Of a DNA stretch of 64,000 bases, positions 1 through 64,000 are shown one piece after another. Each line of letters starts with the position of its first letter. Position 1 is the first letter of the stretch. The stretch is taken from IMG/VR virus record IMGVR_UViG_3300014720_000001, positions 62,001 to 126,000 of that record. One strand, written 5' to 3'. The position numbers and the translations under genes were made by a program. The notes beneath the pieces are model-generated. The model had not been told where the DNA came from. It saw only the letters and a program-made list of their open reading frames with translations, and did no database searches.

Positions 1-463
1 GATCATCAGACTCAAGCAGTCGGTTCAGTTTGCCGTACGCGTCGATAGAGTTGGCAACTTGTCGGCCACCGTACGCGCCGGCTCCGGCGCCAGCCAGATT
101 AAACAGCGCATTACTTGACGACCCGTCTTGATTCTTTACGGCAGCAATCGCGGGTGGCGGAGCCGTTTTTGTAAGCAGCATGTTCTTAGCCGCGGTTGCA
201 CCGAGGCCGCCGATGCCGCCCATGAGCGCGTAGTCCAACACGGCACGCCGTTTTTTCTTTCCTTGTAGCGCACCAATCAACCCGCCTGCGCCAGCACCGA
301 TAGCGGCGTTTTGGAGATACGGGTTGCTAAGCACCTGCGAAAGATCAGCTTGCTTCGTTAGCGCAGTGGTCACCGCAGCCACCTTCTCAACCGCCGCGTC
401 GGGGGTGCGGGTTGCGATAGCCGATAAACCGCGCGCTAATTCTTGTGCGTCAGTTGTATTCAT
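1..463 (-). CDS. Glycine-zipper membrane protein with K-x-A motifs (partial, runs off window start)
   Basis: ATG at 461-463, 2 nt downstream of the stop of the 457-aa ORF. My translation MNTTDAQELARGLSAIATRTPDAAVEKVAAVTTALTKQADLSQ...GAGAGGLIGALQG...GGIGGLGA stays open to position 1. Not in the ORF track. Confidence 0.75.
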   Translation of the reverse strand, partial: MNTTDAQELARGLSAIATRTPDAAVEKVAAVTTALTKQADLSQVLSNPYLQNAAIGAGAGGLIGALQGKKKRRAVLDYALMGGIGGLGATAAKNMLLTKTAPPPAIAAVKNQDGSSSNALFNLAGAGAGAYGGRQVANSIDAYGKLNRLLESDD

Positions 464-465
464 GA

Positions 466-1839
466 TTACAGCAACTCACGAGCTTTTTGCTGCGCTTCGA
501 GATTACTCTTTATGCTCTCGGCGCGGATCTTTTCCATTTCAATCAGCTGCTTGATATCAAAATCGGCGAGTTGGCCGGCTTCTAACCGTTTTCGCAACAG
601 CGCCTGCATCGCGGCGCCCGAGCCGGTGAAGTTCGGCGCAATTTCGGCGATCTGGTTGTATGCGGAAGCTACCTCGTGCGGGTCGTAGCCGGAGATAACC
701 GGGTCGTTCAGAATAAGATCGTTCAGCACGCCACGCGATTTGATTTGCTGTAGTTTGTTTTCGTGCTCCGCGTCGGACATGCGCATAAACGCTTTTTGTT
801 TTTGCTTAGTCGGGTCATTGGCCTTGCCAGCTTCCGTGTCCATTTCTCCGGCTAGACCCGCTGGGCTCATCAGTTTGCCGAGATGGCCCATCGTACCGCT
901 ATAGGATGTCAGGGGCGGGGCCGAGTCTTGTTTTTTTTTAACCGCCGCCACCTTTAAAGCTAGCGGCGCGGTTTTGGGGTCGTGAAGGATTGAGCCGGTT
1001 ACGGGTGTCGGAGCCGCTTTCTTTTCGTCTGCCGGCGCCGCGAATGCCGCAAGCTTATTCTGTGCGTCGTTATGCAGTTCTACCGCTTTGATAACGTTCT
1101 CTACCAACGTCACAACGGGCAGATTACCGAAGTAATCCTGCTTTGTGGTGGCCTGTTTTGTGAAGTGCGGGTAAACCGCTGCAATTTTATTAAGGGTTGA
1201 CGCGCCCATGTCGCCGAGCCGTAAACCAACTTCGCGCACAGCGTCGTTAAACGACATGTGACCCGGAACGCGGAAATACTGGGCCAGCTCTTCCATTGCG
1301 CTTGCCGCTTTGTGGTGCGCAACCGTAGCCTGCCGGCGCGTCTCTTCCATAGCCTGCTTGGCGGCTTGTTTCTGGCTGTATGTACGCATGACCGCTGAGT
1401 GCTCATCGCGGGGCGGCGGGGTGTACGTCTTTTCTGGTAATACACTCTTGGCGGCGGCCGCTTTGTTTAATGCGGCGTTGCGGCGGGATATAAACCCAGT
1501 TGGCGACACCGCGTACTCGGTTGATATAACGCTGTTTTGCGTTAGCTCGGCCGACGTCTTTACATGTTTTGGATACAACGCGTTCATAACAACGTCTGCA
1601 TCTGCCAGCTGAAAGTCGGCAGCTTTCTCAAGCGTCGTCTCGCCTAGCTCGCGCTGCTTATTGGTGCGGCCAGTGTTATAGGCGTGCACCATAAGATTGA
1701 TGTGCCCGGCCGGGATATTGGCGTCCGACGCGCTTTTGATAATTGCAGCGTTAGGTGTCTCGCCGCCGTTAACCAACGTCGCAGCGCGCTCGATGGCGCT
1801 TAACAGCTTTTGCTCAGCTTTTTTACTTAGTGCCCGCAT
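466..1839 (-). CDS. Hypothetical Ala/Lys-rich protein, probable virion protein
   Basis: 457-aa ORF tightly packed with its neighbours; several K-x-A motifs; no recognisable catalytic motif. Confidence 0.7.
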   Translation of the reverse strand: MRALSKKAEQKLLSAIERAATLVNGGETPNAAIIKSASDANIPAGHINLMVHAYNTGRTNKQRELGETTLEKAADFQLADADVVMNALYPKHVKTSAELTQNSVISTEYAVSPTGFISRRNAALNKAAAAKSVLPEKTYTPPPRDEHSAVMRTYSQKQAAKQAMEETRRQATVAHHKAASAMEELAQYFRVPGHMSFNDAVREVGLRLGDMGASTLNKIAAVYPHFTKQATTKQDYFGNLPVVTLVENVIKAVELHNDAQNKLAAFAAPADEKKAAPTPVTGSILHDPKTAPLALKVAAVKKKQDSAPPLTSYSGTMGHLGKLMSPAGLAGEMDTEAGKANDPTKQKQKAFMRMSDAEHENKLQQIKSRGVLNDLILNDPVISGYDPHEVASAYNQIAEIAPNFTGSGAAMQALLRKRLEAGQLADFDIKQLIEMEKIRAESIKSNLEAQQKARELL

Positions 1840-2770
1840 CGATTTTCTCCGGGTAGTGCAGTTCTTGAATCAGATTTTGATGCTGCAAAGAACCGCCAGC
1901 CGCAATAATCATCATTTCGTCATTGCGTAATTCTGCTGCGCCGTCATCAAAGGGTAACATTTTTACAGCTACGGAATCTAGTTTTGTCCCTACTTTAAAC
2001 GGCAGCGTAGCCAACATTGCGCCAATATTCTCGACGATAGTTGCCTGTGACTTCGAGGCGTTGTCGCTGTTTTTCTCGATCTCTACGTATTTTACAAAAG
2101 AATCGATCAGCGGTAACTGGGTATGGCTGTTGACCGGTACAGTAAGGCTGGCAATTGCCGCCTTGTATTTCATCGAGTGTACGGCGAAATCTTGGAAAAA
2201 CGCCGAGACGCCGCCCGCAGAATCTGGCTTTGGAATGACCAGCCCGCGATTAATAGCCGCGTCGAGAACGTGCTGGCCGCCGCGGTAGCCGAGCAGTTTC
2301 CACAGCAGGTCGTAGTGGCGCTCCTGTAGTCCGCGAGTTACCGCATCTGCCATCACCACGTTAACGACATAGTCAGTGTTTTGCAGTTTTGCGCGAACAT
2401 CAAAAAACGTGTTCGCGTACGCGTCGATGATGTCCGGTTCAGTACCTAGTTTATCGGCAATCTCTTGATTTGATTCGCCGGCTAAGATGCGCGCTTCGAT
2501 CGCCCAGCGGCTTGGCTTTTTATCGTCTGCCCATATGGCGTGCGCCCAGTACATCGGGCCGTCGCGCAGCATCGCGCCGTACAGCGCGTCCGGGTTATTA
2601 TTGGCGCGCTCAAAATGGCGCTTTAAACGTAACGAGCGTTGAATCCATGTGAAGCCTTCCGGGCCGTCAAACTGGCGGGACGGTTTTTTACCGCCGCTGT
2701 CGATTTGTACTGCCCGCAACCACCGCCAGTTGGGCGGGCGCAGCGGATTGGCGCAAAAAGCGTTCAACAT
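1823..2770 (-). CDS. Hypothetical protein
   Basis: 315-aa ORF overlapping its neighbours in operon fashion. Confidence 0.7.
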   Translation of the reverse strand: MLNAFCANPLRPPNWRWLRAVQIDSGGKKPSRQFDGPEGFTWIQRSLRLKRHFERANNNPDALYGAMLRDGPMYWAHAIWADDKKPSRWAIEARILAGESNQEIADKLGTEPDIIDAYANTFFDVRAKLQNTDYVVNVVMADAVTRGLQERHYDLLWKLLGYRGGQHVLDAAINRGLVIPKPDSAGGVSAFFQDFAVHSMKYKAAIASLTVPVNSHTQLPLIDSFVKYVEIEKNSDNASKSQATIVENIGAMLATLPFKVGTKLDSVAVKMLPFDDGAAELRNDEMMIIAAGGSLQHQNLIQELHYPEKIDAGTK

Positions 2771-3153
2771 TAGCGCAACGTCGGCGTGTCGACGGTCACA
2801 GTGAAGACCAGCGTCTTATTGGCCGACGGCGTGATCTTGAGATAAAGATATCTTTGCGGATTTGACGGCGAACCATCGCGATTGAGATACGACACGTTTA
2901 AATCGTTTTTGAACGGCGTCGTTTGATCAAACGACAGCACCTTAAACGTGTCAGCGGGTAGGTCGCTATTAGGCGCTTTATCCTGTTTGCTGGAGTAGAG
3001 CGCCGCGGTAAAGTTGCCGGTGGCGCCGCCAGCGGCCTCGACGAGGCTGTACCCCTTTAGCACACCACGATGCGGCATGGGCACAGCGACAGTTGTCGCG
3101 GAGCCGCTGTTGGCTGTAAACGTGACGCTACCGGACCATACTGTGCTGGGCAT
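2770..3153 (-). CDS. Hypothetical beta-rich protein, possibly structural
   Basis: 127-aa ORF; its stop overlaps the next start. Confidence 0.6.
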   Translation of the reverse strand: MPSTVWSGSVTFTANSGSATTVAVPMPHRGVLKGYSLVEAAGGATGNFTAALYSSKQDKAPNSDLPADTFKVLSFDQTTPFKNDLNVSYLNRDGSPSNPQRYLYLKITPSANKTLVFTVTVDTPTLR

Positions 3154-3162
3154 ATTTCACCT

Positions 3163-5580
3163 TTATGCGTTAGCGATAGCGCCAAGATCAACGTCCTGCG
3201 CGGCTTCTTCCGGATACGGCTCGATGGTCTTCTGCTTGAGGAACAGAATAACGTCGCCAAGCATTTCAAACGCGTTGCGCAGCGAGTCTTCCAGTTCCGG
3301 CATGTCCGACTTGCCGTAACGTTCAGCAAACCGGTCACCGTGCCAGTAGAACATAAACAAGATACGACCAAGCTTGTCGAGACCCTTGGTTAGCTCGCCC
3401 ATGTAACGATCAACGAGCGAGTCGTCGCGCACAGCGCGGAGCATGGCGCCCACCATGGCGGTATCAAACACTTCACGCTGCCCGCTCTGAGCGGCGTCAA
3501 TGACAGAGCGTACGTCGCGCTGATCGAGCAGCGTGTTCGGGTTGTATACGCTGCGGTCGGTTTGACTGGCGCTCATACCCGGGACAGGCACGCCAACGTC
3601 GATACCGAGCTGCGTCGGAACGCTGGTACCCATGATGCTCTCACCGCCCATCACCGGGCCGGGATCGCTTGGGGCAGACGGCGCGCCATTAATCATCATC
3701 GGACCGCCGTACGGGTCGGCATACTTCACGCGGCATTGAAACTTGCGTTTGGCGGCAGCTTGTTTCAGGATCTCGCGGGCTGCTTCTTCGCGCAGGCCGT
3801 GATGCTCAACAAGTGTTACAAGCGCTTTGATAGGCGTTAGCGCTGATTCTTTGTTAAGTGTTGGGTTGATGGACACGGTTGTTCCGGTGTGATAAACCGT
3901 CAACGACGCGGTCTTCTGCATTAGTGCTAGTTGTGCGTCGACAAGGTTGCCGGGCATCAGGGCCGGCGGATCGCTCTCGCCGCAACCACACGCGCCCTGA
4001 TCTTCTGCAGTTTCGGCGTCGTCTTCGCCCTTGGTGACCTTGAGCAGCTTGAACCCTTCCGGCACGTAGATGTCACCCATACTCGCGCGCAGGCTGGAGC
4101 CCTTCTTACCGTTGAGGTGGATACGCACGCCATCGCGGTATTTGTCGTAGTTCAGTGGGTCCGTGTAGCAGCAGGCGCCGATAGAGCCCTTGGGCGGATA
4201 CTTCGAGTGATCTTCGAGGTGCACTTCGTAAATCGTGCTGTCTTCGCTGTTACCGTACTCCTTGATCACGCGGAAAGGCGCTGTGGTGTCGCCGCGCTTG
4301 CTGAGGGCGATATAACGGGCGTCCTTGCTCGGTACGCTGTTGGCGTCCGGCAGGCCGTCAAACCACTTGTCAAACTCTTCCCCCTCGATCCGGGCCAACG
4401 CAAAAACTTGGTCGGCGCGGGTGTTGAGCCAGTTACGCGCACCGTCGACGCGCACGACCGTGATGAAGTTCTCGCGCTTGGCGGCGCCTTGCGGATGGAC
4501 AGCCACGTAACAACGCTCAATGTTGCCCGGCTTGACCAGAATCTCGTACAGGCCGCTTTCGGTCGGGTTGAACAGCTTCTTTTCAACCTGAATGTGGTAC
4601 GGCACCGAAACGTTATCGCGGTCACGCTCGTCTTGAATTAACACGCCGTCGCGCAGAAGCTTTTCCTGATCTTCTTCGCTGTGGCCGACCGGCGCCTTGG
4701 TCTGAATCGTGACGTCATACGTGATAACCGTCAGGCCCTTAACAGACGCCGGTTCCTTGGGCGCTTCGGACAGCACACTAGCAATCTTGGTGCTGGCGGC
4801 AACTTCGCGAGCCGCGGCTTCGGCGATGGCTTGCTTCACGATATCTAAACCGTGAAACTCGTCGAGAGCGGCGGCGAGCTGTGGGGCGTGTTTGCACGTG
4901 TTAATAAGCGTGCCGATCACTTCGCGCCCAGCCTGCTTTAAAAACGTCTGCAGATCCAGCGCTTCGCCCATCTCTTTGAACGCCTGCGCAGTATTTAACG
5001 TGGCGCTCTTGGCGAGGGCCGGCATAGCAGCCGTCATCATCTCTTTGAGCGTCGGCTGAGCTGAGCCGAACTTGGCCGGGCTGCGCGAAAGCTGTGTAAA
5101 GTCGGGCTGGCGCTGGCCTAAGCCCGACAGGTTGCGCTGCACGCCGCTGCCCAGAATGTTGGGCTTGCGGTTAATCAAGTAGTTAATCCAGTTTTCCTTG
5201 AGCGGCACGAACATGTCCTGATTCTTGATGTACAGGAGTTCGTGGCCCTTGAGGTCGCCGTTCAGGAAAAACACCGGCGCATACAGCCAGTTTGAACCGA
5301 CCTTAAACGCAAACACGCCGACCGCTTTGGTGTTTTCCCGGTTGCGGTCGAGGAGCTGGAAGCCGATTTCGTGGTCGAGCAGCTTGGGAGCCGAATCGCG
5401 CAGATAGGCGTGCGCCAGATTGCTAAACGACTGCTCGAAGGAAGTGTCGTCGCCTTTGCCGCCTAGATCGGCGTATTTGGTCTGAGTGCGGTCATACGAC
5501 TTCAGCACATTCAGCCAATGCTTAACAGACGACTCTTTCGCTTTTTTGTTATACACGGCCAGCCTCCATGCTGCGCTCAA
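3163..5580 (-). CDS. Large hypothetical protein, probable virion protein with many K-x-A motifs
   Basis: 805-aa ORF with TKYA, AKSA, LKQA, TKIA, QKTA, KESA and VKYA motifs. Confidence 0.75.
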   Translation of the reverse strand: MSAAWRLAVYNKKAKESSVKHWLNVLKSYDRTQTKYADLGGKGDDTSFEQSFSNLAHAYLRDSAPKLLDHEIGFQLLDRNRENTKAVGVFAFKVGSNWLYAPVFFLNGDLKGHELLYIKNQDMFVPLKENWINYLINRKPNILGSGVQRNLSGLGQRQPDFTQLSRSPAKFGSAQPTLKEMMTAAMPALAKSATLNTAQAFKEMGEALDLQTFLKQAGREVIGTLINTCKHAPQLAAALDEFHGLDIVKQAIAEAAAREVAASTKIASVLSEAPKEPASVKGLTVITYDVTIQTKAPVGHSEEDQEKLLRDGVLIQDERDRDNVSVPYHIQVEKKLFNPTESGLYEILVKPGNIERCYVAVHPQGAAKRENFITVVRVDGARNWLNTRADQVFALARIEGEEFDKWFDGLPDANSVPSKDARYIALSKRGDTTAPFRVIKEYGNSEDSTIYEVHLEDHSKYPPKGSIGACCYTDPLNYDKYRDGVRIHLNGKKGSSLRASMGDIYVPEGFKLLKVTKGEDDAETAEDQGACGCGESDPPALMPGNLVDAQLALMQKTASLTVYHTGTTVSINPTLNKESALTPIKALVTLVEHHGLREEAAREILKQAAAKRKFQCRVKYADPYGGPMMINGAPSAPSDPGPVMGGESIMGTSVPTQLGIDVGVPVPGMSASQTDRSVYNPNTLLDQRDVRSVIDAAQSGQREVFDTAMVGAMLRAVRDDSLVDRYMGELTKGLDKLGRILFMFYWHGDRFAERYGKSDMPELEDSLRNAFEMLGDVILFLKQKTIEPYPEEAAQDVDLGAIANA

Positions 5581-5637
5581 AATTGGGCCCAGTATTAATT
5601 TACTGCGCCGAAGTCTCTATATCCTACAAAAACAGGC

Positions 5638-7518
5638 TCACGGCTTCCACCCGCTTGTTGTGCCGATGACGCCAAACTGCTCGCCCTGCGCTAATGCCGG
5701 CACATAACTACTGCCAGCTGTATCGCTACTTAAGCCGCGCTGGACGCTATTCATCAGCCCTTTTTCCTGATAGGACCCCAACATTCGAGTCATCCAGTCG
5801 GGGTCGTTTGAAATGTTTGCCATACCCCGTACCATCTCCGGCTGAAACGGTGGCGGCTCTTTATGCGCCTGTACTGTTTTCACGCCGTATTTATTCAAGT
5901 TACTGAGCACGTTTTTACCGATCTTCGTGCCAATTGAGTAGTGCAGTACGGGTTTTTCTAGATAATGTCCGGAAAGCGAGCTAGGTGCGGCAGCTACACT
6001 TCCCTCGCGCGGAGTCCAGTTGCGCTCGATTGCGGAGTACGGCACAACGTCGTCAGGCACGTAATCGCCGTACTCGTCCGTCAGGCGCACGTGATTTACA
6101 AGTCCGCGCGCCAGTAGCTCGATGTTGCGCCGATGGGCTGTAATTCCGCTGTTACCCATTACCTGCCGCATGGCTTGCACAAAGTAGCGCCGGCCTTCGC
6201 CGATTCCTTTGTGCCTGACAATTTCTGAAGGATTTGGCATACCGTCTGATAGAACGTCGCCAGCTTCCAGCTCGTCGCCTTTTTTAATAGAAAGCGCGCG
6301 CTCGGTCGGGACGTAGTGGTCTTGTCCGTTAATTTGGACATAGTGCCCGCCTTGGGGAGCCGGGCGAATTTCTTGTACGCGGCCGTCGATTTGAGCGTGC
6401 GCGGCCCCGTCTGGATATTTTTTTGGCACCTGCACGAGCGCGTTGAGAGCTTTAAACCCCGAAATCGCCCCCGCGCCGCCGACACCGCCCGAGTGTTTCG
6501 AGCTGATCTGGCTTTGCGTGACGGGCTCGGACAGGGCTTGCGCCGCTGCGATGCCCACATAATCGCCAACAGGCGGTAAACGCCCTTTCTCTCGATAGCC
6601 GACGTCTCTTGCATAAACTCCGCCGTCTCCGGGACCGCCTACAATTGGGCTACGAACTAAAATATCTTTAGCGCCACTTTCTTTCAGGTCGCGCAGAATT
6701 TTGGGCGTTAATATCGTGTTTCGCTTGTACGGCCCCACCGCGCGCGCCAGTAACGCGCCTTCATTGTCGGGGTCATCTACGTCGGTCGGGTAGCCGCGTT
6801 CTTCTGCGGCCATACGGCGCTCTTCGTCGGTGTCGTCGTCATCGTCGGCTGTGACCAACAAACGGTGCGTCATCTGCGCCAACTGCTTGCCGTAGAAACC
6901 AGCGTCGGCCGTCGCGGTCTTCAGGTCGATCACGCCTTTACGGGTACCGAACGCGCCGGCAAAGTACTCCACCGGGCGTAAACCTTGGCTGTAACCGCGC
7001 AACACCGGAATTGGAATCGGTTCGCCGCGGTGATCTAGGTACTGCATGTCGGCGCCGAGAATTGAATTCAACTGAAACTTGTTGCCGACGCCAGACCCGG
7101 CGATTTGATGGACGAGGGGGTTATCCTGCCCTTCCGCTTCTTTGTAGACCTTGTCGAGAAGTTCTTGCTGGGCTGTTTGAGCAAGTTCAAGCAGTTTGAC
7201 GTTGCGTTGCTTTTCGTCGAGCCGTCTGTCGGCAAAAATGTCGCGCATCTGGTTTTGTACGCGCAACTGAACGTGCCGAGCCGCCAGCGTCGGTTTGATA
7301 TCTTTAAGCCCGAACGACAGGCCGTTAGTCGTGTACCCAGCATCACGGCCAATATCGTGCAACCGCTTCATAACCTCGCGATACTTTTCCGGGTGGGTTT
7401 TCGCCAGCTCGGTTGCGAGGCCCGACATTGTCTTCTTAGTTAAAACGCGGTCATAGTCGCGCATTTCTGGCGGCAGTGCTTCGTTTACCAGAAGTTGACC
7501 GAGCGTCGTTTTGAGCAT
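5638..7518 (-). CDS. rpoC: DNA-directed RNA polymerase beta' subunit, C-terminal half
   Basis: Begins TTLGQ (cf. E. coli TTVGR). Bridge helix GLRPVEYFAGAFGTRKGVIDLKTATADAGFYGKQL; trigger-loop region AAAQALSEPVTQSQISSKHSGG; RRNIELLARGL-like C-terminal motif. Confidence 0.92.
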   Translation of the reverse strand: MLKTTLGQLLVNEALPPEMRDYDRVLTKKTMSGLATELAKTHPEKYREVMKRLHDIGRDAGYTTNGLSFGLKDIKPTLAARHVQLRVQNQMRDIFADRRLDEKQRNVKLLELAQTAQQELLDKVYKEAEGQDNPLVHQIAGSGVGNKFQLNSILGADMQYLDHRGEPIPIPVLRGYSQGLRPVEYFAGAFGTRKGVIDLKTATADAGFYGKQLAQMTHRLLVTADDDDDTDEERRMAAEERGYPTDVDDPDNEGALLARAVGPYKRNTILTPKILRDLKESGAKDILVRSPIVGGPGDGGVYARDVGYREKGRLPPVGDYVGIAAAQALSEPVTQSQISSKHSGGVGGAGAISGFKALNALVQVPKKYPDGAAHAQIDGRVQEIRPAPQGGHYVQINGQDHYVPTERALSIKKGDELEAGDVLSDGMPNPSEIVRHKGIGEGRRYFVQAMRQVMGNSGITAHRRNIELLARGLVNHVRLTDEYGDYVPDDVVPYSAIERNWTPREGSVAAAPSSLSGHYLEKPVLHYSIGTKIGKNVLSNLNKYGVKTVQAHKEPPPFQPEMVRGMANISNDPDWMTRMLGSYQEKGLMNSVQRGLSSDTAGSSYVPALAQGEQFGVIGTTSGWKP

Positions 7519-7519
7519 G

Positions 7520-7759
7520 TCACGGCGTCCACACTATGTTCTGCATCGACTTAGGTTGAAAGTCAGAGACAACTACTGTCTTTTCGATGCCGAGCGCACG
7601 CAACATAGGGTGAAAGTCTTTTTCACCTACAGTTGAATACACGATGGCTTCGTCAACCTGAATGGCCACAAAAAGCGGGTTGCCTTTGTCGTCTTCAACA
7701 ACAACGCTGTGCGCTTTTTGATCTGTCGGCTGCAGGCTGTGCTGCGTTTTAACCCGCAT
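7520..7759 (-). CDS. Small hypothetical protein between the RNAP genes
   Basis: 79 aa from MRVKTQH (ATG at 7757-7759); its stop lies 1 nt from the rpoC-C start. Confidence 0.6.
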   Translation of the reverse strand: MRVKTQHSLQPTDQKAHSVVVEDDKGNPLFVAIQVDEAIVYSTVGEKDFHPMLRALGIEKTVVVSDFQPKSMQNIVWTP

Positions 7760-8480
7760 TGTCCGCAATACTCCGAAGCATGGCTGCGATCGCGTTCGCC
7801 TTGATCTGCGTTGCTGTCGGAGCGTTTGGGTCTTGATAGCTGGGCCCAAACGGACGCCCGATCGACGCGGCCGCCTTCTCGGAACGGTCCCACCACGCGG
7901 CTGCCTTCGACGGGTCGGCTTCGGGCGGGGCGGCGTTCGGGGGCATGGGTCCGCCCGGAGGCGTCGGACCGCCCGGAGGTTGCATGCCGCCCTGCGCGTT
8001 CGGGTCTTGCGGCGGCGGCGCCATCGGGCCGCCCGGAAGCGCGGTTTCAGCCGGCGGGGCGCCAGTTGTGCCCGGCGGCAGCACCAGCGACTCGGGCGGC
8101 ACCTGAACGCCCATCGCATTCATAATGGCCGTGAGCTGCTGCTGCATGTTGTACAGCCGGTAGTCAAGCATCTGCATCATCTGCTCGGGCTTGAGCTTTT
8201 GCTGCGCGCCGGCAGGAGCTGCGCCCGGAGCGGCGGGTGCGGCGGGCGCTGCGGGAGGTGCAGCGGGAGGCGCCATTCCCATAGCCGCTGGATCCACTGG
8301 CGGTGCAGCTGCTGCAGCGACAGCAGACGGATCGGCCGGCGGTACAGCCCCCATGGCGGCTGGGTCAACCGGCGGAGCACCACCAGCAGCAGCGGGATCC
8401 ACCGCCGCTCCGGGCACTAATGCAGATTTTTCAAAGCGCGCTTTCGCGAGCGCGATAAGTTCGGGGTTGACCGTGAACAT
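7749..8480 (-). CDS. Pro/Ala-rich low-complexity protein
   Basis: 243-aa ORF with PPVDPAAMG repeats and an EKSA motif near the N-terminus; SD-like GGAGG upstream. Confidence 0.75.
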   Translation of the reverse strand: MFTVNPELIALAKARFEKSALVPGAAVDPAAAGGAPPVDPAAMGAVPPADPSAVAAAAAPPVDPAAMGMAPPAAPPAAPAAPAAPGAAPAGAQQKLKPEQMMQMLDYRLYNMQQQLTAIMNAMGVQVPPESLVLPPGTTGAPPAETALPGGPMAPPPQDPNAQGGMQPPGGPTPPGGPMPPNAAPPEADPSKAAAWWDRSEKAAASIGRPFGPSYQDPNAPTATQIKANAIAAMLRSIADNAG

Positions 8481-8500
8481 ACGACCTCCGTAGGTAAGAA

Positions 8501-11500
8501 TTACTTATTATCTTCCACAATATGCACCGGGGTGTCTACTTCAATTTCGCCGCGCCGGTACGCCTGCACGGCATCCTGCTTGCTACGAAACACCCGCGGT
8601 TTAGACTTTTTGTTAATCCGGCTCGACGCCAAGTATAGCCCGGTTTGGTAATCCTTGTTCGGCACGTAGTGCGCCCGGAACGTCGAGGCGGCAAACAAGT
8701 TCTTGCTCGGCAGCATCTTTTCGACGGCTTCTTGCGCGGCGTCGTCCGTGCTTGGCACGTGGTACTGCATGGCGTCGCCGTCGAAGTCGGCACCAAACCC
8801 CTTGGTGATTACGGGGTTTACTTCCATGACTTTGTTCTTAGTTAACTTGGGGTAGAACGCCATCATGCCGTAACGATGGAGTACCGGCGCGCGGTTAATC
8901 ACAATTGGGCGCGACGACATCTGCTTGTTTAACTCAGCCGCGGCTTCTTTGTTCTTGTCTTCTACCGCCTGCATAGCCTGCATGCGGGGAAGACCGCGGC
9001 GGACCAACCCGCGGACAACGAACGGTTTGTAAATATCCCACGCTTTCTCTTCCGGCAGCGCGACTTCGTCCATGTCCAAATCGGGATTCGGCGTGATCAC
9101 CGCGCGGCCGACGAGATCTACCGTCGAGCTGAGCAGCTTGCGCTGAACTGTGCCGTACTTGGGAGAGTTCCCAAACACGTGCCGCAAGAAACCCTTGACG
9201 TTGCGCTCGACGTTTTTGGGTTGTTGCGGTTCACCTAAGCCAGTCACCGCCTTCATCGAGTCGTACACACTCAGCCGCTCGTCGCCGTAATCTGCCAGCG
9301 CGCCCGATGCGTCTTTAAGCGTGTCGTTGGCGTCGAGCAATTCTTTGTACAAATAGTTTGCGTCAGCAACGAGCGGAAGCTTTTTGTTACCCATCGTGCT
9401 GACCGGGCGGAACATGGGTGGCAGGACCGGGACTTTACTAATCATCCAGTCCTTGGGGTGCACACCGGTTGTTTCGGCGCTCTTTAAAAAACCAAGCCGA
9501 CGCACTGCAGCATCGCGCAGGGTTTTACGCCCTGATTTAATATCTTCGCGCGCCTGCTCAATGGCTTTTGGTAAGTTAATGCGTTCCAGCGCGGCTTTGA
9601 TCGCCGTCGGTCCGGTTTTGTCGCCCAGCTGTTCACGCCCGGCCAGTATGCCTCGAAACTGCTTCTCCGTTAGGCCCAGCACGCGGCGGATCGGGTCTTC
9701 CATAACGGGGTTGGGCAGCGGCTCGTGCAGCGTGATCTTGCTCCACCGGTTACCGCCGTGACCACCTGTTAATGTTTCATCAAACAACCCACCAGCAATA
9801 GGTTTGAGGCGGCCCTTCCAGTCAACAGTTTCAGAACTCTTTAACTCGCGTGCGCCAGCCAGTTCATCGACGTCCTTGTCCGTCATGGCCATCAGATTTG
9901 AACGCGTACCTTTGCGCACAACGTTAATCCCAGACGCGCGAAGTTGATTTACAAACTTCTCGTAGACGTGCGGCACCTTGGGCAGCGGCGGTGTATACCC
10001 AGCCATGAACTGCGACCAGTATTCGGGATTGGCCTGCCCGCGCACCATTTTGGCGTCACGAATAACTTTGCCGGCCCCGTGCGACAGTAGCGCGCCGAGA
10101 TCGAGCATGCCGACGCGCTTAGCGCCCTCGCTGCCGCCCTTGGCCGGCGTGCCTTCAGCGGTATACGCGCCCATCGAGCGACCCTGCGCCTTCGACTCGC
10201 TGGTGTGGTGCAGTTTCATGAAAAACCGGCTGCCCGTCAGGACGCCGCCGATTTTGCGGCCGGTCTCTGGGTCGATAACGTCTTCGGTATCTGATAGCCC
10301 GTGCTTGGCCAGCTCTTTCTGCGCAAACTCAATCAAGTCGTTTTTGTTATCAAAGTCCTTGAGCTTGTACGGCGAACCGGTTTTCATCGCCACTTTACCC
10401 AGCGCAGCTTCGATCACCTGCGCGGGGTTAATGCGGCTGATTAGACCCAGCGGCGAGACAAGCACTTCAAACGGATTGCCGTCGCGGTCCTTGGGCATCT
10501 GGTCGTCCGGGACGATCTCTGCCACGACGCCCTTGTCGCCGAAACGCCCGGTGAGCTTATCGCCGACGTCCATGGGCGCTTGGTTTTTAACAACGACGCT
10601 CACGCCCTTTTTGGTGTGCATGACATCGGTTACAACCCCGGGCGCATGATGATCCCACGTGATCGTTTCGTTAGTGAAGCTGCCGGCACGCCCGCGATGC
10701 ACCTTGCCGTATACCGTGTCTTTTTTCTTTGCCACAAGCACGAGTGGATCGCCAAATTTAACCTCGGTACCTTTTTTAATCGCACCGTCGTCGTCAAACT
10801 TGTCGAGGTACTTTTTGTCGTACTCGGTCGGGAACAAACTCACGAACGCCTTCTTGCCAACGTGAGTGTTGTCGTCCCACTCGGCTTCGTGCTGATACAT
10901 GTGCTCAGACGTCAGCCGTTTGGATGCAGATTCAGAAATCACTACGGCGTCTTCGTAGTTTTTGCCGCGAAAAGGCAGATAAGCCGTGCGCAAGTTAAGT
11001 CCAAGAGCCGCGCTACCGTTTTGATCGGTAAAATTTGAGCGGGCTAACAACTGCCCCGGATTCACTACGTCGCCCGGTTTTACAAGCGGCGTCTGATGTA
11101 AGAACGTCTTACGGTTGTACGGCATCTCGTTGTACAGATCGATCGTCTTTTTGTTGCCGTCTTTGTCGCGCAGCACGATACCGTCCGGCGTAACATCAAC
11201 AACTTGCGCCCGCTCGGTGGCCCGCGTGGCGCCTAATTTCTCGCCCATTTCGTCTTCGTGCGACATGCTCTCGTCGTCAGCTTTGGCGGACTGCAGCAGC
11301 GGCGCCTCAGCGTTTACGAGCGGAAGCGCCTGCGTAAACATTCGACTACCCATGATCACGCGATGACCTTTGATCATGGACTTGATCGGCACCATGTTGG
11401 ACAGCGTCGAGAACGTTGTGTCCATGTTTGGCAGGCTGAACTGCGCTTCTTTTCGCGGCACGTACTTGAGCTTGCCGTTTACAAGCGCGGCTACGACAGG

Positions 11501-12919
11501 TAACCCGTTGTCTTCTTCGCCCGGAAACACGAGCGGGGTATCAGATAACTCTTGCGGCGTCTTGTACACCTTCTCGCCGGTTTTCATATCTACAACAGGC
11601 GTATAGACCTTGCCGTCCGCGCCTTTCATAGCGCCGCGGGCAAACCGCATGTCGACGCCCACTTTTCCAGACTCGGGCGTGCGGAGGTAGTCGATAAAGC
11701 CGAGATGGCTGGGTTGCACAGAACGCGACTCAGCGGGCACGGCGTCGAGCGAGCCGATGCCGCCCTCGCCCATGCGCGTTACGCGGGTCTGGTGGTCAAA
11801 GATCTCGGCCGGGTTGATCTCTTCTAAGCTCGACCCCAGCCCGCTGCCGATCAACGCCGCAGAAATAGCTTTGTCGAATACGCCGGACGGAATGTGGTCA
11901 ATCGACTTTTTAGCCGTGGCTTTCCAGAGCAGTTTATTTAGTGCTTGCCGATCTTTAGTAAACCGCTCAGCAATAAGGTCTTCCGGGCCGACAACTGACT
12001 GGTACACCATGTTGTCGCGGTCGTCGCTATCGGCCTCGCGGCGATTCACTGCGATTAATTTCTTAGTGATCGCCAGAATCGTCTCCGGCGTCATGTTCTT
12101 GTATTCAGACCCAAGCGTGCGGCGGGTAACTTCGGGGTCAAGTTCAGTCTTGGCAAACTCCGCGGCAATAGCCTGCGCTTTCGCAATCGGATCAGCGCCG
12201 GCAACCTGTTTATTCACCAGCCGGGCATAGATCTTGTCCATCGTGCCCGCGTCGCCCTTCTCCATGTTGACCGCGGTGATCTCGTTGCCCCACGCCGAGC
12301 GGATGTCCTGATCTGACACGCCCATCGACTTGAGCAGCGGCATGAGCGGAATCTGCGCCTGCCCAATGCTAATCTTGAACACGCCGGTTTTGGGGTCGAG
12401 GAAGTACCGATGCGAACGGCCTTTGCCCGGCAGCGTGTTTACGTGCGCTTCAATCTCGCCGTTGTCTTTCTCGCGGGTAAAAACGCCGGGGCGCAACCGC
12501 ATCTGGTGCGCAAGTGTGTACTCCACGCCCCCGTTTACGAACGTGCCGGAGTCGGTGAGATAGGGCACGTGCGCAATCGTGGCGCGCCGCTGGCCGACGG
12601 GCTGGCCGGTTTTGTTATCTGTAAGCGTCCACGTACCCTGCAGCCGCCGGGCAAGTGTCCCGCGGGAAAGGACAGCTTTCTTCTGATCTGCCCTTGTGAA
12701 ACGTTCGGGCCCCGTGTACCCGACGTCTTGAAGTTGCAGCGTATACAGGTCGTTCTGCAGCGGTTTAAGACCTTGCGCGCTGGTGAGCGCTTGGTTGAAG
12801 ATGTTGTCGCGCATCACACCAACGTCGCCGAACGAACGCATCGTCGGCGCAGCTGACTGCGCAGCTGACTGCGCAGACAACGACGGCGTCGTTTTAAGCG
12901 GTGGCAACTCGGGGGTCAT
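8501..12919 (-). CDS. rpoB: RNA polymerase beta subunit fused to the N-terminal half of beta'
   Basis: Beta motifs VPYLTDSGTFVNGGVEY, GDKLTGRFGDKGVV, KLHHTSESKAQGRS, GMLDLGALLSHGA. After about 9920 come beta' motifs GLFDETLTG, LLSSTVDLVGRAVI, NRAPVLHR and the catalytic GADFDGD (8774-8794). Confidence 0.93.
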   Translation of the reverse strand: MTPELPPLKTTPSLSAQSAAQSAAPTMRSFGDVGVMRDNIFNQALTSAQGLKPLQNDLYTLQLQDVGYTGPERFTRADQKKAVLSRGTLARRLQGTWTLTDNKTGQPVGQRRATIAHVPYLTDSGTFVNGGVEYTLAHQMRLRPGVFTREKDNGEIEAHVNTLPGKGRSHRYFLDPKTGVFKISIGQAQIPLMPLLKSMGVSDQDIRSAWGNEITAVNMEKGDAGTMDKIYARLVNKQVAGADPIAKAQAIAAEFAKTELDPEVTRRTLGSEYKNMTPETILAITKKLIAVNRREADSDDRDNMVYQSVVGPEDLIAERFTKDRQALNKLLWKATAKKSIDHIPSGVFDKAISAALIGSGLGSSLEEINPAEIFDHQTRVTRMGEGGIGSLDAVPAESRSVQPSHLGFIDYLRTPESGKVGVDMRFARGAMKGADGKVYTPVVDMKTGEKVYKTPQELSDTPLVFPGEEDNGLPVVAALVNGKLKYVPRKEAQFSLPNMDTTFSTLSNMVPIKSMIKGHRVIMGSRMFTQALPLVNAEAPLLQSAKADDESMSHEDEMGEKLGATRATERAQVVDVTPDGIVLRDKDGNKKTIDLYNEMPYNRKTFLHQTPLVKPGDVVNPGQLLARSNFTDQNGSAALGLNLRTAYLPFRGKNYEDAVVISESASKRLTSEHMYQHEAEWDDNTHVGKKAFVSLFPTEYDKKYLDKFDDDGAIKKGTEVKFGDPLVLVAKKKDTVYGKVHRGRAGSFTNETITWDHHAPGVVTDVMHTKKGVSVVVKNQAPMDVGDKLTGRFGDKGVVAEIVPDDQMPKDRDGNPFEVLVSPLGLISRINPAQVIEAALGKVAMKTGSPYKLKDFDNKNDLIEFAQKELAKHGLSDTEDVIDPETGRKIGGVLTGSRFFMKLHHTSESKAQGRSMGAYTAEGTPAKGGSEGAKRVGMLDLGALLSHGAGKVIRDAKMVRGQANPEYWSQFMAGYTPPLPKVPHVYEKFVNQLRASGINVVRKGTRSNLMAMTDKDVDELAGARELKSSETVDWKGRLKPIAGGLFDETLTGGHGGNRWSKITLHEPLPNPVMEDPIRRVLGLTEKQFRGILAGREQLGDKTGPTAIKAALERINLPKAIEQAREDIKSGRKTLRDAAVRRLGFLKSAETTGVHPKDWMISKVPVLPPMFRPVSTMGNKKLPLVADANYLYKELLDANDTLKDASGALADYGDERLSVYDSMKAVTGLGEPQQPKNVERNVKGFLRHVFGNSPKYGTVQRKLLSSTVDLVGRAVITPNPDLDMDEVALPEEKAWDIYKPFVVRGLVRRGLPRMQAMQAVEDKNKEAAAELNKQMSSRPIVINRAPVLHRYGMMAFYPKLTKNKVMEVNPVITKGFGADFDGDAMQYHVPSTDDAAQEAVEKMLPSKNLFAASTFRAHYVPNKDYQTGLYLASSRINKKSKPRVFRSKQDAVQAYRRGEIEVDTPVHIVEDNK

Positions 12920-12922
12920 GGC

Positions 12923-13777
12923 TCACCCCGCTTGCGACTGCTCGGCCTGCTGCTTCAACGCAATGATCTCGTCTGGGTCGACGTATGTCGGCAGAATGCC
13001 AGCGATACGCGCCTTGGATTTCGCAGCTTCTTCCACCGCTTTGGCGCGTGAACGATCGCGGGCGCGGTCGTACATCAGCTTGGCCGCCAACCCGCCCAGC
13101 CCAAGGCCCGCGCCGACGTATGCGCCGCCAACTGTTGCCGGAACACGCTTGGCTACGTCATACGCGTCAGTCAACCACTCAAACAGCGCTTTCTTCTCCG
13201 ACGCCGCTTTTTCGCTTGCGGCGTCATATGCGCTGTCTAACTTTTTACCCCCGCCACCAGTGAGCGCGTCGTAGTATTCTTTTTCAGCCGCGGAAATCTG
13301 ATCTTGCTGCTCACGCCGCTTTTTTCGCTTGTGCAATGCCTCGATAAGTTTGTACCCGCCAATACCGCCGAGCGCTCCAGCGCCCCACGTAGCCCCCGTA
13401 CCGAAAGACGACCGAATGATGTTTGGATCAAACGAGTTGGGCTGCTTCGGCGCAACGTCGGGCGTAAACGGGCGTAAAAAGCTGAGCACGGAATCCGGCA
13501 GCATCTTGCCGACACCCTCGGTTACGCTGTCGTAAATACCGGCGATTTTGGTTTCTGTAATCTTGGGCGTCTCTTCTTCCTCTTCCTCGCGGGGCTTGTT
13601 TAGCGCCTGAGACAATCCGCGGGCCAAATAATACAGGCTAGCAGCAGTAGCGCCAGCACCGAGCCCGCCGATACCAGTGCGCACAATACGATCGCCCCAG
13701 AAACGCTGGTAATCTTGGGGGGTAGGTTTGCCAACAGCGGCAGCGACTGGGACGGCATTGTTTGAGAGTTTTTCCAT
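12923..13777 (-). CDS. Glycine-zipper membrane protein with K-x-A motifs
   Basis: 284 aa; three Gly-rich hydrophobic segments; TKIA, EKAA and EKKA motifs. Confidence 0.75.
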   Translation of the reverse strand: MEKLSNNAVPVAAAVGKPTPQDYQRFWGDRIVRTGIGGLGAGATAASLYYLARGLSQALNKPREEEEEETPKITETKIAGIYDSVTEGVGKMLPDSVLSFLRPFTPDVAPKQPNSFDPNIIRSSFGTGATWGAGALGGIGGYKLIEALHKRKKRREQQDQISAAEKEYYDALTGGGGKKLDSAYDAASEKAASEKKALFEWLTDAYDVAKRVPATVGGAYVGAGLGLGGLAAKLMYDRARDRSRAKAVEEAAKSKARIAGILPTYVDPDEIIALKQQAEQSQAG

Positions 13778-13789
13778 GAGTAAGGCTCA

Positions 13790-14137
13790 CTAATGCTTGG
13801 GCGGAATCATGCCGTAAACCTGTGCCCACTCCAACCAGACGCGAAAGTGTTTGTGCTCGTCGTCCCAGTTGTCAGTGCGCTTTAACAGCCGATACCAACC
13901 GTTCACCATCTTATCATTTATGTTGTCAAATTCTGCTTTTTGCGCCGGATCCCACAGCTCGAACATTCGAGATTTGAAATCATACTGTAAATCGATATTT
14001 TCCAGCTCATCTTGCTTCAGGTCGGGGCGGTGACCCGCGCCGATTACTGGAAAGCCGTCGAGCGTGCCGGGCCAGTTCAACTGGGCGTTATTGTGCTGCG
14101 TGCCACCAATTTCGCCGTGATACTTGCGAAGGCTCAC
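13790..14137 (-). CDS. Hypothetical protein
   Basis: 115-aa ORF in the operon. Confidence 0.6.
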   Translation of the reverse strand: MSLRKYHGEIGGTQHNNAQLNWPGTLDGFPVIGAGHRPDLKQDELENIDLQYDFKSRMFELWDPAQKAEFDNINDKMVNGWYRLLKRTDNWDDEHKHFRVWLEWAQVYGMIPPKH

Positions 14138-14140
14138 AAA

Positions 14141-14497
14141 TTACCTTTCTGGGCGGTAAAGACGTAACTTCCTGTTGGTCTTTGCCCGGGCAGCGTACGC
14201 CTTGTACGCCGCAGCTAGTTCGCGGGCTTTGATATCTTCTTCGTCAACGTCTGGCTCGGTCATTTTGCCGGCCAGATGTCCGGCCAATCCGCCGCCAACC
14301 GTAGCCAGCATGAGCGGGGTATACGCCACATTACCGAGCGCCTTGAACGAGTCCGACAACGACGGCAGTTCCAGCGCGGCTTTTACAAACGCATCCGCTG
14401 CGTCGAGCCGCTGCGTCAGTGCCGAGCCGGTGAGTTGTTCTTCAGCGCACCGCTGGAGAAAACCCAGCTTAAAAGCTTCTTTTTCAGTGACATCCAT
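14141..14497 (-). CDS. Small glycine-zipper protein
   Basis: 118 aa; N-terminal EKEAFKLGF; VGGGLAGHLAG segment. Confidence 0.7.
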   Translation of the reverse strand: MDVTEKEAFKLGFLQRCAEEQLTGSALTQRLDAADAFVKAALELPSLSDSFKALGNVAYTPLMLATVGGGLAGHLAGKMTEPDVDEEDIKARELAAAYKAYAARAKTNRKLRLYRPER

Positions 14498-14498
14498 G

Positions 14499-14990
14499 TC
14501 AGAGGTCTCCGGGCAGAATAAGTTTCTTGGTGGGCGCGCCGACGGTAAAGTCGGGTGTTACATGCCGGCCGGTATCTTTACCCAGCGGTAAAGCACCCGG
14601 CAACGTCGATGTAAAATTAGCGCCGCTGGCCAGAGATATCTTACTCTTTCTGCCCGGGCGGTGTCGCTTAAACCACGCATCGACGGCCGGATCGTCGCGG
14701 TCGCCCTGCTCTTTTGCCTCTTTTGTCACCGCGACCATGTTTTCAATGGCCTGCTGTAACTCCACGCGGTCCGCAGAGAGCCACGCCGCTTTCGACGGAT
14801 TTTCGGCTGCCATGTGGCGCAACCGGCGGGCTTCGTCGCTAATGGCCTGCGCCCGCTGCAAGAACTCTTTGCGGGTCAGAACAAAAAATTCACCTGTCTG
14901 CTCGTCATGCAGACAGATGAAGCCATTTTGCGCGTAAAACTTGAGCCCACGATACGAATAGCATTTACCGGTCACACTGGCGGTGGACAT
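14499..14990 (-). CDS. Hypothetical protein
   Basis: 163-aa ORF in the operon. Confidence 0.65.
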   Translation of the reverse strand: MSTASVTGKCYSYRGLKFYAQNGFICLHDEQTGEFFVLTRKEFLQRAQAISDEARRLRHMAAENPSKAAWLSADRVELQQAIENMVAVTKEAKEQGDRDDPAVDAWFKRHRPGRKSKISLASGANFTSTLPGALPLGKDTGRHVTPDFTVGAPTKKLILPGDL

Positions 14991-14998
14991 TCAACACC

Positions 14999-15403
14999 TT
15001 ATTTACGGGTCGGACTGATCGGACGCGGCGCGGTTGCCGGTTTCGCGGTGCCAGAACCCAACGTCGGAAGCGGGCAGCCGTTTTCGTCACAGCCGTCCGC
15101 GCTGATCGGCGGCAACGGGCTCACCTGCAGCCGCATCGAAGGCTTCGGGCCTGTGTTCTGCATCTCGCCCGGTTTCGACTCGCAGTCCGGGCAGTCCGTC
15201 CACGGGTGATTGCTGTCGCCGGTTGGAATCTGCCCCTTGCCGTTACACTTTTTGCAGTCTTTGGTGTCGACAAGCGGTTTATCTACCGGCGTATCAGGTA
15301 GCAGAGAAGCATAAGCAACCTCTGCAGCGACCACCCCGACAAAGTCTTTTTTGGGCGGTTCGGCATGGGTCACCGGTAGCAGCGCTAACAACCATTCGAA
15401 CAT
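14999..15403 (-). CDS. Exported protein with a DnaJ-like CxxCxGxG zinc finger
   Basis: Hydrophobic N-terminus; CKKCNGKG...CPDC. Confidence 0.6.
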   Translation of the reverse strand: MFEWLLALLPVTHAEPPKKDFVGVVAAEVAYASLLPDTPVDKPLVDTKDCKKCNGKGQIPTGDSNHPWTDCPDCESKPGEMQNTGPKPSMRLQVSPLPPISADGCDENGCPLPTLGSGTAKPATAPRPISPTRK

Positions 15404-15430
15404 GTGTCACCTGTAAATTTTAGCAATTAA

Positions 15431-16456
15431 CTAGATGCGCCCGCGAGCGCCATAACTGCGCAGCTTTTTCGGCGGCCAACCATTTACGCCCGACACAGCC
15501 ACCATGTAGCGGTTTTTGATATCAGACCATTTCGCCCAGAAAGAGCCAACAGGAATATCGATGGTCGTGCCGAAAATACGCCGACCGCCGCCATTCCACG
15601 CGCCCCAGCTGTTTTGGACAAGCACCAGCGGCTCGCCGTAGCGCTGTTTAATAACGTCGCGGTCGTCTACGCCCAGATAGGCGAGGGCGTGCGCCCAAGA
15701 TCCTTTACGCTTACTTACACCGTTCTCGTCACGGTCAGAGGAGAAGCCCTCGCTCCCGCAGCTACTAACGCAGTAACCGTTAGCCAACAGGTCCCGGAGC
15801 GCTTCATACTCTTCGACTTCAGTAATCGTCTGTACAAGATGCAGCTTGCCGATAGTGCGCCACGTCTCCGGCGGCGTGCGCGAACCGTACAAGCCGGCAT
15901 TACGCGCCGAATACTGCGTGAAGTCGACGTTGATTTCGTCGTACTTTTTGCGCAGCCACAGTCCGCTATCGTTTAACATTACAGCCGCCGCTTCAGCGCA
16001 GCTCCAACCGTCGCCGCCGTGCCGCCGCCAGTTGTAAATCGCTTCGGTCGAAAGCACGCCGTTGAGACGAGCGGTGTCGCTGACTTCTGGCGCACCCTCA
16101 AGCCGGCCGCTGTTGGGATCTGGCAGCCCGCTAGTAATCTCGCAGCACATCGTTCCGAGTGCGGCGTTTCGGCTCGACCAGCTGACGCAGTCGCCGCGAC
16201 CTTGCGCTCCACCCGGCAGGCAATCCGGGTAGAGCTTCAAGATCTCAAGCACGGGAAGACTTAACTTATCTTTGCCTGTCTCTTCCAGTGCGTACGCGGA
16301 GCACGCCATGGCGCCGTCAGGAATACCACCAGCAGCTTTAATCTGGTCGCGGAGCGCAGACGCGGCTTCGGGGTTGCCGTAGGCGCCCACGAAGCCCGTT
16401 TCATACGCTGCCACAACGTCATAGACATTGTCAAAAAAATGCTCTGTGGTCGCCAT
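15431..16456 (-). CDS. Papain-like cysteine peptidase (C1 family)
   Basis: QGRGDCVSW (oxyanion Gln and catalytic Cys), WAHALAYLGVD (His), QNSWG (Asn). Confidence 0.85.
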   Translation of the reverse strand: MATTEHFFDNVYDVVAAYETGFVGAYGNPEAASALRDQIKAAGGIPDGAMACSAYALEETGKDKLSLPVLEILKLYPDCLPGGAQGRGDCVSWSSRNAALGTMCCEITSGLPDPNSGRLEGAPEVSDTARLNGVLSTEAIYNWRRHGGDGWSCAEAAAVMLNDSGLWLRKKYDEINVDFTQYSARNAGLYGSRTPPETWRTIGKLHLVQTITEVEEYEALRDLLANGYCVSSCGSEGFSSDRDENGVSKRKGSWAHALAYLGVDDRDVIKQRYGEPLVLVQNSWGAWNGGGRRIFGTTIDIPVGSFWAKWSDIKNRYMVAVSGVNGWPPKKLRSYGARGRI

Positions 16457-16474
16457 GACATTTCTCCGGCTTAA

Positions 16475-16801
16475 TCAAGCGGTCGGCTCTTCACCCTTGG
16501 TCTCGCTCACCAGCGTGACACCTAGCGCACCCGGCTGGGCCGGCGGCAGCGTGTCATTAGCCACGAACTCAAGCGTCGCCGGCTCCGAGCGATTGCCAGC
16601 GTCGTCAATGTCAACGACTTTGAGCACAACAGCGGAACCCTGCGTTACCAGCACGTCGCCCAGATCCGTTGTAGCCGGCTCGTAGGCACGCACTTCACGC
16701 GCTACGTCGGCGCCGTCAACGTATACCGACAACTCGCGGGTAACGACGTCGCCGTCGACAACCGGACCGACAGAAACACGATAGGTCAGAACGTCAGCCA
16801 T
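16475..16801 (-). CDS. Small FN3/Ig-like beta-sandwich protein
   Basis: Start reassigned to MADVLT (GGAG SD upstream); VVDIDDAGNRSEP is typical of FN3-like C-termini. Confidence 0.5.
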   Translation of the reverse strand: MADVLTYRVSVGPVVDGDVVTRELSVYVDGADVAREVRAYEPATTDLGDVLVTQGSAVVLKVVDIDDAGNRSEPATLEFVANDTLPPAQPGALGVTLVSETKGEEPTA

Positions 16802-16931
16802 AGTTAAATTACTCCTGATTTGAACCACACTTATTTCTGCTGGAGTCACTGGCGCTGCAAACGACAGCGCCATGACGGCCAGCAACCACAACACCAAACA
16901 CAGCAAAAACGCGGCAACGAATGTGCCCATG

Positions 16932-17384
16932 TCACTTCGCAGTCACGGCCGATGCCGCGATAACGTCGCACGCCTCCGTAAGTTTTTTGAGCGTCGCAGG
17001 CGTTCCGGGCATCACGTCATCCGTGCCGAGCGTAGTTTGAAACACCCGCTCGATCGCTTCGTCTAGGCCGGGATATTTGTTTACCTGCTCAATCGCCAGA
17101 TCCAGCGTATGGCCGTGCACTTCTTCCCACTTTTCAGTCGTCGTAATACGCTGCGGCGCCGTCGGGCGCTGGAGCACCGTCTTGAGTGACGTGTACACAT
17201 CGTAGATACGCGCACGGTCAGCCGGGTCGCTGCCGGTGAGCAGTTTTACGATCTCTGTATCAACGGCGGCTGTCGGTGCGACCGGGCGAACGACGGGTTT
17301 TGTGCCGACGTTCAGCTGCGGGCCGTTGGGGAACACCAGCGACACAAGCAGCAATAAACCGGCGGCAAGTACAAGCTTTTTCAT
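16932..17384 (-). CDS. Exported hypothetical protein
   Basis: Start MKKLVLAAGLLLLVSLVFP reads as a signal peptide or anchor. Confidence 0.65.
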   Translation of the reverse strand: MKKLVLAAGLLLLVSLVFPNGPQLNVGTKPVVRPVAPTAAVDTEIVKLLTGSDPADRARIYDVYTSLKTVLQRPTAPQRITTTEKWEEVHGHTLDLAIEQVNKYPGLDEAIERVFQTTLGTDDVMPGTPATLKKLTEACDVIAASAVTAK

Positions 17385-17659
17385 ACAACACCCTTTGACG
17401 GTTGTTCGTATTCCACGATCACACGCAGCAGCGCCGTGCACGCGTCGACGCCGTCTTTGCATCCTTCAGCGGCCAGCTTATCGCGCAGCTTCGTAACGGC
17501 CAAAATGTCATCCACCAACGGCACGGCAATCGACTCTTGAACAGCCGGACCAACCGCTGTACCGGTTGTCTTACGCAAACGGGCCAACAGTTCTTTGCGG
17601 TAGGTCACAAGTAAAAGCGCCACGAATACGCCGGCGCACACTAACTGAAAAGTAGTCAT
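17381..17659 (-). CDS. Small single-pass membrane protein
   Basis: MTTFQLVCAGVFVALLLVTY N-terminal TM segment; GGAG SD. Confidence 0.6.
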   Translation of the reverse strand: MTTFQLVCAGVFVALLLVTYRKELLARLRKTTGTAVGPAVQESIAVPLVDDILAVTKLRDKLAAEGCKDGVDACTALLRVIVEYEQPSKGVV

Positions 17660-17694
17660 GATTTCTCCTGTCTTACCGGTGAGCGAATATCTTA

Positions 17695-18531
17695 TCACGT
17701 TTGAGGAACAAGTACATACGGGCGGCCATTGATCACAAGTGTACCGTTAATATTTAAACCAGCGTCTTTGGTAATAGGATATGCCGTGGTGCGCTTGCCG
17801 TATAACTTAATTATTTCAGCGACGTCACCGTCTTGCGGTTTTGTCACGTTTGGATCGTAATACGGCGCCATGAGGTTACCATTCGCCAAGTGCGGCAAGC
17901 CGAGCGCGTGGCCGAGTTCGTGGCAAATGACGGCCACGGCCATGTTGAAGCTCCAGTCCTCCGCCTCGTCGAACATCTGGTCGAGCTGGATATTCTCGGC
18001 AACGCCGCACGGTAACTCGCTCCACGCGAGTGTGCCGCCTTTGCTATCTAAACCGTTTTTCTTACCCGAACCTGACCGCGCGTAGATGTTGGCTTTTTTG
18101 TGTGTGTCCACGCGCAACGGGTCAATCGCACACACTTCGGCCCACTGCGAAAACGCGATGTCGTATGCCTCGGCCACCTGCGCGTTGGTTAAGCCGGGCA
18201 GGTGCATCTCGTGGTAATAGGCGATGTTTGGCATCGGCCATTTGCACGGGTCGCCGCCGGGGGCCGTGATGTTGAAGTCCGGCAAGCCGCAGCGCCGGCG
18301 ATTGATGCGGTGCGCGGTCTTCGGCCCGACGGTGCCGGTCGGATTCAGGCCATTAAACTCTTGAAACGCACGAACTGCTTTTTGCAGCTCGGCACCCTTG
18401 ATCTTTTTGACCTGCGCCAACGTCTTGTCGCCAAAATACCCCAGCGCGTGCAGGCGCCGGAGAATTTCGCTGACGGGCAGAACATGAGTATCAGCCGGTT
18501 GATTTGTTGGCTTCCGTGCCATCGTGCGCAT
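17695..18531 (-). CDS. Peptidoglycan-binding domain plus matrixin-like (M10) metallopeptidase; candidate endolysin
   Basis: PG_binding_1-like LQKAVRAFQEFNGLNPTGTVG; cysteine-switch-like RRCGLPD; HELGHALGLPH; Met-turn LMAP. Confidence 0.8.
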   Translation of the reverse strand: MRTMARKPTNQPADTHVLPVSEILRRLHALGYFGDKTLAQVKKIKGAELQKAVRAFQEFNGLNPTGTVGPKTAHRINRRRCGLPDFNITAPGGDPCKWPMPNIAYYHEMHLPGLTNAQVAEAYDIAFSQWAEVCAIDPLRVDTHKKANIYARSGSGKKNGLDSKGGTLAWSELPCGVAENIQLDQMFDEAEDWSFNMAVAVICHELGHALGLPHLANGNLMAPYYDPNVTKPQDGDVAEIIKLYGKRTTAYPITKDAGLNINGTLVINGRPYVLVPQT

Positions 18532-18542
18532 CCTTGCAGAGG

Positions 18543-18947
18543 TTATTGCGCGGCAGCCAACTCCATTAGCCCAACCGCGGCATCATCCTCAATTGTATCA
18601 CTCAGGTGGTACACAGCGTTAACAACGGGGTTATCAGCCTTATACTGTGTGCCCGTTTTCGCGCAATGCTCGCGCCACACGTTATTTAAACGCCGCCGCA
18701 GACGCATGAGTTTACGCGGCGGTAACGTCCGCAGCTCGCGCATGCTCTGCTGAATCGTTTCTTCCGTGTTTTGCTCGCGGCAGTGAATGATCACCTGCAC
18801 GATGACCGAAATGATCATGATGATGGTGATCGGATCAAACTGAAACGAGTTATCACCCTGCGCAACAAGCTCATCCGTGAGCTTGTCACGTAGGGACGAC
18901 AGCGCAGGCGACTCGTTCACGCGACGCTGCAGTTCTTCGAGTGTCAT
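18543..18947 (-). CDS. Hypothetical membrane-associated protein
   Basis: 134 aa; hydrophobic ITIIMIISVIVQVII segment. Confidence 0.6.
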   Translation of the reverse strand: MTLEELQRRVNESPALSSLRDKLTDELVAQGDNSFQFDPITIIMIISVIVQVIIHCREQNTEETIQQSMRELRTLPPRKLMRLRRRLNNVWREHCAKTGTQYKADNPVVNAVYHLSDTIEDDAAVGLMELAAAQ

Positions 18948-19318
18948 TAGTTGGGCGTCCGTTCAGCACGCATTTTCTCAACCGCTACCGCTTCCATATA
19001 GCGGTACCGAGCGTCGATCATCTGAGCGCGCAACTCCGTACGACTGGCAATAAATTTCCAAACCAGCGCGCTGTTCAGCACCACAATCTGTGTCGCGCCA
19101 GCAATCGCGGTAATAGCCTTTGTCAGCACCTCGGCCTGCGTGCTGTCAACCCAGCCGATGAGCACGCCCACGGCAATCAAGTTTGTGCCGGCAACAGTTA
19201 CCATTGTCCAGAACTCGGGAGTGAGCCAATTGGAAGTGTCTACGTTGGCGTCGTCAGCCGCGGCGTTAAGCACGCGCAGCTCTTCCCGTACCGTTTCAAC
19301 GCTTTTCTTGTTAGCCAT
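18947..19318 (-). CDS. Holin-like membrane protein
   Basis: 123 aa; two TM segments after WLTPEFW; SD AAGGAG; close to the PG-binding peptidase gene. Confidence 0.5.
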   Translation of the reverse strand: MANKKSVETVREELRVLNAAADDANVDTSNWLTPEFWTMVTVAGTNLIAVGVLIGWVDSTQAEVLTKAITAIAGATQIVVLNSALVWKFIASRTELRAQMIDARYRYMEAVAVEKMRAERTPN

Positions 19319-19383
19319 GTTTTCTCCTTAAATACAGGGTACGCGTCGTATTGTAACGGACACAAAATATCGTGCAAGACAGC

Positions 19384-20394
19384 CTACCGCCCGAACAAAC
19401 TCGGGACGACGGCGTGCATCATGCCGCCCCACAAACCCAATTCTTGTAACTTATTTTGCCCTGCGGGCGTTAAGCCAGCCATGGCGGAGAGCGCTTTGCC
19501 GGCCACCGTCGCTGTAGCAAGACCCACGCCGGCAGACGCAATCCCGTTAATAACGTCCACGGGGCGGATAATCGGCGATCGCCGATTGGCGCTAATACCG
19601 GCCATAAGCCCCGTGGCCGCGGCGGCGTACTGGGGCGGCGTGTGATTCTGAAACCCGCGATACATACCCATGTTTACGTCCTGCCACGCGGCGCTATTGA
19701 ATTGCGGCACCGACACGGTCGGCGCAAATATCGGATTATTCGCGAACGACTTTTTTGTCATCTTCGCTTCGTACGGGTAAACAACAGGCGTTTTGTTGTG
19801 CGTCAGGAGTCCGCGCAACATGCTCGTACGAAGCGCGCGCGCATTGGCGTACGAGTTAATTCCGGCAACACCCACGCCCGACAGCGCACCCATTAATCCA
19901 AGCGTGCGCCGAAGTTTGCCGCGCTCCAAATAGCGCTCAGGAAAAAACTGTTCGGCTAGCGTCCCGGCGCCGTAGCCCAGCCCTCCCGCCAACAAACCGG
20001 TCATCAATCCGTTGGAAAGCGGCGTCGGCCCGCCAAGTAGTTTATTGCCCGTGTTCCAGACAGTCGGCAGTCCGGGGACAAGCGAGCCGGTTTTGATAAT
20101 AATTTCTTCGGTTACGTCAGGTTGCGCGGGACCGTACGTTACAACCGCCGCGCTGTACCCGGCAGCTTTCATCGCCGCGACGTAGGCGTCGCTGGCAGTT
20201 TTAGTCGTTTGCGCTGGCGCGTACAGCGTGACTAACCCAACCTCCGGTTCCCATGTCGCGACAGTCGTAGCCAGCAACGCATTGGCAGCCGCGACTTGTT
20301 CGTGAGCGACTTTGAGACGGACGGCGAGCGGAAAGAGCGCTGCGACACGCTCCGGCACTTTTTGCCACTCGTAGATAGTTGGCGCTGTAGTCAT
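19384..20394 (-). CDS. Glycine-zipper membrane protein with K-x-A motifs
   Basis: Start reassigned to MTTAPT; GLLAGGLGYGAG, GALSGVGVAG and GVGLATA segments. Confidence 0.7.
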   Translation of the reverse strand: MTTAPTIYEWQKVPERVAALFPLAVRLKVAHEQVAAANALLATTVATWEPEVGLVTLYAPAQTTKTASDAYVAAMKAAGYSAAVVTYGPAQPDVTEEIIIKTGSLVPGLPTVWNTGNKLLGGPTPLSNGLMTGLLAGGLGYGAGTLAEQFFPERYLERGKLRRTLGLMGALSGVGVAGINSYANARALRTSMLRGLLTHNKTPVVYPYEAKMTKKSFANNPIFAPTVSVPQFNSAAWQDVNMGMYRGFQNHTPPQYAAAATGLMAGISANRRSPIIRPVDVINGIASAGVGLATATVAGKALSAMAGLTPAGQNKLQELGLWGGMMHAVVPSLFGR

Positions 20395-20395
20395 G

Positions 20396-20668
20396 TTAAC
20401 GGGCGACACCCAGCATAAATTTTGCAAACAACGACAACCACGCCAGCACACCGCTGATAGCAAAAAAAACAATCACGCCGCTCAGGCTGACAACGCGCCC
20501 GAGCTTGTGAAACGGAATTTCCTTAAGCAGCCGCCACGCTTTGACGTAATCCACCACATTCGGCTGGTGCGGTGCGGCGGGAACAGGCGTCGGGGCGGGC
20601 TGGGGCGCGTCGGGCGTCTTTTTTTTCCGGATCCAGCCCGTCAATTTATCGAGCAGCGGTGTGGCCAT
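20396..20668 (-). CDS. Small membrane protein
   Basis: MATPLLDK start; C-terminal hydrophobic helix. Confidence 0.55.
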   Translation of the reverse strand: MATPLLDKLTGWIRKKKTPDAPQPAPTPVPAAPHQPNVVDYVKAWRLLKEIPFHKLGRVVSLSGVIVFFAISGVLAWLSLFAKFMLGVAR

Positions 20669-22094
20669 TGGTCTTCCCCCAATTTTGAATCGTGTCAAAG
20701 ATATCGTTGCCGTACAACTGCGTCGCCTTATCGAACATGTTCATCTGCGGTAGCGTGCCTGTCGCGGCCGCTTGCGCCATCTGATAGCGATACTGCGGAT
20801 CAAGTGTTGTGCGATAGATATGGGCTTTGTTGCGCGCAGCCAAAATGAAATCGCCGCGCTGCTTGGCCTTCAGCAAGTGGTCGGTCACGTTCGCGAACAC
20901 CGGTTTGTTGTGGTCATAAACAAACGGCGTGCGGAAATCGAGCAGATTGCGAAACTGCTGCGCATACACGCTGTTGGTCGCCGCCTTCACATGCGAACCA
21001 ATCACCTTAGCGGGCGCATGAAACCGAAACTTGGTCGGCGCATGGGTGATGCCTTTGTATTTAGGCTTCGGGTCGTCCACGTGCCAGTCTTGCGGTGATT
21101 GCGAGATTAATCGCCGCAGGATTTCGTGCTTGCGGTCGTATTCGCGGCGGTCTGAGTGGGTTTTTGCCGCACGCAGTTCGTCGAGAACGCCGGGCTTTTT
21201 GGACTTGGGCTCTTCTTCGGCGCCCTTCTCTATTTTTTCGATTTTTTCGTAGTACAGCGGGTCTTTTTGCAGATGATCCTTGGCAATTTCTTCGGCAACT
21301 TGGTCGTTTCTTGTGTGCTCGTGCTCATGTTTAGCTCCTTCAGCTAGCGCGGGGGCAGAAAAATCCCGATCGGGTAAATTATCAGCTTTTCCACCCGCTA
21401 ACAGGTCGTTTTGTCCCGAGCGGGAAAATTCGGCGGTGGCGGCTTTCAGTGACCCCCTGCTGATGGGGTTACTAAACCTATGCTCTTCCGTCGTTTCGGC
21501 AGAGGTTTCGTTACACTTCGACGTGCCGTTATCGAGCAAAACGCCTTTACGTCTGGCGGCAACGGTGATGTGAAACGGATGGTCATCATTGGGGAGCGCC
21601 GACAGGCCATAGCTCTTGCGGAGCGCCGAAAGTGCCGGGCTGCTGACCTGCACAGCCCAGACTTTGCTCACGCCATCGACGTTTTTGACGTCGATTTCTT
21701 TCAGCCCGCCCAGCGTGTAGCCGAACATATGGCCGCGCTCGCTGATCTTGTCAGCGCCGATAGATGCAACCTCGTCAGCCGTCATGACCGATATATGCGC
21801 ATTTACCAGATCGCCCTTAACGTTTGGAACGTTAAACACGCCGGCCGTCGGTAATTCCGCGCCGGGAGCAGTCAGCGCGTCAAACACGCCGCGGACCAGC
21901 GCGTTCGGTACAGATAACAAAAGCCAGCCAGATTTGGCGAGATACAGCCGGCCGGCAAGCGGATAATTCGTGGCCGCCTGTTTGTTGCCGCTGCAGTAAA
22001 GCCAGCCGAGCGCGTTACCGGCGGCGTAGGCGGGATGCTCGCGAAAGTACTGCGGGTCCCAAGCGAGCGGATCGAGTGCTGAGAGGCTGTCCAT
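20646..22094 (-). CDS. Multi-module protein: 2H phosphoesterase-like domain, DUF5661-like module and further modules
   Basis: Paired HxS/HxT motifs AHISVM and FHITVA; EGAKHEHEHT...AEEIAKDHL...YYEKI module; K-x-A motifs between modules. Confidence 0.65.
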   Translation of the reverse strand: MDSLSALDPLAWDPQYFREHPAYAAGNALGWLYCSGNKQAATNYPLAGRLYLAKSGWLLLSVPNALVRGVFDALTAPGAELPTAGVFNVPNVKGDLVNAHISVMTADEVASIGADKISERGHMFGYTLGGLKEIDVKNVDGVSKVWAVQVSSPALSALRKSYGLSALPNDDHPFHITVAARRKGVLLDNGTSKCNETSAETTEEHRFSNPISRGSLKAATAEFSRSGQNDLLAGGKADNLPDRDFSAPALAEGAKHEHEHTRNDQVAEEIAKDHLQKDPLYYEKIEKIEKGAEEEPKSKKPGVLDELRAAKTHSDRREYDRKHEILRRLISQSPQDWHVDDPKPKYKGITHAPTKFRFHAPAKVIGSHVKAATNSVYAQQFRNLLDFRTPFVYDHNKPVFANVTDHLLKAKQRGDFILAARNKAHIYRTTLDPQYRYQMAQAAATGTLPQMNMFDKATQLYGNDIFDTIQNWGKTNGHTAAR

Positions 22095-22108
22095 AGCGCG
22101 CTTTCAAA

Positions 22109-22180
22109 CTGCCTGAGTAGGACTCGAACCTACAACCCCAGCATTAACAGTGCCGTGCACTACCATTGTGCTATCAGGCA
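22109..22180 (-). tRNA. trnN: tRNA-Asn(GTT)
   Basis: TGCCTGA/TCAGGCA acceptor stem; anticodon arm CGGCA-CT GTT AA-TGCTG; GTTCGAGTC T-loop; no encoded CCA. Confidence 0.95.
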
Positions 22181-22317
22181 AGGTATGTCACGGGGTCGCG
22201 CTAATTGTTGGTGTCGTCATACCTCCGACCGCGTGATGTGCCACCGCCGCATATGCTGACACAAACAGCAAGAGGCAAAATACTGCGGAAGCGCCCCACG
22301 CGGCTACGCTCAATTGT

Positions 22318-22674
22318 TTACGGACGGTCATTGTCATGCTCGTGCTCCTGTTCGCGATCACGTTCGTGCACAATGGTTACTTTGATCCCGGCGCCAGACA
22401 ATAGCGATATTGCCAGATCCGTTAAAGTTGACCCGCCCATGCCTGCCAGCACGCAAATGCCAATCAGGCCGTAGACGTTTTCGGCTTTCCGGTAGTTTTG
22501 ATACCAAATCAAAGCGATGGCGAGGCCGAGGAACCCGGCGTTCAACATCGCACTGACCACCGCTAGTTTAGACAGTTTCTTGGCAAACCGCAAAAGCGTT
22601 GCCAGACCCGCGAACGCAGAAGCGCCAAACGCGCTCAAAAGCACCGACAACGAATGTAAATTTTCGTCGCCCAT
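22318..22674 (-). CDS. LydA-like holin candidate (about 3 TM helices)
   Basis: Start reassigned to MGDENL; three hydrophobic segments and a charged C-terminal tail. Confidence 0.55.
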   Translation of the reverse strand: MGDENLHSLSVLLSAFGASAFAGLATLLRFAKKLSKLAVVSAMLNAGFLGLAIALIWYQNYRKAENVYGLIGICVLAGMGGSTLTDLAISLLSGAGIKVTIVHERDREQEHEHDNDRP

Positions 22675-22708
22675 GATTTTAACCGCCTGTAATTGTTGAT
22701 GTTGTAAA

Positions 22709-22931
22709 TGTGTCAAAAGCCCCTGCGATCCCCTGTCCGCAGGACCTACCTCAACCGAAGTTGTGGTTCTGCAGCAACTTTCAAGGACATATATTTCGTC
22801 CCGTGTGGCATTTGCTGCTCCTCCGCCCGTGAGCCCGACAAAATCTGACCACGGAACCTGTAACCCCCGCGGCATCCCTGCCTTAGAAGCTACGCCTAAC
22901 CAGCCGACCACCACGGCTAACTTTTGACACA
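22709..22931 (-). ncRNA. Candidate structured RNA of unknown family
   Basis: Perfect 11-bp closing inverted repeat (22709-22719 / 22921-22931); inner 7-bp GCAGCAA/TTGCTGC stem; C(UUCG)G hairpin on the minus strand. Confidence 0.45.
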
Positions 22932-23015
22932 ACTCAAGTTTAACATGTTTTATCGGGCGCAAGGAACGCCAAATAAAACAGCGACAGCGGCAACAAATTG
23001 TCAAAGAGCGCAACG

Positions 23016-23471
23016 CTAAATGTAGCGTGACGGAAAATTGCTGCACAGGCCGGCCGGCTCAAATTTTTCGATCCAGCCGGGCGCGTCTTCCGGAAGAAAC
23101 GCGATTGAGCGTGGAGCGAGCGCGTGGGGAGCCGGCGTCCAGATAAACTGCGCGCTCGTCAACGTGGGCAAATTGTCAGTCGTAAAAAAAGCATGCGCGC
23201 CAACGTTGCATAGCGCGTCTAATGTTTCGCCGTCAAAGCAGCGCGACCAGACGCGCTGCTTGGAAAAAAAACCGGGCGGCGCAACATTGAAACCGCCGTC
23301 AAAGGGCAGCAAAAAACTGCCCTGATGAAACACGACATCGGCGCAGACGTGCCAGCCAGCCGCCAACGTAGCTTGTAAATAAGCCAGCCGGTTTTCCTTG
23401 TCCGGCCGCGGTCCGTCGATGTTGCCCAGATGCGCAATCAAGATGCCGTCGAACCGTGCGCCGCGCCCCAT
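23016..23471 (-). CDS. Glycerophosphodiester phosphodiesterase-like (PLC-like) protein
   Basis: LIAHLGNIDGP...ENRLAYL...GWHVCADV resembles the ISHRGN...EN...G.DVEIDV N-terminus, with several degenerate positions. Confidence 0.5.
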   Translation of the reverse strand: MGRGARFDGILIAHLGNIDGPRPDKENRLAYLQATLAAGWHVCADVVFHQGSFLLPFDGGFNVAPPGFFSKQRVWSRCFDGETLDALCNVGAHAFFTTDNLPTLTSAQFIWTPAPHALAPRSIAFLPEDAPGWIEKFEPAGLCSNFPSRYI

Positions 23472-23559
23472 ACACTTTTCCTTGACTTGTTAACAGCCGC
23501 CACGCGTTGTGCATGTGGCGTATCGTACCCGTGCCCACAAACCGTGTCCACGAGTTCGG

Positions 23560-24591
23560 TCAAAGAATCTTGGCGGCAATTAAGCACCCGCGGGCAACAG
23601 CATGCAACGGATCTTTGGCGTGACGAACTTCTTTCACAGGAAGTGGGAAGCCGTTCTCTTCCAGCTTCTTGGTAAACATGTCCACGAAGCCCTTGGCCCG
23701 TGTCGTGCCGCCGGCCACAGATATCAAAATCGGCTCTTTGAACTTGGGCAGCGCTTTGTGCCCGGCCAGTGCGTGCGCCAGCATCTTGGTCGTGTAGTCA
23801 ATCAGGCGCTCGTAGTACACGCTCACGGCGGCCAGAATCGTGTTGTCGTTCTTCTCGCCGATGACAAACGCGCCGTGCTCCTTTTCCGCCTGCACTACAG
23901 AGTCAGGCTCGTTCGTAGCCACTGCGGTCATGCGATCGACCCAGTCGCCCGACTTGGTCGTTGAGAACATCACGGTGGGCTCGCCGTTGAGCATCACGCA
24001 GACGTTCACCATACCGGCGCCCCACGACAGGCCGATGCCGGTGTAGTCGTCGTGCTCCAGCTCCGAGTAGCACAGCGCTTCAGCCTCGTTAATGGCCCGA
24101 GCGGCGTAGCCCTGTTCGGCCAGCACCGTGCGCACCACATCTTCGTGGTACGCCACGTCGAAGTCGTCGTCTTCGTGGTCGACGGGCTGCGCCGGAACGC
24201 AAAAGATCAGCTTCTCGTGGGGCTGGCTGGCGGTGCCGACCACTTCCTTGAGAATGAACGCCAGCACGCGCTTGGCTTCTTTTTCCTTGGGGCTGACAAC
24301 GCCGCGGTACATCGGCCGGCGCGCAGAGTCATTGCGCTCGACGGCTTTCTCAATGGCGTCTTGGCCGAGAATGATGAAGCTCCCGTCGGCGTCCTTGACG
24401 AAGACTTTGCCCTGCAGGCCCTTCTCAATCATCTTTGTAGCCACGGGCGTCGTCGGTTTGATGACGTAGAACGCGTCGCGGAAATCCTTGTATTCCACGT
24501 TGCCGACCGCGTGCGGATCGGTCGTGGAGTTGGCGGCCGCGGCCTGCGCGAGCACGATAAACGAGGTACCGACGTCGAGTCCCTTGGCCAT
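23560..24591 (-). CDS. Actin-like ATPase (MreB/MamK/ParM superfamily)
   Basis: Phosphate-1 GLDVGT, connect-1 INEAEA, phosphate-2 LSWGAGMVNV, adenosine VAGGTT, connect-2 AVARG. Confidence 0.85.
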   Translation of the reverse strand: MAKGLDVGTSFIVLAQAAAANSTTDPHAVGNVEYKDFRDAFYVIKPTTPVATKMIEKGLQGKVFVKDADGSFIILGQDAIEKAVERNDSARRPMYRGVVSPKEKEAKRVLAFILKEVVGTASQPHEKLIFCVPAQPVDHEDDDFDVAYHEDVVRTVLAEQGYAARAINEAEALCYSELEHDDYTGIGLSWGAGMVNVCVMLNGEPTVMFSTTKSGDWVDRMTAVATNEPDSVVQAEKEHGAFVIGEKNDNTILAAVSVYYERLIDYTTKMLAHALAGHKALPKFKEPILISVAGGTTRAKGFVDMFTKKLEENGFPLPVKEVRHAKDPLHAVARGCLIAAKIL

Positions 24592-24593
24592 GG

Positions 24594-24710
24594 TTACTTC
24601 CCTTTCTTCTTGAGCTTCTTTTCCAGCTGCTTGATGTACTTAGCTTGCGCGTGCAGCTTTTCGCACTGCTTCTTGACCTTCTTCTTCGTCCATTTGTCCC
24701 AGAAGCTCAT
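24594..24710 (-). CDS. Very small Lys-rich peptide
   Basis: MSFWDKWTKKKVKKQCEKLHAQAKYIKQLEKKLKKKGK; fills the gap between two genes exactly. Confidence 0.5.
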   Translation of the reverse strand: MSFWDKWTKKKVKKQCEKLHAQAKYIKQLEKKLKKKGK

Positions 24711-25048
24711 CACTTCGCCTTTAGCTGCGCGAGCTTGGACACGGACGAACTAATATCATCGTCGGTTTTTGTGGTTTTGCCAAGAGCGATGTCCTGCGTC
24801 TTTTGCATGCCGGTTGTGTTAATACCGCCGACGTATGTACCAGCGTCAATTTCAATTTTGTTTTTACTGGGCGCGCTCTCTTTCATGGCTGCGCGCAAAG
24901 TATTTGTTTTGGGCGCCGCAGTTGTAGCATCGTGCGAAACGCTGCCGGCTACACGCGCCACCAACCAGTCAAGCCGGCCGATGATATAGCCCAGCGCAAC
25001 ACTGCCGGCCACGAGGAGCACAAAAACAGAATAAGGCAGTACTAGCAT
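24710..25048 (-). CDS. Membrane-anchored hypothetical protein
   Basis: 112 aa; N-terminal TM segment. Confidence 0.6.
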   Translation of the reverse strand: MLVLPYSVFVLLVAGSVALGYIIGRLDWLVARVAGSVSHDATTAAPKTNTLRAAMKESAPSKNKIEIDAGTYVGGINTTGMQKTQDIALGKTTKTDDDISSSVSKLAQLKAK

Positions 25049-25746
25049 GTTTCAGGCTTGCGCCATCCCCGGTGTGATTTGATGCGCCCGGCGTTGACGC
25101 TACGCATATGGCAGTCGCTGAGCCCGTTGTGGCGGCAGAAGTCTTTGAGGTTGTGGATAATAACTAAATCGCCGTCCGGGTTGAGAAAATTGTACGTCTT
25201 GGAGTACTTCTCGCGGATCACTTCTCGGCCGCGTTGGCGCAGCTCTTCCATGCGTTTTTCAGGAATACCGTGCACGCCTGTTTTCAGCTCTAATGATTTG
25301 CTGCCCCCAATACTCGCCCACATTTGCCGGGTTTCAATGTCCATGCCCGCAAAGCCCGAGCCGCTGTCGTGCGAGCGCTGGCAGGCTAACTTGCGCTGTT
25401 CGGGCGTGAGTAAAAACCGACCGCCTGCGTTACGGTTGAGGCAGAGTTCAGGGCCCAAGTGTTCCGTGTTGGCGTGCGCGTCTTTGATCAGCGTAATTTC
25501 AGCCTTGGACAATTCTGTCGCGGCTTTCTTGGATTCCCGGCGATATTCCGCGCGCAAAACCACCTTGAGTGCGTCGGCCTGATACTCGGCGTGCTCCGGA
25601 TCGTTGTAGTGCGCGAATGTAACAGGCGAACCGAAATACTGGTGGTCATCTGCCGGCGCTTTGTCGGCGATGCGCGAGCCGTAATAGAACTTGTACCCCA
25701 GCGACGGGTACAGGATCACGTACAGATAGTACCAGCGTTTACGCAT
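25042..25746 (-). CDS. GIY-YIG (Seg-like) homing endonuclease with a NUMOD-type C-terminus
   Basis: YYLYVI...FYYGSR...YFGS...CLNRNAGG; C-terminal HNLKDFCRHNGL...SHRGW. Confidence 0.75.
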   Translation of the reverse strand: MRKRWYYLYVILYPSLGYKFYYGSRIADKAPADDHQYFGSPVTFAHYNDPEHAEYQADALKVVLRAEYRRESKKAATELSKAEITLIKDAHANTEHLGPELCLNRNAGGRFLLTPEQRKLACQRSHDSGSGFAGMDIETRQMWASIGGSKSLELKTGVHGIPEKRMEELRQRGREVIREKYSKTYNFLNPDGDLVIIHNLKDFCRHNGLSDCHMRSVNAGRIKSHRGWRKPETC

Positions 25747-25997
25747 ACACTGAATCCGTTCAGTGCTGGTTTTCAGCCAAATCCGTTTGGCTGCCGGTAA
25801 CTTATGTCACCAGTCTGCGTTATTGTAACAATTTACGCGCGATGATCGGAACCGTGGTGTACACAAGAATGACAGCCACGAGCCATAGAATAGACAAAAC
25901 AACGCGCCGAATGCGCATGTTTGTGTGCCAGTACCGCGCCCGAATCTCGTCCGGGTCGTGCAGCTGTAAACAACGCGCATTATGCTCAATGCGCTCT

Positions 25998-26237
25998 TCA
26001 ACCGTTCGAAAGACGGGCGGCTCCCAAGGCATGCTCCAACTCCTTGATGCGGGCCTGCAGCAGCGCCATCTGTCGCTTGGTCTCGCTGTGCGCCGTCGCG
26101 GCCTGCTCGGTCATGTACACAACCAGCGTATTTAACCGGTCCAGCTCATCGGCGGCTTCGTCTAGCGCGCGCCGGTTGACCAGTCCGGACATCGTGCGCA
26201 GCGCAAAACTCATATGGTGTCGCATGTCTTCACTCAT
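25998..26237 (-). CDS. Small coiled-coil protein
   Basis: 79-aa ORF coupled to the deaminase gene. Confidence 0.5.
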   Translation of the reverse strand: MSEDMRHHMSFALRTMSGLVNRRALDEAADELDRLNTLVVYMTEQAATAHSETKRQMALLQARIKELEHALGAARLSNG

Positions 26238-26731
26238 ACTTCGATGTGCTTTCCGTCACGGAGTACAAACGTGCCCAGCTTTTCTTCCAACCGATAAAAC
26301 TCAACACCAGCCTCACGAAACATCTCATCGCCCCGGTCGCAGCTTTCTTGCCACGCGCCGTGCGCCGGTGGAAACGCCAGCCCGATGACTTTAGTAATCC
26401 CGACGCAAATGATCGCCCGCGCACAATCGGCGCAGGCAAACCACGGGCAGTACAGCGTCGCGCGCTTGAGCAGTAAACCCTGCTGCGCCGCCGAATAAAT
26501 AACATTGCGCTCGGCGTGTTCGATGTAGCTGTACTTCTTGGGGCGCTCTAGCCGCTCATCGCTCAGCTGCACATAGGGTGGAAACCGGTTAGCGGCCGCG
26601 ACGATCAGGCCGTCTTCTGTGCGCAAGACAGCGCCGTTGTGCGTGCGCGTGTCATGCGAGTCAGTCTTGGCCACGTGGCAGGCCAGCCGAAGATAAAACC
26701 GCGCAGTTGAAAGTTCGTCAGCCATAGTCAT
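26234..26731 (-). CDS. dCMP deaminase-like protein
   Basis: HAERNVI and CPWFACADCARAI zinc motifs. Confidence 0.88.
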   Translation of the reverse strand: MTMADELSTARFYLRLACHVAKTDSHDTRTHNGAVLRTEDGLIVAAANRFPPYVQLSDERLERPKKYSYIEHAERNVIYSAAQQGLLLKRATLYCPWFACADCARAIICVGITKVIGLAFPPAHGAWQESCDRGDEMFREAGVEFYRLEEKLGTFVLRDGKHIEV

Positions 26732-26984
26732 AAAAACGGGTTGGATACTGGCAGCAGAACCGCTCGTGTTCCGCTTGTGCTCGTGTAACGTTGGGGCGAA
26801 GGAGGCGCTTGGAAACGTTTGAAACCCAGCAACCAGTATCCGGCACCACGGCTAACCAAGTGTGGTGCAAACACCGGGAGGACGACCGGTGTTCTGCGGC
26901 GTCACGTCCGGGCTGGCGCAGAACGGACGGGAGTGATCCGTTCGCAGCGCATTCCGGCCACCATGCCGCAACTCTCCCGCATGT

Positions 26985-27527
26985 TCAACTCCGTGGATCC
27001 ATGTTGTTTAACTTCCGCGCTTGCCGCAGATCGACGTCAGCCAGAATGCGCTGGATGTGCCGGGCGTCCTCGAAGCTGTCTTGCAGATGATCTTCGTAGA
27101 ACACTTCGAGATACGCCGCGGCGACCTTGTCATCGAGCGACTTAAGCTGTTCAAGCCGCTTGGCGTAGTTCGTGACGACTTGGCGTTCCAGCGTGTGCGC
27201 CTCGATTAAGATATCTTCAACGCGCGTGTACGTGGGGAACGGATGCCCGCCAGCGCAGGGCTGAACGAAGTCAAAACCGTACAGGCAGTCCAGAAACTGC
27301 TGCACGTGGTTTAGCTCGCTCTTCGCAGCCTCGGTCAGGAACTCTTTGTATTCCTCGGCGTGCAGGCCCGTGACCGCGCTGGCGTGATAGAGATAGAACT
27401 GCAGATGCGTCCATTCGTTCTGCAGATCTTCGTTAATTAGCGTGACAAACTCGGCCAGCGTGTATTTCCCCGGCTCGCCTTCTGGTCCGGGTTCGCCGCT
27501 GTGACTCGTTACTCCCTCGTGGGACAT
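26985..27527 (-). CDS. Ferritin/bacterioferritin-like protein
   Basis: E..H di-iron pattern (EW...Y; ELNH; LE...Y; EDARH) in a four-helix arrangement. Confidence 0.7.
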   Translation of the reverse strand: MSHEGVTSHSGEPGPEGEPGKYTLAEFVTLINEDLQNEWTHLQFYLYHASAVTGLHAEEYKEFLTEAAKSELNHVQQFLDCLYGFDFVQPCAGGHPFPTYTRVEDILIEAHTLERQVVTNYAKRLEQLKSLDDKVAAAYLEVFYEDHLQDSFEDARHIQRILADVDLRQARKLNNMDPRS

Positions 27528-27544
27528 AGCTACCGCTCCTTCAG

Positions 27545-27832
27545 TTACGGGACAAACTTAAACTGCGCCGCGCCAAACACAAGTTCAGCGCGACCAAATA
27601 GATTGTTACCGGCTGCCATTCTCGGTTCGCCGGGTTTAAACGCTTCGATGGCGACGTCCAGCGCCATTTCAATGTGCGGCGGAATGTGCACGTGTGTGGG
27701 TCCGACGCAATGGTCTTCGCCGTGTCGTAGCGGCTCTGACAAGTACCGCATGTGGGCGTAGTTGCACATCTGGTACACCGCCCAGCACGCTTCTTTGAAG
27801 TCTGTAGCCAAGACAGTTACTTCTTCGGACAC
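27545..27832 (-). CDS. Hypothetical protein
   Basis: 95-aa ORF in the operon. Confidence 0.5.
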   Translation of the reverse strand: MSEEVTVLATDFKEACWAVYQMCNYAHMRYLSEPLRHGEDHCVGPTHVHIPPHIEMALDVAIEAFKPGEPRMAAGNNLFGRAELVFGAAQFKFVP

Positions 27833-28356
27833 AGCAACTGCTCCTTCAGGTAGGCTGCAAGGCGTTGGGCCTGCGGCGTTTCTTCGCGAATGATCTGCTC
27901 GTAACAGACCGCGCCGTACTGCCGAAAGATCTGCACGTTATTGACGAACCAGCCCATATGGTAACCAGCCCGCATAAAGTTGACCAGATGATTTGTGGTT
28001 TCTTCGTCATACACATAGTTTTGGCAACCGAACTTATGCGCCCAGTATTCCTTGGGCTGGCAGTTAATGTGCCCGTGTCCGCCCTGTCCCGGAAGCGCCG
28101 CGCTAAAGATAATCGTGGGCGCTGTCTGAACTAACTTTTGCACAAACGCATCGGCCAGTTCCGGGTTAATGTGCTCGGCAACTTCGAGGCACAGGCAAAT
28201 ATCATAACCCCGGCACATGTCGAACTGCGGGTCGAACACGCTGAATTTATCGTGCGGGCATGCCGGGTCAGGGTCGATGCCGTCTACGATAAAGCCGGCG
28301 TCACGAAGGGCGTCGACGTAAATCCCGGGGCCGCAGCCGACATCTATGACACGCAT
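27817..28356 (-). CDS. Class I SAM-dependent methyltransferase
   Basis: VIDVGCGPG motif I; CLEVAEHI; FSAALPGQGGHGHINCQ. Confidence 0.85.
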   Translation of the reverse strand: MRVIDVGCGPGIYVDALRDAGFIVDGIDPDPACPHDKFSVFDPQFDMCRGYDICLCLEVAEHINPELADAFVQKLVQTAPTIIFSAALPGQGGHGHINCQPKEYWAHKFGCQNYVYDEETTNHLVNFMRAGYHMGWFVNNVQIFRQYGAVCYEQIIREETPQAQRLAAYLKEQLLCPKK

Positions 28357-28976
28357 GTTGCAGTCAGCGCCTCTCTAATTTGCTGCGCTTCTTCAAGCAA
28401 TAAATGAAAATCAGCGGCTGTTTGTGGTGGGGCAAACATACGGCCGTATTTTACGTTCCAACAATTCTCTTTGAAACAATACAAGTTGTGTGGGTTGTTT
28501 GGTTCTTCACGTTCGCCTTTGTATCCATAAAACGAAAACGCAACGAATAAATCTTTCGGCAGGGCCCCGCAAATGTACATTTTAGAAAAGTCTTCAAGCA
28601 CGCGACCGAAAAAAAACCAGTCACAGTCAGGTAATGCGCCCGATTTACGTTTGTCTGCGACAGAACCTAAAAAATTCAATTTTGGTTGTGACGTACACGT
28701 TTTTGCTTTGAATTCTGTGCGTCGCGTAAGTGGATGCACGCGATCACAGTCGTATATCTCGCGGCCAGTGCTTAGTCGCCAAATTTCGCGGCCGTAATAC
28801 TCGTCCATACCTACCTCAAAAAGCATTCCGTGCGGCGTGCTTTTACCGAGGGTAAATGAGTTGGGCAAATACGGTTCCCCGTGTATATCCTGACCTTTGG
28901 CTGCCAACTCTGCCGCCAGTTGTTTGGCGCGATTTTGAGCGGTTTGCGATGGAGTGACTTCGATAATCCGCGACAT
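28344..28976 (-). CDS. Hypothetical protein, possibly restriction-endonuclease-like fold
   Basis: EFKAKT...DCDWFFFGRV pattern; the region is visibly AT-richer than its flanks. Confidence 0.4.
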   Translation of the reverse strand: MSRIIEVTPSQTAQNRAKQLAAELAAKGQDIHGEPYLPNSFTLGKSTPHGMLFEVGMDEYYGREIWRLSTGREIYDCDRVHPLTRRTEFKAKTCTSQPKLNFLGSVADKRKSGALPDCDWFFFGRVLEDFSKMYICGALPKDLFVAFSFYGYKGEREEPNNPHNLYCFKENCWNVKYGRMFAPPQTAADFHLLLEEAQQIREALTATCVS

Positions 28977-29044
28977 GAATACGCGTCCTTTCACTTCGAG
29001 ATGGGCGAAGTGTAGCTCGTATATTCGCTGCGCGCAATCTGTCG

Positions 29045-29752
29045 TTACAGCTTTTTGAGCATGGCAGCGACGAGCGGATGGCGCACAACGTCACTGTGGG
29101 CAAACTGCACAACATCAATGCCCGAGATGCCCTTGAGTTTCGTCACCACTTCATTCATGGGTGGCGGCGAAATTGGCAAGTCCGTCTGCTGCGGATCACC
29201 CGTGACGATGATCTTTGCGTTCTGTCCTAAACGAGAGAGAAACAGCTTGAACTGCGTATACGTGGCGTTCTGGGCTTCGTCAAACACGCACACTGAATCA
29301 TTGAACGTCCGGCCGCGTAGATAACATAACGGCGCCAGCACCACGGCCCGATTCACAAACTCACGCTTGGGGCCGAACTTTCCCAAGAGCGTGTCCATAG
29401 CGTCGTACAGCGGCTGCATGTACGGATTGACCTTCTCGCCAAACGAGCCCGGGAGATAGCCAAGCTTTTCACCGGCATCGACAATGGGCCGGGTGAGCAC
29501 GATCGAGGTGGCGCGCTTAGCCAACACCTCATTGATAGCAAAAGCCATCGCCAGAAACGTCTTGCCCGAACCGGCCGAGCCGAGCAGGAACGTGATGTCG
29601 TTATCGTTTAATGTCTTCCACGCGCGGCGCTGAGTTTCCGTGCGCCATTCAATATCGCACGGCGTTAGCGGGGCTTTTGCTTTTTCCTGTTGTTCCTGTC
29701 GTTTTTTCGATTTCTTTTCGGCTCTCCGCACATTCCGTTGCTTGGGGGCCAT
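29045..29752 (-). CDS. phoH: PhoH family protein
   Basis: GSAGSGKTFLA, LTRPIV, LGYLPG, RGRTF, DEAQN, GDPQQTD, DVVRHPLV. Confidence 0.93.
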   Translation of the reverse strand: MAPKQRNVRRAEKKSKKRQEQQEKAKAPLTPCDIEWRTETQRRAWKTLNDNDITFLLGSAGSGKTFLAMAFAINEVLAKRATSIVLTRPIVDAGEKLGYLPGSFGEKVNPYMQPLYDAMDTLLGKFGPKREFVNRAVVLAPLCYLRGRTFNDSVCVFDEAQNATYTQFKLFLSRLGQNAKIIVTGDPQQTDLPISPPPMNEVVTKLKGISGIDVVQFAHSDVVRHPLVAAMLKKL

Positions 29753-29802
29753 AAAGTGTAGCCTTCCTTGAAGTAATGCGATCTCCGGGTTGTCTATTCA
29801 GC

Positions 29803-31632
29803 TCAGCGCGGCGCAATTGGCGAGCGGAACTGCACCGGTGATTGAAACTGCGGTTGGCCTGCGCCGTAGTACGCCGCCGCGCCAGCTACCGGAATAGCCG
29901 TAGCAGCGTGTTGCCCGGCGGCTTGCAGACCTTTACCGGCTAACTGCCCGACGCGCCCGGCACCACCAGCGGCGGCGCCAGCAAGCGTCCCGGTCGCACC
30001 AACAATATCTTTTGCGATCGATTTACCCGGCGCGTTAAGCATGTTTGCGCTGCCCCGCATAACCGCATCGCCACCGCGAGCCAGCGCGCCGCTCGCAGCG
30101 CCTAGTCCTTTACCGGCCGCAGTCACCGCGCCACGCGCTCCCGCAGCCAGCCCCCGCCCAACCATACCGCCAAACGCAGCTAAGTTAGGCGCGGATGTCT
30201 TCTCGTTCACACCGTAGTCTTGTTGAACGTTGCCCGCGCCAGTCGGCACCGGGCTATTAGCCTCGCGCTGCTTGTCGTCGATCGGCTTGCTGCTGCCGCG
30301 AGAGCTAGGCGTGCAGCTCATTTCCGTCTTGCCGCGGGGCGCACTGGAGACAGCTTTCTTTTCTTTCTTGGTTTTCTTCTTGCTGCCAACCGGTCGGCAC
30401 GAATCGTTGCTGTACGGCTTCTTGCCCGGCACGGCTTCGTAGCCTTCCCAACAGCGGGCGACCTTCATGCCGAACTCAAGCGCCGAGCCCTGTTTGACGC
30501 CAGTCACGCTAGCGTTCTGCAGCTGCGGCATGAGCTGTTCAATGATATTTTTGTTGTGGGTCAGAAAGTCGTACATTTGTCGCCCCTGTTCGCTGTTCAT
30601 GTTGGGATCACGGCCCATCAGCATCGTGGTACCAAACTCCGGGCTTAACTTACTGAGCGCGTTAATCTGGTCCATGGGGTTGCCGCCCTGTCCGCCGCCG
30701 ACCATGTTGTAAAGCGCATTGGCGCCTTGGCCAACCATGCGCCGCGGGCCGTCGCCAAACATGCCCGCCCCGGCCGCGCCCAGACCAGCAGCACCGAGAC
30801 CCAGCGCGCCCATCGCGCCGCCCAGACCGTAGTTGCCGCGGCCGCCCATGAACGCGCCGGCCAACGCCAGCGGAACACCAGCACCGATGGCGTAGCGCGC
30901 CTCCGTCGGCAGGCTGTTCCACATGCCCATCAAGCCGCCGTTGGCACCCGCAGCGTTGGGATTCGCCTCGCCGTGCTGCTGCGCCATCGCCTGCGTTGAC
31001 GCCTGCTGATTTTCAATCGCCTGCGCGGTGGGTTCAGCCGCACCGCCGCCCACAAGACCAGTGGCGCGACCAGCGCCATACATCGCGCCGGCACCAGTGG
31101 CCACGTTCAACGGATTGAGCTTGTCGCCAACCGGGCTCGTGCCAAACATGCGGCCAGCTTCCGTCTGCACGGGACGCACAACGCGGTCGCCGAGTTTGCC
31201 GCCGGTAGCCGCAGCACGACCGGGGCCGTTCATGGCATACCGTGCAGCGTCATCAGCGTAATTCAGACCGTGGCGCACAGCGTCTTGCGAAACTTGGCCG
31301 ACGCTCCCAACAAACTTCGCGCCCTGTACCGCCTTGTTTGCGACTGCTTGCCCGGCACCGCTGATGCGATTTCCTACCGCGTCGTCAACTTTGTTAAAGC
31401 CTTTTGCGACCGCAGCGCCGACGGGTTTGGCGCGGTCTGCCACGGCGGTAACAACCGGCTTGGCGCGTTCAACACCCTTGGACACGAGGCTTTTTGCAGC
31501 CGGCAGCGCGCGATTCGCGGCGTAGCGGGCAACATTACCAACCATGTTTTTTACGCCGTCTGCTACGCCGGCGTCTTTTTCCATGTCAGCGTTAGCAGCG
31601 AGAAACGCGCCAAAACGTTGTGCGTCATTCAT
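29803..31632 (-). CDS. Gly/Ala-rich multi-module probable virion protein
   Basis: 609 aa; N-terminal RFGAF...MEKDA; glycine zipper; internal ALEFGMKVA followed by a CWEGY...SCRP mini-module. Confidence 0.75.
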   Translation of the reverse strand: MNDAQRFGAFLAANADMEKDAGVADGVKNMVGNVARYAANRALPAAKSLVSKGVERAKPVVTAVADRAKPVGAAVAKGFNKVDDAVGNRISGAGQAVANKAVQGAKFVGSVGQVSQDAVRHGLNYADDAARYAMNGPGRAAATGGKLGDRVVRPVQTEAGRMFGTSPVGDKLNPLNVATGAGAMYGAGRATGLVGGGAAEPTAQAIENQQASTQAMAQQHGEANPNAAGANGGLMGMWNSLPTEARYAIGAGVPLALAGAFMGGRGNYGLGGAMGALGLGAAGLGAAGAGMFGDGPRRMVGQGANALYNMVGGGQGGNPMDQINALSKLSPEFGTTMLMGRDPNMNSEQGRQMYDFLTHNKNIIEQLMPQLQNASVTGVKQGSALEFGMKVARCWEGYEAVPGKKPYSNDSCRPVGSKKKTKKEKKAVSSAPRGKTEMSCTPSSRGSSKPIDDKQREANSPVPTGAGNVQQDYGVNEKTSAPNLAAFGGMVGRGLAAGARGAVTAAGKGLGAASGALARGGDAVMRGSANMLNAPGKSIAKDIVGATGTLAGAAAGGAGRVGQLAGKGLQAAGQHAATAIPVAGAAAYYGAGQPQFQSPVQFRSPIAPR

Positions 31633-31782
31633 GATCGTTGGTTCCTACTGAAGATTGTTCAGATTGTTCTTGCGGATATTCACACCTGCCGCCTTCGCAA
31701 CAGGTTTCTAGAATGATGCGGCAAAACGGACAGACCAGTTTGCCGCGGATCTCAACTGGCGGACTTTCGCACAGCGGACAGA

Positions 31783-32364
31783 TCACCACTCAAACTCCAC
31801 TGGATTGCGTGTCTGATAGTCGAAGTTAAAATCGACGGGCGAGCGAAACTTTACACCGGGCAGCGGCAGCTTCGGCGCCACTGTAGCCGTGCCGCCGAGC
31901 AGCCCGGCTGCCGCAAGCGTCGGTACGCCGTACGGTGTATCGGCCAGCCGCGACAGCCCGCGACCGCCAGCTTGCAACGCCCGGCCGGCATAATCTGTTA
32001 CGTGACCAGCGCCTCGCGCGGCGCGACCAGCAGCCCGGCCGCCATACCCGAGCGCCGACATCAGGTCGCCATAAAAGCCTGTGCTCTTGGCGCCGTGGTC
32101 GATCACGTTCTTGCCGCCCTTCATTGCTTCGCGGCCCAACCCCTTGGCGAGCCCGGCAGCACCACTGGTAGCTTGCCCCACACCTTCCGCTGCGCCGCCA
32201 AAGCCGCGCACAATGTGTTTCGCGCCCTGATTAATCGTCTTGGCGCCGCTGGCAATTCCGCGGCCCGCAGCACCGAGCCGCGCGAAGATAGAACCGAGGT
32301 TAATACTGGGCGCGGCAGATTTTTCTAGCTGCCCGACGGTATATCCAAACTCAAACGGCGTCAT
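31783..32364 (-). CDS. Gly/Ala-rich protein with an N-terminal FEFG...EKSA leader
   Basis: MTPFEFGYTVGQLEKSAA; GGAG SD. Confidence 0.75.
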   Translation of the reverse strand: MTPFEFGYTVGQLEKSAAPSINLGSIFARLGAAGRGIASGAKTINQGAKHIVRGFGGAAEGVGQATSGAAGLAKGLGREAMKGGKNVIDHGAKSTGFYGDLMSALGYGGRAAGRAARGAGHVTDYAGRALQAGGRGLSRLADTPYGVPTLAAAGLLGGTATVAPKLPLPGVKFRSPVDFNFDYQTRNPVEFEW

Positions 32365-32386
32365 TGGTAGCTCCTTTTGTTATGAA

Positions 32387-33043
32387 TTAAGGTGTGAACT
32401 GCTGCGATGCGATCTGCGCTGCGGTGTTTTGCGGCGGCGCAGAACTGGTGGTCATCGCCACGGTGTTAATCGGATTGCGAATCATGGCGTTCCCCAACGA
32501 CTTCAGCGGTGTCATCGGAATCGACAGGCCGCCCTCGCCAAGACCGGCGCGAAGTCCCGGAATCGGAACTTGTTTCCAGCTGGTTTGCATCAGCGGAATG
32601 TGTTTCTGAATCCCCTGCGACATGGCGGTGTTCAGCTGGGTCGCGCCGCGGTTTGCGGCAAGCATGCCGCGCGCGGCTTGTGTACCCGCGGCGCCTGTTG
32701 CCTGCAGACCTTTACCAACAGCCTGCGCCACGCGGCCGCCGCCCATGAGCGCTTTGCCGCCCCGCATCAGACCTTTCGCTGCGCCGCCGAGCAAACCCGC
32801 GCCCGGAATCAAACCCAGCGCCATCATGCCGGCCGAACCCAGCGAGCCGAGCACGTTACCTTGGCTCACATTGTGCATTAAGTCTTGCCCGGCCTGTACC
32901 GAGCTGAGCCCGGGAACAAAGTAACCGACGGTGCGGGCGAGCTGATTGTCTTGGTTCAGCGGGTTAAAACCACCCAAACTCGGCCCGAGCGCGCGTTTCT
33001 CAGTGGCTGCTCCAACACAATAACCAAACTCGTACGGCTGCAT
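32387..33043 (-). CDS. Gly/Ala-rich protein with an N-terminal YEFG...EKRA leader
   Basis: MQPYEFGYCVGAATEKRAL; GGAG SD. Confidence 0.75.
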   Translation of the reverse strand: MQPYEFGYCVGAATEKRALGPSLGGFNPLNQDNQLARTVGYFVPGLSSVQAGQDLMHNVSQGNVLGSLGSAGMMALGLIPGAGLLGGAAKGLMRGGKALMGGGRVAQAVGKGLQATGAAGTQAARGMLAANRGATQLNTAMSQGIQKHIPLMQTSWKQVPIPGLRAGLGEGGLSIPMTPLKSLGNAMIRNPINTVAMTTSSAPPQNTAAQIASQQFTP

Positions 33044-33060
33044 GATCCACTCCTACAATG

Positions 33061-33426
33061 TTATTTAAACTGAGTGCACCGGCGACGCGACATTTGGGCC
33101 CGAAACCGGCGAGCCATTTGGCGCACGTCTTTGTTGTAACAATGATAACTGAAAAAGTGCCCAAACATGAAGTGGCACGGGGTTGCGCATAACGTAATGA
33201 GGTTATTTTCCGTCAATTCCAGTTCCGGCGCAATGCTAACCGGAAAAATATGATGCACCTCAAGATTGGTCTTTCGGCCACAGACTTCACACGCCGGATG
33301 TTTCGCTAAATGTTCTGCCCGGACTCGCCGCCATTCTTTAGATCGCTGCCGCTGCTCAAAGATGTATCTGGGGCGCAACCAGCGCGGGAGGTACTGGGTG
33401 AGGACGGCAAGAAGTGTCGAAAACAT
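33061..33426 (-). CDS. HNH endonuclease
   Basis: CEVCG...LEVHHI...NLITLC...CH...GH. Confidence 0.85.
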   Translation of the reverse strand: MFSTLLAVLTQYLPRWLRPRYIFEQRQRSKEWRRVRAEHLAKHPACEVCGRKTNLEVHHIFPVSIAPELELTENNLITLCATPCHFMFGHFFSYHCYNKDVRQMARRFRAQMSRRRCTQFK

Positions 33427-33541
33427 GACCGCACCCCGCGACTTCCGCACACATGTTTTGGTTCATACGGGCAGTTTTGACAGCGGCGACCACAACACAT
33501 TTCTTGCTGCAATAAAAATTGCCACGACAACGGCGCCGGAC

Positions 33542-33895
33542 TCATAGCACCGTGGTAGCGTGGGTAAACTTCTTCTCGTAGTGCGAATAGATTTCCGCAA
33601 ACGCCACACCCCACGCAGCGTCATGCGCTAACTTGTTAAACGCCTCGTCTGTCTCGGCGTTGTCTAGCCTGTGGTTCCACGCACGCGCATGCGCCCACTC
33701 ATGGAGCAAGACGTCCATAGAGCGGGATTCATCCAGACTCTTGTCGATCTGGATGTGAAACTTCTTGCCCTGCTTCCAACAGCGGCCCTCTAGTTTAGAT
33801 AGCTTGACCCGGCGCACGCTCACGGGAAAAGCCGCGGGACACTCGTCTTTGAGCATCCGCAGGAGGGCGTGGTAATACTTAAAACGAGCCGCCAT
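33542..33895 (-). CDS. Zincin-like (HExxH) metalloprotein
   Basis: VLLHEWAHA plus a later H (AHDAAW), SprT-like spacing. Confidence 0.6.
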   Translation of the reverse strand: MAARFKYYHALLRMLKDECPAAFPVSVRRVKLSKLEGRCWKQGKKFHIQIDKSLDESRSMDVLLHEWAHARAWNHRLDNAETDEAFNKLAHDAAWGVAFAEIYSHYEKKFTHATTVL

Positions 33896-33970
33896 GCTCC
33901 GTCCTCCTGTAGGGCGTCCTTGCCACAACGGAGTGATTATACTGGAGCCGGCGAGCTTTGGCGGCAGTGA

Positions 33971-34798
33971 TTATTTTGCGTTCTTTTGCAGCTGCGCTAA
34001 CACCCGGGCAGCGCTTTCTTTAACTTCCTCGTCGCCCGCGTCTTCCGCCTTTTCTTCGGACTTTTCTTCCTTTTCGTCGCTCTCGGGTTTTTCTTTCTTT
34101 TTGCTAAAGCTCCGGCCGATGTCGGCGCCGATGTTGCCGCCCATGTGAGCGCCGGCACCCAGTCCAGCCGCCCCACCAGCGAGGAGGCCCATTCCCGCGC
34201 CCGGTGCGCCGCCCAATGCACCGCCGCCCAACGCGCCAAGAATACCGCCGCCTGCGCCGCCAGCTAAACCACCCAGACCACCGCCAGCGAGACCGCCGAG
34301 CACGGAGAGCACAGAAGCCTCTTTCTTTTCCCACGACGGCTTGCCCAGCGCGCTACCCGCGGCTGCATAGCCTAGACCACCGCCGCCAACTGCCCCGCCG
34401 ACACCGCCGGCTGCAAGCGTATTAAGTAGCTGCAGTTGCTGCTCAGGTCGAATGTGGCCGGGGCGCATCGCTTTTACAAACTTGCCGGAGCGCGCTAACT
34501 GCCGCACATAGTTCGCCAATTGTGTGCTCGACGGACCGAACACGGCCTTACCAACACGCGGATTCATGAGCGCAAGCGCGAGTGTGCCCACAGCGCCAAC
34601 TGGAGCGCCAATCGTCGCGCCAAGCCCGACGCCTGTGCCTTTTGCGGCGCCGCGGCCAGCGCCTTCCGCCCGATGACCAGACGGCGACGTGAGCGCGCCC
34701 AGACCCGCGCCGACACCGGCAGTTGCAGGAATCGTCACAAACGATTTCTTGATCTGCTGGCCCATCTGCATGCCGAATTGCTGCGGCGTAACACTCAT
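33971..34798 (-). CDS. Glycine-zipper membrane protein with a QFG...KKS leader
   Basis: Start reassigned to MSVTPQQFG; long GxxxG tracts; KEAS and KESA motifs. Confidence 0.75.
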   Translation of the reverse strand: MSVTPQQFGMQMGQQIKKSFVTIPATAGVGAGLGALTSPSGHRAEGAGRGAAKGTGVGLGATIGAPVGAVGTLALALMNPRVGKAVFGPSSTQLANYVRQLARSGKFVKAMRPGHIRPEQQLQLLNTLAAGGVGGAVGGGGLGYAAAGSALGKPSWEKKEASVLSVLGGLAGGGLGGLAGGAGGGILGALGGGALGGAPGAGMGLLAGGAAGLGAGAHMGGNIGADIGRSFSKKKEKPESDEKEEKSEEKAEDAGDEEVKESAARVLAQLQKNAK

Positions 34799-34901
34799 GC
34801 GATCACCCGTGGCTTGAATAGAGTTTTGAATCTTGCGTGTGGCGACGTGTTGCACGATTTTCTCGAACAGCTTGCGCCGAGATAACGCCAACGCCATCAG
34901 T

Positions 34902-37085
34902 TTATTTGGCGGAATCGGCGGCATCGTCGTCGTCCAGAATGCTCTTGCTGGCTTGGGGTTTGGCGTCTGGATATTTTAACAGCCGGCGCTTCTTTTTTGA
35001 AAGCGGGCGTTTCGGGGTGTCCGGCGTGAGTTTAAGCGACTGAAATACCGCGCTTTCTTTCTCTTGACTGTCGTCTTGTAGTAACAATTTGCGTCGGCGT
35101 TTGAGATACTTTTGTAACTCTTGCTCCTGATACGCTTCGAGCATAGTTTTAACGCGATCAGACCTAGCCGGTGCGACTAACTTAGTGGGATCAATCGCCC
35201 AGTGTTGCAGCGCCCAGCCGCGTCTTGGCGTGGGATTGGTCATGAACGGCCCGCCATGGCGCGCCTTGAAGCTCGCCCAGCGCTTAATTTGCCGCGCATC
35301 TTCGTCGGGGATCCGGCGGCCTGAGTTATAGTTCTGGTACCACTCCAGCCAGCCCTTCGGATCATGCTCGGTGACCCATTCCGGCTTCCACTCTCCCAGA
35401 CTGGCTAAGCGCGGGCCTTCTTTCTCATACAGCGACTTGTACACACCCATGCGATGCAGCTGGCCGGGTGTAAAGTCAGGCTGAAAAGCGGGCAGCTCGG
35501 CGCCCTGCTTCTCTTGTTCTTTCTGCTTGCGGTACTTGTCGCCCTCTTCTTTCAAGATCTTGCGGAAGATCTCGTTGAGCTGTTCTTTCTCGGCGGTGAG
35601 GTGTTCGAGCACTTCGTCGCCGGTGCGCTCGCGCTTGTAGCCCATGAGCTTGCCCACCATGCTCGGGGCTTGGCTGGCGCTTAGATATCTTTGCACTTGG
35701 ACGTTCTTGAGTTCTTCTGGCAGATCACGGTGCGAGTCAAAACGTAAGCCGCGGCCACGAGCTTGCTGGCTGCGTGACTCGTGCCAGTGCGGGTCTAAGA
35801 GCTGGATAAGACTCGTGCCCTTGGTAGACAAGCCCTCGGCGCCAGCAGGGCCAATGAGTAACGCCCGGAGCTTGCCTTGGTTGTATGCGTCCACAGCGGC
35901 TTGGCGCGCCTTTGAGCTAACGCCGCCATGGAAAAACGCATGCGGGATCTTGGCTTTCTCTAGGCCCGCAGCATAAGGGGCCAAGCCAGAGTCAATGAAA
36001 TTGGAGTAGATAATAGCTTTCTTGCGCTTGTCTTCGCCCAGCGTCTTCTGCAAGTTCTGAAAGGCTGTCTGAAGCTTGGCGCTCTGCTGAAACGCTTTGG
36101 CCGGGTCTTTGTCGGCACGAAACGGCTGCGTGGATAAGCTCACTTGGCGCAGACCAGTTAAGAAGCTATTTAACTTCGCCAGCTCGTCTTTAGATAGCGG
36201 AAACTCTTGGTCCAGCTTCCAGAGAAACCCGGGCGGAATCTTGGTACGAATAGCTTTTTGAATCTTGTCTTGCGCAGGAGACAGGGGCACGCGCACGACT
36301 TCTTCTTTGACGTCCACTCCTTCGGGCGTCTTGCTGGGCTGGTAATCCACTTTGCCCTGTAGAAGCTGGCGCAGTTCCTTCTCGTTCTTGACGACTGGCT
36401 TCACACCCGGCTTCACGCCCCGCAGCCAGCCAAACAAACCCGGTTTAACAGTCTTGTAGTCGATGTAGCGCTTTTCGAACTCTTCCGGCGTGATCGATTT
36501 GTTGTGCAGCATGGACAGCAAATTCGCCAGATCCGTGGGCGAATTCGTGATCGGCGAACCAGTAAGTAACATTAAACGGTTCGCTTGGGCAGCAGCTTCG
36601 GCAGCTCCGGCAGAACTGGCGCTCCCCGGATTGCGTAATCTATGCGCCTCGTCCATAATCAGCGTCTTGGGCGGCTTCTGGAACTTCTTGCCCAGCGCCA
36701 ATCCCGTGTAGCTCATGATCTCAGGATTAGAGTTACGCGTGAACTTCTTGATCTCTTTGTCGAAGTTGCCACGTAAACTGGCCGGGACCACCACGCCGTA
36801 CTCTTCGCCGTCCTGCTCTTTGGCGGCTTCTGCAGCAGCCAATGAAGACAGCGATTTGCCGGACCCTAGGCCGTGATAGACAAGTAATCTGGGATCGGGG
36901 CCCGCGATCCTGTCGGCAATGCGTTGCTGGTGCTCTTGCAGTTGAATATCGGGCAGAAGTTCGGCTTGTTTACTGCTGCCAAATTGGCGCTCAGAATTTC
37001 CGGCTGCCAATTCGGCCACTTTAGTCCAGACGCTCTCGGGCAGCGCGGACTTGTGGGGCGCAGAATCGTCGAGAATGCTGTTCAT
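34902..37085 (-). CDS. SNF2-like superfamily 2 helicase with an added C-terminal module
   Basis: HGLGSGKS, IMDEAH, LLTGSPITN, GAEGLSTKG, QARGRGLR; second module GWLEWY..Y..GRR..DEDARQIKRW. Confidence 0.85.
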   Translation of the reverse strand: MNSILDDSAPHKSALPESVWTKVAELAAGNSERQFGSSKQAELLPDIQLQEHQQRIADRIAGPDPRLLVYHGLGSGKSLSSLAAAEAAKEQDGEEYGVVVPASLRGNFDKEIKKFTRNSNPEIMSYTGLALGKKFQKPPKTLIMDEAHRLRNPGSASSAGAAEAAAQANRLMLLTGSPITNSPTDLANLLSMLHNKSITPEEFEKRYIDYKTVKPGLFGWLRGVKPGVKPVVKNEKELRQLLQGKVDYQPSKTPEGVDVKEEVVRVPLSPAQDKIQKAIRTKIPPGFLWKLDQEFPLSKDELAKLNSFLTGLRQVSLSTQPFRADKDPAKAFQQSAKLQTAFQNLQKTLGEDKRKKAIIYSNFIDSGLAPYAAGLEKAKIPHAFFHGGVSSKARQAAVDAYNQGKLRALLIGPAGAEGLSTKGTSLIQLLDPHWHESRSQQARGRGLRFDSHRDLPEELKNVQVQRYLSASQAPSMVGKLMGYKRERTGDEVLEHLTAEKEQLNEIFRKILKEEGDKYRKQKEQEKQGAELPAFQPDFTPGQLHRMGVYKSLYEKEGPRLASLGEWKPEWVTEHDPKGWLEWYQNYNSGRRIPDEDARQIKRWASFKARHGGPFMTNPTPRRGWALQHWAIDPTKLVAPARSDRVKTMLEAYQEQELQKYLKRRRKLLLQDDSQEKESAVFQSLKLTPDTPKRPLSKKKRRLLKYPDAKPQASKSILDDDDAADSAK

Positions 37086-37099
37086 GGCGGCCGGGCGAG

Positions 37100-37966
37100 T
37101 TATTTTGACGCGCTGTTATCTAAATCAGCGACTGGAGTCGGCCCCAGTGTAGCCTGTGCCGCCAGCTCGCGCTCCTGCTGCTGGATCTGCAATTCTACCC
37201 AATCCCGGTACAAACTCACACGGACAAATGCCGCCTCGTCGGCGTAGTTGCCGTTGGGCGTCTTGTCGTCGTGCATCAGAAACGAGTTAATCCCCGCTAA
37301 CTTATTGCCGATGAACATCCCGCCCCCTGAGTCGCCGGGCGCAATGAGAAATTCCAGCGGCATGCGCCCTTTGCCGGCCGTGGGCTTGCAGAACAAGACT
37401 GCATCCGCCGAGCTTTCAATGACGTTGTGCCCCGCCCGCCGTTTGCCGTCGGAGTCTTGAGTGACGCCAGTTGTAAACGTGCCGTGCGAACCAAAGCCGG
37501 CAATCGTGATCGCTTTGCCCAGCTCGTCTTGGTCTGTGTACAGCGGCGTATAGAACTCTAGCTTGAAGTCTTCCGGGCTATAGCACAGCGCCAGATCATG
37601 CCAGCCCACGCGGTTCTCTTCATAGTCTTTGTGCCGGACCATGCGCGCGACGGGATATTCTTTGCCCTCTGCCGTGATCACCGTCTGCTCAAACGTGTTA
37701 TTTACAACGTGCGCTGCTGTTAAGACCCAGTGCGGGCGAATGACCACCGCCGAGCCCAGCTGCGTGTGTTCTTTTTGCGGGCAGTCGGGATTCGAGCACT
37801 TCACTTTGGCCCGCAGCCGCACCACGCTGGGAAACTGCTTGCCGAACTCCAGATACTTCTCGTCTGGCGTACCGGGGTCGCGGGTGCCGGCCAGCGCCAC
37901 ACGTGACGCGACGAGCAGAATGATCACAAAGCGCAGCAGGCGGGCAAATAGTTCTTGCACGTTCAT
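37100..37966 (-). CDS. Trypsin-like serine protease (S1), exported
   Basis: WVLTAAHV, HDLAL and GDSGGG catalytic triad; N-terminal hydrophobic segment. Confidence 0.9.
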   Translation of the reverse strand: MNVQELFARLLRFVIILLVASRVALAGTRDPGTPDEKYLEFGKQFPSVVRLRAKVKCSNPDCPQKEHTQLGSAVVIRPHWVLTAAHVVNNTFEQTVITAEGKEYPVARMVRHKDYEENRVGWHDLALCYSPEDFKLEFYTPLYTDQDELGKAITIAGFGSHGTFTTGVTQDSDGKRRAGHNVIESSADAVLFCKPTAGKGRMPLEFLIAPGDSGGGMFIGNKLAGINSFLMHDDKTPNGNYADEAAFVRVSLYRDWVELQIQQQERELAAQATLGPTPVADLDNSASK

Positions 37967-38009
37967 GGCAAGCCCCCAGTCTTTTTAGATATGTAAGTAG
38001 TGTGCTATC

Positions 38010-39824
38010 TCATACTTGTTGTGGTTGCAGGAGTTTCATTGACTTCGCGAACATGTGTGGATCAAGCTTGGGTGGCAGCGGCTTGGCGGGCGGAGCTTTG
38101 AGCGAGTTACCAACTGCCCCGGCGCCGTAACCAGCCGCGCCCATGAGCCCCGCGGCGCCAAGGCCCAGCAGCGTCCGGTTGCGGGCCATGAGATTCAGAC
38201 CCTTCTGGACGAGCGGCTTGTTGGTAATGCCAAGAATCTTCACGCCCGGCCGTGTTAATAGCGTGCTCGGCAAGACATCCATGTGCGAGAGCTGCGGTTT
38301 CACGGCGCCCACATCGTCAAGCACCTTTGAGACCATCGAGCCGCAGTGGTTGCCCCAGCAGGTCGAGCCTTGGCCGCGGCCGCCAATAAACGGAATCTTC
38401 TGCAGCCACGGAAACTTCCGGCGCAGCATGTTAATGCCCAGCACTTCTTTGGCTCCGGCACCAATGGCGGCCGTACTGGCGTAGCCCTTGTTCGTCTCTT
38501 TGTTTAATGACTTGATCAGCTGGTCGGTATCAATGTGATCGCCGGCCCGCGCATAGATCGTGCCGCGGGGCTTGCCGGAGTAATAACCGTCCGGAAACAG
38601 CTGCGACTTGTCGCGCATAGCATCGTCGTACACGTTATCAATGCCCAGAATCGAGTCGCCAGCGTTGAACTTGAACGGGCGTTTCTTGGCGTCGAGCCTG
38701 CCGGCCGCCATAGCGCGCCTGTTCTCCGCCAGCGCTTTTTGCAACACACTCAGACTGACTCCGTTTCGGGATGCAATCTCTTTTTGTGTAGCTTCCGGCA
38801 GCGTGTGCAGGATCTTGAATATCGGATCGTGCACCTCGTCGAGCATTGCGCCGCCGTGATGCAATGTCGGAATCAGCCGCTCGAACGCCTTGGGTTTAAA
38901 TAACTTTGAGCGGCGCAGCGCATTCGTCGGCATGCCCACTTCATCAATCGCTTTGGTAATTTCTTCAGCCAGCGCCGGCGAAGCTTTGGTGCCCCGCTGC
39001 CGAAATAAATCAGCCAATGCTTTGAGCCGGTCTTTCTTGGCCAGACTCTCGGGCGTATTAGGATTCACACCCAGCGCCCGCACGTTGTCCATGACTTTGC
39101 GCGCCTTGGCCTGCGGTGTGTTCTCAAAGAACTCGCGCAGGCGGCCTTTGGCTGGATATGTGCCGCCTGTGGGTGTCGTGCGCTCCGGCGTCAGAAACGT
39201 CTTGAAGTTTTTGACTAACTTATCGCGCTGGGCGACTAATTTACTGGTGTCAGCGCCCGTGGCTTTAGCTTCTTGGATCTGCCGCGACAGCGCCCACAGC
39301 CGGGCTTTCATCAGGCCGTACTTGTCGCCGCCGCCCTCGAAAGCCGTGTAGCGTGCGGTACGTTTTGCGGCGTCACGAATAAACTTGCGCCGATTACGGG
39401 CCAACGCCGGGCTGTAGACTTCGCCAGCGTCGTTGACCAAGAATGACAAGGCGGGTGGCCGGCCCCCTTCGGGCGTGTTCGTGAGCTTGAAAGGAGCTTG
39501 AATGTGCGGGCCGACCATTTGGCCGTGCATGCCCGGGCCGCCAGATGCTGCGCCTGAGCCCTGAATCAAGAAGTTCACCAAGCCGCCGTCGTTACTCTGC
39601 TGTAATCCAGACAGCCCAAAGTCACCGGGGCGAAGGGTCTTGAGCGCCTGCGCAACGTCTACATTGCCGTTGCCGAGCGTCCAGTCCGGCGCGTCTTTCA
39701 GCGCCTTGCGGTACTTGGGAAGCGTGCTGAGCAGGTATTCCAACAGGCTGAGCGTAGGTAGAGCTGCGCCCGCCGTGGCACCAATGGGCCGCAGATCGAC
39801 GCCGTTTTCGTCGCTTGGGGGCAT
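38010..39824 (-). CDS. Membrane-associated protein with a possible permuted papain-like (YiiX/YaeF-type) amidase domain
   Basis: LRPGDF...MHGQMV near the N-terminus; HCGSMVSKVL...VLPSTLL near the C-terminus; hydrophobic Gly-rich ends. Confidence 0.45.
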   Translation of the reverse strand: MPPSDENGVDLRPIGATAGAALPTLSLLEYLLSTLPKYRKALKDAPDWTLGNGNVDVAQALKTLRPGDFGLSGLQQSNDGGLVNFLIQGSGAASGGPGMHGQMVGPHIQAPFKLTNTPEGGRPPALSFLVNDAGEVYSPALARNRRKFIRDAAKRTARYTAFEGGGDKYGLMKARLWALSRQIQEAKATGADTSKLVAQRDKLVKNFKTFLTPERTTPTGGTYPAKGRLREFFENTPQAKARKVMDNVRALGVNPNTPESLAKKDRLKALADLFRQRGTKASPALAEEITKAIDEVGMPTNALRRSKLFKPKAFERLIPTLHHGGAMLDEVHDPIFKILHTLPEATQKEIASRNGVSLSVLQKALAENRRAMAAGRLDAKKRPFKFNAGDSILGIDNVYDDAMRDKSQLFPDGYYSGKPRGTIYARAGDHIDTDQLIKSLNKETNKGYASTAAIGAGAKEVLGINMLRRKFPWLQKIPFIGGRGQGSTCWGNHCGSMVSKVLDDVGAVKPQLSHMDVLPSTLLTRPGVKILGITNKPLVQKGLNLMARNRTLLGLGAAGLMGAAGYGAGAVGNSLKAPPAKPLPPKLDPHMFAKSMKLLQPQQV

Positions 39825-40006
39825 AGTCTGTCTGCCGTTTTGCTAACAATATCTCGCCCATTCTACTGCGCTTTATTCTATTACAACAGCGCCGCCGGGC
39901 AGAAAACAGTTATTGGCGGGGCAAAATAGTTACCAGAGCGCTGATAGCTAAAAAAACGCTTACGCGTGCGGAGCCGTCGCCTCCGCTGCCTACAAATTAT
40001 TAACGC

Positions 40007-40306
40007 TCAGAACCACCGATTCAGGCAGTCTTCCAAGGAGCGTGTAATCGTCGTGCCGTGGATCACACGCTCCCACGCGATTCCATATTCGCGTGTATCG
40101 CCGCGAAGATCGGCAGACTTGGCAATCGTCTCTTCGCATCGCACACATGTACGCACACAGTCCAGCGTCTCGGCGAAAATTCGCTTGACTGTCTCGCTGG
40201 AGCCGAAATTGCGGTGGCATTCCATTGCGTGCGTCTCCATCGCAAACAGGTCGTTAGCAAAACGCTCTTCGTCCGCACGCTGCAGGGTGCCGGTCATCGT
40301 CGTCAT
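40007..40306 (-). CDS. Hypothetical protein
   Basis: 99 aa; SD AAGGAG. Confidence 0.6.
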   Translation of the reverse strand: MTTMTGTLQRADEERFANDLFAMETHAMECHRNFGSSETVKRIFAETLDCVRTCVRCEETIAKSADLRGDTREYGIAWERVIHGTTITRSLEDCLNRWF

Positions 40307-40361
40307 GTTATTACTCCTTAAAACGGGGTGAAAGAAAGAATGCCACGAACGCGGACGAACA

Positions 40362-40643
40362 CTACTCCGGAGTGTAGAAAAACTGCTCTACCATCCGGGT
40401 GTGTTCGCCGTCGTGACGCACCAGCTGAATGATGTACACATCAGCGGCGGGGTTCTTGGGGTCGCGGCACTCCGGGCGGTACGTGGCATACAGACGGAAA
40501 CCAGCCGTCAGCGACACCGCGTCCATGTAGTCCCGATCGTCGATCAGCCGCTCGATGTCGTCTGCTTCGAACCCGTGCGCCGCCATCTTCCAGTCAGCGG
40601 CATTGTAGTTCAGAACTTCGACGTCCATGGTGACAGTGTTCAT
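40362..40643 (-). CDS. Hypothetical protein
   Basis: 93 aa; SD AAGGAG; downstream of promoter-motif copy 1. Confidence 0.65.
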   Translation of the reverse strand: MNTVTMDVEVLNYNAADWKMAAHGFEADDIERLIDDRDYMDAVSLTAGFRLYATYRPECRDPKNPAADVYIIQLVRHDGEHTRMVEQFFYTPE

Positions 40644-40720
40644 GCGATACTCCTTGGGTAGAACAATACGGCTGGAGACACAACACGTGGCTTACCAGCA
40701 AAGAGCTAGGCTCCTTACTA

Positions 40721-40750
40721 GATATACCCGGGTTTTGCCCGATATTTAGC
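40721..40750 (-). promoter_or_regulatory. Phage promoter-like motif, copy 1
   Basis: Minus strand GCTAAATATC-GGGCAAAACC-CGGGTATATC. Confidence 0.7.
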
Positions 40751-40776
40751 TCCGGGCTTTGATAGCTAAACAAAAG

Positions 40777-40817
40777 CCTGCAGCCCCGGGGCTTGGGCGG
40801 CACCCGGGGTCTGCAGG
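40777..40817 (-). terminator. Intrinsic terminator
   Basis: CCTGCAG...CTGCAGG hairpin followed by CTTTTGTTT on the minus strand; lies after 40832..41539. Confidence 0.6.
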
Positions 40818-40831
40818 ACTTTGTTACTGCA

Positions 40832-41539
40832 CTAGGCAGCGGCCACGGCGGCCTTGGCGCGCAGCGCCTTCACCTTCGCCTCGACGGCGGGGAGGATCCG
40901 CGCCAGCGTGCTCTCCTGCACGCCGCCCTCGAACAGCCCGTAGAGAGCGCCCGAGGTGCAACCACCGGAGACCGCGGCGAACAACAGCGCCGTGGCCTTG
41001 GTGATCGTCTCACCAGCGCCGAGGCTGGCTGCGAGGCTGCCCGTCGTGACACCGACCGCGAGGCCGACCGTCGCGCCCACGCCGATCGCAGCGGCAGCCG
41101 CGACCAGCTTGAGCATGCCGGCGTTGATGTCACTCACGTTCATGGAGCTAACCAGCGCATGAACGGCGGTCAGCGCCTTCTTGGCCCGACCGTAGGCCGC
41201 GTTGGCCATCTCCTTGACCCACGCCACCATCGCCGCCACGGCTTCCGCGAACGCGTTGTACACGCGGCCGAGGAACGCCCAGACACCGCTGGCGATCTTC
41301 TGGATCGCATCAGCGAGCGTGCTGAGCACCGAGGAGACACCGGCGCCGAGGACCGACACGGTGTCGACCGCCAGCGCGCTGGCGCGGCTCAGCAGGCTCT
41401 CGTCGGCGAGGGCCTGCTGAACGATCGCGTCGATCTCAGCGTCGGTCAGCTCGGGCTTCTTGACCCGGTTGACCTTGCCGACCTTGACCTTCGCCTTAAC
41501 GCCGCGGGTCTTGGCGGGGATCTTCTTCGTCGCACTCAT
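40832..41539 (-). CDS. Ala-rich membrane protein with a Lys-rich N-terminus
   Basis: 235 aa; AAGGAG SD; GC-rich coding sequence. Confidence 0.7.
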   Translation of the reverse strand: MSATKKIPAKTRGVKAKVKVGKVNRVKKPELTDAEIDAIVQQALADESLLSRASALAVDTVSVLGAGVSSVLSTLADAIQKIASGVWAFLGRVYNAFAEAVAAMVAWVKEMANAAYGRAKKALTAVHALVSSMNVSDINAGMLKLVAAAAAIGVGATVGLAVGVTTGSLAASLGAGETITKATALLFAAVSGGCTSGALYGLFEGGVQESTLARILPAVEAKVKALRAKAAVAAA

Positions 41540-41627
41540 CTGATCAGCTCCTTAAACATGAGGACATCGATTGCGCAGAAACCCATGCAATCCGTCTGGG
41601 GACGCCAATAACACATTGGCATCATTA

Positions 41628-41657
41628 GATATACCCGGCTTTTCGGCTTTATTTAGC
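41628..41657 (-). promoter_or_regulatory. Phage promoter-like motif, copy 2
   Basis: Minus strand GCTAAATAAA-GCCGAAAAGC-CGGGTATATC. Confidence 0.7.
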
Positions 41658-41659
41658 TA

Positions 41660-42751
41660 TCAGCCGTTATTCCGGGTTTTCACCACCATCTGCTGCCGGG
41701 AGGGCCACAATACCATCTGTTGCATTGTGTCCTCGTCGGTTGCGTCGGCCAGTAACTGCAGAGCTGTCACGGGCCGCTGCGCAATACTTTCTTTGCGCTC
41801 GTCGGTCAGGCTGTTGCGCAGCACAGCCTTGAGCGCGTCATACCGGGGATACGTCACCCATCCTTCAGCTTTGTCCGGGTTGTACTCTTCGTACTTCCTG
41901 TGGACATAGTGATTGGTTTGCACCAGCCCGTTACGTCTGGTGCGGATGGCGTCGTCATCTCCGACATGCGTTACAACAGTGTGTTCGTGGGCTTTGGAGC
42001 CGACCACGTGCGCAAAGAACGGCACGATGGTTTCATAACTCCGTAATCCCAGTACCAGACTGTTGTAACTCTTTGGCAACAGGTCGCACGCTGCTCGGAC
42101 TCCCTGTAACACGGGCCATTTAAAGAGCAGCTTGGGCGCCCGCAACCAATTAAACACACTGTCAAACAGGTTCAGCGGTTTGTAAACAACCGGAGCCTGA
42201 TTGACAGTAACCGCCCATGAATCACCCATGGCAGAGATCACGCCCACCATGCCCGCCACGCCTACAGATGTATAGGCTTGCCGACCACGATGAAAGCGAA
42301 AGATCCGCGTGTGCCGGCCAGTACTGCGCGGCACAACCCAGTCCATGTTGCGGACCAGCACGGGGGACTTGTCGACCTCGAAGCTGATGCTGGAGCACCC
42401 ACAACCGTACATCTCAGCTAGAGACGTAAAGTCATAGATGAGGTTTCCCAGCATGAGCTTACCCACAGGAACTTCTGCGTGCTTGGCAATGCACGCTAAC
42501 TCCTGTGTGTAATCTTCGCCAAACATGTCCACGATTTGGCGAAGTAACCAACCGCCGCCATTGGCCAACATGTGCACAGCCGCCATGAGCGGACCGGGCA
42601 AGTTTGGCGCCAATGTCTCCTCGATTTCTGTTTCCACGTCGTCGAGAAGGGACTGAATGGCGTCTCCGTTTTGGATAGCAAAATCAGTCCAGCGCGTATC
42701 AGCCGGCTCGTCGAGGTCGATGTCCCAGACCTTGCCTGTGTAGAGCTTCAT
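41660..42751 (-). CDS. Ntn-hydrolase (peptidase C45 / acid ceramidase-like)
   Basis: Internal nucleophile CSSI, VRNMDW, GMVGVISAM, QTNHY. Confidence 0.75.
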   Translation of the reverse strand: MKLYTGKVWDIDLDEPADTRWTDFAIQNGDAIQSLLDDVETEIEETLAPNLPGPLMAAVHMLANGGGWLLRQIVDMFGEDYTQELACIAKHAEVPVGKLMLGNLIYDFTSLAEMYGCGCSSISFEVDKSPVLVRNMDWVVPRSTGRHTRIFRFHRGRQAYTSVGVAGMVGVISAMGDSWAVTVNQAPVVYKPLNLFDSVFNWLRAPKLLFKWPVLQGVRAACDLLPKSYNSLVLGLRSYETIVPFFAHVVGSKAHEHTVVTHVGDDDAIRTRRNGLVQTNHYVHRKYEEYNPDKAEGWVTYPRYDALKAVLRNSLTDERKESIAQRPVTALQLLADATDEDTMQQMVLWPSRQQMVVKTRNNG

Positions 42752-42928
42752 CTGGGCACCTCCTCCTGTGCGCGCCAGAGAATCCTGACACGCACGGGCT
42801 TGGCGGGTATTGGCGGCACATGAAGAAGCAGACGCCGCTCAATGCGGGCAATCCGTTTTTCCACGCTGGCCATCGCTCGCTCAAACCGCTGCTCAGGCGG
42901 GACAGGGAACAGGAACAGCATGATGCGC

Positions 42929-43162
42929 TTAACCATTGCGCACCGCCTGTTCCAGCAGCTCGACACGCCTGTACAGCACGTCGAAAGACTGCGCCCGGAT
43001 TTTGTCCATCTCGACGATCTTTTCCATCAGGTCGAGCAGGCGCAGCTGGGCTTTCTCTAGCTGCGCGACCCGATTACGCAGGTCAACGATCCGTCCCTTG
43101 TCGGTCTGCGGTAGATCGACGGGGAACAGGGACCCAATGTCGGTCTCAAACATCTGACTCAT
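42929..43162 (-). CDS. Small coiled-coil protein
   Basis: 77 aa; downstream of promoter-motif copy 3. Confidence 0.55.
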   Translation of the reverse strand: MSQMFETDIGSLFPVDLPQTDKGRIVDLRNRVAQLEKAQLRLLDLMEKIVEMDKIRAQSFDVLYRRVELLEQAVRNG

Positions 43163-43235
43163 CGGTCATTCTCCTTGGCCGCGCAGAAGCGGCAGAGAGG
43201 GTTCAGAACCACCCAATACACTATGGGCGTCACTG

Positions 43236-43265
43236 AATATGACCGGAATCAGGCTTTTATTTAGC
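43236..43265 (-). promoter_or_regulatory. Phage promoter-like motif, copy 3
   Basis: Minus strand GCTAAATAAA-AGCCTGATTC-CGGTCATATT; overlaps the AK-stop of 43257..44297. Confidence 0.7.
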
Positions 43266-44297
43266 TATCAGCGCATTGGCTAACTTAGCGCCAAATTCCA
43301 TCGCACTGGAGCACTTGCAGTTCCATTTGCGCAGGGATTTGTTAATGCGCGAGTCAGGGTCACTTTTGGTTTTTGCGCCGGTGTTAACACGTTTCATGCC
43401 GCACATCCGGGAGCAAAAAGAGTTCTGGCGCTTGGCTCGTTCGCCCTTGGGTTTACTCTCAGTCACGGGCGCTTTTAAGTTCCCGCCAGTCTCGCGCTCG
43501 TAGCTTTTGCGTCCCTTTTCGTTAAGCCCGCCTTCAGGATTCTTGCCAGCAGAACGTTGCCAAGCCGGAGTGCTGCCTAACTTCTCGCCGCCTACAGAGT
43601 TTGCCGTCCCAAACGCTGCGTTGCCTGTAATATCACCCGATGACGAGATGGCGCCATATGAATTAATCGGGTTGGCATTCGGAGAAGATCCGCCGCCTAC
43701 TGGAGGAAGCTGCCCGGAGGGTGCCGGCGAGCCCATATTCGGAGGCTGCGCGGCGGGGGCTTGCGCTTGACCTTGCGGGGCGGGAGCCTGCATCCCCATC
43801 GGCAGGGGAGTACCAGCGGCAGGCATGGCATAGCGTTTAATGCCGACGTTTGCAGGCTGCATGGCGGCCTCTCGGGCCTCCAGTTCAGCTCTTTCATTCT
43901 CTATGGCCTGCATTATGGGTTGCGACAAGACAGCAGAAAGCTTCGCCATCAGCTTGTTTACACCATAATTTGGCTTTGTTTCTGCATTACACCGCTCGCT
44001 CTTGGTCTTGGTGACTTGGGGTGGATTTTCGCCGGCTACAGTGGGCTTATCACTGTGCGGCTGAGTGATATACACCTCTTTGGTATCCGCTTTCTTGGAG
44101 AATTTCCTGTAAATATCGAGGGCGACAGAGTTTACAGCCGATTGTTTACTATTTGTTTCGGCTTTTTCAGGCTTCTTTTTGTCATATGCGTACATAGGAA
44201 GTTTCTTTTTGGTTGGATACTCGTGTGCCCAGCGTTTAGCAATGTCTGGATGCGCGGCCCAGAGGAACCGACGCTGTTTTTCTGATTGGAATGGCAC
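43257..44297 (-). CDS. Multi-module basic protein with a DUF6321-like C-terminal module
   Basis: N-terminal MPFQSEKQRRFLWAAHP module; C-terminal AWQRSAGKNPEGGLNEKGRKSY...FCSRM...SRINKSLRKWNC (family name recalled from memory). Confidence 0.65.
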   Translation of the reverse strand: MPFQSEKQRRFLWAAHPDIAKRWAHEYPTKKKLPMYAYDKKKPEKAETNSKQSAVNSVALDIYRKFSKKADTKEVYITQPHSDKPTVAGENPPQVTKTKSERCNAETKPNYGVNKLMAKLSAVLSQPIMQAIENERAELEAREAAMQPANVGIKRYAMPAAGTPLPMGMQAPAPQGQAQAPAAQPPNMGSPAPSGQLPPVGGGSSPNANPINSYGAISSSGDITGNAAFGTANSVGGEKLGSTPAWQRSAGKNPEGGLNEKGRKSYERETGGNLKAPVTESKPKGERAKRQNSFCSRMCGMKRVNTGAKTKSDPDSRINKSLRKWNCKCSSAMEFGAKLANALIAK

Positions 44298-44512
44298 GGC
44301 GTAGCTCGAAAGATAGTGAACTCAGCGGGATTTCCGGATAGTTGGGGTTTGAACTAGTCGGAAAAACCTATGAGTTGGTCGGCGCTATGTGTTCCCAAGC
44401 TGAATACGCCTCATTTTGGCAGAAGGGCCGCGAGAAGAAAAGGGCGCATGGGCGTCTGGTACACTGAAATGACGTTGTTAGTGGCTTCGGGCGTTTCGAC
44501 AAGGAGGTCGCC

Positions 44513-44842
44513 ATGAAATCTCTACGGATTCTAGCGTTTAGCCTGCTGTGCGTGATCTGGGCGGGGAAGGTTTGCGCCGATACTGTGCTCATGTTCTCTG
44601 CTGAATGGTGCAAATACTGCCAGACAGCCAAAAAGGATTTACTGGAGCGTAAAGAAGAAGTAGCCGAGTGGAATGTCGCGGTTGTAGATACCGACGAGAG
44701 CCGGGACATGGTGAAAGAATACGGCGTGAAGAGCTTGCCGACGTTTATTTATCTAAATGACGAGGGCAAAGAGGTCGATCGGCTGACGGGCTACAAAGGC
44801 TATCACCGGTTGCGGCGCTGGGTTGAGAAAAACAAGCGCTGA
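44513..44842 (+). CDS. Exported thioredoxin-like protein
   Basis: WCKYC motif; cis-Pro LPTF; signal peptide; AAGGAGG SD. The only convincing plus-strand gene. Confidence 0.85.
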   Translation: MKSLRILAFSLLCVIWAGKVCADTVLMFSAEWCKYCQTAKKDLLERKEEVAEWNVAVVDTDESRDMVKEYGVKSLPTFIYLNDEGKEVDRLTGYKGYHRLRRWVEKNKR

Positions 44843-44847
44843 TAGCT

Positions 44848-44890
44848 AAAAAAAGCGCATGCAGGGTCAGGGTTGAATACCTGCATGCGC
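44848..44890 (-). terminator. Intrinsic terminator between convergent genes
   Basis: 11-bp stem GCGCATGCAGG/CCTGCATGCGC with a T7 tract on the minus strand. Confidence 0.75.
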
Positions 44891-44895
44891 TCCGC

Positions 44896-45120
44896 CTACT
44901 GGGGCGCCGAGAGGGTGGTCCACTCGCCGCTGTAGGTCTGTTCCAACGGATTGACGATCCGTGGCTTCTGCTCAGGGGCGGGGCGTGGAGCCGGGGCGGG
45001 CCCAGTGACGGGCTGTTGCCAGCGCGTCATGAACTCGTCCCAGCCTTTCGGGGCTTGAGCGCTTTCCGAAACCCACCCGATGAGCGCAAGCCCACCAAGG
45101 ACCATGAGAACCGTGGTCAT
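44896..45120 (-). CDS. Small membrane-anchored protein
   Basis: 74 aa; N-terminal hydrophobic segment; downstream of promoter-motif copy 4. Confidence 0.6.
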   Translation of the reverse strand: MTTVLMVLGGLALIGWVSESAQAPKGWDEFMTRWQQPVTGPAPAPRPAPEQKPRIVNPLEQTYSGEWTTLSAPQ

Positions 45121-45186
45121 GCTATTTCCTTTCTATACATCGTGACGGGCAAGACGTAATTTTTGGCTTACGCCTATCCGTCACTA

Positions 45187-45216
45187 AATATGACCGGAAA
45201 TAGCAGGTTATTTAGC
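45187..45216 (-). promoter_or_regulatory. Phage promoter-like motif, copy 4
   Basis: Minus strand GCTAAATAAC-CTGCTATTTC-CGGTCATATT. Confidence 0.7.
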
Positions 45217-45300
45217 GCGCAGCCAGACGATAATGTCAAAGCCCCAGTCGTCGTCTTCGTCGTAGTCGGTAAAGATATTAATGGAGCTGGCGGCGCGCAT
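45208..45300 (-). CDS. 30-aa acidic micro-protein
   Basis: MRAASSINIFTDYDEDDDWGFDIIVWLRAK; GGAGG SD 5 nt upstream; below the ORF-track cutoff. Confidence 0.45.
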   Translation of the reverse strand: MRAASSINIFTDYDEDDDWGFDIIVWLRAK

Positions 45301-45501
45301 ATGTACCTCCCGACGACAGGCGTTGAAAACGTGTCGCAATTATACGATTTTGATAACAAGTCCCCTATTCGGTAAGAAAAAGCGGTTGAATTTCTTACAG
45401 CCAAACAACGTAACATATTGCTACACATAGACTTACGACAAATGCGGAATTCCGGCGCGGCGTAAGTCTTTGTGCAGCAACATGTTACGCCTAATAGCTA
45501 A

Positions 45502-45539
45502 GAAAAAGCGCGGTCAGGGTCCGAAGACCACTGCCGCGC
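45502..45539 (-). terminator. Intrinsic terminator
   Basis: GCGCGG...CCGCGC hairpin followed by TTTTTCTT on the minus strand. Confidence 0.55.
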
Positions 45540-45545
45540 ATAGAG

Positions 45546-45776
45546 TCAGGTGACCGGCTCGAATTTGACGTCGATCACATTGGTGGCGTCGAACCCGTCG
45601 TCCTCCAGAATCGCGCGCTCGCCGGGAATGCACTCGCAGACCCCGATCGACCGCAAACAGTGACAGCAGCGCTCGGTGTCGGCGTCCGGCACCGGCACCA
45701 CGAGCACAACCATCAGATCCCGGTACTGATCGATGTCCACGAGCACTGCCGGGTTGTTGCGAAGTTGACCACTCAT
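45546..45776 (-). CDS. Hypothetical protein
   Basis: Start MSGQLRN with AAGGAGG SD; downstream of promoter-motif copy 5. Confidence 0.6.
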   Translation of the reverse strand: MSGQLRNNPAVLVDIDQYRDLMVVLVVPVPDADTERCCHCLRSIGVCECIPGERAILEDDGFDATNVIDVKFEPVT

Positions 45777-45954
45777 CTCGTCCTCCTTGAAGAGAAATAA
45801 AACTGCCACCGTTCTCGTTGGTGGCCTACGCTTGCAGGTCGTCTGCAAGGCCGTCCTGTTAGCCCCGAACAGGAAACGGGAAGGGATTGCTTAGCGCATA
45901 CGAGAGGACGCTGGATATACCAGCGACGTAGCATGAGCTATAGGTCCCTTACTA

Positions 45955-45984
45955 GATATGCCCGCTTTTTTGGGTTTATTTAGC
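45955..45984 (-). promoter_or_regulatory. Phage promoter-like motif, copy 5
   Basis: Minus strand GCTAAATAAA-CCCAAAAAAG-CGGGCATATC. Confidence 0.7.
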
Positions 45985-46234
45985 CCACAGCAGTGGCGGT
46001 ATTGCTGTTGTGATAGAGTTGTACAAGGTGTTCTTGCAGCTCCATAAACCCGCGACGGTCTCCAGCTTCAAGTGTCGTGTGACACGTCCCTTTGTGGGCG
46101 TGTAGTGCCCGGCTCGCGGGGTAGTTTTCATCTACAAACGCAACTGCCAGCGCAGCGTCACGAATAGGCTGCTGGCAATGATCACAAAGCACACACGACT
46201 GCCGCCGGCCATCAAGTTTTACAATCGCAATCAT
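45980..46234 (-). CDS. Small Cys/His-containing protein
   Basis: Start MIAIVK with AAGGAG SD; CDHC...HKGTCH. Confidence 0.6.
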   Translation of the reverse strand: MIAIVKLDGRRQSCVLCDHCQQPIRDAALAVAFVDENYPASRALHAHKGTCHTTLEAGDRRGFMELQEHLVQLYHNSNTATAVG

Positions 46235-46270
46235 CGCGTTCTCCTTAAAGTGATAGACAGGTACCCACAG

Positions 46271-46300
46271 GATATGCCCGGGTTTTGATAGATATTTAGC
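46271..46300 (-). promoter_or_regulatory. Phage promoter-like motif, copy 6
   Basis: Minus strand GCTAAATATC-TATCAAAACC-CGGGCATATC. Confidence 0.7.
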
Positions 46301-46315
46301 TGGGCTGGAATAGCT

Positions 46316-46350
46316 AAAAAAAAAGCCGGCAGGGGAGCGCACCCCTGCCG
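46316..46350 (-). terminator. Intrinsic terminator downstream of the candidate ncRNA
   Basis: 9-bp stem CGGCAGGGG/CCCCTGCCG followed by T9 on the minus strand. Confidence 0.8.
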
Positions 46351-46411
46351 ACTAATGACGAATTAACGAGTCGCCACCCGTGCCGAAGCGACCAATCGGT
46401 CGCCAAAAGAG

Positions 46412-46761
46412 CGTTAGCACATGGCATGCCTGTAAGGACAGGTATCACTACCCGCCTACGTCCTGCAGCCGTTTGTTAGGTCACAGACAAGCGCGCAGTG
46501 TACGGCCGCGTGCTTTTGTTATTTAAAACTAGTCTGACAGGGCTTTCACCTGCACCGCCCGCTCCCCTAGCCATAATGTAGCGTAGTCGAGCGGAGTCGC
46601 TTGTAGTAGCCACGAGGCCCGGGCGGGGCTGCCCGCTACTACTTAATCTACCCTAACGGTTCCTGCAAAACATTTCACCACGCCTGCTCGTTACAAACGC
46701 GTACGTGCACCTAGAGATAGGTTCATACACACGCTTCTTACAGGCATGCCATGTGCCAACG
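46412..46761 (-). ncRNA. Candidate large structured RNA of unknown family (about 350 nt)
   Basis: Perfect 20-bp inverted repeat 46417-46436 / 46737-46756, extending to 25 bp with one G-U on the minus strand; several internal stems; no ORF; terminator downstream. Confidence 0.6.
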
Positions 46762-46785
46762 TCGGGATTCTAGCGTCCCTGTTGG

Positions 46786-46989
46786 CTATGTCAACGTGTC
46801 GATATAGTGCTGGATGGCACATATCTTTCTCAGCAGCGCCTCTTCGGCCTCGGGGCCAATATCTTGCGCGTCCATGTCGTTCACCAGCCCGACCAGCGAG
46901 TTTTTGATATTTAACAGCCCGCGGCGAAGTTGTTTAACTTCCACCTCAGTTTCTGTCTTATACCTCGTCCCGGCTTTCGTCGTCACCAT
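46786..46989 (-). CDS. Small hypothetical protein
   Basis: Likely start MVTTKAG; helical. Confidence 0.45.
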   Translation of the reverse strand: MVTTKAGTRYKTETEVEVKQLRRGLLNIKNSLVGLVNDMDAQDIGPEAEEALLRKICAIQHYIDTLT

Positions 46990-47239
46990 CGGTTCCAGCG
47001 CCTCCTTCTTGTGTACTACTTCGGTCCACCACTGGTTGTTCCACGTCACTGCTGTCGAACTCGCTGCCATTGGCTTCCTTTTCTAGCACATCAAACGCTA
47101 CGGCTGTGACGCGATCGACAAGCTCGTTCGCAAGCCCGTCGACCGTGCGGCGAAGATAGTTGATCTTTGTCTCCATCTCCGCCAGCTCGTCTCTCGTTTT
47201 AATCAGACTTCTGACCAAGTCAAGCGTGTACTTGCTCAC
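46958..47239 (-). CDS. Small coiled-coil protein
   Basis: 93-aa ORF coupled to the upstream gene. Confidence 0.5.
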   Translation of the reverse strand: MSKYTLDLVRSLIKTRDELAEMETKINYLRRTVDGLANELVDRVTAVAFDVLEKEANGSEFDSSDVEQPVVDRSSTQEGGAGTDGDDESRDEV

Positions 47240-47523
47240 ATTACCATCCTTTCCGGGACCGCGTCCCGCTCCAGCTGCATACGGATCTGGTACATCCGGT
47301 CCAGCAGCAAATCGGCCAGAGTGTTCTCGTGCGTCAGCATCTGCAGAAAATCAAGGATCTCGGGCATCATCACGACGAATGCCAGCGTGGCCTCGTTCAC
47401 CGTGCAGGTGTTACTGAACTCCATCAGCATATCGTCCGTCTTGGGGTCGTTCACCCAACCACGCAGGTGCGCCGGCGTAGCCTGACTACCCAGCGGCTTC
47501 AGCGTCACGTTGAGCATGGTCAC
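47236..47523 (-). CDS. Hypothetical protein
   Basis: 95 aa; AAGGAG SD. Confidence 0.55.
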   Translation of the reverse strand: MTMLNVTLKPLGSQATPAHLRGWVNDPKTDDMLMEFSNTCTVNEATLAFVVMMPEILDFLQMLTHENTLADLLLDRMYQIRMQLERDAVPERMVM

Positions 47524-47535
47524 TCCTTTGTGAAA

Positions 47536-48192
47536 TCACTCAATCGGTCCAATTGCCCGCTGCACGCGAGGGGGCAACACGACATACTTCAGCTTATTGA
47601 TAGCTTTGTAGTCGTAGTCCTTTTTCTTCGTCTCCGAATAGTTCAACAGCCACAGAAAGGGTTGATGAAACCAATTGGGCAGAAAATGCCCGTGCTCGCG
47701 CAACTGCTTGAGATGCGTGAGCAGACCTTCCCTGCCGTCATAATGCCCGGCCCAAACCATCGTGCCGTCTGCCATCGCGTCATACCCGCCGGACGACGTG
47801 CACTGGTGCGCGTTGTCCAGACTGGTCGGCACCCAGTTGTAATACACCTGAATCATATTCACGTTGCGCTTGCCGCCCGTGTACGACTCAGAAGTTAACA
47901 ACAGCCCGGCCGCATGCCACCAGATCTCGTACACGTCGTTGCTCTCGCCGTGCGTCTCGTGGTAGATCTTCTCGAATCCTGCTCGCTCTAGCACTCGCAC
48001 GCACTCGTCGTAGAGCATGTTGAAGTGTGTGTCACCCAACACGGAAAGCGCGTCTTCTTTATCGCGCGACACCTGCTGCATCAAAGCGATGCCCAGTTTC
48101 GTGGCGTGATCTCCGGTTCCAAGAATTTTTTCTGCCTCGGCGAGCGTGTCGCGCTTCAAAAGGCCAAGCGCGTGGTTTTCCAGTGCGTTCAC
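47536..48192 (-). CDS. Hypothetical protein
   Basis: 218-aa ORF; AAGGAG SD. Confidence 0.65.
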   Translation of the reverse strand: MNALENHALGLLKRDTLAEAEKILGTGDHATKLGIALMQQVSRDKEDALSVLGDTHFNMLYDECVRVLERAGFEKIYHETHGESNDVYEIWWHAAGLLLTSESYTGGKRNVNMIQVYYNWVPTSLDNAHQCTSSGGYDAMADGTMVWAGHYDGREGLLTHLKQLREHGHFLPNWFHQPFLWLLNYSETKKKDYDYKAINKLKYVVLPPRVQRAIGPIE

Positions 48193-48195
48193 TTT

Positions 48196-48414
48196 CTACT
48201 CCTTTGTGAAAAGAAACGTATCGTTCACCAATTCAATCTTTGACGGCGTGTTAGAGTTATTAACAAGCCGCGTACTCGGGTCATCAACGATCTGCCCGTT
48301 GATCTTGCACCGACCTGTCACGATCTCACGCCGGATCAACGACTCCGGCATATCCGTCTTTGTCGCCAGCCAGTCCACCAGCGACACACCCACAATTGGT
48401 TCTGCTTCGCTCAT
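48196..48414 (-). CDS. S4-like RNA-binding domain protein
   Basis: LVDWLA...SLIRREIVTGRCKINGQIVDDPSTRL matches the S4 pattern. Confidence 0.6.
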   Translation of the reverse strand: MSEAEPIVGVSLVDWLATKTDMPESLIRREIVTGRCKINGQIVDDPSTRLVNNSNTPSKIELVNDTFLFTKE

Positions 48415-48416
48415 GG

Positions 48417-49031
48417 TTAATCCCAAAGGGCTTGATAGTACTTACCGAACAGAGTCGTCCCACGACGGATACGCTCCTCGTGGGCTTTCAAACCTGCGAT
48501 ATCGACCTTCAAATTGCTGTAGTGCTTTTCAAAGTTATCAATATCGGCTAGCTCTTCACGGCCCGTGTAGAACTGATCTTCACTGTCTGGGTCGTTCAAC
48601 TGCTCAAACGCCCAGATCATTTCACCTAAGATCCAGTTCCACCGTGCCTCGTGGTTCGTGTCGGTCGGATCGTAGCGCTGTTCTTTGGCCGTACGCGGCG
48701 TTGCGGCTGTCGAACGAAGTTCCTCGGGCACGTCTTCGTCATCCGTGAACGGGCTGCCGGGCTGAGTATCCCGCAGCTGCTTAAGCAGCGGCAAGATAAT
48801 CGGCGCGAGCGTACCGTCTACACTCCACGTGTCGTAGTAGTGGATTTTGATAACTTTCTTCTGCGTGCGGAACCGGCCGTGGAACCACTCGCAAAAGTCA
48901 CCCAAACCTTTTTTGTCTAACCACTTACCGATCTGGTCGCAACGGTCTTCCGAGAAACCGACACGTTGCAGCAAATTGGCGATCTGATACGGACCCCACC
49001 ACTTCTTAGGCGGACCGATGTATACCTTCAT
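48417..49031 (-). CDS. Phage hypothetical protein
   Basis: 204 aa; KIHYYDTWSVDGTLAPIILPLLKQL. Confidence 0.65.
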   Translation of the reverse strand: MKVYIGPPKKWWGPYQIANLLQRVGFSEDRCDQIGKWLDKKGLGDFCEWFHGRFRTQKKVIKIHYYDTWSVDGTLAPIILPLLKQLRDTQPGSPFTDDEDVPEELRSTAATPRTAKEQRYDPTDTNHEARWNWILGEMIWAFEQLNDPDSEDQFYTGREELADIDNFEKHYSNLKVDIAGLKAHEERIRRGTTLFGKYYQALWD

Positions 49032-49330
49032 CTTGCACTCCTTGCGGATTTACGAAACCGGGGAAACTGGTGTTTACAATCCGGACACTCCCAGTAACTC
49101 ACTCCGTCGTAATGGTCCGGGTGGGTATATGGAAGCTCGACGCCAACGAGCCGCGAGAACTTATACGGCGGCGAATAAAACGTTTTAATATGCTCAAACA
49201 GTTCGGCGTCGCTTTTGTCTTTGCACCAGTCTTGAGGGCGCAAAGTGTCAAAGATGTTGCCCGCGCACCAGTCGGCTTTGCACGCCGGGCAATGGCCGTG
49301 ATGATCAAGATTTCGGTACTCTTCATCCAT
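49028..49330 (-). CDS. Small Cys-containing protein
   Basis: 100 aa; CPAC and CPDC motifs. Confidence 0.55.
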   Translation of the reverse strand: MDEEYRNLDHHGHCPACKADWCAGNIFDTLRPQDWCKDKSDAELFEHIKTFYSPPYKFSRLVGVELPYTHPDHYDGVSYWECPDCKHQFPRFRKSARSAR

Positions 49331-49571
49331 TTAACACCTCATATGAATCGACCTCCGGCAGCAGCATCAACCGCCGCCCGTTGTCCCAGTTCACGCCGAT
49401 CTGCTGCCATTGCGCCGGCCCAGACAGATTGACGTATGTAATCGTGCCCTCCAACCCGGCCGGCATATCTTCTTCTTTCGGCATGCGGTCGGATTTAGGG
49501 TTTGTCATCTCTTTCGTCAGCCGCACGCGCCGACCCACCAGCGGATGAACTTTTTCGTCAGTCACAATCAC
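49323..49571 (-). CDS. DUF4314-like protein
   Basis: GRRVRL..M..P...GLEGT...IGVNWDNGRRLML...D; GTG start with AAGGAG SD. Confidence 0.6.
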   Translation of the reverse strand: MIVTDEKVHPLVGRRVRLTKEMTNPKSDRMPKEEDMPAGLEGTITYVNLSGPAQWQQIGVNWDNGRRLMLLPEVDSYEVLNG

Positions 49572-49582
49572 GATGCGCTCCT

Positions 49583-49882
49583 TTACTCGGTTTCGCCAAA
49601 GTTGCACAGATCTTCTAACGGCACACGCGCGCCGTAGCCGTTTTCCCGCGTGAGATCTTCGGTGATACCCACGTCGCCAAAGCGCGAGACCATCACGATC
49701 CTGACGCGAGTACCAGCCGGACACATGACCTTATCAAACTGCGGTTCGTTACCAACCCACCGCTGTTTGTAGTGCCACATCTCGACAGGTTTGCGCAGGT
49801 CAGCAAACTTGTACTGCCACGTTTCGGGCTTGTGCGGCACCCAGCCTTGATCCATCGCATGCCCTTCAAGCGTTTCAACCAT
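49583..49882 (-). CDS. Hypothetical protein
   Basis: 99-aa ORF; GGAG SD. Confidence 0.55.
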   Translation of the reverse strand: MVETLEGHAMDQGWVPHKPETWQYKFADLRKPVEMWHYKQRWVGNEPQFDKVMCPAGTRVRIVMVSRFGDVGITEDLTRENGYGARVPLEDLCNFGETE

Positions 49883-49910
49883 GACTGGCTCCTACAGGGT
49901 TTTCATAGCA

Positions 49911-49965
49911 AAAAGAATAGCGACGTGCCGTGCTGGGTTACGGCACACCATAACCCAGCACGGCA
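49911..49965 (-). terminator. Long-stem terminator-like hairpin
   Basis: 15-bp perfect stem 49926-49940 / 49951-49965; T-rich tract downstream on the minus strand. Confidence 0.6.
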
Positions 49966-49985
49966 ACGTCTCACAACATTAGCGC

Positions 49986-50606
49986 CTACTTCTTGATCAC
50001 CGTCGCGCCGTTCCACTTTATTCGCGTATTGCGCAAAACAGTACGCGTAGGAGCCGCCCGCGCAGCCGATCGCCGCTTCTTCGGCTTTCGAATGACGTCA
50101 AAACCGCGCTCTGACGACTCTGCAAAACTTTGCCACCGAGCCGTAACGCGCGACTTTTTCTTCTTATCCTCTGCGCGCTTGCGACTACGAAGAATCGGCG
50201 TCATGGGGTTGAGCTTGTACATATTCGGGGGCAGCGGCCACGGCTTGTTTTTATCGAACATGCCGGCTGCCCGCGATAACGTACTGGGGCAGTGCCATCG
50301 AATCTCGATTTTGTTGACAAAATCCCAGATTTTGATGATGCCTTTCCCCACCTGAAACGAGTAGTTCTTTCCCCAAAACGCTTTCAACGCTAGCGCCAAA
50401 ACACAGTGCTCCGGCGAACCCGGAATCGCGCTGTCGATCATCTTTTGCGTGATGTGGATATACAGCGGATCACGACTTAGAACGACGGTCCAGTCGTGCA
50501 GCGCCGGATAAGACGGCCCACACTGTTTAAACGGATGCTGCGTACCAGCCTTCGGGCGGCCGGCAGATTTCGAATTCTTTTCGATATTGCCTGATTTCCT
50601 CGTCAT
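49986..50606 (-). CDS. Basic hypothetical protein
   Basis: Start MTRKSG; Arg/Lys-rich C-terminus. Confidence 0.55.
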   Translation of the reverse strand: MTRKSGNIEKNSKSAGRPKAGTQHPFKQCGPSYPALHDWTVVLSRDPLYIHITQKMIDSAIPGSPEHCVLALALKAFWGKNYSFQVGKGIIKIWDFVNKIEIRWHCPSTLSRAAGMFDKNKPWPLPPNMYKLNPMTPILRSRKRAEDKKKKSRVTARWQSFAESSERGFDVIRKPKKRRSAARAAPTRTVLRNTRIKWNGATVIKK

Positions 50607-50817
50607 AGAACGATTCCCTTCGTTATGGAACCAACGGAACAACCCGTAACAACGTGTTACAGGCAAGAAGAAAAAACCGGGCTGGGCCATTTACGCCCCG
50701 GCCCATTATCTAAGCCCAGCTGCAGCTGTTCTTAGTACTCCCCCACGCCGAAGATCACGCCACGAGATTCCCCGCAGCGGTAGTCGGAGGCAAGGAGCGC
50801 CCGGTTAAAACAACGTT

Positions 50818-51008
50818 GCGCTCGGGTATGCTAGCCGAGCGCGGGATATAGGACCTCGGGTTCGCGCATACCATTCCACCCGAGTTTGTGTCCTACATCG
50901 GAACGTTGCGTGTTCTAAATGCCGATGCTGGGCACTACTCCAGCAGTTTTGGTCGCGTGCTCGGCATTCACACACGCGACGAGAGAAGGCACGCTAGCTA
51001 GTCGTGCC
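50818..51008 (-). ncRNA. Candidate structured RNA of unknown family
   Basis: Six consecutive stems with two loop-complementarity pairs in an ORF-free interval; strand inferred only from context. Confidence 0.45.
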
Positions 51009-51011
51009 CTC

Positions 51012-51042
51012 AAAGAAGCGCACAGGGGTCGAGCCTGTGCGC
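51012..51042 (-). terminator. Intrinsic terminator
   Basis: 9-bp stem GCGCACAGG/CCTGTGCGC followed by TTCTTT, directly after the stop of 51044..51451. Confidence 0.65.
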
Positions 51043-51043
51043 C

Positions 51044-51451
51044 TCATCGTGTGCAATGGCCAAGCTGGTGATGCACTTTGTAATAGGGCTGGTTGTGTTC
51101 CAGCATTACAATTTCTCGCCGCGCGGCAATTAGCACTGACTTGACCCACTCAGCCGACGGTAGTGTGCTGAATTCCGGCCGCAGATGATCAATTAACATA
51201 TCAATGCGTGCCGTAATTTCAGTGTTAGCGTCGTTGGGTTCTGGCAAGTCGTGGCGAGTAAACGTATTGTCGGATGCCGTAACATACGTTGTTGTCTTTG
51301 TTGGTACACCAGCGGCCGCAAATACGCTAGCTACCGCAGCTTTTCTCAGCGCTGTGTTTTCAGTCTTTAGCTCGTGTAATGCGACGCGTTGCATTGCGAC
51401 GATCAACCCGAGTGACGCTACACCAAACAACCCAAAAACCCAACCCCGCAT
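51044..51451 (-). CDS. Membrane-anchored hypothetical protein
   Basis: 135 aa; N-terminal TM segment. Confidence 0.6.
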   Translation of the reverse strand: MRGWVFGLFGVASLGLIVAMQRVALHELKTENTALRKAAVASVFAAAGVPTKTTTYVTASDNTFTRHDLPEPNDANTEITARIDMLIDHLRPEFSTLPSAEWVKSVLIAARREIVMLEHNQPYYKVHHQLGHCTR

Positions 51452-51486
51452 AAAGAGTCCTTTCTTTTTAAACGTTACATAACCAG

Positions 51487-51838
51487 TGGAGGCGGCGGGA
51501 ATCGAACCCGCGTCCTGTGATGTTTCCGTTCAGACGTCTACGTGTGTATCTGGTGAATTTGGTCTCACCTGAGTGTCACCCTACCAGCGCGGTAACAGTA
51601 CAGGCCAGCCCTGAACGAATTTAACCTGCGTAACAGAGCAATGGGCAGGCGAGTCGGATTTGGCGACCGCTAGACACTCCAACCGACTAGGAGTGGTTCG
51701 CGGGCTGCTGGTTTTACTCAGGCAGCGATGGCAAGAGTGTTGCCTACTAACATTTGATCGAGTTTTAACGTGGCCACCCGATCAACCACGACACGCAATC
51801 ATGAACTTCTACCATCCAGTCGATACCAGTACGCCCCC
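51487..51838 (-). ncRNA. ssrA: tmRNA
   Basis: 5' GGGGGCG pairs with 3' CGCCTCC-A including the G3-U alanine determinant; T-arm GCGGG-TTCGATT-CCCGC; pk1 (CGTGG/CCACG, TTGATCGGG/CTCGATCAA); tag ORF GNTLAIAA-stop at 51718-51744. Confidence 0.95.
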
Positions 51839-51847
51839 GTCAACGCA

Positions 51848-52030
51848 TTACGCCACTGCCTCTTCAGTAACCGGCGTTTCGCGCATTTTAACAAGCGCCT
51901 CCCGCCGATCAACCAGCGGAAGCGTGAAAAGCGCGTTGTACTCTTTCTTAGTGAGTTCCGTGTCACCAAAGAACTTAATTCCGTACATCAGCATGCCGCG
52001 GGAATCAAGCCAGTAACCAGTCGGCGCCAT
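51848..52030 (-). CDS. Small hypothetical protein
   Basis: 60 aa; GGAG SD. Confidence 0.45.
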   Translation of the reverse strand: MAPTGYWLDSRGMLMYGIKFFGDTELTKKEYNALFTLPLVDRREALVKMRETPVTEEAVA

Positions 52031-52112
52031 ACAGACTCCTTTCGTGAAAAGATATCAAAAAGTCTCGCCGCAAGGATGTGGTGATCGCACGTATTGCTAC
52101 GCTCCCACGCAC

Positions 52113-52280
52113 ATTAAGGCTCGTAACTTCCCCTTGCATTTCGCAACGCTGTACACACGCTGCCGAGACAAGAATTAAAAGCGCCCAACTGGGTGCGGTG
52201 ATGACGGCTTACGCGCTTGCCGCGTTGCGTCGCCTACGTTTCAGCCGATTCCCGCGGAGATTAAGGCTCGTAATTTCCCC
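52113..52280. repeat. 21-bp direct repeat, two copies
   Basis: ATTAAGGCTCGTAA(C/T)TTCCCC at 52113-52133 and 52260-52280. Confidence 0.8.
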
Positions 52281-52316
52281 CAGCCGGGCTTTTTGTTGTG
52301 CGGTTTATTGTACAAA

Positions 52317-52390
52317 TAACCCGGGTGGGAGTCGAACCCACAACAAGTAGATCCTAAATCTACCGCCTCTGCCAATTGGGCTACCGAGTT
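52317..52390 (-). tRNA. trnL: tRNA-Leu(TAG), short variable loop
   Basis: AACTCGG/CCGGGTT acceptor stem; GTAGA-TT TAG GA-TCTAC; 5-nt variable loop. Confidence 0.9.
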
Positions 52391-52510
52391 GAACGTGGTT
52401 TATTCCGGTTGCACCACCACAAGGTTTTTTATCACACCGGACCTTTGCCTGCTGTATATCGTAGGGAGCGCAGCAGGCCGCGGATTCCCTTGAACGTGCC
52501 CTTGCGGGCA

Positions 52511-52583
52511 TGACCCCACGGGGATTCGAACCCCGGTAAACGGAACGAAAATCCGTTGTCCTAGACCTCTAGACGATGGGGCC
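52511..52583 (-). tRNA. trnE: tRNA-Glu(TTC)
   Basis: GGCCCCA/TGGGGTC acceptor stem; ACGGA-TT TTC GT-TCCGT. Confidence 0.95.
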
Positions 52584-52590
52584 GCCTCAG

Positions 52591-52902
52591 TTATTTAGCA
52601 GCTTCTTGGCTCCAAAACAACTGGGCGCGTTCAATGGCGGCCAGCATGCGCTTTCGCCCGACCGGGTTGGCCGAATGAATGCGCACCTCGATTGGCGACA
52701 GGCTACCCTTGTAGGCCGCTTCCTCGATGAACTTTGCGACGTCGTAACCCGTGCCGTTCTCTTCTGGGCCAAGATCGTGGTCCAGCGAAATCAGCGTGAT
52801 ACCGCCCACACGCAAAAGCCGAATGGCCGTTTCTGCTGTTTTGACGCAGCAGTCAAAGTCAGCCGGCTTGGGTCGCTCATCATCGAGCCAGAGTTTAACC
52901 AT
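52591..52902 (-). CDS. Cyclic-phosphate-processing receiver-like domain protein
   Basis: LWLDDERP...ISLDHDLG...TGYDVAKFI...IHSANPVG. Confidence 0.75.
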   Translation of the reverse strand: MVKLWLDDERPKPADFDCCVKTAETAIRLLRVGGITLISLDHDLGPEENGTGYDVAKFIEEAAYKGSLSPIEVRIHSANPVGRKRMLAAIERAQLFWSQEAAK

Positions 52903-53035
52903 AGTTAGCGCATTCCTTCTTTTCAAGCGTCCGCTCGGTCTTCCAAAACAAACGTTTTCCGAACTTTTTCATGTGCTTGTTCCAGCCCATGATCTTTGGT
53001 CGCACGTGCAGCAGTCCGCGCTTCTTCGTGGTCAT
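52895..53035 (-). CDS. Small basic protein
   Basis: 46 aa from MTTKKRG; AAGGAG SD. Confidence 0.5.
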   Translation of the reverse strand: MTTKKRGLLHVRPKIMGWNKHMKKFGKRLFWKTERTLEKKECANYG

Positions 53036-53060
53036 GTTGCTCCTTTGATAACAAAACCAA

Positions 53061-53133
<73 letters not shown>

Positions 53134-53198
53134 TCGCGTGGGTGGGGCGCCAAAGGCTTGGGCTACCTCCAGCGCCCCACCGTCAGCGAGTCTACGCT

Positions 53199-53549
53199 TC
53201 AGCGGTAGCGCTTGCACGCATACCACCGGCCATCCCTGCCACGCGCGACCCCTTGGTCTACGACCGCTCTGCCGCTATTGCTGTAGCAACAGTTGCCCAG
53301 CGCCTCGTCAGGCGAACGGCCCATGCCAACACCTTCCAGCCCTGAGTTACCGCCGTGGTGACCCATGCTGCAGCGGCTGGCCTGCAGCTCGGCTACGCCC
53401 TGTGCCGTGGCCGTAGATCCGCTGTAGGCGTACCCAGAATGAGTAGGCGTCGAGACCATTGGTGTCGTGTAGTAGCGACGACGTGGGGCAGCATGCGCAA
53501 CGCTGGCCAGCATCAAAACTGCAACGACACACGTGGAAAAACGGAACAT
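53199..53549 (-). CDS. Secreted minimal CAP/SCP-like protein
   Basis: Signal peptide; MGH...EGVG...C...GVA...WYAC pattern. Confidence 0.5.
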   Translation of the reverse strand: MFRFSTCVVAVLMLASVAHAAPRRRYYTTPMVSTPTHSGYAYSGSTATAQGVAELQASRCSMGHHGGNSGLEGVGMGRSPDEALGNCCYSNSGRAVVDQGVARGRDGRWYACKRYR

Positions 53550-53616
53550 AACGATCCTCCGTGACCCCGCTGCTGGTGTGCGCAGCGTGAAAAGAAACTA
53601 GCCCCACACCGGGCAG

Positions 53617-53690
53617 TAGGCGCAAAGGGACTCGAACCCCTAACCCCCTGCGTGTAAAGCAGGTGCTCTGACCAATTGAGCTATGCGCCT
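53617..53690 (-). tRNA. trnV: tRNA-Val(TAC)
   Basis: AGGCGCA/TGCGCCT acceptor stem; CCTGC-TT TAC AC-GCAGG. Confidence 0.95.
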
Positions 53691-53695
53691 AGGTT

Positions 53696-54081
53696 TTATT
53701 TGTACTTGCCGCGCCACTTGTCGAAGCGCAGCCTGTACCAATTCCACCTGTCGTACACCCGCAACCGCTGCCGGCGGAACCAGCGGCGGAACCGCAACCC
53801 CGGCGTGTTCAGGCCGTTCTCGTTGAGGTACTTCCTGTACGACCACTGAACAGCCTCGTCTGACCCGGCGTCGGTAACCGCGATGTCACACGCATCGCAG
53901 CGCAGGCAGGGCACGCCGTATACCGGCACCTGATGCACTTTGCCGTCAATGCGCATGTCGTACACGTCTTTAAACGTATACGCACGAAACGGCTCGCCAC
54001 ACTGATAACAACAAATCGGCCTGTATACGCAAGCCGGATTTTTTAACAGATTAGGCGACAGAATATTGTTGTCGGTCAACA
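53696..54081 (-). CDS. YgiT/MqsA-type zinc-finger protein (start uncertain)
   Basis: CYQCGE...VPCLRCDAC; Arg-rich C-terminus. Confidence 0.5.
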
Positions 54082-54102
54082 GAAACTCCTTTCTACTGCG
54101 AC

Positions 54103-54175
54103 TAGGACCGGTGGGACTCGAACCCACACTTGAAGGATTTTAAGTCCTTTGCCTCTGCCATTGGGCTACGATCCC
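54103..54175 (-). tRNA. trnL: tRNA-Leu(TAA), short variable loop
   Basis: GGGATCG/CGGTCCT acceptor stem; AAGGA-CT TAA AA-TCCTT; 5-nt variable loop. Confidence 0.92.
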
Positions 54176-54185
54176 CCGATGCTTT

Positions 54186-54557
54186 TCACACCAGCTCGGC
54201 TTTTTTCTCTTCCGGCGCAGGATACTGCTCAGGATGCGCGATGTGCCGAAACCGGGCTTGCCCTGTGCGGCTGTGCATGCCGAGGATATCTCTGCTGACA
54301 ACGGCTTTCTCGAAATACTCAAACGCCCGTTCCACTTTCAAGAAATCGGCGTAAGACACAGATCCGCCGTCGTCGATCTTACGCCGGAGTTCTTGGCCGA
54401 TCTCGATCAGCTTGTTTAAGTCTTCGCCGATACGGCCGTCGTAGTACTCCGCAGAACTCTCGTTTTCATCGTGTCCGTGTGTTCCCATTCCAAGCGTACC
54501 TCTGATTGCCCATTTGGCACCACCACTGCTGCCCGTCGTTCCAATAAACGGGTACAC
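54186..54557 (-). CDS. Hypothetical protein (start may be at about 54488)
   Basis: ORF between tRNAs; overlaps the upstream gene. Confidence 0.45.
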   Translation of the reverse strand: MYPFIGTTGSSGGAKWAIRGTLGMGTHGHDENESSAEYYDGRIGEDLNKLIEIGQELRRKIDDGGSVSYADFLKVERAFEYFEKAVVSRDILGMHSRTGQARFRHIAHPEQYPAPEEKKAELV

Positions 54558-54789
54558 CAGCCGTAGCGGGATTCATCTCGTCGTTCCCGGTCCACATGTA
54601 CCATTGCCCCTGCTCACAGCGCCACCAACGACCTTCGTGATACACCACGTAAGCCTGCTGCTGGGGTTGCTGCATTTGCTGCACACGTGCCTGAACACGA
54701 TCTCGTAGCTGCTCGACGCCCGTTTGAATAACAGGTTGCACGACCGGCGTCAAAATACCAACAAGCAGCGCGATTAGCCAATTCATCAT
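54466..54789 (-). CDS. Small Trp/Gln-rich exported protein
   Basis: MMNWLIALLVGIL signal; two similar YxxGxWW repeats; AAGGAGG SD. Confidence 0.55.
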   Translation of the reverse strand: MMNWLIALLVGILTPVVQPVIQTGVEQLRDRVQARVQQMQQPQQQAYVVYHEGRWWRCEQGQWYMWTGNDEMNPATAGVPVYWNDGQQWWCQMGNQRYAWNGNTRTR

Positions 54790-54826
54790 TTCCTCCTTGA
54801 AAGATGACAATTAAACAATCGACCAC

Positions 54827-54899
54827 TGGGCCCTGTGGGACTCGAACCCACGACCAAAGGATTAAAAGTCCCTTGCTCTACCAACTGAGCTAAAGGCCC
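54827..54899 (-). tRNA. trnK: tRNA-Lys(TTT)
   Basis: GGGCCTT/AGGGCCC acceptor stem; AGGGA-CT TTT AA-TCCTT. Confidence 0.95.
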
Positions 54900-54932
54900 G
54901 ACGCGTTTTTACCGTACGCTAACGGTGACCAT

Positions 54933-55643
54933 TTATTTCATGGTCATGCGCGGCCGTGCCGCAGGAGTTGCCGGCCACTGATTCGGGCATGTACCATCTG
55001 GACAGCTGTCTTCTGTCTGTACAGGTTGTACTGCCTTACCCGCGACTTTGCGCTTTCCTTTTGCCGATGTCGGTTTTGTAACTTCGGCAACTGGGCGCGC
55101 AGGCAGTGCGGCCTCTTCAGGCCACAACGCCTCCGACATGTTCCCATTGATTACATGGGCTTTCCACTGACCATGCTCGACGCGGGCGAACAGCTGATAT
55201 TCGCAAAGTTCCCATTCGGGCAGAAGTCCCGAACGGTGGCGATATTCAGTGTATTCCACGTCGTCGTCCTTGGGCATGGTCCACTGTGTAATCTGCACAG
55301 CGGCCCACAGCCCATTGGAATCTTCCCAGCTCGTAATCCAGCGGCAGTCGACGAGCCTGATGTAGACGTCAGTGTCGTCAAACATCTTCTGGCACTCCCG
55401 CATAAACTGCACACGATCCGGGCAGTTCGATGTCATCGTCGCCATCACTGCCTTCAGGTTTTCCGTAGAGCACGCCTGAAAGTTCTGCTCCATGACTTCC
55501 CTGATCGCCGCAGTGGCCGCTTCAATATACGCAGGGTCATGGGTATTACTGACGCGATTCCACTTTCCGGTCTTTGCGTTGTGCTGCGCTTGCGCGACAA
55601 CACAAACAAAACACAACACTAACGACAAAAAGAACTTATTCAT
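54933..55643 (-). CDS. Secreted protein, possibly NTF2/SnoaL-like
   Basis: Signal peptide; helix-then-strands pattern (ENLKAVMATM...). Confidence 0.5.
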   Translation of the reverse strand: MNKFFLSLVLCFVCVVAQAQHNAKTGKWNRVSNTHDPAYIEAATAAIREVMEQNFQACSTENLKAVMATMTSNCPDRVQFMRECQKMFDDTDVYIRLVDCRWITSWEDSNGLWAAVQITQWTMPKDDDVEYTEYRHRSGLLPEWELCEYQLFARVEHGQWKAHVINGNMSEALWPEEAALPARPVAEVTKPTSAKGKRKVAGKAVQPVQTEDSCPDGTCPNQWPATPAARPRMTMK

Positions 55644-55827
55644 CTCGCTGACTTTCTCTGATTAAGCACGCGTAAGCAAAACCGCCAAAAAGCGACCAGC
55701 CCACGAATGCGCCTGTAACGTTTACTGCTTCTCCCATCTGGAGCGAGCGTGCAGCCATTAGCCCAATCACTGCACCCAGCACAGTACACGTCACAAGCAA
55801 GAACTCACGCAGAATCGGGTGGCGCAT
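55636..55827 (-). CDS. Small two-TM protein
   Basis: MRHPILREF; AAGGAGG SD; downstream of promoter-motif copy 7. Confidence 0.6.
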   Translation of the reverse strand: MRHPILREFLLVTCTVLGAVIGLMAARSLQMGEAVNVTGAFVGWSLFGGFAYACLIRESQRDE

Positions 55828-55893
55828 GGTATCCTCCTTGCTTTGCCCGACCGTGTGCCAAGATCCGCAAACACGTATTTGCGGGGCACAAGA

Positions 55894-55923
55894 AATATGC
55901 CCGGATATTGCCAAAAATTTAGG
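55894..55923 (-). promoter_or_regulatory. Phage promoter-like motif, copy 7 (variant)
   Basis: Minus strand CCTAAATTTT-TGGCAATATC-CGGGCATATT. Confidence 0.55.
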
Positions 55924-55926
55924 CAA

Positions 55927-57069
55927 TTAAGAGTGGGCGCAAACGGGCCCAAAGCAGCGTTTATCGTTGCCCAAATCTGTCGGCAACGTATACCAGCCTT
56001 TGTCATAGAGCTGATAGATCTTTTGAAACGCTTCATCGTACATGGCGCCACAGGCTTCAAGGCTATACGTACGCCGGGCGTTCTTGGCGATAGCGGCCCG
56101 ATCCAGCGAATGTACCCGTTTGAGCGCGTGCAGCCAGTCCGCCAGTGTTTTGCAGCGGAAACCATTGACGCCATGCTGGACGGTCTCAGTGAATGCGCCG
56201 TAGTCAGTAGAGATGAGCGGCGTCCCACACAGCAGGCCCTCGACGCCCGACCCACCAAATGGCTCGATAAAGTCTGTGGGCATCAACGAGCAAATGGCGT
56301 TGCGCATAAACTCGCTGCGCTCGGTGCCGGCAATCGGGCCCCTGTAGATGATGTTGGGGTGCGCCCAGCGTTCGTGGTCGCCTTGGCCCGCCAGCACGAT
56401 CTTCGCCTGCTTGTCTACAAGATGCAGATTCTTGGCTAGCTCATAGATCGTGTCCAGCCCTTTGCACTTATCAATGCGGCCGAGGAACGCATAGTACTTT
56501 CCGGGTGCAAAGCTGGGTTGCCAGTCTTCGATATCAAAATAATTGGGGATCACGAACTCATAGTGCGCACCCTGTCGGCCGTCTTTACCGGCGTGATAGT
56601 GCCGCCACGCATAGCTTTCAAATATCTTAATCGTGCCGTCTACCAGCGCCGGATATCCGATGCCAGTTTCAACGTGAGTGTTAGCGGGGAAATCGGCCAG
56701 CAAGCGCGAATGTGCGTGCCCGAACGGGTGGCAAATAATGTCTCGCGGCTTGACGCGCTGCTGCATAGCGGGCACAAGCCTGTCTTCAAATAACTTGTGG
56801 TGCGGCGCGCCGACTGTAGCGTTGTCGCCGTGAAACGCTTTCTTGTCGCGGTTGCCCAGCATGTTTTCAAACTCGTCATGCGCGAGCATTTCTACTTTTT
56901 CATCAGCAAGACTTTCACTCCCGGCGTTGGCGTACTCAATGACGCGGTAGCCGTACATGCGCATCATCTTGGAAAAGCGCAGGGCTTTACCGGTGAACGC
57001 GCAGTGCGAATACGCAGCTGTGTGCCGCGTGTGAAAGATACCAACCAGATGAAGTGTCGGCCGTGACAT
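55927..57069 (-). CDS. GT-B glycosyltransferase (GT4-like)
   Basis: FLGRIDKCKG; EPFGGSGVEGLLCGTPLISTDYGAFTETVQHGVNGF. Confidence 0.88.
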   Translation of the reverse strand: MSRPTLHLVGIFHTRHTAAYSHCAFTGKALRFSKMMRMYGYRVIEYANAGSESLADEKVEMLAHDEFENMLGNRDKKAFHGDNATVGAPHHKLFEDRLVPAMQQRVKPRDIICHPFGHAHSRLLADFPANTHVETGIGYPALVDGTIKIFESYAWRHYHAGKDGRQGAHYEFVIPNYFDIEDWQPSFAPGKYYAFLGRIDKCKGLDTIYELAKNLHLVDKQAKIVLAGQGDHERWAHPNIIYRGPIAGTERSEFMRNAICSLMPTDFIEPFGGSGVEGLLCGTPLISTDYGAFTETVQHGVNGFRCKTLADWLHALKRVHSLDRAAIAKNARRTYSLEACGAMYDEAFQKIYQLYDKGWYTLPTDLGNDKRCFGPVCAHS

Positions 57070-57077
57070 TTTGGTTC

Positions 57078-57515
57078 CTATTGATCGAACGGCAAGTACT
57101 GCTGTTCTGGGCCAGCGACTGGGGTGACTTTTTTCTTGAGCTGTTTGCCGGCCGAAATCAGGCTTGCGCTCAGCTGTTCTCGCGCCTCGTCAGTGACCGC
57201 GGGAATAAACAGCGTGTATTCGCTGTGCGGCCCGAAAGAGATCGTTACGCCGGCATCCTCGACTTTAGCCTTGCCGGGCGGAAACAGCCCAAAGAGCGTT
57301 TTTAGGTTGTTATTCTCCGCCACGAGCGCCGAGATCACAGCGGCTAGCTCGTTCAGATTGTCGTTTTTGAAACCGACAAAGCGACTGCCGCCCTTGGCGA
57401 TATCGAGCAGCTTGCTCAAGACCCACGAACCGTCGCCGACTAATGCCAGCAGCGCGTCGGACCCCAGCATTTCTTCCCTTGGCCGGTCGCAGGTTTTGTT
57501 GCCACAGCAACCCAT
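57078..57515 (-). CDS. Hypothetical protein
   Basis: 145 aa; AAGGAG SD. Confidence 0.6.
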   Translation of the reverse strand: MGCCGNKTCDRPREEMLGSDALLALVGDGSWVLSKLLDIAKGGSRFVGFKNDNLNELAAVISALVAENNNLKTLFGLFPPGKAKVEDAGVTISFGPHSEYTLFIPAVTDEAREQLSASLISAGKQLKKKVTPVAGPEQQYLPFDQ

Positions 57516-57619
57516 GTCGTCTCCTTTGATAATGATATGTATCTCGATACGCGACGTACAAAATAAACGCGGCCCAGACGACTATTACGCTAATGAAGAT
57601 AGTCCACTTTATGAGCATG

Positions 57620-57829
57620 TCAATCCAGTCTCATAAGGCGACGAGCCGGGTGAAACTCGACGCGACACGGGCAACGGTCAGTAAGCAGTTCTTCAGAGAT
57701 TGGCACGTACACCACGTTTGTCTTGTATACGCAACGCCGGGCGGTTTCACTGGGTGACCAGCCCCGCCGTATTTCTCGCGCGCGAATGGCAATCTCTTCT
57801 TTTGTTGGCGGCGGTACCTTAGCGGCCAT
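57620..57829 (-). CDS. Small hypothetical protein
   Basis: 69 aa; AAGGAG SD. Confidence 0.5.
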   Translation of the reverse strand: MAAKVPPPTKEEIAIRAREIRRGWSPSETARRCVYKTNVVYVPISEELLTDRCPCRVEFHPARRLMRLD

Positions 57830-57838
57830 GGCAGCTCC

Positions 57839-58201
57839 TTACCCGTAGAGTTTAAATATCTTGCGCTGTTTGGGTGTCGTATCCAACGTTGTGCGGGGAG
57901 CCGGCTGTGGCTGCGCCGGCGGTATTACGCGCGTCACGTGCGCAGCCAGCCGCTCGCGAAACTGCAGGCTGACTATCTCGTCATGCCGCCTACGCGCTTC
58001 GGCGCGAAAGTGCTCCATTCGATTCTTTCGCTCTGCCAGCCACTGCCGTTCGCGCATGAAGTCAAAGCGGAGCCACAAGAAATACAGCGCGATAAGAACC
58101 ATCGCGCCAATAAACCCAACAGGGTCAGGTGTTCTGGCCGGCGTGGTTGGCAACGGCTGCTCAACGCGCGCGACTGTTGCTGAGTCCGTGTTTAGTTGCA
58201 T
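57839..58201 (-). CDS. Membrane-anchored hypothetical protein
   Basis: 120 aa; one TM segment. Confidence 0.55.
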   Translation of the reverse strand: MQLNTDSATVARVEQPLPTTPARTPDPVGFIGAMVLIALYFLWLRFDFMRERQWLAERKNRMEHFRAEARRRHDEIVSLQFRERLAAHVTRVIPPAQPQPAPRTTLDTTPKQRKIFKLYG

Positions 58202-58769
58202 AACACGCGGCGCAGGCCGGTAGATACTTTTCTTCGCAACCGAGTTCTACAGATGGGCCGGCGAGAGTTGGCTGCCCGTCGCACATTTTAAGATTGAACA
58301 CAGCTTTTCGCAAGCAGAATGTACAGATTGTTTTGATTTCTTCAATAGCGTCTGCCAACTCCAAAAGGCGCTGTGAAGCTGGGAAGAGTTGGCGACGAAA
58401 GTCTGTTCGCAGGCCGTAGCAAATAACCGGGATTCCGTCTCGGTTATACGGCGGATACGTGCAAGCGTGGGCGACGTTATGCAGCTGGTCGACGGCTTCT
58501 ACTGATAAGAACTGCGCCTCGTCTACCAGCAGGCATACGACGTCGTTAAGGTCGGGTAACTGGCATGGCCCGCTGGCTGGAACAAGTATGTCAGCCGGGG
58601 CCTCCAGCCCTGCGCGCGTTTTAATGACATCTTTGCCGAAACGCACATCCAGCTCGGGCTTCAGTAGTAGCACCTTTTTGTTTTGCTGCCGGTAGTTGTG
58701 AGCTACAGCCAGCAGATTCATTGTCTTTGCGCTACCGACGGTCCCGTATCGAAAATAAAGCTTGGCCAT
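58161..58769 (-). CDS. tdk: Thymidine kinase
   Basis: YGTVGSAKT, VDEAQF, YGLRTDF, C..C...KY..C..C. Confidence 0.93.
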   Translation of the reverse strand: MAKLYFRYGTVGSAKTMNLLAVAHNYRQQNKKVLLLKPELDVRFGKDVIKTRAGLEAPADILVPASGPCQLPDLNDVVCLLVDEAQFLSVEAVDQLHNVAHACTYPPYNRDGIPVICYGLRTDFRRQLFPASQRLLELADAIEEIKTICTFCLRKAVFNLKMCDGQPTLAGPSVELGCEEKYLPACAACYATKHGLSNSRAR

Positions 58770-58772
58770 AAA

Positions 58773-59258
58773 TTACGGATTTGAGGTATCTGGGCACACA
58801 TTTATTGCAACAGGAGATTCGCCCGCAGTTCCGTCAAACAAAATTTCGCCTGTCGTCGGGCGTGTAACTTTGAGTTTTGCAATTCCGCGATGGCAGTCCG
58901 AGTATACGCAGTCAAGTTGTGCATAAAGAATGCAGCAGTCTTCAGCGTCTTTGGTAATGTCTTCTGCTTGTTGTTTGCTGATTGTGTGTCGCGAGAATTT
59001 TCGTAAACCGTCGCTGCCGTTGTTAAGATTGACATTGCCGATCTCAACACGTTCTCCGCCTTGAGCAAAAATGTAAAGCGTAAAACTTGCGCGATCGCAA
59101 ATGTGGCCCTCTTCGGGGCCGGCGGAGTACTCTAGCTCGACGCCTTCAATACCGCAACCACAACAGCAATCTTTGTCGCTTAGTTCGCCCACAATGAGCG
59201 TCGGCGAGCTGCAATCTGTCACGCGCAGTCGCCCGCCTATAGTAATTAACTTTGCCAT
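58773..59258 (-). CDS. Cys-rich hypothetical protein, possibly tail-associated
   Basis: Start MAKLITIGG overlaps the stop of the LamG gene (TAATG). Confidence 0.6.
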   Translation of the reverse strand: MAKLITIGGRLRVTDCSSPTLIVGELSDKDCCCGCGIEGVELEYSAGPEEGHICDRASFTLYIFAQGGERVEIGNVNLNNGSDGLRKFSRHTISKQQAEDITKDAEDCCILYAQLDCVYSDCHRGIAKLKVTRPTTGEILFDGTAGESPVAINVCPDTSNP

Positions 59259-62200
59259 TAGATGATCGTCAAAAGCGCTGCGCGGCTGTATCCAATGTTT
59301 GTCGTGCCGCAGCCCGCGCGGACACGATATTGATTTCCGTTGTCGGCACCGGGAGTGAGCGCTGTATCTGTAACTGACGCGCCAGTTGCAAACGGAATAT
59401 CTTGCCAACCACCATCAAGGCCCTTCTTTTGCCATTGATATGTAAACGACGAATAGGTTTGCCCAGTTGTTCGCCCAATACCGGTAGCGGACGCCGTAAA
59501 TGTAACCGAACCCGTGACACTAGAATCAATCACCGTATCTTGCGGCTCTGTGGTAAACGAAATGCTCAACGGTTCGACCGTTAACAAAGCGGCGTCGCTG
59601 ACGGCTGTTTGAAAACCGCTTTTTGCTTCAATGCGGTAATACGTTGCATTGTCTGCAAACGTCAAATTTGTTAGCGCAAGTGTAACGCTCAGAGGCTGCG
59701 CAAACTGCAGCGGATATGTTTGAATGGTTTTCCAGTTGTAACCGTCGTTGTAGTACTGCCACGAGCCGGCTGGATTTCCGGCGCCATCAGCTTCATGAAT
59801 AATCCAATAGCCGTCATACCAAAACAAACAATACATATTGTCAGCTTTGCGATAAAACTGTTTACCGTTGTACGCGTTGTTTGAGCTAACCGACGGATAA
59901 TACGTGCCATTGATAGCGCGTTTACCAGCTGCTGTTACTTGCAACGCGTACAGGTTTGTGCCATTGTTTAATGCACTTGGCGGCGTGAAATTTGCCGTAT
60001 ATCTTGCCGCGCGGGTAATCCGCAATTCGTCGGTGTAATCGTTGGCCGCGGCAAAAATAGTTGTGGTACGTTCTGTAGTAGTGTCGCCGACTTGTCCGGA
60101 GTATGTGAAATCGCCAATGGACAAGCCATTAACATAACAACGAATAACAGAAGACGAAGACGCCACATTGCGCACAAGCGCTATGTGTGTCCATGTCTGC
60201 GCGCTGACATGTTGCGCGCCCGTCAGCGTTTGCGGAGAACCGCCGTTGATCTGCAGATACAGTTTTGAGTTCTCTAAATACAAGTCAGTTAAATTGACGC
60301 CCAGCGTGCCGCTAGAGAACAAATAACGTTTTGTTGTTGTGGCGTTGAAATAAAACCACGCTTCAACGGTAAAACTACTCGGCAGAGTAATGTCGCCGGA
60401 AAAATTGACAGATGCGTTTGAAAGACTGTACGTGCCATACTTTTTATTTGCTGACGTCAATCCGCCCGGGCCGTTGATTACCCCATAAAATCGATTGTTA
60501 CTGATATCACTCAAGCCGGTTTCAAAATTAGTAAATAGCGCGACAGCACTTGCCAGCGCGTCTGGGTCAGCCCACGTAAGCTGAGCGCCCAGTGTCGGTG
60601 GCGTAAAATTTGCGGTGTAACGACATACGCCGTTTGTAATTCTGACTTGCGCCATCTGCCCTTCAAAACCACGACTGGTGGCGCCCCATACGCCAGCGTA
60701 ATCGCCAATTTCTAGCGTGTTACCGGCAGTTACAGGATTTGTATATGTCGTACCGTAAACGACCTGTCCGTTAAAAAAAATTTGAAAAACAGCTCCGCTG
60801 CGTGTTACCGCAATGTGCACCCACGTATTTAACGGCGGCGTAATACCGGTGTCGGCACCCATGGCCCAATAATTGCCGCCCCACCAATACGACATTGGCG
60901 AATAAAAGTACAGCCGATTGTTACTTTCCAAAAGAAGAATCCAACCAGTTACGTCACTGTTGGAATGCGTCATTACAAGCGCTTGATACCCTTTGCTATT
61001 GTTTGAAAATTTAAACCAACCCTCGATCGTAAAATCGCCGTTAAACGTGAAGTTTGAGCCGCTGGATACTGTCAATGCGTCGTCTGTGCCGTCAAAAGTA
61101 CCCGCTCCGCCGTTGCTGCCGTCAGGTAGAACAGTTGTTGTTACCTTTAAATTGCCGCCGCGCACTAACGTGTTTGGCGCTGGTGACACATCTGTAAACG
61201 TCAAAGAGTTATTGGACCCGGTCATTGGTACCAGTAATGCAACTTGATTAAAAGCCGGGTCAAGATTGCTGGTCGGGAACGCGGCGGTTGGCGGAGAAAA
61301 CGACGCCGGATAACGCGCCACGCCGATTGTCAACCGTAAGTCGTCGATGTAGCCGTCAAAATACGGATTTGAGCCGGCGTTGTCCCAACGTTTTCCGACG
61401 TTGAAGTTAAGCGTCGGGCTGTTGATGCTGCTACCCGTTACACCAAAACCAACCACTACGCCGTCGTAAAACAGATAAAAAAAGTTTCCCTCGCGCACAA
61501 CAGCGACGTGCACCCATTGATTCAACGGCAAATCTGTTCCGGCTGTGATATGAATGTGCCACCAACTGCCGTTGTAGCTTGCAAAAAACAATCGGCGACC
61601 TAGGTCTTCAAAGCCGTTTGGGCCGTGAAAGCCGAACGCAATACTAATAGGCGTGCCGGCGTGTTGTTCGCTGATGATGCACCCGCTCATTGTATCCGAC
61701 CGCATGTACACCCACGCTTCAATCGTGAACGGGGCGTCGCTCAGCGCCATATTGTTATTTGTAGCTGTCGTAACGACGCCGGTGCTACCGTTAAATTCAG
61801 CGCTGGCGGCCCCGTACTTTTTAAAGTTTGTGCGAATATTTGCACCCGACGTCGCCTGCAGTGCGCGCGCGTTCACAGATAAATCCACAAACCCGGTATC
61901 CATCGTCATCAACAGGGCGACATTTTTGAAGTACGGGTCGCCTGATGAGTTTGTTGGAACCGCCGTCGTTACTTGCTTGAGATACGGTACAGGCGCCGGA
62001 GCGTTTGCATACTGCGGATCGCCCCACCCCGTTTGCGGATCATCGGCGATCCACGGGTTGCCGGTAATAGGCGTGTCAGAGTTTTTATCGGCCTTTTGCC
62101 ACGAGACCGTAATCGGATCTTCCCAACGGCCGGTTCTATAGGCATTAGCCGTAAATGTCGCGCTAAACGTGCACGACGCGTTTACGTCTGACGGATTTTG

Positions 62201-62365
62201 CCCGATGCCAAAACCAGTCGTTTCGGGCGCGAGTACTGTCGGCCAGCTGGAACGAAGAAGGGCGTCGTTCGCTTCTTGCAGACCCCATACGCCGTTCGCG
62301 CCAGAACGTTTCGGCAACGAGGTATCACGCGCACCGAAGCGCCCGCCAACACGACCGCGACTCAT
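59258..62365 (-). CDS. Tail-fibre/receptor-binding-like protein with three LamG (concanavalin A-like) domains and a C-terminal Ig-like domain
   Basis: Three FT(I/V)E(A/G)W...W(V/T)H(V/I)A(V/L)(V/T)R...R repeats; FTTEPQD...YQWQK...YRVR Ig-like domain. Confidence 0.85.
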   Translation of the reverse strand: MSRGRVGGRFGARDTSLPKRSGANGVWGLQEANDALLRSSWPTVLAPETTGFGIGQNPSDVNASCTFSATFTANAYRTGRWEDPITVSWQKADKNSDTPITGNPWIADDPQTGWGDPQYANAPAPVPYLKQVTTAVPTNSSGDPYFKNVALLMTMDTGFVDLSVNARALQATSGANIRTNFKKYGAASAEFNGSTGVVTTATNNNMALSDAPFTIEAWVYMRSDTMSGCIISEQHAGTPISIAFGFHGPNGFEDLGRRLFFASYNGSWWHIHITAGTDLPLNQWVHVAVVREGNFFYLFYDGVVVGFGVTGSSINSPTLNFNVGKRWDNAGSNPYFDGYIDDLRLTIGVARYPASFSPPTAAFPTSNLDPAFNQVALLVPMTGSNNSLTFTDVSPAPNTLVRGGNLKVTTTVLPDGSNGGAGTFDGTDDALTVSSGSNFTFNGDFTIEGWFKFSNNSKGYQALVMTHSNSDVTGWILLLESNNRLYFYSPMSYWWGGNYWAMGADTGITPPLNTWVHIAVTRSGAVFQIFFNGQVVYGTTYTNPVTAGNTLEIGDYAGVWGATSRGFEGQMAQVRITNGVCRYTANFTPPTLGAQLTWADPDALASAVALFTNFETGLSDISNNRFYGVINGPGGLTSANKKYGTYSLSNASVNFSGDITLPSSFTVEAWFYFNATTTKRYLFSSGTLGVNLTDLYLENSKLYLQINGGSPQTLTGAQHVSAQTWTHIALVRNVASSSSVIRCYVNGLSIGDFTYSGQVGDTTTERTTTIFAAANDYTDELRITRAARYTANFTPPSALNNGTNLYALQVTAAGKRAINGTYYPSVSSNNAYNGKQFYRKADNMYCLFWYDGYWIIHEADGAGNPAGSWQYYNDGYNWKTIQTYPLQFAQPLSVTLALTNLTFADNATYYRIEAKSGFQTAVSDAALLTVEPLSISFTTEPQDTVIDSSVTGSVTFTASATGIGRTTGQTYSSFTYQWQKKGLDGGWQDIPFATGASVTDTALTPGADNGNQYRVRAGCGTTNIGYSRAALLTII

Positions 62366-63369
62366 TAGGCGATCTCCTCATACGAGCAAATGTAGTCGAG
62401 CCGGTTATCCGCACTGGCAAAACAACTGATGCGGTCACCTTCTTCTAAATAAAGCGGATTCTCTTTTGATAATACAGCTAACGTGCCGCCGGCCGGAACT
62501 GTGATTCTGTGCGCTATACGGCTTTCCGCGCCGATGAACGCACTCTGCGACGTTTTGATAACAGCCCCGCCAATACCTGTAATTGCATGCGGCGTCAACA
62601 CGCTGTCCGTAAATGTCGTGGACCCATTTGCGCCGTCGGCGTGCATAAGCAGCACAGTGTTGGCGTTGTTATCTGGAAACGGCGCTGCCGGCGGCGTAAA
62701 GTCACCGGAGTAGCGCGCAATCGTGCTGACGCGCAACTCTTCAAGATAACCATTCGCGTATTGTCCGTCCATGAGGCGGCCAATACGTGGATTATTATTG
62801 TTTGCCGTGACTGTGCTTGTATTAACAAACGACACGCCGGTATCACGTATGCCGTCAACATAAAAACTTATGATGTTACTGGCACGACAAATAGCGACAT
62901 GCGTCCAACGCTGCAGAAAGATTGGGATTGTTGAGTATTGTGTGCCGGGCGCATCAATCCACGCAAGGCGATAAAACCCGTTGTTTGTTACGTAAAATAA
63001 ATAACCCGTTTGATTTGCTGCCGCACGTGTTTCAAGCAAACAAAAATGATTAGGAAGTGAATCTAAGTACACCCATCCTTCAATTGTGAAATCGCCGGTA
63101 AACGTAAGCCCGGTATTGCTGTTCATCGTTAGATATCCGCTGTAGCCGTCAAAATACGCGGATGATGCGCCAGTAACGCCGCCGCGGCGCAGAACGGCAA
63201 TGACATCAGCATTTGCGGTGCCCGTAGTGTTACTGATTAACAGCGTGCCGACACGGAGCGATTTAAAACTGCCGCTTGGATTCAACAGCACATCAACGCC
63301 GTCAGCCGGAATTCTGCCTGTTACTGTCTTACCGTAAATCGCTGTTGTAGAAACAATGTTTGTCGGCAT
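62365..63369 (-). CDS. LamG domain-containing protein
   Basis: Start MPTNIVST (AGGA SD); FTIEGW, WTHVAICR, YLEELRVS. Confidence 0.8.
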   Translation of the reverse strand: MPTNIVSTTAIYGKTVTGRIPADGVDVLLNPSGSFKSLRVGTLLISNTTGTANADVIAVLRRGGVTGASSAYFDGYSGYLTMNSNTGLTFTGDFTIEGWVYLDSLPNHFCLLETRAAANQTGYLFYVTNNGFYRLAWIDAPGTQYSTIPIFLQRWTHVAICRASNIISFYVDGIRDTGVSFVNTSTVTANNNNPRIGRLMDGQYANGYLEELRVSTIARYSGDFTPPAAPFPDNNANTVLLMHADGANGSTTFTDSVLTPHAITGIGGAVIKTSQSAFIGAESRIAHRITVPAGGTLAVLSKENPLYLEEGDRISCFASADNRLDYICSYEEIA

Positions 63370-63370
63370 G

Positions 63371-64000
63371 TCATCCTCCGAGAATAAGTGCAGCCCAAAT
63401 TGAAGGCGGTCCGGGCGGGCCTGATGGGCCGCCGCTAGGACCTGTTGGCCCGGCAGGTCCTGTTGGACCAATCGGCCCAGACTCACCGGTTAAACCGCGT
63501 GCGGCATATACAGGAACACCGCCAATTAAAATAACAGAAGGGTCAGTAGTGGCTTCAACCTCGGGTGGCGGGCCTGCGACGCCTGTCGCGCCCGTTGGAC
63601 CAGTGGGTCCGGTAGCGCCTTGCGCAGCATATACCAACACGCCGTCAACATAAATAGAATCGGACGTCGGGCCTGCTGTAACTGTAAGCCCGGGACCTGT
63701 CGCGCCGGTCGCTCCGGTCGGGCCGTCGATGCCTGTAGCGCCAGTTACACCTGCACCTGTGGCGCCGGTCGCCCCGGCCACACCTGTTGAACCGCGTAAA
63801 CCGCTCGGACCAATTAATCCTGATGGTCCTGTTACGCCAGTCGCGCCTTTCGTACCGGTGGCGCCGATAGCGCCGGATATACCTATAGGCCCGCTGGGTC
63901 CAGCCGGACCTGTCGCGCCGCGCTCACCTTGAATGCCTTGCGGACCAGCTGGCCCAACAATACCGGTCGCACCAACGGGGCCTTGAATGCCGATAACGCC
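63371..64000 (-). CDS. Collagen-like (Gly-X-Y) fibre protein, partial (start beyond the window)
   Basis: The frame is open to 64000 with continuous GXY triplets (GATGATG, GPTGPTG). Confidence 0.85.

What the first reader, a model, noticed from the sequence alone, without database searches (positions are those of the whole stretch)
20646..22094. 2H phosphoesterase domain embedded in an apparent virion polyprotein
Seen: paired HxS/HxT motifs (AHISVM at about 21785-21802; FHITVA at about 21558-21575) in a roughly 150-aa domain bounded by KQA and KAA, followed by a DUF5661-like module. Known: 2H phosphoesterases include the anti-CBASS enzyme Acb1 and RNA 2',3'-cyclic phosphodiesterases. Inference: a nucleotide-signal-degrading or RNA-repair enzyme might be pre-packaged and delivered with the genome.
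Basis: partly seen in the sequence, partly recalled or inferred. Interest (0 to 1): 0.6.

Follow-up and report, generated by a model that had tools for sequence, protein, structure and literature searches.

The report
Jumbo-phage 2H phosphoesterase cargo polyprotein
A 482-residue protein of an uncultured 205-kb phage carries an intact 2H phosphoesterase domain in a string of swappable modules separated by a short K-x-A-A motif, and that motif is concentrated in the phage's head-assembly genes, so the enzyme is probably cut out by the head protease and delivered with the DNA, although this has not been shown directly.

Summary
ORF 20646-22094 (-) encodes 482 aa with invariant H100-I-S and H175-I-T. 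It matches Pfam 2H-SAK (37.8 bits, cut-off 27) and DUF5661. The isolated domain folds with pLDDT 91.5, and 20 of its 21 best PDB matches are annotated 2H enzymes (Z 3.7-6.8); the next matches score Z 2.8 or less.

The window lies in a 204,621-bp phage genome with terminal repeats. More than 400 metagenomic homologues share a constant frame: leader, 2H, DUF5661, C-terminal helical module. Optional inserts include two kinds of NUDIX, a Cys-rich unit and others. Nearly every module border reads K-x-A-A.

That motif is about 10 times denser in the head-assembly block (p 2e-16). The block holds a candidate protease, a scaffold-like protein and the capsid protein, and the sites there are conserved. 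DUF5661 also forms part of a head maturation protease in the cultured Vibrio phage VPs20.

Best reading: a head-packaged cargo polyprotein processed by the prohead protease, releasing a 2H enzyme that acts on cyclic or 2'-5' nucleotides or on RNA ends. Packaging, cleavage and substrate are all inferred. No specific kinship to Acb1 was found, and the genome has no RNA ligase partner. This is a new variant of the known polyvalent-protein theme.

The parts
20646..22094 (-). Whole ORF (482 aa plus stop): modular 2H / DUF5661 polyprotein, P0001
   Evidence: more than 413 homologues at E<=1e-3, many on contigs of about 200 kb
21972..22094 (-). N-terminal leader, residues 1-41, ending N-K38-Q-A-A; candidate propeptide or capsid-targeting sequence
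   Evidence: The motif sits at this border in 112 of 113 polyprotein homologues. pLDDT is below 50 over residues 28-44. Standalone homologues have non-conserved leaders of about 10-45 aa (a few none) that end in K-x-A-[AS] in 41 of 96 cases, against 1.8% by chance.
21540..21968 (-). 2H phosphoesterase domain (Pfam 2H-SAK), residues 43-185
   Evidence: Pfam. AF2 domain model pLDDT 91.5, pTM 0.84. VIA-align: 20 of the top 21 of 48,161 chains are annotated 2H enzymes, Z 3.7-6.8. Foldseek finds the same families in PDB and BFVD.
21789..21797 (-). First catalytic motif, H100-I-S102
   Evidence: His invariant in A1 and A2; lies at the start of a beta strand in the model
21564..21572 (-). Second catalytic motif, H175-I-T177
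   Evidence: His invariant, Thr at least 90% conserved; lies within a beta strand in the model
21435..21446 (-). Border motif K217-A-A-T in the disordered linker after the 2H domain (consensus S-R-G-E-L-K-A-A)
   Evidence: Present within 50 aa of the second His in 109 of 113 homologues. pLDDT is below 50 over residues 182-228. This is the insertion point of the optional modules.
21216..21377 (-). DUF5661 module, residues about 240-293: three helices with the core motif G-x3-E-x-E-H-T ... E-I-A-x-D-H-L-x-E-x-P-x-Y-Y
   Evidence: Pfam. hhalign against the head maturation protease gp14 of Vibrio phage VPs20 gives probability 94.8%, E 5e-8. Alignment A4 has 12 invariant positions across six phages.
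20988..21197 (-). Optional module, residues 300-369 (two helices plus three strands); absent from some homologues and attached directly to 2H in some short ones
   Evidence: Alignment A1; P0130, P0135 and P0174; secondary structure
20976..20987 (-). Border motif K370-A-A-T before the C-terminal module
20649..20975 (-). Constant C-terminal helical module, residues 374-482 (three long helices); function unknown, possibly a capsid or scaffold tether
   Evidence: pLDDT 75-81. Only generic helical-bundle matches, Z 5.8 or less. Conserved in all full-length homologues.
22108..22181 (-). tRNA-Asn(GTT), 14 nt upstream of the start codon; its position is conserved in related phage genomes
466..1839 (-). 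457-aa protein of the head-assembly block with 9 K-x-A-A motifs (1.5 expected), most of them conserved in 21 homologues, plus a hypervariable low-complexity insert; predicted substrate of the same protease
   Evidence: The rest of the block lies just outside the window, at genome 55.8-62 kb: candidate protease at genome 60038-61495, scaffold-like protein at 58651-59994, MCP at 56610-57551.

Best explanation
P0001 is a modular cargo polyprotein, of the phage 'polyvalent protein' type, from an uncultured jumbo-phage lineage of about 205 kb. Its order is: a 38-41-aa leader, an active 2H phosphoesterase (Pfam 2H-SAK family), DUF5661, a small optional module, and a C-terminal three-helix module. 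Relatives insert further enzymes after the 2H domain (two kinds of NUDIX, others). The modules are separated by K-x-A-A, which I propose is the recognition site of the phage's prohead maturation protease. On this reading the precursor is taken into the prohead, with DUF5661 and/or the C-terminal helices as the tether. It is then cut at K-x-A-A along with the scaffold-like head proteins, and the freed 2H enzyme stays in the capsid and enters the cell with the DNA. There it would hydrolyse cyclic-phosphate, 2'-5' or 3'-5' cyclic-oligonucleotide linkages. The most likely targets are host immune nucleotide signals; the alternative is RNA with 2',3'-cyclic-phosphate ends. Shown: the ORF, the 2H fold and catalytic motifs, the modular architecture, the motif's conservation and its enrichment in the head block, and the presence of DUF5661 in a head maturation protease. 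Inferred: the identity of the protease, the cleavage, the packaging, the ejection and the substrate.
For: 2H domain. Pfam 2H-SAK scores 37.8 bits against a cut-off of 27. Both His are invariant in 114 sequences. The domain model has pLDDT 91.5. Of the 21 best matches among 48,161 PDB chains, 20 are annotated 2H enzymes (Acb1 Z 6.8, drCPDase 6.2, Usb1 6.0, LigT 5.9, poxvirus cGAMP PDE 5.9...), and the next rows are unrelated at Z 2.8 or less.

Modularity. Homologues carry NUDIX, Cys-rich, helical and unknown inserts; the NUDIX, Cys-rich and helical ones end in K-x-A-[AS], while one unidentified ~230-aa insert lacks the closing motif. The motif stands at the leader border in 112 of 113 homologues and at the 2H C-border in 109 of 113. 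In diverged standalone homologues it stands there in 41 of 96 and 32 of 96, against 1.8% and 6.4% by chance. Two of the three sites in P0001 lie in linkers with pLDDT below 50. Codons at the motif vary, so selection acts on the peptide and not on the DNA.

Link to head assembly. K-x-A-A occurs 27 times in 3,096 aa of the block at genome 55.8-63.9 kb, against 51 times in 60,668 aa elsewhere (odds ratio 10.5, p 2e-16). The sites are conserved: 28-29 of 29 sequences at four sites of the scaffold-like protein, 27 of 27 at residue 25 of the 141-aa protein, and 29 of 29 at residue 247 of the candidate protease. Five head-block proteins and P0001 carry the motif at residues 25-38, like short propeptides. 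The block contains an MCP (language-model features 0.97-0.98 to MCP clusters; 88-99% conserved). It also contains a 485-aa protein with invariant His and Ser whose nearest named clusters are the S78/S77 prohead proteases, at a score of only 0.89.

DUF5661. It lies in gp14 of Vibrio phage VPs20, which is DUF2213 plus DUF5661 and matches PHROG 530 'head maturation protease' at E 3e-64, two genes upstream of the MCP. It also lies in a 2,039-aa InPase + DUF5661 + LigT-2H protein of virus Rctr197k.

Precedents. In SPN3US, gp245 cuts head and ejection proteins at A-x-E, removes N-terminal propeptides of 20-24 aa or longer, and cuts itself (PMC10052503). 2H domains in phage polyvalent proteins have been predicted to be capsid-delivered degraders of nucleotide signals (PMC5512222). 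No RNA ligase was detected in the genome.
Against: The gene lies about 20 kb from the head block, in a conserved neighbourhood of non-structural genes: Volactin, PhoH, ferritin-like, dCMP deaminase, RNAP and an M10 peptidase. Standalone 2H-SAK homologues also sit among auxiliary genes and not structural ones. The protease assignment is weak: no Pfam, PHROG-function or PDB match, and hhalign against T4 gp21 and VPs20 gp14 gave nothing. No proteomic, transcript-timing or cleavage data exist. K-x-A-A could instead be a helical-linker habit of this lineage. The capsid protein itself has no K-x-A-A. The Pfam family name points to RNA-repair proteins.
Confidence: 0.5

Rival explanations
1. A cytoplasmic enzyme that is not packaged. 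On this reading the protein is an ordinary multidomain protein made during infection, K-x-A-A is only a flexible or helical linker signature, and the 2H domain heals 2',3'-cyclic-phosphate RNA ends (for example tRNAs cut by host anticodon nucleases) or trims nucleotide pools.
For: The best Pfam match is the 2H domain of 'Swiss Army Knife' RNA-repair proteins. A conserved tRNA-Asn gene lies immediately upstream, and the genome is tRNA-rich. The neighbourhood is metabolic or replicative and conserved. Standalone homologues lie among auxiliary genes.
Against: No Rnl1, Rnl2 or RtcB ligase was found in the 204.6-kb genome (the Rnl1 search had no positive control). The published survey found that polyvalent-type 2H domains never associate with RNA ligases (PMC5512222). 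A linker habit does not explain why the motif is 10 times denser and positionally conserved in the head block, nor why it recurs at residue 25-38 of six proteins. DUF5661 is found in a head maturation protease.
Confidence: 0.3
2. A specific Acb1 orthologue: an anti-CBASS nuclease that cleaves 3'3'-cGAMP and related cyclic di- and trinucleotides.
For: Acb1 (7t27) is the top structural match, at Z 6.8 with 107 residues aligned and rmsd 3.5 Å. The domain is of similar small size. It is a phage protein.
Against: The Acb1 score is tied within 1 Z unit with CPDase, Usb1, LigT, the poxvirus PDE, MHV ns2 and YjcG. hhalign of the family profile against T4 Acb1 gives probability 2.7% and pairs the second His motif with Acb1's first. 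In BFVD, Acb1 entries rank 19th or lower (E 0.07 or worse), behind 2H-SAK and LigT-like entries. Pfam assigns the domain to 2H-SAK.
Confidence: 0.1
3. Self-processing polyvalent protein: cleavage at K-x-A-A is carried out by a peptidase activity within the protein itself, for example the E/H/D-rich DUF5661, as proposed for the MPTase domains of classical polyvalent proteins.
For: DUF5661 has invariant E-x-E-H and D-H residues that look like a metal site. It accompanies a protease domain in VPs20 gp14. Iyer et al. proposed embedded peptidases as the processing solution (PMC5512222).
Against: No peptidase family matches any part of P0001. The first His of the apparent HEHEH is not conserved. DUF5661 is only about 55 residues of three helices. 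The same motif occurs in many head proteins that lack DUF5661.
Confidence: 0.07

Closest known systems
2H domains of phage polyvalent proteins (Iyer, Burroughs, Anand, de Souza, Aravind 2017, PMC5512222)
   Same: A phage-encoded 2H domain strung together with other enzymatic modules. Domain content varies between relatives. No RNA-ligase partner. Predicted delivery with the DNA and action on nucleotide signals or RNA. A related giant protein in virus Rctr197k combines InPase, DUF5661 and a LigT-type 2H domain.
   Different: Much smaller (about 390-760 aa). No embedded MPTase or other peptidase, and no MuF or portal fusion. The modules are separated by a fixed K-x-A-A motif that is shared with head-assembly proteins, which points to cleavage in trans by the prohead protease. 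The gene is not adjacent to structural genes.
Pfam PF22547 2H-SAK (2H domain of 'Swiss Army Knife' RNA-repair proteins)
   Same: Scores above the gathering threshold (37.8 and 40.5 bits against 27). A BFVD entry with this name is among the best structural matches.
   Different: The match covers profile positions 33-120 only. No RNA-repair partners (ligase, kinase, HAD phosphatase) were detected nearby, and no ligase anywhere in the genome.
Acb1 (T4 gp57B; phage FBB1 Acb1, PDB 7t26/7t27)
   Same: A small phage 2H enzyme and the top structural neighbour (Z 6.8). A plausible shared logic of destroying immune nucleotide signals.
   Different: No sequence-profile relationship. Acb1 is a free-standing cytoplasmic protein, not known to be part of a polyprotein. 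The structural score is tied with many other 2H subfamilies.
Prohead-protease-processed internal and ejection proteins (T4 IPs and Alt; phiKZ/SPN3US E proteins, PMC10052503)
   Same: Short N-terminal leader ending in a protease motif. The same motif recurs in scaffold-like proteins and after the protease's own catalytic domain. An enzyme cargo delivered with the DNA.
   Different: The motif here is K-x-A-A, not L/I-x-E or A-x-E. The cleavage is unproven. Here the motif separates several cargo modules within one precursor.
Head maturation protease of Chaseviridae (Vibrio phage VPs20 gp14, PHROG 530: DUF2213 + DUF5661)
   Same: Shares the DUF5661 module (hhalign probability 94.8%).
   Different: P0001 has no DUF2213 domain. 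Its enzyme is a 2H phosphoesterase, not a protease.

Membership tests
2H phosphoesterase superfamily | Two H-x-[ST]-x motifs about 70-90 residues apart | tested here: met
   H100-I-S and H175-I-T. Both His are invariant in 50 full-length and 114 domain homologues.
2H phosphoesterase superfamily | Bilobed alpha+beta fold shared with LigT, CPDase, Usb1 and Acb1 | tested here: met
   Model pLDDT 91.5, pTM 0.84. 20 of the top 21 of 48,161 PDB representatives are annotated 2H enzymes, Z 3.7-6.8, with 92-127 residues aligned; unrelated chains start at Z 2.8.
2H phosphoesterase superfamily | The two His side chains converge on one active-site cleft | tested here: inconclusive
   The tools do not return model coordinates, so the His-His distance could not be measured. 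Both motifs lie on beta strands inside the region that aligns with solved 2H enzymes (model range 15-146).
2H phosphoesterase superfamily | Phosphodiesterase activity on cyclic or 2'-5' phosphodiester substrates | not testable with these tools
   Needs an enzyme assay
Pfam PF22547 2H-SAK | HMM score above the curated gathering threshold | tested here: met
   37.8 bits and 40.5 bits against a cut-off of 27
SAK-type RNA-repair system | Association with an RNA ligase and end-healing partners | tested here: not met
   No PF09414 or PF01139 match in the complete genome. The PF09511 search was blank but had no positive control. The neighbours are Volactin, small ORFs and a Gly-zipper protein.
Acb1 anti-CBASS nucleases | Sequence-profile relationship to T4 Acb1 (gp57B) | tested here: not met
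   hhalign probability 2.7% with an out-of-register alignment
Acb1 anti-CBASS nucleases | Closer in structure to Acb1 than to other 2H subfamilies | tested here: inconclusive
   Acb1 scores Z 6.8 but ties within 1 Z with six other subfamilies. In BFVD, Acb1 entries rank 19th or lower.
Phage polyvalent proteins (Iyer et al. 2017) | Several unrelated effector domains in one polypeptide, with domain content shuffled between relatives | tested here: met
   2H plus DUF5661, with or without NUDIX (two types), a Cys-rich unit and other modules
Phage polyvalent proteins (Iyer et al. 2017) | Embedded processing peptidase (MPTase or papain-like) or a fusion to MuF or portal | tested here: not met
   No such domain in Pfam, PHROG or NCBIfam scans of P0001 or six homologues
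Prohead-protease-processed head-internal proteins | Carries the same short cleavage-type motif as the scaffold and head proteins of its own phage, including one near the N-terminus | tested here: met
   K-x-A-A at residues 38, 217 and 370. The motif is 10.5 times enriched in the head block (p 2e-16), conserved there, and stands at residue 25-35 in five head-block proteins. That the motif is a cleavage site is an inference.
Prohead-protease-processed head-internal proteins | Present in virions in processed form | not testable with these tools
   There is no cultured relative. tblastn against 50,697 phage records finds only the DUF5661 segment.

The most novel reading that the evidence does not exclude
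This jumbo-phage lineage uses a simple linker code: K-x-A-A read by its prohead protease, plus a DUF5661 / helical tether. The code lets it load exchangeable enzyme cassettes (2H, NUDIX and others) into the capsid as one precursor and release them as separate counter-defence enzymes on injection. That would be a trans-processed, plug-and-play form of the polyvalent-protein strategy. It would also assign DUF5661 a first function as a prohead-interior targeting module.
Probability: 0.3. Interest if true: 0.7.

Novelty: new variant of a known kind. Interest (0 to 1): 0.5.

Why it matters
If the reading is right, the locus gives a compact and testable example of how large phages pre-load enzymes against nucleotide-based immunity (CBASS, Thoeris, type III CRISPR) or RNA-targeting defence. 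It predicts a defined cleavage motif and a candidate capsid-targeting tag, DUF5661, which currently has no known function and occurs in head maturation proteases and giant polyvalent proteins. The natural variation in cargo across more than 400 relatives (2H alone, 2H + NUDIX, and other combinations) would be a ready-made catalogue of delivered effectors. If the reading is wrong, the protein is still a well-supported new subgroup of the 2H-SAK family with an unusual modular build.

Tried and rejected
- P0001 had no hits in PHROGs or NCBIfam, and only chance-level hits (E 0.6-0.8) in the PDB sequence search.
- Literature searches for 'Swiss Army Knife' with 2H, '2H-SAK', 'DUF5661' and 'BCSR5' found nothing usable. 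The Burroughs & Aravind 2016 paper is not held, so what 'SAK' means rests on Iyer et al. 2021 and on memory.
It is a fused RNAP beta/beta'.
- The candidate prohead protease (genome 60038-61495) could not be confirmed. There was no Pfam hit, only a PHROG of unknown function, and no PDB profile hit. hhalign against T4 gp21 and VPs20 gp14 was insignificant. The word search returned only close unnamed relatives.
- Complex prediction of the protease N-domain (1-250) with the P0001 leader (1-70) gave no answer (score 0.10, mark 0.32). This is not evidence either way.
- hhalign of P0001 against the protease family was insignificant (probability 2.5%).
- The C-terminal module has only generic helical-bundle matches.
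- K-x-A-A as a DNA-level recombination joint was rejected, because the codons vary.
- A Sec signal peptide was rejected by inspection: the leader is acidic and has no hydrophobic core.
- An acylphosphatase-like reading of one insert (P0037, P0045) was not confirmed by Pfam.
- Standalone 2H-SAK contexts gave no structural neighbours.
Full report
**Setting.** The window is bases 62001-126000 of a 204,621-bp IMG/VR virus record with direct terminal repeats, rated complete. Almost all genes are on the minus strand. The window encodes:
- a split multisubunit RNA polymerase (8501-12919 and 5638-7518);
- a Volactin-family actin homologue;
- PhoH, a ferritin-like protein, a dCMP deaminase and a methyltransferase;
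- an M10 peptidase with a peptidoglycan-binding domain;
- seven tRNAs.

No cultured phage is close. tblastn of the target protein against 50,697 phage records finds only one 80-residue stretch.

**The observation.** ORF 20646-22094 (-) is open for 482 codons. K38-Q-A-A-T and K217-A-A-T flank the domain, and a third K370-A-A-T lies further on. Pfam gives 2H-SAK (PF22547, residues 95-182, E 2.7e-9, 37.8 bits against a cut-off of 27) and DUF5661 (PF18905, residues 253-290, 29.5 bits against 27).

**The 2H domain.**
- Folding the whole protein gave a poor multidomain model (pLDDT 67).
- Residues 40-195 folded with 114 homologues gave pLDDT 91.5 and pTM 0.84.
- Against 48,161 PDB representatives, 20 of the 21 best chains are annotated 2H enzymes: Acb1 Z 6.8, Deinococcus CPDase 6.2, Usb1 6.0, LigT 5.9, penguinpox cGAMP PDE 5.9, a Burkholderia-phage PDE 5.8, MHV ns2 5.7, YjcG, CNPase, AKAP18, ASCC1 and rotavirus VP3. 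The one exception is a mitoribosomal chain. Unrelated folds begin at Z 2.8.
- Foldseek lists the same families.
- Both His are invariant in all alignments. The fold and an intact catalytic dyad are therefore well supported.
- I could not measure the His-His distance because no coordinates are returned.
- Subfamily placement is open, since the Z scores tie. hhalign against T4 Acb1 gives 2.7% and is out of register. In BFVD the best matches are uncharacterised giant-virus proteins and a 'Swiss Army Knife 2H' phage entry, with Acb1 entries only from rank 19. This is a 2H-SAK-type domain, not an Acb1 orthologue.

**The family is a string of modules.**
- More than 413 homologues exist, many on contigs of about 200 kb.
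- They share a constant frame: leader, 2H, DUF5661 and a C-terminal helical module.
- Between 2H and DUF5661 they carry optional inserts: two kinds of NUDIX with an intact NUDIX box, a C-x-C-rich unit, a helical unit and unidentified units. A 70-residue module before the C-terminus is also optional.
- The named inserts (NUDIX, Cys-rich, helical) end in K-x-A-[AS]; one unidentified ~230-aa insert lacks a closing motif. The motif stands at the leader border in 112 of 113 sequences and after the 2H domain in 109 of 113.
- 246 standalone 2H-SAK proteins (170-270 aa, 50-60% identical) mostly have unrelated leaders of about 10-45 aa. These end in K-x-A-[AS] in 41 of 96 cases, against 1.8% by chance. 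32 of 96 carry the motif after the domain, against 6.4% by chance.
- In P0001 two of the three motifs lie in linkers with pLDDT below 50.
- The codons at the motif differ from site to site, so it is the peptide that is conserved and not a DNA joint.

**The motif belongs to the head-assembly genes.**
- Across the whole proteome, K-x-A-A (or K-A-A) is barely above expectation overall (74 observed against about 62 expected). It is concentrated in a few proteins.
- After correcting the gene calls, the block at genome 55.8-63.9 kb holds 27 motifs in 3,096 aa, against 51 in 60,668 aa elsewhere (odds ratio 10.5, p 2e-16).
- The block contains, in order:
  - a 457-aa protein with nine motifs (window 466-1839);
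  - a Gly-zipper protein;
  - a 485-aa protein with invariant His103 and Ser164, whose nearest named language-model clusters are the S78 and S77 prohead proteases (score 0.89, a lead only);
  - an acidic low-complexity scaffold-like protein with six motifs;
  - a 141-aa protein;
  - a 192-aa protein;
  - a 313-aa protein that is 88-99% conserved and scores 0.97-0.98 to major-capsid clusters.
- A tail sheath follows.
- In 21-29 related genomes the motif sites are conserved far better than their surroundings. One site sits right after the presumed catalytic domain of the candidate protease (29 of 29 sequences).
- Five of these proteins, and P0001, carry the motif at residue 25-38.
- This is the pattern described for SPN3US, phiKZ and T4. 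There the prohead protease removes short or long N-terminal propeptides at a fixed tripeptide, shreds the scaffold and trims itself (PMC10052503).

**DUF5661 points the same way.** In the cultured Vibrio phage VPs20, gp14 is DUF2213 + DUF5661. It matches PHROG 530 'head maturation protease' over its whole length (E 3e-64) and lies two genes before the capsid protein. Homology of that DUF5661 to the one in P0001 is supported (hhalign 94.8%). The module also occurs:
- in a 2,039-aa InPase + DUF5661 + 3x DUF7178 + LigT-2H protein of virus Rctr197k, a classical polyvalent architecture;
- in a 609-aa protein between the terminase genes of cyanophage S-SRM01;
- as a 70-aa protein in Caulobacter phage Cr30.

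Its core has 12 invariant positions, including E-x-E-H and D-H. What it does is unknown.

**What argues against packaging.**
- The gene is about 20 kb from the head block, in a conserved neighbourhood: Volactin, small ORFs, tRNA-Asn, the polyprotein, a small ORF, a Gly-zipper protein and an M10 peptidase.
- Standalone relatives also sit among auxiliary genes.
- The protease identity is unconfirmed.
- The complex prediction gave no answer.

**Function.**
- The genome has no detectable Rnl2-type or RtcB ligase. The Rnl1 search was blank but uncontrolled. There is no second 2H gene and no NUDIX gene.
- Iyer et al. noted that the 2H domains of polyvalent proteins and their solo relatives never accompany RNA ligases. 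They proposed that these domains degrade defence-related nucleotides or act as Usb1-like RNases.
- The recurrent pairing with NUDIX in relatives fits action on nucleotide-derived molecules.
- I therefore rank destruction of nucleotide signals slightly above RNA-end processing, but neither is tested.

**Verdict.** It is best read as a small, trans-processed variant of the phage polyvalent-protein theme, carrying a 2H-SAK-type phosphoesterase. The fold and the modular architecture are solid. The cleavage, the packaging and the substrate are inferences with clear experimental tests.

Noticed in passing
window 8501-12919 (-) and 5638-7518 (-): Multisubunit RNA polymerase in two genes. The 1,472-aa protein fuses beta (Rpb2 domains 3 and 6) to the N-terminal part of beta' (Rpb1 domains 1 and 2). 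The 626-aa protein carries Rpb1 domain 5. In a relative the first gene is 1,812 aa (L062).
   Followed up: partly
window 23560-24591 (-): Full-length match to Pfam Volactin (E 1.5e-62), an actin-family protein. It is conserved at the same position in related jumbo-phage genomes (L061, L062).
   Followed up: no
window 22108-22181 (-): tRNA-Asn(GTT) ends 14 nt before the polyprotein start codon. The tRNA is also upstream of the polyprotein in L061 and L062, with a 69-aa ORF between them. Six more tRNAs cluster at 52317-54899.
   Followed up: partly
window 19384-20472 (-): A 362-aa protein (the true start is probably an internal Met) rich in Gly-zipper or membrane-like segments, with K-T-A-S and K-A-A near its N-terminus. 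It lies downstream of the polyprotein, as in relatives. It may be another head-internal or ejection protein.
   Followed up: no
window 17695-18531 (-): Peptidoglycan-binding domain fused to a matrixin (M10) zinc peptidase. This is an unusual endolysin-like or virion-associated cell-wall peptidase, conserved in relatives.
   Followed up: no
window 466-1839 (-) and its homologues L017-L058: The K-x-A-A-rich 457-aa head-block protein has a hypervariable insert (0 to about 190 aa). In some relatives the insert is low-complexity and Gly- or Pro-rich; in others it is charged and repetitive.
   Followed up: partly
homologues P0009, P0015, P0017, P0029, P0102 and others: A Cys-rich insert of about 30 residues (C-x-C-x3-C-x-C-P-x2-C-x-C-K-x2-G-x-C), metallothionein-like, lies between 2H and DUF5661 in many relatives. 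It is absent from the window's protein.
   Followed up: no
window 59258-62365 (-) and 62365-63486 (-): Two adjacent proteins with Laminin_G_3 / ConA-like lectin repeats that match baseplate-wedge and virion structural PHROGs. They are probably receptor-binding or baseplate proteins.
   Followed up: no
genome 10005-11249 (+), locus L002: A 414-aa plus-strand protein with 5 K-x-A-A motifs (0.9 expected) and a weak DUF6582 hit, far from the head block. It may be another protease substrate.
   Followed up: no
L014 / L015 (contigs carrying standalone 2H-SAK P0203): The standalone 2H-SAK gene sits beside a CsrA homologue and an 807-aa InPase + GNAT protein in a contig of about 105 kb. L011 carries a ribosomal protein S12-like gene and a LigD_N + DNA ligase fusion.
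   Followed up: no

What the first reader, a model, noticed from the sequence alone, without database searches (positions are those of the whole stretch)
46412..46761. Unexplained 350-nt RNA-like element closed by a 25-bp stem
Seen: GCACATGGCATGCCTGTAAG (46417-46436) and its exact reverse complement (46737-46756) extend to 25 bp. The single mismatch is a G-U pair only on the minus strand. The interior on the minus strand has nested long-range pairings (TGCAG/CTGCA, CCG/CGG, TTAGG/CCTAA), an 8-bp GTAGTAGC/GCTACTAC stem, two T-loop-like GGTGAAA motifs and a possible CCGCCC/GGGCGG pseudoknot. There is no ORF, and a strong terminator follows about 60 nt downstream. It lacks the RNase P, SRP, tmRNA and group I/II signature sequences I can recall. 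Inference: a novel large phage ncRNA, possibly excised by RNase III and possibly acting with the phage RNAP or virion.
Basis: partly seen in the sequence, partly recalled or inferred. Interest (0 to 1): 0.8.

Follow-up and report, generated by a model that had tools for sequence, protein, structure and literature searches.

The report
New processed structured phage RNA
A clade of uncultured ~200-kb freshwater jumbo phages carries a previously undescribed non-coding RNA gene: a ~445-nt transcript whose 25-bp terminal stem is removed, leaving a stable, highly folded ~300-nt RNA that appears in many lake and river metatranscriptomes but whose function is still unknown.

Summary
A 25-nt inverted repeat (46412-46436 / 46737-46761, 24 of 25 complementary) is the only long-range repeat of its kind in the 204.6-kb phage genome. 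It belongs to an RNA gene on the minus strand. The gene has the only 11-of-12 sigma-70 consensus promoter in the genome (46794-46767), about 15 helices, two 3' tail hairpins and a strong intrinsic terminator (46355-46316). Ten distinct homologues exist in related jumbo phages. One is divergent, with a 27-bp closing stem of different sequence. Together they give 29 base pairs with compensatory changes, 98.7% pairing, and G-U pairs only on the minus strand. No Rfam family matches, and no copy was found in 50 more distant relatives. Metatranscriptome contigs of 301 and 299 nt (one ending in an Illumina adapter) cover only the interior of the stem. A discrete ~300-nt RNA therefore accumulates, and excision is supported. 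RNase III as the enzyme is an inference. The gene lies in the phage's tRNA/tmRNA neighbourhood and is always preceded by a clade-specific pair of overlapping small genes. The function is unknown. My best guess is a trans-acting structural or scaffold RNA, in the manner of ROOL and GOLLD. I class it as a new RNA family with a narrow distribution.

The parts
46767..46794 (-). Sigma-70-type promoter: -35 TTGACA (46794-46789), 16-nt spacer, -10 TAGAAT (46772-46767). The predicted start is about 46761-46760, at the first base of the closing stem.
   Evidence: 11 of 12 matches; it is the only 11/12 site in the 204.6-kb genome, which has fewer >=10/12 sites (8) than shuffles (11-21). Conserved as TTGAC(A/G/C)...TA(G/C/A)A(A/C)T in the clade alignment. 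No experimental start site.
46316..46761 (-). Predicted primary transcript (~445 nt): closing stem, core, 3' tail and terminator.
   Evidence: Promoter and terminator positions; conserved from end to end in 9 clade sequences.
46737..46761 (-). 5' arm of the 25-bp closing (processing) stem.
   Evidence: 9 pairs covary within the clade. The divergent homologue L129 has a 27-bp stem of different sequence.
46412..46436 (-). 3' arm of the 25-bp closing stem.
46432..46736 (-). Mature stable RNA (~300 nt). The observed contig ends are 46729-46735 on the 5' side and 46432-46434 on the 3' side.
   Evidence: contigs X19 46434-46733 (301 nt, whole record laid), X20 46432-46729 followed by a 22-nt Illumina adapter, and X28 up to 46735. 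None of the stem's 5' arm, only 3-5 nt of its 3' arm, and none of the tail or flanks is in the contigs.
46703..46734 (-). Helix H1: 6 bp plus 5 bp, a UAUGA internal loop and an invariant UCUC end loop.
   Evidence: (helices 1-2).
46679..46701 (-). Helix H2: an 8-bp hairpin with a variable loop.
   Evidence: helix 3: 7 of 8 pairs have changes on both sides. Coordinates.
46652..46673 (-). 5' strand of the long-range helix (AUGUUUUGCAG ... GUUAGG). It lies in a 33-nt block that is invariant in the 7-sequence clade alignment (one G/A difference in two further clade members).
   Evidence: (helices 4-5; compensatory changes in L129).
46458..46480 (-). 3' strand of the long-range helix (CCUAAC ... 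CUGCAGGACGU), closing a five-way junction.
46603..46642 (-). Helix H3 (the GUAGUAGC/GCUACUAC stem with a G+C-rich inner hairpin).
   Evidence: helix 6: 6 pairs with changes on both sides. Coordinates.
46555..46594 (-). Helix H4 with a conserved large end loop. The loop holds a (near-)palindrome: CAUuAUG or CAUAUG in the clade, AAGUACUU in L129.
   Evidence: (helix 8).
46537..46553 (-). Helix H5: hairpin GCAGG-UGAAAG-CCUGY. The loop is the same in 9 of 10 homologues, including the divergent L129 (one G for A in L009).
   Evidence: (helix 11).
46484..46536 (-). Helix H6: a 5-bp base, an A/U-rich segment and a 10-bp hairpin whose CCGUACA loop is invariant within the clade.
   Evidence: helices 12-14: 10 pairs with changes on both sides. 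Coordinates.
46437..46456 (-). Helix H7: an 8-bp hairpin with a GUGA loop, directly before the 3' arm.
   Evidence: (helix 15).
46357..46404 (-). 3' tail with two conserved hairpins. T1 is 46404-46387. T2 is 46375-46357, with a stem that changes GGCGA/UCGCC to GCGGA/UCCGU to GUGGG/CCCAC and an invariant loop CUCGUUAA.
   Evidence: Not seen in the RNA contigs. Only partly conserved in L129.
46316..46355 (-). Intrinsic terminator: a stem of 12-14 bp followed by U9.
   Evidence: The stem covaries (columns 419-452).
46786..47239 (-). Two overlapping small genes directly upstream: gene A (46958-47239, coiled-coil and acidic) and gene B (46786-47070, with the motif NWNNQWW). The last codons of gene B contain the -35 box.
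   Evidence: both lie upstream of the RNA in G004, G008 (L129), L011 and L022 as in the window, and gene A alone was picked up by the motif search in L006 and L009. They are absent from the RNA-less complete genomes G015, G017 and G025. Gene B has only 5 relatives among 1.84 billion representative proteins.

Best explanation
This is a free-standing gene for a new class of structured non-coding RNA in a clade of freshwater jumbo phages. Shown: the element is conserved as an RNA fold on the minus strand, with about 15 helices (94 pairs in the core model) around a long-range helix and a five-way junction. A ~300-nt species corresponding to the interior of the terminal stem exists as a discrete molecule in environmental RNA. 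Inferred from sequence: host RNA polymerase starts at a near-consensus sigma-70 promoter exactly at the base of the stem and stops at an intrinsic terminator, giving a ~445-nt precursor. Inferred: the conserved 25-27-bp perfect duplex formed by the 5' end and a downstream segment is cut by a double-strand-specific endonuclease, most likely host RNase III as for rRNA precursors and T7 early RNAs. This releases the core from the tail and terminator, and the ends are then trimmed back to the folded body. Inferred, and weakest: the mature RNA acts in trans as a structural or scaffold RNA. It may form a small ribonucleoprotein with the two clade-specific proteins encoded just upstream, or act alone. 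It would be made from the start of infection, and it belongs functionally with the phage's other stable RNAs (7 tRNAs and a tmRNA, the nearest 4.7 kb upstream). My confidence is about 0.9 for 'real ncRNA gene', about 0.8 for 'processed to a stable ~300-nt RNA', about 0.5 for RNase III, and about 0.3 for the scaffold/RNP role.
For: Structure: 98.7% of cells are paired. 29 pairs have changes on both sides, against 11.1 +/- 1.9 in shuffles and 3-7 in slid controls. RNAalifold found 28 compensatory pairs among 7 sequences. Strand: G-U pairs occur only on the minus strand, and the core has z -2.0 on minus against -0.1 on plus. Conservation: the RNA is 85-97% identical where the neighbouring 218-aa protein is only 62% identical. 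The divergent homologue L129 keeps the fold with a 27-bp stem of different sequence. Transcription unit. Mature RNA: contigs from four metatranscriptomes lie only within 46432-46735. Two are full-length (301 nt; 299 nt plus adapter) and end there. More than 20 RNA runs from many studies hold part of it. The inverted repeat (25 nt) is shorter than the 31-letter words the assembly index uses, so an assembly break at the repeat is unlikely (my inference). Context: relatives have tRNAs and a tmRNA in the same slot. The gene A/B pair co-occurs with the RNA.
Against: No function-revealing similarity was found. Rfam gives nothing. Neighbouring proteins have no informative family, and the gene B model is of low confidence (pLDDT 68). 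The RNA contigs come from a relative (93% identity), not from this exact genome. Zero depth on the flanks is weak evidence, because that relative's flanks may be too divergent to be laid. The start site, the enzyme and the exact ends are not measured. L129 has no recognisable sigma-70 promoter or intrinsic terminator, so independent transcription may not be universal. The gene A/B pair is one of about 25-30 clade-specific genes, so co-occurrence alone is weak. The distribution is narrow: 0 of 50 other family genomes match, 14 of them at least 90% complete.
Confidence: 0.55

Rival explanations
1. An RNA-only, self-assembling particle. The mature RNA would form homo-oligomers through symmetric kissing loops, as ROOL, GOLLD and OLE do, with no protein partner.
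For: It shares the setting of ROOL and GOLLD: phage-encoded, near tRNA genes, abundant, ornate (PMC12286853, read). The end loop of H4 carries a self-complementary sequence that differs between lineages but stays palindromic: CAUAUG, CAUuAUG with the extra base exactly at the centre, and AAGUACUU in L129. The cited paper uses this kind of signature for intermolecular loops.
Against: Palindromic 6- and 7-mers are common in this RNA (10-16 per sequence, about 9 expected by my estimate). One clade member (L013) loses the palindrome. At 300 nt it is much smaller than ROOL (~600 nt) or GOLLD (~800 nt). No oligomer data exist.
Confidence: 0.15
2. A cis-acting processing or retroregulation site. The stem would be an RNase III site that sets the stability of the upstream (gene A/B) or downstream mRNA, as with the T7 R sites or lambda sib, and the interior would have no function of its own.
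For: A long perfect duplex lies between genes on the coding strand. In L129 there is no clear separate promoter or terminator, so co-transcription with upstream genes is possible.
Against: The 300-nt interior is the best-conserved part. It has 33-nt and 32-nt blocks that are invariant or nearly so across the clade and covarying pairs in 9 of its 15 internal helices. It accumulates as a stable RNA while the stem and tail do not. In the window clade it has its own strong promoter and terminator.
Confidence: 0.07
3. A self-processing ribozyme. The discrete ends would arise by self-cleavage near the top of the stem rather than by a host nuclease.
For: The ends lie at the junction of stem and core rather than inside the duplex. 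The core is large, with invariant unpaired blocks.
Against: No match to any self-cleaving ribozyme family in Rfam. A conserved duplex of 25-27 bp, more than two helical turns, is what RNase III needs (established knowledge) and has no obvious role in a ribozyme. Contig ends are approximate.
Confidence: 0.05
4. A highly diverged copy of a known cellular RNA (RNase P RNA, tmRNA, 6S, SRP) that serves the phage's tRNA/tmRNA set.
For: It lies in the stable-RNA neighbourhood of a phage with 7 tRNAs and a tmRNA. Its size is close to that of RNase P RNA or tmRNA.
Against: cmscan at E<=10 finds none of these in the window copy or in L129. ARAGORN finds nothing there. There is no similarity to the phage's own tmRNA. 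The universal RNase P P4 sequence (GGAAAGUC) is absent from the sequence (read; the motif itself is from my own knowledge). A scan of 185,579 species genomes with a 23-base motif found only a misbinned phage contig.
Confidence: 0.03
5. A DNA-level element: a MITE-like transposon remnant, a recombination site or a replication origin bounded by terminal inverted repeats.
For: 25-nt terminal inverted repeats 300 bp apart.
Against: It is single-copy in the genome and has no target-site duplication. In homologues the repeats change sequence with G-U intermediates that pair on one strand only. Internal helices covary. It sits at the same syntenic place in all genomes. It exists as RNA.
Confidence: 0.02

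Closest known systems
ROOL and GOLLD RNAs (large ornate ncRNAs of phages and prophages; Rfam families)
   Same: Phage-encoded, close to tRNA genes, many-helix conserved fold, high abundance, no associated protein of known function, function unknown (PMC12286853 and PMC5737381).
   Different: No sequence or structure match to either model. It is about half the size or less. It is released from a precursor by a long terminal duplex, which to my knowledge is not described for ROOL or GOLLD. It is confined to one clade of proteobacteria-type freshwater jumbo phages rather than Lactobacillales, mycobacterial or rumen phages.
RNase III processing stems of rRNA precursors and phage T7 early transcripts
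   Same: The 5' and 3' flanks of a stable RNA pair into a duplex of two or more turns that is removed, leaving the folded body. The duplex keeps its length and pairing but not its sequence.
   Different: The released body is not rRNA and the gene is monocistronic. Cleavage by RNase III has not been shown here.
phi29 packaging RNA (pRNA)
   Same: A phage-encoded structured RNA made from a host-type promoter, trimmed to a shorter stable domain, that works as a structural part of a phage machine through loop-loop oligomerisation (established knowledge).
   Different: No similarity (the Rfam scans returned no match of any family here). The phage type is different (a 200-kb myovirus-like jumbo phage, not a phi29-like podovirus). 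The RNA is 300 nt rather than 120 nt. No link to portal or terminase genes was seen.
6S RNA and other protein-sequestering RNAs
   Same: An abundant, stable, trans-acting RNA whose 5' and 3' ends pair.
   Different: 6S is one long interrupted duplex with a central bubble. This RNA is a multi-branched fold whose terminal duplex is removed. There is no Rfam match.

Membership tests
Any Rfam 15 family (including GOLLD, ROOL, OLE, HEARO, raiA, RNase P, tmRNA, 6S, SRP, group I/II introns, self-cleaving ribozymes) | Score at or above the family's gathering threshold against its covariance model. | tested here: not met
   (whole window at gathering thresholds: only the tmRNA and 7 tRNAs elsewhere). 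(46200-46950, E<=10: only a 16-bit chance hit on the terminator). (divergent homologue, E<=10: only a 14-bit chance hit).
Structured ncRNA (generic) | Base pairs maintained by compensatory substitutions, more than in the controls. | tested here: met
   29 pairs and 60 cells with changes on both sides, 0 of 500 shuffles as high, and slid controls 3-7 pairs. The alignment was fitted to the model, which favours the structure. An independent MAFFT/RNAalifold run gave 28 such pairs.
Structured ncRNA (generic) | The molecule exists as RNA with defined ends. | tested here: met
   RNA-library contigs of 301 nt and 299 nt (plus adapter) confined to 46432-46735. They come from a 93%-identical relative. 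Strand and end chemistry are not determined.
RNase III substrate | A near-perfect duplex of about 20 bp or more (two helical turns). | tested here: met
   25 bp in the window clade and 27 bp in L129. Length and pairing are conserved, sequence is not.
RNase III substrate | Staggered cleavage inside the duplex by RNase III. | not testable with these tools
   Contig ends lie at or near the top of the stem, which fits cleavage followed by trimming. The enzyme and the primary cut sites are unknown. The phage has no RNase III gene.
ROOL/GOLLD-like RNA-only assemblies | Homo-oligomerisation through conserved intermolecular contacts. | tested here: inconclusive
   The H4 loop is palindromic in 9 of 10 homologues, with different sequences. 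Palindromes are frequent in this RNA, and there are no physical data.
MITE / DNA transposon remnant | Multiple copies, target-site duplication, and terminal repeats conserved in sequence. | tested here: not met
   Single copy. The flanks differ (AAGAG and TCGGG). The repeats diverge with compensation.
Retron / reverse-transcriptase-associated ncRNA | A reverse transcriptase gene in the element or genome. | tested here: not met
   No RVT_1 match in the complete genome.
Y RNA (Ro60-associated) | A Ro60/TROVE protein encoded by the genome. | tested here: not met
   No TROVE match. No Y RNA family hit.

The most novel reading that the evidence does not exclude
The 300-nt RNA founds a new functional class: a phage-made RNA machine or particle. 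It would be the only strongly host-promoted gene of a phage that otherwise uses its own RNA polymerase. It would be produced in bulk at the onset of infection, cut out of its precursor like an rRNA, and assembled either with itself through the palindromic H4 loop or with the two co-inherited small proteins. It would then act on the host's or the phage's translation or RNA-processing apparatus, alongside the phage's tRNAs and tmRNA.
Probability: 0.2. Interest if true: 0.85.

Novelty: new variant of a known kind. Interest (0 to 1): 0.62.

Why it matters
Large, intricately folded RNAs of unknown function are rare, and each has proved instructive: RNase P, tmRNA, OLE, and the ROOL and GOLLD nanocages. 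This one adds a family from a different virus group, uncultured freshwater jumbo phages that encode their own multisubunit RNA polymerase. It comes with three handles that most orphan RNAs lack. It has a defined precursor-to-product maturation through a conserved duplex. It has direct evidence of a discrete, abundant product in environmental RNA from many sites. It has a tightly linked pair of clade-specific protein genes as candidate partners. At 300 nt it is well suited to chemical probing and cryo-EM. The limits are that the family is so far confined to one narrow clade, the host is uncultured, and nothing yet points to a specific activity.

Tried and rejected
1. Known RNA families: cmscan at gathering thresholds and at E<=10 on the window copy and on the divergent copy found nothing. 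ARAGORN found nothing there.
2. Sequence similarity: blastn against 50,697 phage records gave no match. The exact 20-mer of the stem is not in IMG/VR.
3. Wider homologues:
- Three further invariant-block scans of IMG/VR, one metagenome scan and one scan of 185,579 species genomes returned only the same clade plus chance hits.
- Covariance models R1 and R2 found one divergent copy (G008) and nothing in 49 other family genomes or in three fragmentary distant relatives reached through the 218-aa gene.
- Six loci of relatives reached through the 218-aa neighbour had no match; those slots hold tRNAs and a tmRNA instead.
- A filter-off cmsearch failed internally.
4. Partner enzymes in the genome: no reverse transcriptase, Ro60/TROVE, RtcB or RNase III.
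5. Relation to the phage tmRNA: none. An 11-nt complementarity between the tail and the tmRNA was judged to be chance.
6. Neighbour proteins: PHROGs, Pfam, the ESM Atlas and an exhaustive HMMER search gave no function. The AlphaFold model of gene B has pLDDT 68, so I did not take it to a fold search.
7. A second 12-nt long-range repeat at 39836/40253 lies inside a coding region and was dismissed as chance.
9. Literature: the 'moraphage' lineage paper (PMC12619734) describes a different group that lacks an RNA polymerase.

Full report
**Setting.** The window is bases 62001-126000 of a complete 204,621-bp virus record with direct terminal repeats. It has 55.8% G+C and nearly all genes lie on the minus strand. 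It encodes a multisubunit RNA polymerase: a 1472-aa beta plus beta'-N fusion and a 626-aa beta'-C protein. It also carries a tmRNA and seven tRNAs. The nearest cultured phages share only about 26% identity in beta'-C. Hundreds of uncultured relatives exist, mostly ~200-kb contigs from lake and other freshwater samples.

**The observation.** The inverted repeat is exactly as described: arms 46412-46436 and 46737-46761, 25 nt, one mismatch. It is the only long-range exact inverted repeat of 20 nt in the whole genome, and the element is single-copy. The mismatch is G-U on the minus strand only. The element folds better on the minus strand (z -6.7 against -4.1). For the 300-nt interior alone the contrast is -2.0 against -0.1. 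Thermodynamics is therefore suggestive but not decisive.

**The transcription unit.**
- On the minus strand, TTGACA-16 nt-TAGAAT lies at 46794-46767, which places the start at the first base of the stem.
- In a scan of the whole genome this is the only site matching 11 of 12 consensus positions.
- The genome holds fewer sites at 10/12 or better (8) than shuffled versions (11-21).
- A 12-14-bp G+C-rich hairpin with U9 follows at 46355-46316.
- The promoter hexamers, the terminator and the 95-nt tail between stem and terminator are all conserved in the clade.
- The tail contains two hairpins. One of them changes its stem (GGCGA/UCGCC to GCGGA/UCCGU to GUGGG/CCCAC) while keeping the loop CUCGUUAA.

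**Homologues and structure.**
- Through the neighbouring 218-aa gene and through invariant blocks I found the element in nine distinct sequences from ~200-kb freshwater phage contigs.
- It is 85-97% identical where the neighbouring protein is only 62% identical.
- RNAalifold on seven sequences gave 144 pairs, 28 of them with compensatory changes. These include nine in the closing stem, where several steps go through G-U.
- A covariance model of the 300-nt core (R1) then found a divergent copy in a complete 203-kb genome whose beta'-C is 86% identical (75 bits).
- That copy has a 357-nt core and a 27-bp closing stem of largely different sequence. Its mismatches are again G-U on the same strand.
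- On the ten-sequence alignment, 98.7% of cells pair and 29 pairs carry changes on both sides. Column shuffles give 11.1 +/- 1.9, and slid structures give 3-7.
- The fold, with window coordinates:
  - a closing stem;
  - two 5' hairpins (H1, H2);
  - a long-range helix (46673-46652 with 46480-46458) built from the two most conserved strands;
  - a five-way junction carrying H3-H6;
  - a 3' hairpin (H7).
- One-nucleotide indels break every small ORF.

**Is it known?** No Rfam family matches either copy, even at E<=10. There is no similarity to the phage's tmRNA. The genome has no reverse transcriptase, Ro60, RtcB or RNase III. Pattern scans of IMG/VR, JGI metagenomes and 185,579 species genomes returned only this clade, plus one phage contig binned into a MAG. 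Models R1 and R2 found nothing in 49 further genomes of the same phage family, with beta'-C identity of 42-95% and 14 of the 50 searched at least 90% complete. The family is new and narrow.

**Is it made, and in what form?**
- More than twenty metatranscriptomes from independent studies (aquatic, riverine, freshwater, sediment, aquaculture) hold 7-16% of the element's 31-mers.
- I laid four of them on 45800-47400. Every contig falls within 46432-46735.
- One is 301 nt and is laid over its whole length (46434-46733).
- One is 299 nt (46432-46729) and then runs straight into 22 nt of Illumina adapter. The cDNA molecules therefore ended there, at what is the RNA's 5' side.
- None contains the outer stem or the well-conserved tail.
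- The contigs are 93% identical to the window, so they come from a relative. The empty flanks therefore prove little.
- The contig ends, however, show a discrete ~300-nt RNA equal to the interior of the stem. The 25-nt repeat is shorter than the 31-letter words used, so I do not expect an assembly break there.
- This supports excision. A conserved duplex of more than two turns is the classical RNase III substrate (established knowledge). The enzyme must be the host's, but this step is inferred.

**Context.**
- In more distant relatives, the slot downstream of the 218-aa gene holds tRNA genes and the tmRNA. In the window these lie 4.7-8 kb upstream. The RNA therefore sits in the phage's stable-RNA neighbourhood, as ROOL and GOLLD often do (PMC12286853).
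- Directly upstream lies a pair of overlapping small genes. Both were found in the window, G004, G008, L011 and L022, and gene A also in L006 and L009.
- The pair is absent from three complete RNA-less relatives. Gene B has only five relatives among 1.84 billion representative proteins.
- About 25-30 other genes share this clade-specific pattern, so the link is suggestive only.
- A small S4-like protein gene (Pfam S4, E 0.0027, below the family cut-off) lies 1.5 kb upstream here and directly upstream in G008. S4-domain proteins also occur at the same locus in relatives where no copy of the RNA was found nearby.

**Mechanism.** I commit to the following. Host RNA polymerase makes a ~445-nt precursor. 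A double-strand-specific nuclease, probably RNase III, removes the terminal duplex and with it the tail and terminator. The compact ~300-nt core then accumulates and acts in trans as a structural or scaffold RNA, possibly with proteins A and B. The first two steps are well supported. The last is a reasoned guess. An RNA-only assembly is the main rival. The H4 end loop is self-complementary in nine of ten homologues, with lineage-specific sequences (CAUAUG; CAUuAUG with the insertion at the centre; AAGUACUU). Palindromes are common in this RNA, however, so I treat this only as a lead. A purely cis-acting processing site, a DNA element, a ribozyme and a diverged known RNA are each disfavoured by specific results, given under the rival explanations.

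**Verdict.** This is a genuine, previously undescribed, clade-restricted phage ncRNA with a defined maturation step and evidence of environmental expression. Its function is unknown. Interest is moderate to high for RNA biologists. It is tempered by the narrow distribution and the absence of any clue to activity.

Noticed in passing
window 51484-51838 (-) and 52317-54899 (-), 22108-22181 (-): The phage encodes a full-length tmRNA (145 bits) and seven tRNAs (Leu x2, Glu, Met, Val, Lys, Asn). In distant relatives the tRNA/tmRNA cluster sits immediately downstream of the 218-aa gene, which is the slot the new RNA occupies here.
   Followed up: partly
window 8501-12919 (-) and 5638-7518 (-): Multisubunit RNA polymerase with an unusual split: one 1472-aa protein carries beta domains followed by beta'-N domains, and a 626-aa protein carries beta'-C. 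Some relatives have intein-like insertions (LAGLIDADG or Hint domains) that lengthen the beta'-C protein to ~1010 aa.
   Followed up: partly
window 46786-47239 (-): Two conserved small genes overlap by about 110 nt in different frames. Both reading frames are conserved at the protein level across the clade: ELEQPMV in one frame is encoded by the same bases as NWNNQWW in the other. The last codons of gene B double as the -35 box of the RNA promoter.
   Followed up: partly
window 46310-46318, 44842-44850, 40762-40770, 39944-39952 (-); genome 147698-147706 (-): The 9-mer TTTAGCTAT occurs five times on the coding strand (0.5 expected), each time directly after the T run of a terminator hairpin. 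Twice it is followed 8-10 nt later by AGCTAAATATC. It may be a promoter for the phage's own RNA polymerase, or a terminator-promoter cassette.
   Followed up: partly
whole genome G000: Sigma-70-like promoters are depleted: 8 sites at 10/12 or better on both strands, against 11-21 in shuffles. This fits reliance on the phage polymerase. The RNA gene has the single best site.
   Followed up: partly
window 48196-48426 (-); L129 1992-2183 (-): A small S4-like RNA-binding-domain protein (Pfam S4, E 0.0027, below the cut-off). Its homologue lies directly upstream of the RNA in the divergent genome G008. Longer S4-domain proteins occur at the same locus in relatives where no copy of the RNA was found nearby.
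   Followed up: partly
window 46397-46407 (-) and 51659-51669 (-): An 11-nt perfect complementarity between the RNA's 3' tail (UUUGGCGAC region) and the phage tmRNA (positions 170-180). It was judged likely to be chance (E 0.03 in a two-sequence comparison), and conservation was not examined.
   Followed up: no
genome G000 185899-185947 (outside the window): A perfect 22-bp hairpin with a 5-nt loop, the longest exact inverted repeat in the genome. Not examined.
   Followed up: no
window 43000-58000: The 15 kb around the RNA is a fast-evolving island of small hypothetical genes. Many have no tblastn match at E<=1e-4 in genomes whose polymerase is 72-90% identical.
   Followed up: partly

What the first reader, a model, noticed from the sequence alone, without database searches (positions are those of the whole stretch)
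50700..51008. Dense hairpin array with loop complementarities next to the tmRNA locus
Seen in an ORF-free interval: stems at 50818-50825/50835-50842 (8 bp), 50849-50860/50879-50895 (6+6 bp with a bulge), 50896-50901/50922-50927, 50926-50931/50940-50945, 50952-50959/50973-50980 (8 bp) and 50988-50993/51003-51008. The first two loops are complementary (GGTATGC 50825-50831 / GCATACC 50866-50872). The loop of the fifth stem (TCGGCATT 50961-50968) is complementary to AATGCCGA (50918-50925), which competes with the third stem. Inference: a pseudoknotted ncRNA or a switchable 5' leader for 49986-50606.
Basis: partly seen in the sequence, partly recalled or inferred. Interest (0 to 1): 0.6.

Follow-up and report, generated by a model that had tools for sequence, protein, structure and literature searches.

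The report
Conserved structured RNA beside phage tmRNA
Next to the tmRNA gene of a 205-kb freshwater phage lies a previously undescribed, about 245-base two-domain folded RNA, kept by compensating mutations in twelve related phages, whose function is unknown.

Summary
The region folds better than shuffles, and better on the minus strand, which carries every gene here (z -4.5 against -2.3).

Comparison with 11 other distinct copies from about 200-kb virus records redraws the feature. The conserved unit is window 50909 to 50665, minus strand.
That pairing covaries.
Its closing helix runs straight into a U tract.

On the model-fitted alignment, 18 of 64 pairs change on both sides, against 6.8 in shuffles. 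No Rfam family matches.

The element always follows a phage tmRNA on the same strand, in four copies within 2-4 nt of the CCA end. The gene after it differs between relatives.

A pseudoknotted ncRNA is supported. A switchable leader for 49986-50606 is not. The function is inferred only, because no transcript data could be obtained.

The parts
50665..50909 (-). The whole conserved structured RNA element, about 245 nt. It has a 5' three-way-junction domain and a 3' four-way-junction domain that ends in a U tract.
   Evidence: Covariance model R1 scores 193-254 bits in 12 distinct copies. It is a single copy in the window's own genome.
50902..50909 (-). P0 5' strand. It pairs with 50810-50817 and closes the 5' domain.
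   Evidence: A perfect 7-9 bp Watson-Crick helix is present in 12 of 12 copies. The inner end covaries: U-A pairs in one group, G-C in the other.
50849..50895 (-).
   Evidence: The outer G-C pairs become A-U in L128. One inner G-C becomes C-G in L128.
50818..50842 (-).
   Evidence: Two pairs change on both sides in 3 of 10 sequences. 98.5% of cells are paired (helix 4).
50866..50872 (-). Loop of H2 that pairs with the loop of H1 (50825-50831). This is a kissing-loop pseudoknot, or else a helix alternative to H1 and H2.
   Evidence: Two U-A pairs become C-G in the L002/L010 lineage (also L139), in the same register.
50810..50817 (-). P0 3' strand.
50799..50806 (-). P1 5' strand. It pairs with 50675-50682 and closes the four-way junction.
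   Evidence: 98.8% of cells are paired. The helix is nearly invariant, so it is uninformative for covariation (helix 5). It is also in the single-sequence MFE.
50737..50798 (-). P2-P3-P4 long arm, with two conserved internal loops and a 4-nt apical loop.
   Evidence: P2, P3 and P4 each have 2 pairs that change on both sides, and 98.6-100% of cells are paired. Several G-U pairs exist only on this strand (helices 6-8).
50710..50735 (-). P5 hairpin with a palindromic 12-nt tip.
   Evidence: The base-stem pair U-A becomes C-G in 7 of the 10 aligned rows. The tip pair C-G becomes U-A in L015 and L140.
50683..50705 (-). P6 hairpin with a conserved 9-11 nt loop. It abuts the P1 3' strand.
   Evidence: The fourth pair is C-G, U-A or U-G in the curated table. 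The rows are partly misaligned in A7, so the count understates it.
50665..50682 (-). P1 3' strand followed at once by a U-rich tract: a terminator-like 3' end.
   Evidence: At least 6 U in the 8 nt after the GC-rich part of the P1 3' strand (its own two closing U included), in 11 of 11 copies tabulated and by eye in L140. The simple terminator scan does not call it, because the 'loop' is a whole junction.
50908..50981 (-). Lineage-specific spacer hairpin.
   Evidence: MFE. It is 93% identical in L004 and absent from all other relatives. One compensatory change against L004 can be read.
50985..51011 (-).
   Evidence: It is present with a different sequence but the same pairing in L004, L012, L018 and L040. 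It is absent in L002, L010, L128 and L140.
51013..51483 (-). A 471-nt insertion found only in the window, between the tmRNA and its trailing hairpin. It holds ORF 51044-51451 (135 aa, no family) and hairpin 51018-51042.
   Evidence: In the alignment with L004 the tmRNA CCA end runs straight into the hairpin. No family match and no relative in viral contigs.
51484..51838 (-). Phage tmRNA gene, the constant upstream neighbour of the element.
   Evidence: Rfam RF00023, 144.8 bits. The same arrangement holds in every relative scanned.
49986..50606 (-). Downstream 206-aa gene of unknown function. Its 5' UTR has its own conserved hairpin at 50646-50660.
   Evidence: No Pfam, PHROGs or Atlas family. 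Homologues are 69-77% identical. UTR hairpin compensatory changes are visible.

Best explanation
Window 50909-50665, minus strand, encodes a non-coding RNA of a family not in Rfam.

Structure (shown):
- The 5' domain is a junction closed by helix P0. It carries two hairpins whose loops pair with each other.
- The 3' domain is a four-way junction. Its closing helix P1 is followed directly by a U tract.

Mechanism (inferred):
1. The RNA is transcribed together with the phage tmRNA from the tRNA/tmRNA cluster.
2. Its 5' end is set free by the cut that matures the tmRNA 3' end.
3. Its 3' end is made by intrinsic termination at P1 plus the U tract.
4. The product is a compact stable RNA that acts in trans, probably as a protein- or ribosome-binding partner in the phage's handling of host translation. 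It would resemble the orphan stable RNAs C and D of the phage T4 tRNA cluster.
For: Structure:
- 12 distinct copies were found.
- On the model-fitted alignment of 10 of them, 91.2% of cells are paired.
- 18 of 64 pairs change on both sides, against 6.8 +/- 1.7 in shuffles (0 of 500 reach it). Slid controls give at most 4.
- P0 is perfect in 12 of 12 copies and covaries.
- The single-sequence MFE reproduces the consensus fold.

Strand:
- The minus strand folds at -107.3 kcal/mol and the plus strand at -88.5.
- The G-U pairs in P2 and P4 are valid only on the minus strand.

Not coding: ORF frames are not conserved.

Link to the tmRNA:
- A tmRNA lies directly upstream on the same strand in all 9 distinct copies that Rfam scanned; a tmRNA 3' end precedes the element in L010 and L012 and in L138, the duplicate of L040, where Rfam called none.
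- The P0 5' strand starts 2-4 nt after the CCA end in four copies, which leaves no room for a separate promoter.
- The element is kept beside two diverged tmRNA types.
- It is absent from 115 other viral loci that have a tmRNA-like 3' end.

Not tied to the next gene: gene order after the element differs between relatives.

3' end: the U tract is conserved in all copies.

Precedent: T4 RNAC and RNAD are described as RNAs 'of yet unknown functions' (PMC9697503).
Against: - There are no transcript data.
- The copies come from one phage clade with few independent lineages, so some covariation counts repeat single events.
- The alignment used for counting was fitted to the model.
- In the window an inserted ORF with its own terminator-like hairpin (51018-51042) lies between the tmRNA and the element. 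This could lower read-through transcription.
- A terminator stem that encloses a 130-nt junction is atypical, and the simple scan did not call it.
- No target or partner was found. Duplex prediction with the tmRNA is no better than with shuffled sequence. The phage has no SmpB.
Confidence: 0.5

Rival explanations
1. A factor- or ligand-responsive terminator, riboswitch-like. Folding of one or both domains would decide whether P1 closes and stops polymerase. That would gate read-through from the strongly transcribed tRNA/tmRNA cluster into the protein genes behind it.
For: - The element ends in a helix plus U tract and is always followed by same-strand ORFs.
- The 5' domain has the general layout of a junction with two kissing hairpins, as in purine aptamers (recalled, not tested beyond Rfam).
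- The P6 loop resembles a purine-aptamer loop (recalled).
- The complexity exceeds what a plain terminator needs.
Against: - No Rfam riboswitch model hits at E up to 10.
- The junction strand between P0 and H2 is variable and accepts 20-40 nt insertions, which is unlike a ligand pocket.
- I recognised no alternative antiterminator pairing.
- The genes downstream differ between relatives and have no known function.
Confidence: 0.2
2. A cis-acting 3' module of the tmRNA gene. This structured trailer would guide or protect tmRNA 3'-end maturation and end the operon, with no life of its own after cleavage.
For: The element sits strictly next to the tmRNA 3' end, within 2-4 nt in four copies. It ends at a terminator-like site. 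It persists beside two tmRNA types.
Against: - The distance to the CCA end ranges from 2 to 113 nt in relatives. In the window it is about 575 nt, with a whole ORF in between. A processing guide would be expected at a fixed distance.
- 115 other viral loci with a tmRNA-like 3' end do without it.
- Eleven conserved helices (P0, H2 outer and inner, H1, the loop-loop pairing, P1-P6) are far more than trailers normally have.
Confidence: 0.17
3. One reading: a switchable 5' leader that controls 49986-50606.
For: The element lies upstream of that gene in the window and in six of the eleven other copies. Alternative pairings exist in the window, for example stem 3 against P0.
Against: - A conserved helix plus U tract lies between the element and the gene.
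- The gene has its own conserved UTR hairpin.
- In L004, L016, L018, L040 and L128 another ORF follows the element.
- Stem 3 is not kept in the closest relative.
Confidence: 0.05
4. A DNA-level feature (replication origin, packaging site or protein-binding palindromes), or chance hairpins in a spacer.
For: The region has dense inverted repeats. Some are true DNA palindromes, namely the P0 3' strand and the P5 tip.
Against: - G-U pairs and the strand asymmetry of folding energy point to RNA.
- Compensatory changes keep pairing, not sequence.
- The palindrome in P0 is lost in the group with the G-C version.
- The 8-bp palindrome has only 6 copies in the genome.
Confidence: 0.03

Closest known systems
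Phage T4 stable RNAs C and D (rnaC, rnaD) of the tRNA gene cluster
   Same: They are small stable non-coding RNAs encoded at the end of a phage tRNA cluster. By recalled knowledge they are made from the same transcripts as the tRNAs. Their function is still unknown (PMC9697503).
   Different: No sequence or structure relation was tested, because no model is available. T4 has no tmRNA. The present RNA is larger, has two domains and a kissing-loop pseudoknot, and is tied to the tmRNA.
Large orphan structured RNAs found near tRNA genes in phages and prophages (GOLLD, ROOL)
   Same: They are complex, covariation-supported RNAs of unknown function, often next to tRNA genes in phage DNA and partly of lake origin (recalled knowledge).
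   Different: No hit to any Rfam family at E up to 10, and the GOLLD and ROOL models should be among them. This RNA is about 245 nt, against about 580-800 nt.
Purine-type riboswitch aptamers (three-way junction with two hairpins joined by loop-loop contacts)
   Same: The 5' domain has a closing helix, two hairpins and a loop-loop interaction. A terminator-like 3' end follows.
   Different: - The loop-loop contact here is a 6-7 bp Watson-Crick helix.
- The junction strands are variable.
- A 140-nt four-way junction sits where an expression platform would be.
- No Rfam riboswitch family, purine included, reaches E 10.
Intrinsic (Rho-independent) terminators
   Same: A GC-rich helix is followed at once by a U tract, with an A-rich stretch 5' of the helix.
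   Different: The helix closes a whole four-way junction of about 115 nt instead of a 3-8 nt loop.

Membership tests
Any Rfam 15 family | Covariance-model score at or above the family's gathering score | tested here: not met
   There are no gathering-level hits in 50500-51200. At E up to 10 only two plant or animal miRNA models match by chance. The same holds in L128 and L004.
Permuted (two-piece) tmRNA, RF04321 | Score of at least 47 bits across the acceptor and coding pieces | tested here: not met
   The hits score 19-22 bits. They start in the ordinary tmRNA's own 3' end and run into the element. The upstream tmRNA is already complete, covering model positions 1-374.
tRNA or tRNA-like gene | Cloverleaf with a 7-nt anticodon loop and a T-loop, recognised by ARAGORN or RF00005 | tested here: not met
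   There is no ARAGORN or Rfam tRNA call in 50665-50909. The 3' domain has four helices with tRNA-like spacing, but the loops are of the wrong size.
Intrinsic terminator | U-rich tract directly after a GC-rich stem | tested here: met
   The P1 3' strand is followed by at least 6 U in 8 nt in all copies.
Intrinsic terminator | Simple hairpin with a short loop | tested here: not met
   P1 encloses P2-P6, and the scan with a loop of 3-8 nt does not report it.
Intrinsic terminator | Transcripts actually end there | not testable with these tools
Riboswitch (any class) | Ligand-dependent alternative folding, with highly conserved junction nucleotides | tested here: inconclusive
   No Rfam riboswitch model matches. 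The junction between P0 and H2 is variable. Ligand binding cannot be tested here.
Structured non-coding RNA (general) | Base pairs kept by compensatory changes above controls | tested here: met
   18 pairs change on both sides against 6.8 +/- 1.7 in shuffles (0 of 500 reach it). Slid controls give at most 4. P0 covaries.
Structured non-coding RNA (general) | No conserved reading frame | tested here: met
   Small ORFs differ in frame, start and length between copies.
T4 RNA C/D | Sequence or structure homology | not tested
The likeness is one of genomic setting only.

The most novel reading that the evidence does not exclude
The RNA is a dedicated partner of the phage tmRNA. This second RNA, made from the same precursor, would work with or modulate trans-translation or ribosome rescue during infection, for example by binding host SmpB, ribosomes or a tmRNA-targeting defence. 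Alternatively, it senses a cellular signal to gate the tRNA/tmRNA operon.
Probability: 0.15. Interest if true: 0.8.

Novelty: new variant of a known kind. Interest (0 to 1): 0.5.

Why it matters
Why phages carry tmRNA genes is poorly understood. An RNA that has stayed attached to the tmRNA gene through sequence divergence, insertions and changes in gene order is a concrete lead on that question.

It also adds a compact, well-defined motif to the small set of orphan phage RNAs linked to translation genes. The motif has eleven conserved helices (P0, H2 outer and inner, H1, P1-P6), one of which is the covarying loop-loop pairing. At about 245 nt it is small enough for probing, structure determination and pull-downs.

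Tried and rejected
- **Hairpin 51018-51042 as a duplicated tmRNA 3' end (an att-like scar).** The alignment score is no better than shuffles, with 369 of 1000 as good.
- **The 8-bp palindrome in P0 as a genome-wide regulatory motif.** It has only 6 copies in 204.6 kb. No other copy of the element or the spacer exists in the genome.
- **Pairing of the element with its tmRNA.** Duplex energies are within the range for shuffled sequence, and the method was uninformative for sequences this long (one search timed out).
- **Cultured-phage relatives.** None were found by DNA search of the locus or by protein search with ORF 38010-39824.
- **Neighbouring proteins.** The 206-aa gene has no Pfam, PHROGs or Atlas family. 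The 135-aa ORF has no Pfam or PHROGs family and no viral relative.
- **A small conserved ORF inside the element.** Rejected.
- **Literature.** No description of an RNA next to a phage tmRNA was found. A catalogue of IMG/VR structured-RNA candidates exists (PMC10690425), but its tables are not held, so overlap could not be checked.
- **Taxon of the MAG that holds a copy.** The tool does not report it.

Full report
**Setting**

The window is bases 62001-126000 of a 204,621-bp virus record with direct terminal repeats. All long ORFs in the window lie on the minus strand. Minus-strand tRNA genes lie at 52317-54899, and a tmRNA gene at 51484-51838 scores 144.8 bits against Rfam RF00023. The finding lies between two minus-strand ORFs, 51044-51451 and 49986-50606.

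**Checking the observation**

| Stretch | Strand | Energy (kcal/mol) | z-score |
|---|---|---|---|
| 50691-51043 | minus | -159.8 (shuffles -135.3 +/- 5.4) | -4.54 |
| 50691-51043 | plus | -137.0 | -2.33 |
| 50663-50899 (most of the conserved element) | minus | -107.3 | -3.95 |
| 50663-50899 (most of the conserved element) | plus | -88.5 | -2.58 |
| 50896-51012 (spacer) | minus | -50.5 | -4.1 |

The observation therefore stands, and the folding strand is the one that carries the genes. Rfam gives nothing in 50500-51200 even at E up to 10, apart from two chance miRNA matches.

**Relatives**

Three routes gave 11 further distinct copies, 12 in all counting the window:
- contigs that encode homologues of the downstream protein;
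- DNA patterns taken from invariant stretches;
- a scan for tmRNA-like 3' ends in viral contigs.

Where the record is complete, the copies come from virus records of about 194-205 kb. The one hit among prokaryote genomes is a 5-kb contig of a MAG, identical to a viral copy.

The covariance model R1 finds each copy at 193-254 bits. It finds a single copy in the window's own genome. It finds nothing in 115 other viral loci that have a tmRNA-like 3' end.

**What is conserved**

The conserved unit runs from 50909 down to 50665 on the minus strand.

The 5' domain consists of:
- helix P0, 50902-50909 with 50810-50817;

- P1, 50799-50806 with 50675-50682;
- a long P2-P3-P4 arm, 50737-50798;
- P5, 50710-50735;
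- P6, 50683-50705;
- a U-rich tract that follows P1 at once, 50665-50676.

The single-sequence MFE of the window reproduces this fold.

**Covariation**

The count was made on the model-fitted alignment of 10 sequences, with the loop-loop pairing written as a pseudoknot:
- 91.2% of cells are paired.
- 18 of 64 pairs change on both sides, against 6.8 +/- 1.7 in shuffles. None of 500 shuffles reaches the observed number.
- Sliding the partners by 1-3 columns gives at most 4 such pairs.

Every helix except the nearly invariant P1 has at least one compensatory pair.

The loop-loop pairing keeps its register in the L002/L010 lineage (also L139) through two U-A to C-G double changes. The H1 stem around it is also rebuilt in that lineage.

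P0 is a perfect 7-9 bp helix in 12 of 12 copies. Its inner end is U-A in one group and G-C in the other.

L128, the most diverged copy, turns the outer G-C pairs of H2 into A-U and inverts one inner pair.

Three caveats apply. The copies belong to one phage clade with few independent lineages. The alignment leans towards the model. P6 is partly misaligned in it, so I read P6 from a curated table instead.

G-U pairs in P2 and P4 are valid only on the minus strand, and the two strands differ in folding energy. Both facts argue for RNA rather than DNA structure. Small ORFs in the element change frame and start between copies, so it is not coding.

**Genomic logic**

In every copy scanned by Rfam a complete tmRNA gene lies directly upstream on the same strand; for L010, L012 and L138 only the tmRNA 3' end was seen. 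The P0 5' strand begins at these distances from the tmRNA CCA end:

| Distance from the CCA end | Copies |
|---|---|
| 2-4 nt | 4 |
| 36-38 nt | 3 |
| 104-113 nt | 4 |
| about 575 nt | the window only |

In the window a 471-nt insertion separates the two (51013-51483). It holds a 135-aa ORF with no family plus a hairpin, and it is absent from the closest relative, L004.

The element is kept beside two diverged tmRNA types.

The gene after it is not constant. The 206-aa gene follows directly in the window and six other copies. In the other five copies a different small ORF comes first.

Nucleotide identity of the element to relatives is 77-89%. That is at or slightly above the identity of the 206-aa gene (72-81%). 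The spacer is shared only with L004.

- Stem 6 is a hairpin that follows the tmRNA CCA end in seven copies, with different sequence but kept pairing.
- Stems 4 and 5 and the second complementarity belong to a long hairpin at 50908-50981. It exists only in the window and L004. In the MFE the 8-nt complementarity is simply one of its helices.
- Stem 3 is lost in L004, and in the window its loop contains the P0 5' strand.

**Interpretation**

Shown:
- a conserved, two-domain, pseudoknotted RNA structure on the minus strand;
- no match to any Rfam family;
- physical linkage to the phage tmRNA gene;
- a helix plus U tract at the 3' end.

Inferred:
- co-transcription with the tmRNA, since four copies leave no room for a promoter;
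- release of the 5' end by tmRNA 3' maturation;
- intrinsic termination at P1;
- action in trans as a stable RNA.

The nearest precedent in setting is the pair of stable RNAs C and D of the T4 tRNA cluster, still 'of yet unknown functions' (PMC9697503). I found no partner: duplex prediction with the tmRNA is uninformative, and the phage has no SmpB.

The rivals are a factor-responsive terminator that gates read-through into the following genes, and a purely cis tmRNA maturation and termination module. Both remain open. A DNA-level or chance origin conflicts with the covariation and the strand asymmetry.

**Novelty**

No Rfam family matches. No cultured-phage record contains the locus. I found no paper that describes an RNA attached to a phage tmRNA. 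A published catalogue of IMG/VR RNA candidates could contain it, but its tables are not available here.

I rate it a new variant of a known kind: an orphan structured RNA of a phage translation-gene cluster. It is of moderate interest. The interest would rise sharply if a functional tie to trans-translation were shown.

Noticed in passing
window 51013-51483: A 471-nt cassette is inserted exactly at the tmRNA CCA end. It holds a 135-aa ORF with a hydrophobic N-terminus and no family match, plus a terminator-like hairpin. The closest relative, L004, lacks it, so it looks like a recently acquired moron.
   Followed up: partly
window 51484-51838: ARAGORN does not call the tmRNA that Rfam scores at 144.8 bits, so no tag peptide was obtained. 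The phage genome has no SmpB gene.
   Followed up: partly
tmRNA genes of window, L004, L002, L015, L139, L140 versus L012, L040, L128: Two diverged tmRNA types occur among these related phages. One group is about 90% identical to the window's tmRNA over its full length. The other aligns over only about 80-100 nt. The downstream element is kept in both, which suggests mosaic exchange of the tmRNA.
   Followed up: partly
window 50646-50660: A hairpin in the 5' UTR of gene 49986-50606 keeps its stem through compensatory changes in L002, L012 and L015. Its loop repeats the core of the P0 sequence.
   Followed up: no
L016 4241-4341, L040 830-930, L138 2516-2616, L140 8884-8984, L018 3959-4059: tRNA matches 101 nt long in relatives suggest a tRNA with an intron or another insertion of about 28 nt in this phage group.
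   Followed up: no
window 51885-51912 (minus strand): This is the only good sigma-70-like site near the cluster (TG-extended -10). It lies about 47 nt upstream of the tmRNA 5' end and is a candidate tmRNA promoter. The number of such sites is no higher than in shuffles.
   Followed up: no
L015, L016, L040, L139, L140, L002, L010, between P0 5' strand and H2: A variable insertion of 20-40 nt, partly a shared GC-rich hairpin, sits in the junction of the 5' domain. The window, L004, L012, L018 and L128 lack it.
   Followed up: partly
window 55927-57069, 58161-58769, 59258-63486: Nearby genes encode a group 1 glycosyltransferase, a thymidine kinase and two large proteins with laminin-G/concanavalin-like lectin domains, which are possible fibre or adhesin proteins.
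   Followed up: no
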